Below, piece after piece: positions 1-16,690 of a stretch of DNA of 16,690 nucleotides. Source of the DNA: Oligoflexales bacterium (GTDB lineage Bacteria; Bdellovibrionota_B; Oligoflexia; Oligoflexales; Bog-1112); assembly GCA_045105515.1 (NCBI GenBank), contig JBGCDR010000173.1:1-16690 (forward strand), in the 5' to 3' direction. Made by a program: the position numbers and the translations under genes. The notes below the pieces were generated by a model that was not told the origin of the DNA, did not search any database, and saw only the letters and a list, made by a program, of their open reading frames with translations. The first letter of the stretch is position 1; each line of letters opens with the position of its first letter.

Positions 1-53
1 GAGATTCTTATCGTAAATCATTCAATAATGTTGCTGATTCAATATTAAGCTGA
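1..53 (+). CDS. istB: 3' end of IstB-like ATP-binding helper protein (partial): (x)DSYRKSFNNVADSILS*
   Basis: Frame from nt 3 reads DSYRK...; nt 1-2 (GA) would complete a GGA Gly codon, giving the G-[DE]-S-Y-R motif that ends IstB proteins. Stop TGA at 51-53, just before an IS21-type end. Only 16 full sense codons are visible. Confidence 0.7.
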   Translation, partial: DSYRKSFNNVADSILS

Positions 54-88
54 TAGGAGATTTTTAAGGTCGTCGCCTATGGCTCCGT

Positions 89-133
89 GGTGGGTCAGTT
101 TTACATGACTGGGTGGGTCAAATTGGACATGAC
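89..133 (+). repeat. Two imperfect direct repeats GGTGGGTCAGTTTTACATGAC / GGTGGGTCAAATTGGACATGAC (IS21 transposase-binding boxes)
   Basis: Directly visible at 89-109 and 112-133. Confidence 0.85.
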
Positions 134-369
134 CGAGCAACCAGAGAGTTTTCACCTAGAAAGTGTGCATCCCGGAGTCACTAAAGTGATAATACTCAAA
201 ATCAATGACTCAGAATCATTTGTTTAAAACCTAAACAATGTGATGATAAATATGCTTTAGAACTCTAGAAAACCACTTGCGCTATATAAAATAATATGAA
301 AAAAGTTTTCAGCATCTGAGATGAACGGAAATATGTAATTGTCTATCTTTTACCCAGATTGGAGTACCC

Positions 370-876
370 ATGAAACTTGGAAAAATAATTTCAGCTGGTC
401 TTGTATCCTTGGCGATGACTACTGCTGCAATGGCCCAGAATTATCTTCAATTAACAATCATGAATGGTCACAACTTAAAAAAAATGGATAGCAAAGGCAG
501 TGATCCTTATGTTGAGTGGGAAGCTGGAGAACAAAAAGGAACGTCTCATGCGATCTGGATGAAAAAAGGCACAGCAGCTGAATGGAATTATATTGATGCT
601 ATTGAAATAGATAATAGTTTTGAAGAAATTGATTTTGAAGTTAAGGAAAAAGATGGAGGTATAAACATATTTAAGCTAGCTAATAAAGGGAAGACAAGAA
701 AATATGGCAGTGCAAAATTGCGCTTAAGTGATATTGAACCTGATACAGATATTAAAATCGAAATCAATGGAAAAAATTCGTTTGGAGACAATAATAAGCA
801 AGCCTATATTACGGTAAGGTTTACTGAAATTACCACAGATCAATTTATTAATATTCTTAAACAACGCAAGAGTTGA
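370..876 (+). CDS. Secreted single C2-domain protein, 168 aa
   Basis: GGAG RBS at 361-364. Signal peptide MKLGKIISAGLVSLAMTTAAMA. C2 consensus elements in order: LQLTIMNGHNLKKMD, SDPYV, EWN, IDFEVKEKD, YGSAKLRLSDI. Confidence 0.85.
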   Translation: MKLGKIISAGLVSLAMTTAAMAQNYLQLTIMNGHNLKKMDSKGSDPYVEWEAGEQKGTSHAIWMKKGTAAEWNYIDAIEIDNSFEEIDFEVKEKDGGINIFKLANKGKTRKYGSAKLRLSDIEPDTDIKIEINGKNSFGDNNKQAYITVRFTEITTDQFINILKQRKS

Positions 877-943
877 TTAAGTTACTTATTTTTTTATGTA
901 AATCGCTCATGATTTTTTCGACTCAGACACTTAATAGTGCATT

Positions 944-972
944 AAAGAGATCATTAGCTATCTCTTTTTTTT
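944..972 (+). terminator. Possible intrinsic terminator after the C2 gene
   Basis: AAAGAGAT (944-951) / ATCTCTTT (960-967) stem, 8-nt loop, T tract to 972. The stem is AT-rich and weak. Confidence 0.5.
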
Positions 973-1389
973 ATATATACTTCTTTAGGCAGTTAGTTAG
1001 AGAATCAAAAAAATTTTTCTAAGTTAAATCCTTTTAAATCTCTGATTATTAGCCCTTCCTTCTTACCAAGAATTTGTCCCACTTCCCTAAGTACTTAAAA
1101 TATATAAACATCTTGTATGTGGTAGATTGAAGCTCAACCCTATTGGAGGGATTGGAAAGTGTAATCTTTTAATATTACAAGATATTTGAGATTTTATGAA
1201 ATTGTGAACAGTAAAATGTCAATTCTACCCAAAAAGAACCGCCTCTGATTCTAACAATTCCGACAAGTATTGTGTATTTAGAAACAATTAACATTAACAT
1301 AGTCCAACCAATTTAAAGCCTTAGGCTAAATCGATCACAAGATTTTAAGAGAAGTGATTTTATTTGGGAATATAGGCGAGGAGTACAAA

Positions 1390-3645
1390 ATGAAAAATTC
1401 AAGAAATGTTATAGGTATTTGGGTGGTGATGATAATCACAGCCTGTGGATTTAGCAAACAAAAGGATGCTGTGAAATCTGATAATGCTAAAACTGCATCT
1501 CAAGAAGACGGGTTCGATTTAGCAGAAAGTACTTTTAAACCAATGGGTGATGGTACTACCCTGAATTCATCGACCAATAGTTTGGCTTGCTCTAACAATA
1601 GCGATGATGGAATCGAAAGTCGGAGCAGTTATAATCTTACTGGCAAGTCTGTAGAATTCAAAATTACAATTGATAGAAGTACTCCCGGTAATAAACAAGT
1701 TTTCAAAATTAAGAGTCCACAAAGTGCTCTTGAATTATATACCTTCGAATACGGTTCACTAGATCAATTGAAGGCTAAAGTTGGTTCTAGTATTGCTCAT
1801 AGAAATTATCCTGGTGATACTATGCATTTAAAAGTCGACTTCACGTCAACTACTGCATCAGTTAAATCATTTGAAGGTGGTCGTTGGATCAACTTTGCAA
1901 GTATGAGATTTTCTGGCTCAAACAGTGTTAAAATCCAATATCTATGTGGAAGCGGTTTAGGTTCAACTTTTAAAGATCTTAATGCAGCTGGTGTTCCACA
2001 AGATTTAGCGTTAAGTGGTGGAACTTCTGGTGGAACTTCTGGTGGAACTTCTGGTGGAACTTCTGGTGGAACTTCTGGTGGAACTTCTGGTGGAACTTCT
2101 GGAGGAACCTCTGGAGGAACCTCTGGAGGAACTTCTGGAGGTGGTTCTGGAGGCAGTTCTGGTGGATCTTCGAGTGATATGGTTCTTACGGGTAGCGGAA
2201 GCAATTTGTCTTCTAGTACTAATAGCTTAACCTGTCCTGCTAGCGGTGACAATTCAGGAGCCCAGGGTGCAAGTACTTTCAACTTTAACGGGAAGAATGT
2301 AGAAATAAATCTTAGTTATGCTGCCGGTGCAAACCACGCACAAAAAATTACTATCCAAGGTTTAGAAAACGTCGGAATACGGATTTTCAAGTGGGGTAGT
2401 ACCTATCAAGCAAAAGCTTTCAAAAATGATATTGACCTTGTACACACAAATCTAACAGGTGCTTCTAACACCTTTAAGATTTCTCACTCTAACGGGATTG
2501 TACGTTGGTACGCAAATGGTGTTGAGTATGGTAATACACTTTTTTCAGAAACCAGCGACATGAAGATAAAATTAGAATGTGGGACTACAAGTGGTACTTT
2601 TGCTAATCTTAATCTCAGTGGCTCAAACCAAAACTTAGATGTTGCTGGAGCTGGTTCTGGTGGAACTTCTGGAGGTGGTTCTGGTGGAACTTCTGGTGGA
2701 ACTTCTGGAGGTGGTTTTGGTGGAACTTCTGGAGGTGGTTCTGGTGGAAATTGGGTTGAAACCTTTGTTGATGAGTTTAACAGTGGTAGCACACCAATTA
2801 GACCTAGTACAAGCAATTGGAACCATGAGGTTAACTGCGATGGAGGTGGTAATCAGGAAGATCAGTGTTATGTGGATAACGCAGCGAATACCTATGTTTC
2901 AGAAGGAACTTTGAAAATTAAGGCAAAATATGCACCTGGATCCCCTAATGGAAAAAACTATACTTCTGGTAGGTTAACGACCGCAGGTAAGTTTGACCAA
3001 AAATACGGAAGATTCTGCGCAAGAATCAAGCTCCCAGCGGGTAAACGGGTATGGCCAGCATTTTGGATGTTGGCTCATAATAATAATTGGCCGTTTACTG
3101 GAGAGATCGATATTATGGAGGCAATTCACCCACCTTCAAATCCAAGTGTTAATACTGAAGTTCATGGTACCCTTCACTACGGTGCGCAATGGCCAGCAAA
3201 TGTGAATAAAGGAGCACATATTGATATACCTAATGCAAGTGCAAACTTTAATGACTACTGTGTTGAGTGGGAAGAAGGCGAAATCCGTTGGTTTATTAAC
3301 GATGACCATTATGCCACGCAAAAGAAATGGTATTACCAATATCCCGGTGCACCGGTTGTAGGTGGAACTCCAGCACCTTTTGACAATGAATTTTTTATAA
3401 TTTTGAATGTTGCTGTAGGTGGATCCTGGCCTGACAATGTTCCTTCAAATGAGCCATTAGTGACAACTTCAACAACTATGGAAGTTGATTGGGTGAAGGT
3501 TTATGAGTGTGCTAAAAACCCAAGTAACGGTAAAGGTTGCAGTACAACAGGAACTGCAAATATTATTGAAGGATGTGTCCATCCTAACGAGGCAAACATT
3601 CCAGATAAGCCAAATGCTAATAGATGTGTTGGATGGGGAATGTGA
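1390..3645 (+). CDS. Lipoprotein glycoside hydrolase family 16 (laminarinase/beta-1,3-glucanase type) with two N-terminal repeat domains, 751 aa
   Basis: ATG 1390 follows GAGGAG (1378-1383), so it is preferred over GTG 1354. Lipobox ITA-C. C-terminal GH16 domain (~2752-3520) has DEF, GGGNQE, YTSGRL, WPAFWML, catalytic EIDIME (3103-3120), GTLHYG, PFDNEFFIILNVAVGG and MEVDWVKVY. Confidence 0.93.
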   Translation: MKNSRNVIGIWVVMIITACGFSKQKDAVKSDNAKTASQEDGFDLAESTFKPMGDGTTLNSSTNSLACSNNSDDGIESRSSYNLTGKSVEFKITIDRSTPGNKQVFKIKSPQSALELYTFEYGSLDQLKAKVGSSIAHRNYPGDTMHLKVDFTSTTASVKSFEGGRWINFASMRFSGSNSVKIQYLCGSGLGSTFKDLNAAGVPQDLALSGGTSGGTSGGTSGGTSGGTSGGTSGGTSGGTSGGTSGGTSGGGSGGSSGGSSSDMVLTGSGSNLSSSTNSLTCPASGDNSGAQGASTFNFNGKNVEINLSYAAGANHAQKITIQGLENVGIRIFKWGSTYQAKAFKNDIDLVHTNLTGASNTFKISHSNGIVRWYANGVEYGNTLFSETSDMKIKLECGTTSGTFANLNLSGSNQNLDVAGAGSGGTSGGGSGGTSGGTSGGGFGGTSGGGSGGNWVETFVDEFNSGSTPIRPSTSNWNHEVNCDGGGNQEDQCYVDNAANTYVSEGTLKIKAKYAPGSPNGKNYTSGRLTTAGKFDQKYGRFCARIKLPAGKRVWPAFWMLAHNNNWPFTGEIDIMEAIHPPSNPSVNTEVHGTLHYGAQWPANVNKGAHIDIPNASANFNDYCVEWEEGEIRWFINDDHYATQKKWYYQYPGAPVVGGTPAPFDNEFFIILNVAVGGSWPDNVPSNEPLVTTSTTMEVDWVKVYECAKNPSNGKGCSTTGTANIIEGCVHPNEANIPDKPNANRCVGWGM
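2017..2172 (+). repeat. 12-bp tandem repeat (GGTGGAACTTCT x7 perfect, then 6 variants) encoding linker (GGTS)10-GGGS-GGSS-GGSS
   Basis: Perfect units at 2017-2100, degenerate units at 2101-2172. Confidence 0.97.
2647..2748 (+). repeat. Second 12-bp tandem array (about 8.5 units) encoding a GGTS/GGGS linker
   Basis: Mixed GGTGGAACTTCT and GGAGGTGGTTCT units, directly visible. Confidence 0.95.
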
Positions 3646-3674
3646 TAAGATCTAAATCTTAAGATTTTATGTTA

Positions 3675-3702
3675 GGAGGGTTGGATGACCCTCCATTTTT
3701 AT
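3675..3702 (+). terminator. Rho-independent terminator of the GH16 gene
   Basis: GGAGGGT (3675-3681) / ACCCTCC (3688-3694) stem with a 6-nt loop, followed by ATTTTTAT, 30 nt after the stop. Confidence 0.8.
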
Positions 3703-4026
3703 ACCCATTTTCTCGCTCGTTAGGGTCGACTAGTATTCTTTACTAACCTTATGCAGCAAATAGGAAACGTTATTTAGTTTTAGGGTGACTTGTTCAGAAG
3801 CTTCAAAAACTTTTGACAAAGCATAAAGCATAAAACTATCCCAAATCTGAAAAAAATTTTTAAGAATCTTTCGAAATCATTGACTGTTAAAGCTTACCTC
3901 TGATTTATGGCTCTTCACCCAAATTAAAAACTTATCCACAGATTTTCCAGATATATTCTCTTGGAAGGAAAGAGTAGGGAGGTTCCGGCAACTCAAATGA
4001 ATAAAAAAATAAGCTCGTTTGTATTG

Positions 4027-5802
4027 TCAGAATCCTAATAATTCTTCTAAAAAATCTTGAAATTCGCCATCAACGGGTCCCTCGTTTGTGCTCATTGGCA
4101 GAGGGATTTCGGACTCAAGCTCTTCTTCGAAGCTACCATCAGTTTTAAGTAGAATAACTTTATCAGAATCAGGAAATTTTAACCTAACTTCGTAAGGGGA
4201 TATTTCTTTGCTATAGAAATCAATGGATTCTAAATTAAAGGGCAAATTCCATCGCAAGATATCAGATTCTTTTACTCCAAGGTGAGATATATTTTCACCG
4301 ACTTGACCAAGGAGACCAATTGTTCTTGGATTGAGCTGGGATGAATCAGTGTCATCAGGCAATATTTTTACCCTAATATACTTAGCACTTATCTCATTGT
4401 TACTACTTGGACGTGTAGCTCGACCCAATCTCTGTACTAGGCGTCTTGGCTTTTTTATATATATTCCAAAGTCAATAATAACCTTTACTGAGTGTAGGTC
4501 AAAACCTTCATCCAATACTCCACATGATATCATTATATTAATATTGCTATTTTCTGATTTGAATGTATTCAGATTTTTATTTTTTTCATGGAATTTCATA
4601 TTCCCATGAACTGTTAAGCTACTCATCCCGATAGCATCAAAAATCTCCTTCAAATTGTCAGCATGATCTTGGGTATTGGTAAAAACCATTATTTTGTTAT
4701 TAGATGAATTATCATTTAAAAAAATATTTTTGGCTATTTGTGCAACAGTAGAAGAAATTCCCGAAGTTTGAGAAAGAAGGTTATCAAAAACCTCCAATTG
4801 CTCTTTTGTCAAATCTTTGCCATCTGTTTTTAGTGATTTTCGAAGAAAATCTAGATTTTGGTGATAAGAAAAATCTATATCCATGAATTGGACACCTGAA
4901 ATCGCTTGTATTTTAATAGATTCGTGTAACTTCAAAGAACTAACTATTTCTAAAGGTAAATTTTCATAATCTGAAAGACTAGCTGAAAATCCAATTACAT
5001 GTTTTTCCCTTGGCATTCTGCTGATAATATTATTAATCGTATTCCCATTTGTTTTATGAGCTTCATCAAAAATAATTAGGGTGTTAGGATTATATGGATG
5101 AAAATAATCATCTTCATTATCCCAATTTTTAGTAGCTTGATAATCTAAATCCTTCAATTTTTGCCACTTGCTTGTGAGGCTTTGTATTGTTGTAACAGTA
5201 ATTGGTCTGATAGTTTTTTTTCTTTGATACCATTCGCCCACCTCTTCTTTAAGTGAGGGAAGCTTTTTGGAATACTTTTCAAATTTTTCTACAGTTTGTT
5301 CAATTAGTGAAACGGTAGGTACGGCAACAATTATTCTGTAGGGAGTGTCTGTGTTCTGAACCATAGAAATAAGCTTTGAAAAAATAGCTGTTTTTCCTGT
5401 CCCGGTAGGCATTTCGATAGCTATCTTTTTCTTGTTGTTCTTAAAAGACTGAAGAATATCGACCAATGTTTTTTTTTGATAATCTCTGAGAAATAGATCT
5501 TGATCTTTAGAATATTCATCAAATAGTTGGTCTAGTCGGCGAGGAAGTTCATTGCCCGTAAGTTTGTTTGAAAAAGTTATGGGGCGGCTAATTTTTCTTT
5601 TCTTTGCTACAGGAATCTGGGGCTGTTGATCTTTTACCTTATCGCTAGTTGATAATATTGGGGTTTGCGGAAGTTTGTGTTTAATAGAACTTTCTTCAGA
5701 AGCTAAAGCGACAGAAGGGAAGACCATTAAAAGTAAGTGCATTGAGAATATGTATATTAGAATAAGTCTATTCTTCTGAAATTTGTTCAAAATCAACCTC
5801 AT
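4027..5802 (-). CDS. Superfamily 2 DEAH-box helicase/ATPase (ResIII/SSL2-like plus helicase C domain) with signal-peptide-like N-terminus, about 591 aa
   Basis: LRDYQ (Q motif), MPTGTGKT (5412-5389), VPTVSLIEQ, TTIQSL, DEAH (5067-5056), GFSAS, IMVF, LDEGFD, QRLGRATR (4434-4411). The start is uncertain: the ORF is open from ATG 5883, but ATG 5802 puts a signal peptide at the N-terminus. Confidence 0.9.
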   Translation of the reverse strand: MRLILNKFQKNRLILIYIFSMHLLLMVFPSVALASEESSIKHKLPQTPILSTSDKVKDQQPQIPVAKKRKISRPITFSNKLTGNELPRRLDQLFDEYSKDQDLFLRDYQKKTLVDILQSFKNNKKKIAIEMPTGTGKTAIFSKLISMVQNTDTPYRIIVAVPTVSLIEQTVEKFEKYSKKLPSLKEEVGEWYQRKKTIRPITVTTIQSLTSKWQKLKDLDYQATKNWDNEDDYFHPYNPNTLIIFDEAHKTNGNTINNIISRMPREKHVIGFSASLSDYENLPLEIVSSLKLHESIKIQAISGVQFMDIDFSYHQNLDFLRKSLKTDGKDLTKEQLEVFDNLLSQTSGISSTVAQIAKNIFLNDNSSNNKIMVFTNTQDHADNLKEIFDAIGMSSLTVHGNMKFHEKNKNLNTFKSENSNINIMISCGVLDEGFDLHSVKVIIDFGIYIKKPRRLVQRLGRATRPSSNNEISAKYIRVKILPDDTDSSQLNPRTIGLLGQVGENISHLGVKESDILRWNLPFNLESIDFYSKEISPYEVRLKFPDSDKVILLKTDGSFEEELESEIPLPMSTNEGPVDGEFQDFLEELLGF

Positions 5803-5991
5803 ATTGAATTGGAAATTAGATTTCGATGCATAGCTATTGAGAATGCGGTCTATTAAATGCCTCGAAATGTCGCAATATTCCATATTTGCTTAAGCAATTC
5901 AATATATTTTTGAATTTTTGTTTGCGGTGAGAATTTCGTCAAAAAAGCTGGAGTTTGAGGTAGTGATTAATTGGATAGCTGAGACTTGACG

Positions 5992-6390
5992 CTATTGACT
6001 ATTCTCAATTTTAGAACGATCTTGGCCATGTTTTTTGGACTTTTTTCTAAGAGTGGAAACTGGCGTATGACAAATGCCTGAATCTGAAACTTTTTTGAAG
6101 CTCTCATTGTTTGAAGGAAATTCATCAAAGATAGGAGATGAAGAAAAAACTGGATGACCATGTAGAATCAGATTTGTACGCACCGATGATTGAATCAACT
6201 CTCTCTTCTTTTTGAGATTATTTATTAATTGATCTGTTTTTTGTTTTTCTAGTCTTTTTGAATCTAGTGATTTAAAGAATATCCTAATGATTTGAGTTGG
6301 CACTCTATTGGCACCAGCATCAGCAAAAGAGACCATAGAAGACCCAAATAATATAGCTAACGAAGCGAAAATTAGAATACGACTATTCAA
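5992..6390 (-). CDS. Small basic secreted hypothetical protein, 132 aa
   Basis: TTG start preceded by AAAGGA at normal spacing. Signal peptide MNSRILIFASLAILFGSSMVSFA. No recognisable domain. Confidence 0.7.
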   Translation of the reverse strand: MNSRILIFASLAILFGSSMVSFADAGANRVPTQIIRIFFKSLDSKRLEKQKTDQLINNLKKKRELIQSSVRTNLILHGHPVFSSSPIFDEFPSNNESFKKVSDSGICHTPVSTLRKKSKKHGQDRSKIENSQ

Positions 6391-6711
6391 GATTATTTCC
6401 TTTCAAAACTACTCAATTTGTTTCTAGGGGATTATAAGGGATATATATAAAAAAACAATAAGATAAATGTAGATACCTTAAATTCCAGAAAAAATAGTTT
6501 CTTTCTTCTTAGTTTTTGGTTTAAGATAAAGAATTATCCCTCATATGACAGTCCAAGTGTGAAGCAGTTTAGTACCTATAAAAAATAAATTTATAAAAAC
6601 AGGTGATTGTGGAATTTTATTGTAAAAACATGCTTATTATTTATACTCGCCCGTCTTTACACTGATTACTACAAAAATCGCATAATATGGATCAAAAATT
6701 CATTGTTTATT

Positions 6712-6741
6712 ATTAACCTTACTTTCATTAACCTTATTTTC
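6712..6741 (+). repeat. 15-bp tandem direct repeat ATTAACCTTACTTTC / ATTAACCTTATTTTC
   Basis: Copies at 6712-6726 and 6727-6741 with one mismatch, ending 15 nt before ATG 6757. Confidence 0.75.
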
Positions 6742-6756
6742 GATAGCAGGCTTAGT

Positions 6757-8436
6757 ATGACTTCAAGAATTGAGTCGAAAGAACACTCAAACATCTTATC
6801 AACGGACAGATTTTTAAGAACTATTCTTCTATTACTTTTTTGCTTTTTAGGAGCTTCTTCTCTGAGTTTCGCAAGCTCCCAAAACAATCATAATATTTGG
6901 GTCATTGGCGCACCTGGTGCAGGTAAGTCTGCATTGATTTCTGCAGCAATTACGAAGCTAGCTACCCCTGAGATTTATGCAAAGCTCGGAAATCTGAATC
7001 CTGACAGACTTGATGAATTTGGGGACCAAGTCAAAGAAGATCTACATTTTTTCGAAACCCTCGGGAAGGATATTTTATCACGGCCTAGCCTAGCAATTGG
7101 GAGTATTGAGGGCAATGGTTTGCATAATCCAAGCAACTTTTTATTCAAACTGAAATTTTCTCCTGTTGAAATAAGCACCGACACCAATTCTTCAATTTTG
7201 CATTCGACAAGATACTTAAACCAATATACGCATGCCCATTCAGGGTATAGTTTTATTGATACCCCGGGTATAAAGGCGGGCAATGCATACCAGGTCGCGA
7301 ATGCCATCAACTTTAGTGCGCTTACGAGTAAAGGTGGTCTTCAAGGGAGTGTTAATCAAATTGTAGCCTTATTGCAAGTGAACCAGCAGATGCTTGAGGA
7401 AATTCAGCAAGAAGCCACTACTTCCAGCAGCTGGATCGGATATGTTAGTCAAGGCCTTCGAAAAACTTTTTATTATAACGATTTTGAGCGTCAGATTGCT
7501 AATATCATTAAAGCAGCTGAGGGAACGGTTAACCTTAAACAACATGGGGCCCCGATTCAATTAGTGCTTGTACCTACCCAAGATATGTTGGAGGATCTTG
7601 AAGGTATTAAATCTTTCGAACTTATTAAATCTCTCAACGAAACCCTAAGCACAGATGCTTCGCTTAAAGTTAATCTGACAAACAAAATTTCTAACTTAGG
7701 CCTCCCCGTGGAAGGGAATCAGCTGATAACACAGCTTGTTAACTGGACAAGCATTTATGAGTCTTCATTAGATCTGCGCGACTCAAAGTTCAGCTATTAT
7801 GCTGAGAAAATAGACTCCATTCTTGATCAAATATTTAATAATAAAAAACTTGGGCTTAAATTTGAGCTTGGAAAAAAACTTGAAAAATCTCAAAAAGCTA
7901 TTGCATTCGCTGATGTAAACTTGGTGTCGGAACTGCCTGAAAAAACGAATAAATACTATCAAGAAGTTGATGATCTAAAGGTTTCACTAGATAATCTAGG
8001 GCAAAACATAAGACAAGATTTAGAAGAGGTTGAAGGACTGCAAGCGAGAGATATTAAACTTACTAAAGAAAAATCTCGTTTACCTGGCCTCTCGATTTTG
8101 AGCAGTTCAGATGTAAAAGATGAGAATTATTCAGGGCCAGTTAATTTTAGATTTGCAAGTGTTAGCCAATACAGGGATGCAGTGTATCATGCAGACTTCC
8201 TCTTTTTTGGTCGAAATTCAGAAGGACAGTTTGGCATATTTTTTGACTTAGACACCTTCCCTAGAAGCCTCACTGGAGATCTTCCTCCTATACCTAAAAA
8301 AATTGATATGAGTGTTAAAAGAATTGGACAGGCAGAAGCTTTGGTACATTCTTTCGAATTTGCTGATCCAAAAAATAACGCAAACAAAAAAACGGTTCAT
8401 TTTGAGCTTTTAAGTAAAGATATCAAATCAATCTGA
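6757..8436 (+). CDS. Signal-peptide P-loop GTPase/coiled-coil protein, N-terminal part (559 aa) of a probable larger gene 6757-11130
   Basis: ATG 6757 gives a signal-like segment RFLRTILLLLFCFLGASSLSFA. G1 GAPGAGKS (6907-6930), probable G2 Thr in HSTRY, G3 DTPG (7258-7269); G4 not clearly recognisable. Heptad-rich helix at ~7954-8082. Ends at TGA 8434-8436 with the same frame continuing. Confidence 0.75.
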   Translation: MTSRIESKEHSNILSTDRFLRTILLLLFCFLGASSLSFASSQNNHNIWVIGAPGAGKSALISAAITKLATPEIYAKLGNLNPDRLDEFGDQVKEDLHFFETLGKDILSRPSLAIGSIEGNGLHNPSNFLFKLKFSPVEISTDTNSSILHSTRYLNQYTHAHSGYSFIDTPGIKAGNAYQVANAINFSALTSKGGLQGSVNQIVALLQVNQQMLEEIQQEATTSSSWIGYVSQGLRKTFYYNDFERQIANIIKAAEGTVNLKQHGAPIQLVLVPTQDMLEDLEGIKSFELIKSLNETLSTDASLKVNLTNKISNLGLPVEGNQLITQLVNWTSIYESSLDLRDSKFSYYAEKIDSILDQIFNNKKLGLKFELGKKLEKSQKAIAFADVNLVSELPEKTNKYYQEVDDLKVSLDNLGQNIRQDLEEVEGLQARDIKLTKEKSRLPGLSILSSSDVKDENYSGPVNFRFASVSQYRDAVYHADFLFFGRNSEGQFGIFFDLDTFPRSLTGDLPPIPKKIDMSVKRIGQAEALVHSFEFADPKNNANKKTVHFELLSKDIKSI

Positions 8437-8448
8437 AAAACTGAATTA

Positions 8449-11130
8449 TTGAGCGGAATCCTTGCAGAAGATTTTAATGGTTACGTTTCGTTTCACGCTC
8501 GTGGTAATGGCCATGATTTGTACTCTTTTGGAACTCCAAGAGAATTTCCTGTGGATATATACTCTAAGCAAGACGGCGCAGAACTTGAATATAAAAGGTT
8601 AGATCCAAGCTCAGTTGAAAAAACGCTTTCGGATATTCTTCTTAAAAAAATGGCAGTCGAAGCAACTTTAGGGAACTTTGAAGAAAGCAAAGAAAGATTC
8701 GTGACTGTTTCGAGACAGAAGGATATTATTTTTTCTGACTATAACTCCTACGTTTCTAGTTTGAAGCGTGGTGGAGTTCCCAATGTTGATGCGTATCTTA
8801 AGGAACTAGCTAAAGAAAATGGTAGTATCAAGGAAGAGTTTGATCGCTTTTCAGAAGCCCCGATTGCAAACCAGCTAAATGCTAGTTTTGAAGATTTAAT
8901 TTCCCTTAGAAGTAAGCTAGAGAATAAGGTTGAGAGTTTAGATAAAAGATTTGATCCTGTCCTTCCGGATTCGAAAGCAAGTGGATTGGATACGATGGTC
9001 TTTAAGTCGCATGATGAAATGCATAGAAATTTACTCAGTGAGCGAATTAAGGAGGCAATCAGCTTGATATTTGATGCCTTTGAAGATGGGATTCTAAGTT
9101 CAAGAGTTGAAAATGGTGAATTCATTTATACATCTACTAGTGCGGAAGTTTTGGCTGCATTGGTAAACACCATTTTTCTCCCTCGCTATCAGGAAGGAGC
9201 TAAAATTGTCGCAACGGAAGGTGGATCGTCTGAGTTTAGAAATAGCAATAACTTTGAACTTCGTGAATCAAATGATGACCGTTGGCAGGCACCTATGGAC
9301 CAGAAAGACCTTTCAACGAATATTAATATTGCTGTCTTTGGTCCAAGAGGATCTGGAAAAACTACTTTTCTAAATACAGCTAATCACTTTGCGAGCACTC
9401 TTGATAAAGGGGTTGCTAAGGCTATTGATGAGGCCCATGGTATGGGGTACCCAGGCCTGCCTTTGTCAGCTTGGGCAAATAGGGGTTTTAATCATTCTTG
9501 GACCCATAGCTATTATGGAAACGATGAATTTACGGTTGGGAGTCTAAGAGCCCAGCTTCCTGCACTAGCCAGTGATTCCCTGGAATTTGTACGTCTATGC
9601 AAAGACCCCACTTGTTCTTCAGTCAATGTCCATGAGCATAAATATTTAAGACCTAATCCTGTACAGAAAGGCTCTACCGAGGCAAATGGAGAAGTTCTTG
9701 ATAGTATCAATACCGTAAAAGTAGGAATGATACCTCAATATCACTTCAAAGCCCTTGATGTACGAGGATTTATTCCTGATGACAATATTTTTAGTAAAAA
9801 AGGCTCTGTAAACTCCAACCCTCTTCTTCGAGCAATGGTCCAAAATAAGGATTTTGAGTCCTTGGATGGTTTGGTACTTGTGTTGAATGCTCAAAAAATT
9901 CTGAACGATGACCATAGCTCGAGCTATAAACGTTCTACAGAAAATCAATTATTAGCCATCAACGAAATACGAACAAATTCTGATACAGGCAATGTTAGGC
10001 CTCTCCATGTGGTATTTACCCACTTTTTAGATTTGGTTAAAAACGGCGAAAATATAGAAAAATCTAGCTCAGATGGAGAGTCTGCTTATTTGGCCGAATT
10101 AAGGAATCAGCTACACGCCCATTTAAGAGAGTTGATGGGTACAGCCAAGGAAAACATAAATATCTATTTCATTGATCAGGAATATCTATGGTCAGATAGT
10201 AAATCTTTAAAAAACAAAAATCGTTTTATTCATTATAAAACTGCTGCTCATGAGGTAGTTCGCCTTTTCGAAAATGTAAACAAAAATGCATGGGAAATGG
10301 GTTTAGATGATTTTCGACAAAACTTTGCTGATGCATTGGAAGAGAAAAGAATTATGCTTAAATACTCAACTGGAAAACTTGATAGCACTATTTCTGCTTA
10401 TAGGAAATCTGAAAGAGATCAGGGAGATTTTTCTGTTGACGGAAATGTGATCAATCAAAAAGACAAAGAATATATAAAAGAAAAGCAGGCCGCAGCTCTT
10501 CAAATTGTTCAGGTGGGTTTAGATGATCAAAAAAACATCCAAATGCAAGAACGAGGTAGTGCCCCCATACATTATTTTTTACAGGAAGAAAATCCAGATC
10601 GGGTTTGGTGGAATCACCATAGAGGCCGGGAGCGCACTGCCGGGAGAGATAAATTAGTAGAGTTAGTTGTGGATCAAATAAAAGATCTTACCTCCAAAGG
10701 AGGAATCAATGGCTCTGATACAGGCAGGGATTTATTTGTTGTCAGAAGTCTCGGAAAACTTGGCAAACTCAAAGGACAGTATTGCTGGCATCAACCATAT
10801 AAAAGGTATGATATTACCGATTGTACATTGATCCATAAAGTTTTAGAAGGACTGGAAAATAACGCTCTCGTTAGCGATGATCTCAAGTTGGTAAGAGATA
10901 ATCACAAATCACCATTTGAGCAAGCTAAAGGGGTGGCATCAAAATACCGCGATAATCAAAAATGGAAGACAGCAGAATCAGTAGATGGGGGAGACCTTCA
11001 TATGGTGGCTGTTTTTGCCCGGAGTGTTGATAAGAAATCAAAAGAGGCAAAAATTGAACTAGTTTATATTGATATTAAGAAAGCTTCAGCACTGAGTGGA
11101 GAAGTTGATATCAGTAAGTGGCTTTTCTAA
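8449..11130 (+). CDS. P-loop GTPase/coiled-coil protein, probable C-terminal part of the gene beginning at 6757
   Basis: Same frame as the upstream ORF; the nominal TTG start has no Shine-Dalgarno. G1 GPRGSGKT (9340-9363), G3 DVRG (9757-9768), strand LDGLVLVLNA, G4-like VVFTHFLD (~10009-10032). Helical segments flank the domain. Confidence 0.75.
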   Translation: MSGILAEDFNGYVSFHARGNGHDLYSFGTPREFPVDIYSKQDGAELEYKRLDPSSVEKTLSDILLKKMAVEATLGNFEESKERFVTVSRQKDIIFSDYNSYVSSLKRGGVPNVDAYLKELAKENGSIKEEFDRFSEAPIANQLNASFEDLISLRSKLENKVESLDKRFDPVLPDSKASGLDTMVFKSHDEMHRNLLSERIKEAISLIFDAFEDGILSSRVENGEFIYTSTSAEVLAALVNTIFLPRYQEGAKIVATEGGSSEFRNSNNFELRESNDDRWQAPMDQKDLSTNINIAVFGPRGSGKTTFLNTANHFASTLDKGVAKAIDEAHGMGYPGLPLSAWANRGFNHSWTHSYYGNDEFTVGSLRAQLPALASDSLEFVRLCKDPTCSSVNVHEHKYLRPNPVQKGSTEANGEVLDSINTVKVGMIPQYHFKALDVRGFIPDDNIFSKKGSVNSNPLLRAMVQNKDFESLDGLVLVLNAQKILNDDHSSSYKRSTENQLLAINEIRTNSDTGNVRPLHVVFTHFLDLVKNGENIEKSSSDGESAYLAELRNQLHAHLRELMGTAKENINIYFIDQEYLWSDSKSLKNKNRFIHYKTAAHEVVRLFENVNKNAWEMGLDDFRQNFADALEEKRIMLKYSTGKLDSTISAYRKSERDQGDFSVDGNVINQKDKEYIKEKQAAALQIVQVGLDDQKNIQMQERGSAPIHYFLQEENPDRVWWNHHRGRERTAGRDKLVELVVDQIKDLTSKGGINGSDTGRDLFVVRSLGKLGKLKGQYCWHQPYKRYDITDCTLIHKVLEGLENNALVSDDLKLVRDNHKSPFEQAKGVASKYRDNQKWKTAESVDGGDLHMVAVFARSVDKKSKEAKIELVYIDIKKASALSGEVDISKWLF

Positions 11131-11165
11131 ATTGACGATTATTTAAGGCTTAAAAGGACTGAAAA

Positions 11166-13805
11166 ATGACAGCATACTTTTCTTATATTTGTTTTATATT
11201 AACCATTCTAGTTGGGGAGTTTGTGGCCCCATCTCATACTCCTTTGCATGCTAGTCCCGGCAAGCCAACAAAGGGCTCGACACCTAAAAGGCACGTTCCT
11301 AGTAATAGTGCAAAGCCCAGCTTCAAAGCTGACTTCTGGCACGGAACTGAAACCCACCGTAATGGGCCAACTCGAGCAAGATGGGAAGCTGAGCTACATC
11401 TTGACACAAAGAAGGCAAAAGTTTGGAGGGCAAATGAGACAGGAGAGAGCACTCGGATTTTGATTTTGCCACTTTATGCAGCTCACCTTAGGCAAATCCT
11501 CCAGATCTTCTTTTTAAAAGCTGGGTTTCCTGAGCTTGATGAAAAATTATTGAGTACTAGCGAAAAGCTTGACTTTATCGTAAGAGTAGCTCAGGAAGTG
11601 CATGTCTCTCATCAGGGTAAAGCTTGGGCGCATAAAGAAACTGAATGGAATGAAGTAGAAGATGATGGCCTATTTGGGGGGGAAATATCTCTCTACAATG
11701 AAGAGTTTATCGATTTCGCTTATGCCGTTCTAGGTAAGGATAAGCTAGAAGAACGGCTTAGGAATAGGTCCTTAGATGGAGAAGAGGAAAATATAGATTC
11801 AAGGGTTGAAGAAGAAGTAAAATCAGCCCAGGAGACGGCTCCATCTACTTTTGGGATGATCTCATCGTGGTTTTCTTCAGTGCCAAACAATACCGATTCC
11901 AAGACCGAGCAAATTGCTAAGAAATCACAGGCTGAACTGAAGCAAGATATATGCGAAGATGAAGAAGATTTTTTTGCTGATTCTAGTACTAATCTAGAGC
12001 AGATTGATGAGTCAGGAAGTGAATATGACCTGATGATAGATCGCCTCTTTGAGTCGGCAAAACAAAGGTTTTTCCTCAAATATATTGATGAGTTTAAGTT
12101 TGAAGATCAAATAGGTCTAAATTCAGAAAAACGACTTGGGATAGTTGACCAAGGAAGAGAGTCTTTTTTTGGAGAAGCCCCTCCTAAAAAAGTTGGAGAG
12201 ATGGGGCAGGCTAATGCTTACAACCCAAATTTTGACCTGATATCCCGGTTTGTCATTGATTTTTTAAAGATAGAGAAAGATTTTGGGAATGATGTACTTC
12301 CAATAACAGGTGAAAACGATGATGGTTTTCCTTCGGATGATTGGCAATTAGATTGGCCAGACTCTGCTGCAATCCGTTTTAAAATTGATGGCAAATTATA
12401 TGATGTATATTTTCCAACTCGCTGGGCAAGTGTGGAAGCCGATCGCAGTGGACTTCTAGCTTGTGATTCTTGCAATGAAGTAAACGAGCTTAGCAATTGT
12501 AAGGATGATAAAGTTCGCCACAACCATCCAAACGGGTTTACTTATATTGAGCTTTCTAAAAAAGAGGAATTACCTCTTAATAATTATCCACGAAAACCAG
12601 CTAAGGGATATCCTGGAATCAACTATGGATATTTTCCCTTGCAAACGCCGAGAATTTTAAGAGCTTTTCAAGATCGCCCCCTAAACGCAGTTTGGAGTAT
12701 TTCCACTTCTGGAGGATTAGCTGGTGCTGAAGGTGCAAGGATGCTAGGTGGAGATAGCAAAGATCTGACCTCGAGGTTTGAGAGTCTTGAACAGGCGAAG
12801 AGCCGTTATGAGTACCCAGCAAAGTTTGAGCTTATGTGGGAAGGAAGAGCTAGTTTTTACCCCCCAGAAAGTAACGTCTTTGACTTAAGCTTATATCAAA
12901 ATTCAGATTGTGAAGACGATAAACACTATAAAAGCCCAAATCAGTGCTTAGCTGCAGTAGATTACCGAAGCATTATGGATATTTCAGACTTTGCTAAACT
13001 TCTCAAAGATAGTGGTAAAAGCAACTTCTTTTGGCAAGATCAGGAAGGGGCCTGCAGATGTAGAGATTGGAGAGCAGCATGCTATAAAAAAGGCAGAAGT
13101 CGATGGGCAGTCTCTATAGGGGAACCTCTGGATAAATCTTTAAAATTAAGTACTCCAGGGTTGCAGTTAGATAAGTACCCCGAAAAAGAAATTTATGCTC
13201 AAAAAGGATTACTTGAAGAGAACATTCGAACTATAAGTGATGCTTTACATATTTCTAAATATCTGCGCAAGGTCCCAATTTCAGGATTGAAAGAGGTTAT
13301 CCCTAAACCAGAATTAAGGATTTTGCGCGCTGGAGAAAGAGTTAAGATCATCTCAAAACATGACATGGAATCATTAGAAATAAAAATAGAATTTCAAAGT
13401 GAATATTTTGAAAATTTCTTCTTTGATCTTAATGTGAATTCTTCGAGTAAAAAGAATGGAGTCACCGAGCTTGAAATGATAGTGCCTCCGGATCTGGCTA
13501 TATTAGTCAAGCCAAAGTACAAAGGCATACAAAATGTACCCACTAAGTTTATTGCTATAAGACCCTTCAATGAAAGGGAAAAAGTCAAAAAAGAGCTCTT
13601 TGATGTAGAACTAAATTTTACAGTTCCGTTAAAATCTTCAGACACCATGCAATTTGAACTCAATAGGGTCAATTCCCGAGAATATGATTTTAATGTATTA
13701 AACTCAGATGAAACAAAGGAAAAAGTCAAGAAAACCATGAAACCGGAATTGACTAGTACAAAACCCCAAAGGAAAAATTTAGAACTAGATATTAAAGTTT
13801 TATAA
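11166..13805 (+). CDS. Large hypothetical protein, 879 aa, probably exported, with acidic segments and Cys/His clusters
   Basis: AAAGGA RBS at ~11153-11158. Hydrophobic N-terminus ending ...PLHA|S. Starts 35 nt after the previous stop. No family recognised. Confidence 0.8.
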   Translation: MTAYFSYICFILTILVGEFVAPSHTPLHASPGKPTKGSTPKRHVPSNSAKPSFKADFWHGTETHRNGPTRARWEAELHLDTKKAKVWRANETGESTRILILPLYAAHLRQILQIFFLKAGFPELDEKLLSTSEKLDFIVRVAQEVHVSHQGKAWAHKETEWNEVEDDGLFGGEISLYNEEFIDFAYAVLGKDKLEERLRNRSLDGEEENIDSRVEEEVKSAQETAPSTFGMISSWFSSVPNNTDSKTEQIAKKSQAELKQDICEDEEDFFADSSTNLEQIDESGSEYDLMIDRLFESAKQRFFLKYIDEFKFEDQIGLNSEKRLGIVDQGRESFFGEAPPKKVGEMGQANAYNPNFDLISRFVIDFLKIEKDFGNDVLPITGENDDGFPSDDWQLDWPDSAAIRFKIDGKLYDVYFPTRWASVEADRSGLLACDSCNEVNELSNCKDDKVRHNHPNGFTYIELSKKEELPLNNYPRKPAKGYPGINYGYFPLQTPRILRAFQDRPLNAVWSISTSGGLAGAEGARMLGGDSKDLTSRFESLEQAKSRYEYPAKFELMWEGRASFYPPESNVFDLSLYQNSDCEDDKHYKSPNQCLAAVDYRSIMDISDFAKLLKDSGKSNFFWQDQEGACRCRDWRAACYKKGRSRWAVSIGEPLDKSLKLSTPGLQLDKYPEKEIYAQKGLLEENIRTISDALHISKYLRKVPISGLKEVIPKPELRILRAGERVKIISKHDMESLEIKIEFQSEYFENFFFDLNVNSSSKKNGVTELEMIVPPDLAILVKPKYKGIQNVPTKFIAIRPFNEREKVKKELFDVELNFTVPLKSSDTMQFELNRVNSREYDFNVLNSDETKEKVKKTMKPELTSTKPQRKNLELDIKVL

Positions 13806-13829
13806 TTAAAAATATTTGAAGTAGGCATC

Positions 13830-16559
13830 ATGAAAACCCAAAGATTGAGATTTTTTATATTTATTTTTTTTCTAACATGGATCTTCTGTGGGTTTAAATC
13901 ACCTGCCTATGCTAGTTACATTTTGACTGATGACTTTCTAAGAAATCAATCCCATGGGGTCTTTCAGCTTACTTCTAACTCCAATTTACACAAGACTGCT
14001 CTTAAGAGCGGTAATTTTATCGACTCCAACCTGCCTGCAGGCTATCATTTAAGCCTTGTCGGTGGGTCAAGCTTGAAGCCATCTACTGCCAATGAGTTGG
14101 GTATCAATGAACTACATATTGATTCAAACGGAGAGCTGGAGATAAAAGGCGGCGAAAGTGAGATTTGTTCGCGCGCCCTAGATATTAGTGCCCAAAAAAT
14201 AGTTTTGAGTGGATCTCTTAACCTCAATTCCGGAAAAATCGAGGCTGAAACTCTAGTTATTAACAAGCAAGCCCACATAAACTTTGGTTTTGGGGTTACC
14301 TTGAACATTAAGAATCTAGAAGTACTTGGGGAGCTTAATGTTCCTAGTGTCCAGCGGCTTGAAGGTCTCCACCTCGGTAAAAATGCGTATCTTAGGGCTA
14401 GGGAGATACAGCTAACAAGTAGCAACCCTGAAAATTGGTTTTCCAGTGATGAACTTTCTGAACTCATTTGCGATGATCTTCATGTTACTAGTCATAACTT
14501 TTCTTCAAAAGGCATAATCAAAACAAAGCGTGCTCATCTTGATCTATACCAAGGAAACTTTCATCGTGGTTCACAGACGGAAGCGAAGCAACTCTTCTTG
14601 TCTTCAGGTAGCGAAGTTTCCTTTAAACACAGTCAAATTATCGCTGATAAGCTTGCATTTCTGGGCAAAAAACTGAAGATTTCCTCCTTTTCTAGGGTTG
14701 AGTCCAAAGAAAGTCTGAGCAGTGTTTTGGAAAGCCTTGACCTTGAACAAACGACTTTAGATTCGGCAGTTATGGAACTCAACACCCAGTACTTCAAAGT
14801 AGGAGGAGATGTTAGTTTTATAAGCAACGTTTTCTTCTTAGAGGGAAGGAGAAGTATAAGTCTTTTTGGCCATCGTAACAAAATTAAGGCAAATGCAGTC
14901 TACGTGAATTCTTACCATGGGGAAGTCTATAGTAGCTTTGAATTTCAACTTAATAATGAATACACGGACGAGCAGGTTAAAAGCGCGGTGTTGTCTTACC
15001 CTAAACTTTTGACTATCTCTAGAAGCATCGATGAAAACGAAGAAGAAGATCAACGACCAAGCATTTTCTACTTACGTTCAGGCAAAGGTGATGTGGGTCT
15101 TGACTCCTACAATGTGCCTTATAAAATAGTGGCTCTTGATGCTCAAGAGTCAGTTCACCTTGCCACAAAACTTAGACTTAAGCCAGATTGTTTTCTTGGA
15201 ATTAAAGCTTCAGATTTTGAGCTTAGAAGGAATTTAAATCTGAGTAAGCTTAATATTCAAACATCTAATATTCTTAACTTATCCAGTACAGGAAATCTTA
15301 ATGTAGATTCCATGTCCCTTCTCGGACGAATAGTTACCGTTGATGGAAATATTGAAACTTATGATTTGGAGATGTTTGGGCGGGATAAGCTTGTAATAGG
15401 TCCTTCTGCAATTAATGCAGTGAAGGCGGCATTAGGTTCCAGCCGATATTTAAACCTTCGGCAGCTTTCGCAGCTAAAAATCTTAGAACAGCTCGAAATT
15501 AAAAATGATGAACAACGGCTTGTTCTTGGAGGAGCTATCACCGCTTCGATTGTGGATATTTTAGCCCAAGATATACAAAGCTCAAAAAAATCCCGGATCG
15601 AGAAAGCTCAGCGATTTAGTTCTGAGAGCATCGATTCTACGTACTTATCTGGAAAAATTGGTCTTAATGAAGGAGGAGAGATTTACCTAAAGGGTTCTAG
15701 TATAGGTATGGAAAATGCTCATGTCTATGCCCCTTCTTCGGCAAATAATGAGTCATCTGCAAGAATGTATGTAGAAGCTAGCAAGGGCTCTGTAACCCTG
15801 AAAGATACCGTGCTGGATGGTATTAAACAACTTGATTTTAAGGCTAAAGAAGACATTGTCTTAGCTAAGAGTACGAGAATTAATGATGCTCAAAAGGTCA
15901 ACTTTTCCGCTCGAAATATCGATCTTGATGGAGTAATTAAAGCAGATCAGGTTACTGCAACAGCGAGAAAAATTAATTATCGAGGAAAAATAATCGATGC
16001 TAATGAGGTTGATTTTTTTGCTGATGAATCCATCGATATCGCGACTTATTCTCTATTGCAAGTCACTCATAGATTGCGAATTCATGGGGATGCAAAAGTA
16101 GCCATTTCGGGAAGTGTTCTTACAAAAATACTGGATGTATGCTCCGCTGAATTTAATCTTTTACGTTCGGGTGATCTAACAGTTGATCAAAAAGCAATTA
16201 TTTACACTTATGCATGGACTAAGATGCAGGGCTTAGTTAATTTTGCAAAGGCCGAAGCGCAAATAAAAGCTGGTGAATCAGTAGAGATCGATAATACTTT
16301 TCTATATAAAAATCTAGGAATATCAGGTTTAGAGGATACCCAACTTGAAAGCCTATTACTCGGAAAGAATGCCGTTTTACTAGAAAATTCAGAGTTGAAA
16401 AAAATTGGTTTGAGGGGAGGCTCTAATTGGTTGGAAAAACGTTTAAAACAGCACAATCTTTCGTTCTTAGATTTGAACAAACCAGAAGACTTAGCAACCA
16501 TCATTGAAAAAGAAGTTTCTAGTCCTGAGTGGCGCGAGATGGCGCTACCACTTTCTTGA
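13830..16559 (+). CDS. Secreted beta-helix (filamentous-haemagglutinin-like) exoprotein, 909 aa, possibly truncated
   Basis: Signal peptide MKTQRLRFFIFIFFLTWIFCGFKSPAYA. Long run of short alternating-hydrophobic strands with G/N/S turns (LNLNSGKIEAETLVIN, IDLDGVIKADQVTATARKINYRGKI). Starts 24 nt after the previous stop. The fold is inferred from pattern only. Confidence 0.7.
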   Translation: MKTQRLRFFIFIFFLTWIFCGFKSPAYASYILTDDFLRNQSHGVFQLTSNSNLHKTALKSGNFIDSNLPAGYHLSLVGGSSLKPSTANELGINELHIDSNGELEIKGGESEICSRALDISAQKIVLSGSLNLNSGKIEAETLVINKQAHINFGFGVTLNIKNLEVLGELNVPSVQRLEGLHLGKNAYLRAREIQLTSSNPENWFSSDELSELICDDLHVTSHNFSSKGIIKTKRAHLDLYQGNFHRGSQTEAKQLFLSSGSEVSFKHSQIIADKLAFLGKKLKISSFSRVESKESLSSVLESLDLEQTTLDSAVMELNTQYFKVGGDVSFISNVFFLEGRRSISLFGHRNKIKANAVYVNSYHGEVYSSFEFQLNNEYTDEQVKSAVLSYPKLLTISRSIDENEEEDQRPSIFYLRSGKGDVGLDSYNVPYKIVALDAQESVHLATKLRLKPDCFLGIKASDFELRRNLNLSKLNIQTSNILNLSSTGNLNVDSMSLLGRIVTVDGNIETYDLEMFGRDKLVIGPSAINAVKAALGSSRYLNLRQLSQLKILEQLEIKNDEQRLVLGGAITASIVDILAQDIQSSKKSRIEKAQRFSSESIDSTYLSGKIGLNEGGEIYLKGSSIGMENAHVYAPSSANNESSARMYVEASKGSVTLKDTVLDGIKQLDFKAKEDIVLAKSTRINDAQKVNFSARNIDLDGVIKADQVTATARKINYRGKIIDANEVDFFADESIDIATYSLLQVTHRLRIHGDAKVAISGSVLTKILDVCSAEFNLLRSGDLTVDQKAIIYTYAWTKMQGLVNFAKAEAQIKAGESVEIDNTFLYKNLGISGLEDTQLESLLLGKNAVLLENSELKKIGLRGGSNWLEKRLKQHNLSFLDLNKPEDLATIIEKEVSSPEWREMALPLS

Positions 16560-16690
16560 ATTCAATAAGAAAATGCAAAAATAATCTTGCCGTCCAGAAT
16601 TCAAAACAAATTTGTGCTTGAAAAAAATATTTTCATCAAAATTCCCCTTCCTAAGATGTGTTTAAGAGCTAATAAGAGAAAAATCTTAAG

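What the first reader, a model, noticed from the sequence alone, without database searches (positions are those of the whole stretch)
6757..16690. Candidate undescribed operon: exported tandem GTPase + 879-aa Cys/His protein + beta-helix exoprotein
Seen: three very large co-oriented genes separated by only 35 and 24 nt, no obvious terminator between them, each starting with a signal-peptide-like segment. Known: P-loop GTPases are normally cytoplasmic, and FHA/CdiA-type beta-helices are surface filaments that can deliver cargo to other cells. Inference: a multi-component exported apparatus or effector set, such as a beta-helix delivery stalk plus GTPase and partner acting on membranes of a target cell. 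I do not recognise this gene combination, and no TpsB/CdiB transporter is visible in the window.
Basis: partly seen in the sequence, partly recalled or inferred. Interest (0 to 1): 0.8.

Follow-up and report, generated by a model that had tools for sequence, protein, structure and literature searches.

The report
GTPase-linked giant polymorphic toxin locus
These genes are a broken copy of a rare bacterial weapon locus in which a giant self-cleaving toxin with a swappable tip and its antidote gene travel with an unknown exported protein and exported GTPases instead of the usual outer-membrane transporter, which hints at an undescribed way of delivering toxins.

Summary
Real, conserved locus, but this copy is broken. 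Gene C is the first quarter of a ~3,900-aa Hint-domain polymorphic toxin: the intact orthologue is P0008, the probable remainder is on contig C421, and an immunity-like gene follows. An intact paralogous trio lies on C232/C94. Orphan gene B recurs in two other genomes of the family. It lies beside a signal-peptide GTPase at all 5 loci where that side is visible, and near a Hint toxin at 4 of 6 loci (the other two are cut by contig ends). In G014 two separate GTPase genes flank B, ahead of a stalk-Hint-HNH nuclease and Imm50. No TpsB or TPS domain was found in this 91%-complete genome; both searches ring in relatives. B is not Cys/His-rich. Best reading: a Sec-exported polymorphic toxin system whose GTPases and B are dedicated delivery partners, in the genomic place of CdiB, MafA or UmbA/B. 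How they act is inferred; binding is untested. Eight paper searches and five scan look-ups (by sequence, words, relatives) showed no description.

The parts
6757..8436 (+). Gene A, 5' piece (559 aa): signal-like N-terminus, GTPase domain 1 (G1 at 6907-6930), helical region, first part of a beta-rich domain; ends at a premature TGA
   Evidence: MMR_HSR1 E 1.8e-4; 59% identical to residues 16-552 of intact P0002
8434..8436 (+). In-frame TGA inside a segment that runs on without a break in 3 of 3 homologues
8437..11130 (+). Gene A, 3' piece (897 codons, first start TTG 8449, no signal peptide): coiled coil, GTPase domain 2 (G1 at 9340-9363; modelled core about 9283-10335), variable C-terminal region
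   Evidence: (60% identical to P0002 558-1446)
11166..13805 (+). Gene B, 879 aa, signal-like N-terminus, no known family; conserved core about residues 290-640; marker gene of the system
13830..16554 (+). Gene C, first 908 codons of a giant polymorphic toxin (signal-like N-terminus, beta-helix-type stalk); equals residues 1-906 of the 3933-aa PT-HINT protein P0008
16555..16690 (-). End of a high-copy IS30-like element (transposase 3' side) inserted in gene C; supplies C's apparent stop at 16557-16559 and ends the contig

Best explanation
The locus is a Sec-exported polymorphic toxin system with its own accessory genes, and the window holds a decayed copy. SHOWN (sequence): C is a 2,000-4,500-aa protein built as signal peptide, repeat stalk, helical pre-toxin segment, Hint domain, variable tip, followed by an immunity gene. 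B is linked to it. Two GTPase domains with export signals sit beside B, fused in one gene (window, C232, P0002, P0003) or as two genes (G014). FROM ESTABLISHED KNOWLEDGE: Hint cleaves off the tip, the tip poisons a target cell (an HNH nuclease in G014), and the small gene protects the producer. INFERRED: the three proteins cross the inner membrane by Sec and leave by the type II system (two GspD genes) rather than through a TpsB pore. B is the adaptor that couples the stalk to the GTPase pair. The variable end of A (a ricin-B lectin in the C232 copy) helps pick the target surface. The GTPase pair, which keeps its catalytic motifs but should find no GTP in the periplasm, switches on when it meets a cytoplasm at the target and helps the tip across the membrane. 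Odds: toxin system with genetically dedicated B and GTPases about 0.8; window copy non-functional about 0.85; a delivery complex acting at the target about 0.4-0.5; GTP-triggered entry in particular about 0.3.
For: Same order A-B-C on C232: 1558 aa, 587 aa, more than 2951 aa, running into C94 with Hint, tip and a 134-aa gene 7 nt behind. Orthologues P0002, P0006 and P0008 all come from one source with the same longest contig of 37,833 bases. G014:C3: GTPase, B homologue, GTPase, 1956-aa toxin with stalk similarity to C (E 1e-12), PT-HINT and Tox-HNH-EHHH, then Imm50. G007: toxin end, Imm42, B on C124; B then GTPase on C91 and C12. Stalks are related while tips differ. The C421 tip and its DUF7674 neighbour recur as a pair in Kitasatospora (in an ALF/Hint toxin locus) and Paracaedimonas. 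G1, G2 and G3 are kept in both G domains in 4 of 4 sequences. The model core of domain 2 matches TRAFAC GTPases: GIMAP4 Z 11.9, rmsd 3.9, 164 aligned; Toc33 Z 11.1; G-alpha Z 12.3, tied. TpsB and TPS families are not found in G000 but ring at about 1e-76 and 1e-45 in G119, G125, G129. Two GspD above cut-off. Ricin-B tail on the C232 GTPase (E 1.2e-4, below the cut-off).
Against: All genomes with the module that have a known kinship belong to one family, so the loci are not independent; B was found in only 3 of 131 genomes of the phylum. The G014 and G007 GTPases match A's domains mainly over the P-loop, and the A profile missed them (1 of 131), so their orthology to A is not shown. The G007 pieces lie on three contigs. 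The same genome has other signal-peptide Hint toxins (C130, C52, C350, C152), but only two copies of A and B were detected, so Sec toxins here do not all need them. G4 of domain 1 is non-canonical. The lectin tail is in 1 of 4 A proteins. The genome is 91% complete, so a TpsB could be unassembled. B's fold is unknown (model pLDDT 35).
Confidence: 0.6

Rival explanations
1. B, with the GTPases, is a dedicated export route on the producer's side. B oligomerises in the outer membrane like MafA, or the GTPases drive vesicle release from the periplasm like LeoABC. They do not travel to the target.
For: B takes the genomic place of the missing TpsB. MafA is a precedent for a lineage-specific toxin exporter (PMC7738311, abstract). 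LeoA is a periplasmic GTPase tied to vesicle export (PMC4159319, passages).
Against: B shows no later transmembrane stretch and no Omp85 or other porin family hit. [quoted passage not shown] LeoA ranks 44th of 50 in the fold search (Z 10.3). The lectin tail on the C232 GTPase suggests an outward-facing role.
Confidence: 0.22
2. A and B are separate host-directed effectors (GIMAP-type GTPases as in amoeba symbionts) that merely share an island with an antibacterial toxin.
For: GIMAP-type GTPase effectors are described for endosymbionts (PMC3482391, passages). GIMAPs are among the top fold matches. About 30% of long ORFs in this genome look exported, including 23 of 153 P-loop proteins and the helicase next door.
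Against: The B-GTPase-toxin link survives gene-order change and fusion or fission in three genomes. No B was seen away from the module at 6 of 6 loci, within contig limits.
Confidence: 0.12
3. Ordinary contact-dependent inhibition (CdiA/CdiB) whose TpsB gene is unassembled or too diverged; A and B are bystanders.
For: Stalk with a 20-residue period, Hint, tip and immunity gene match the CdiA plan. The genome is incomplete.
Against: No TPS domain in C, its paralogue or the genome, and no TpsB in G000 or in 15 of 15 other genomes of its family, while true TpsB-TpsA pairs ring strongly in three genomes of the class.
Confidence: 0.04

Closest known systems
Polymorphic toxin systems, Sec/T2SS class with HINT peptidase (Zhang et al. 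2012, PMC3482391; passages read)
   Same: Signal peptide, central repeats, HINT, variable tip, downstream immunity gene; the G014 pair Tox-EHHH + Imm50 is listed in that paper's table.
   Different: That paper gives no signature neighbour genes for the Sec class and says filamentous haemagglutinin repeats occur only in T5SS toxins. Here a beta-helix-type stalk lacks TPS/TpsB and has two fixed neighbours, B and exported GTPases.
CdiA/CdiB contact-dependent inhibition (two-partner secretion)
   Same: Giant repeat stalk, pre-toxin segment, optional Hint, tip and immunity gene.
   Different: No TPS domain and no TpsB found; accessory genes are unrelated to CdiB.
Umbrella toxins UmbA/UmbB/UmbC of Streptomyces (PMC11062931; passages read)
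   Same: Three exported partners: an enzyme-fold protein with a variable lectin end, an orphan adaptor, and a repeat toxin with variable tip. The C421 tip family also occurs in an ALF/Hint locus.
   Different: No ALF repeats, no trypsin fold, Sec-like rather than Tat signals, Gram-negative host; the GTPases keep catalytic motifs whereas UmbA lacks its triad; no complex shown here.
MafA/MafB of Neisseria (PMC7738311, abstract; PMC3482391, passages)
   Same: Lineage-specific accessory gene upstream of a signal-peptide polymorphic toxin.
   Different: B shows no Maf family hit; MafB is small and has no stalk; no GTPase in Maf loci.
Bacterial dynamin-like pairs: LeoABC (PMC4159319, passages), DynA
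   Same: Paired or fused GTPase domains with helical regions; LeoA is extracytoplasmic and linked to toxin release.
   Different: Only a weak Dynamin_N hit (E 0.0026); fold matches do not favour dynamins; clear signal-like N-termini, which Leo proteins lack; the two halves of A are not a detectable whole-module duplication.

Membership tests
Polymorphic toxin system | Multidomain exported protein with conserved N-terminal/central part and variable C-terminal tip | tested here: met
   Related stalks, unrelated tips in P0008, C421, C94 and G014; in the window only the N-terminal quarter is present
Polymorphic toxin system | Processing peptidase before the tip | tested here: met
   PT-HINT above cut-off in C421 and G014, listed for P0008; C94 copy below cut-off but with the terminal Hint motifs
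Polymorphic toxin system | Small immunity gene directly downstream | tested here: met
   Imm50 (G014), Imm42 (G007), DUF7674 paired with its tip in two other taxa (one just under cut-off), unnamed 134-aa gene on C94
Polymorphic toxin system | Tip is toxic and neutralised by the neighbour | not testable with these tools
   needs expression test; G014 tip is a named HNH nuclease family
CdiA/CdiB (two-partner secretion) | N-terminal TPS domain (PF05860) | tested here: not met
   no hit in C or its paralogue or in G000; the same search rings in 3 of 5 control handles
CdiA/CdiB (two-partner secretion) | Cognate TpsB gene beside the toxin | tested here: not met
   upstream neighbours are B or a GTPase in the window, C232 and G014; PF03865 not found in G000 (91% complete)
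CdiA/CdiB (two-partner secretion) | Filamentous haemagglutinin beta-helix repeats | tested here: inconclusive
   Pfam hit far below cut-off; 20-residue period z 4-5 in two downstream segments, weak in four others; not folded
Umbrella toxin (UmbABC) | ALF repeats in the toxin | tested here: not met
   no PF03752 hit in C, its paralogue, C421 or the G014 toxin; the scan finds it in the Kitasatospora control
Umbrella toxin (UmbABC) | Trypsin-fold UmbA with lectin end | tested here: not met
   partner is a P-loop GTPase; lectin end in 1 of 4
Umbrella toxin (UmbABC) | Partners assemble into one particle | not tested
TRAFAC-class GTPase | G1, G2 Thr and G3 DxxG in order | tested here: met
   both domains, 4 of 4 sequences (motif names recalled)
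TRAFAC-class GTPase | G4 guanine-specificity motif | tested here: inconclusive
   domain 2 has T-H-x-x-acidic (AIG1/Toc34-like, recalled); domain 1 has no recognisable G4
TRAFAC-class GTPase | Ras-like fold | tested here: met
   domain 2 model core, Z 11-12 to GIMAP, G-alpha and EF-Tu, tied; domain 1 not folded
Bacterial dynamin-like protein | Dynamin G domain followed by neck, trunk and paddle | tested here: inconclusive
   weak Dynamin_N hit; helical regions modelled at low confidence; no hydrophobic paddle by hydropathy

The most novel reading that the evidence does not exclude
A new delivery route for polymorphic toxins in a predatory/symbiotic lineage: a secreted particle in which an orphan adaptor joins a giant beta-helix toxin to a pair of exported GIMAP/Toc34-like GTPases that are silent outside cells and use the target's own GTP to drive the toxin tip across its membrane.
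Probability: 0.3. Interest if true: 0.9.

Novelty: new variant of a known kind. Interest (0 to 1): 0.72.

Why it matters
How polymorphic toxins leave the producer and enter the target is known for few routes. A beta-helix stalk toxin without a two-partner transporter runs against a published generalisation (PMC3482391). GTPases with export signals pose a plain puzzle, since the periplasm lacks nucleotides. The intact loci (C232/C94 and the compact G014 locus with a named nuclease and immunity pair) make both questions testable. B gives a sequence marker for finding more members. The window copy also records a very recent, IS-driven loss of one of two such weapons.

Tried and rejected
Alternative genetic code or selenocysteine at 8434: rejected; TGA is a common stop here, no matching tRNA is among the tRNAs listed, and the orthologue has an ordinary residue there. 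Two separate genes A1 and A2 by design: unlikely, as A2 has no signal peptide and the stop cuts a segment continuous in 3 of 3 homologues, though G014 shows that split GTPase genes exist in the family. Pairing C173 with C421 by target-site duplication: no consistent duplication length found; the pairing rests on orthology and IS orientation. The missing residues 907-1039 were not found in the assembly. A as a head-to-tail duplication: only the P-loops align. B: no Pfam, NCBIfam, PDB-sequence or Atlas match; model pLDDT 35; best fold Z 5.4, uninformative. More loci: genome contigs, metagenome contigs and viral contigs gave none; only 4 representatives for A2 among 1.84 billion; the A profile search returned only P0002. 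Tips: no solved-structure match worth keeping; the C94 tip had no plasmid match and one weak match in G014; passages of 10.1101/2021.10.19.465003 did not identify the C421 tip. RecA scan for taxonomy: uninformative. No RNA holder listed. Complex prediction of B with C: tool not available, no result. A phylum search with the C alignment was not possible (too wide). Repeat search in the locus: nothing beyond chance. Paper searches returned 0; others listed nothing on this module by title or abstract start. Supplements of the papers were not read; the locus tables of PMC3482391 could bear on novelty.

Full report
1. What is in the window. The window is the whole contig C173 of a 6.3-Mb, 461-contig assembly, 91% complete. 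Earlier scan notes call the genome Bdellovibrionota/Oligoflexales (not tested by me, one search was uninformative). The runs that hold the stretch are labelled plant metagenome, one study. The three frames, the gaps of 35 and 24 nt and the lack of terminator-like sites in the gaps are real. But gene A carries an in-frame TGA at 8434 in a code-11 genome, with no variant in contigs of 3 of 3 runs (not independent of the assembly). Gene C ends in a repeated element that starts at 16555: 72 exact copies of this end, 77 of a second end, and a depth roughly 180-200 times that of the locus (depth is only a rough guide). One end encodes the last residues of an IS30 transposase model (E 0.026), the other an HTH_38 start (E 2e-10), so I read them as the two ends of one IS30-like element. 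B is not enriched in Cys or His.

2. Intact copies. tblastn finds all three genes again, in order, on C232: A' 1558 aa with two P-loops and a weak ricin-B tail, B' 587 aa, C' open at the contig end. C' overlaps C94 by 141 identical bases and ends there with Hint, a 215-aa tip and a 134-aa gene, about 4,520 aa in all. Large protein searches gave closer relatives: P0002 (1446 aa, uninterrupted; 59% and 60% identical to the two pieces of A), P0006 (47% to B) and P0008 (3933 aa, PT-HINT; 57% to C). All three list the same source and a longest contig of 37,833 bases, so they are probably neighbours; I could not read that DNA. A fourth tandem GTPase, P0003, has unknown context.

3. The rest of gene C. 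Window C equals P0008 1-906. Contig C421 begins with the other IS end and then matches P0008 from residue 1040 at 56%, the same level as the window part and twice that of the paralogue (28%). It carries Hint at 2468-2687 of its frame, then a frameshift, a tip, and a DUF7674 gene. Residues 907-1039 were not found. The tip has relatives on 5 of 72,556 plasmids. Of the three I fetched, two have a DUF7674 gene directly behind (E 7e-6, just under cut-off, and 2.5e-16); the third record has no annotation there and I did not scan it. One lies in an ALF/Hint toxin locus. So the window's copy has at least three lesions: a stop in A, an IS in C, and a frameshift before the tip. Equal conservation on both sides of the stop suggests that the damage is recent (inference).

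4. Wider conservation. The A2 protein matched 0 of 60 relatives and the A profile 1 of 131 genomes of the phylum, G000 itself. The B profile gave one weak outside hit in G007 that aligns over B's best-conserved motif (hhalign probability 95%). With that protein as query, 3 of 131 genomes match: G000, G007 and G014, all of one family. G014:C3 reads: GTPase (393 aa), B homologue (680 aa), GTPase (395 aa), 1956-aa toxin, 131-aa gene. The toxin shares stalk sequence with P0008 and C421 (best stretches E 1e-12 and 3e-9) and ends in PT-HINT and Tox-HNH-EHHH; the small gene is Imm50. In G007, C124 has a Hint toxin end, Imm42 and B; C91 and C12 have B followed by a GTPase of 570 and 558 aa. Of 6 loci read as DNA, B adjoins a signal-peptide GTPase at 5 (the sixth is cut on that side) and lies within two genes of a Hint toxin at 4 (two are cut upstream). 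Kin are not independent, and the G014/G007 GTPases match A's domains mostly at the P-loop, so I claim the same kind of partner, not proven orthology.

5. The proteins. Signal-like N-termini are present in 10 of 10 A, B and C homologues tested (best 11-residue hydropathy 1.99-3.0) and in the four large G014 genes (1.8-2.9); this is a heuristic that 700 of 2345 long ORFs of G000 also pass. Both G domains keep G1, G2 and G3 in 4 of 4 sequences; G4 is atypical. The model of the 3' piece of A is poor overall (pLDDT 44), but its core matches TRAFAC GTPases, with GIMAP, G-alpha, EF-Tu and Toc33 tied; language-model neighbours are MMR_HSR1/AIG1 clusters, all under 0.9, a lead only. B has no family and no usable model. 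The stalk shows a 20-residue period in 2 of 6 C segments tested; it was not folded, so 'beta-helix' is an inference. Before the Hint lies a helical, partly hydrophobic segment that is shared with two other signal-peptide toxins of this genome (C130, C52).

6. Export route. PF03865 (TpsB) and PF05860 (TPS) find nothing in G000. The same searches find full-length TpsB in 3 of 131 genomes at about 1e-76, one more at 6e-14 and many short weak matches, none in the 15 other genomes of this family, and TPS in those same three. G000 has four Omp85 matches (not examined further) and two GspD above cut-off.

7. Mechanism and rivals. The toxin part follows established knowledge: Sec export, Hint cleavage, tip, immunity (PMC3482391, passages). 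That paper ties haemagglutinin-type repeats to T5SS only, so this locus needs another route, and the fixed neighbours are the obvious candidates. I favour a delivery complex by analogy with umbrella toxins (PMC11062931, passages): orphan adaptor, enzyme-fold partner with a variable lectin end, repeat toxin. Because the catalytic motifs are kept while the periplasm has no nucleotides (stated in PMC4159319, passages), I place the GTPase step at the target cell. This step is inference only. The main rival is a producer-side exporter like MafA (PMC7738311, abstract) or LeoABC; the second is independent host-directed GTPase effectors; ordinary CDI is unlikely.

8. Novelty. It works like a polymorphic toxin system and meets the sequence tests for that class; it fails those for CdiA/CdiB and for umbrella toxins. 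Eight paper searches and five scan look-ups by sequence, words and relatives showed no description of a GTPase-B-stalk toxin module; the library lacks most subscription papers, and supplements were not read. Verdict: new variant of a known kind, interest 0.72; the window itself holds a decayed copy, and work should use C232/C94 or G014.

Noticed in passing
window 4027-5883 (-): SF2 helicase (ResIII/DEAD/Helicase_C) with a signal-peptide-like hydrophobic stretch near its start, divergent from the locus; one of 23 of 153 P-loop ORFs in this genome that pass a loose export heuristic (the helicase itself was scored).
   Followed up: partly
window 370-876 and 1354-3645 (+): Signal-peptide C2-domain protein, and a lipoprotein-like GH16 glucanase with long GGTS repeats.
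   Followed up: no
G000 contig ends; window 1-141 and 16555-16690: Strong IS expansion: 16 clusters of 15-97 contig ends share repeat ends; both ends of the window are such repeats.
   Followed up: partly
L006 (C130) 2207-7513 (-); L007 (C52) 227-5353 (+): Two 86%-identical signal-peptide toxins: ricin-B, kinase-like domain, shared pre-Hint helical segment, PT-HINT, different HNH tips (WHH, SHH), SUKH immunity genes; both sit next to a primase-like gene.
   Followed up: partly
G000:C442 23875-28555 and C452 3684-7414: Two similar clusters of four to five small signal-peptide genes ending in a short signal-peptide Hint protein.
   Followed up: no
G000:C350 15110-17856: 763-codon frame with two PT-HINT matches in tandem, a tip and a small downstream gene.
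   Followed up: no
L128 (C231) 3746-7951; L129 (C328) 143-2830: 1402-aa signal-peptide protein with midasin/dynein-like AAA domains; 896-aa signal-peptide P-loop protein without Pfam match.
   Followed up: partly
G119:C1, G125:C1, G129:C130: Canonical TpsB next to TPS-domain frames of 5078, 5598 and at least 1282 codons in one genus of the same class.
   Followed up: no
L005 (C94) about 5650-5760: Sequence behind the immunity-like gene reads like a tRNA 3' fragment next to an integrase-type IS gene (pattern recalled; ARAGORN found no tRNA); possibly an island boundary.
   Followed up: no
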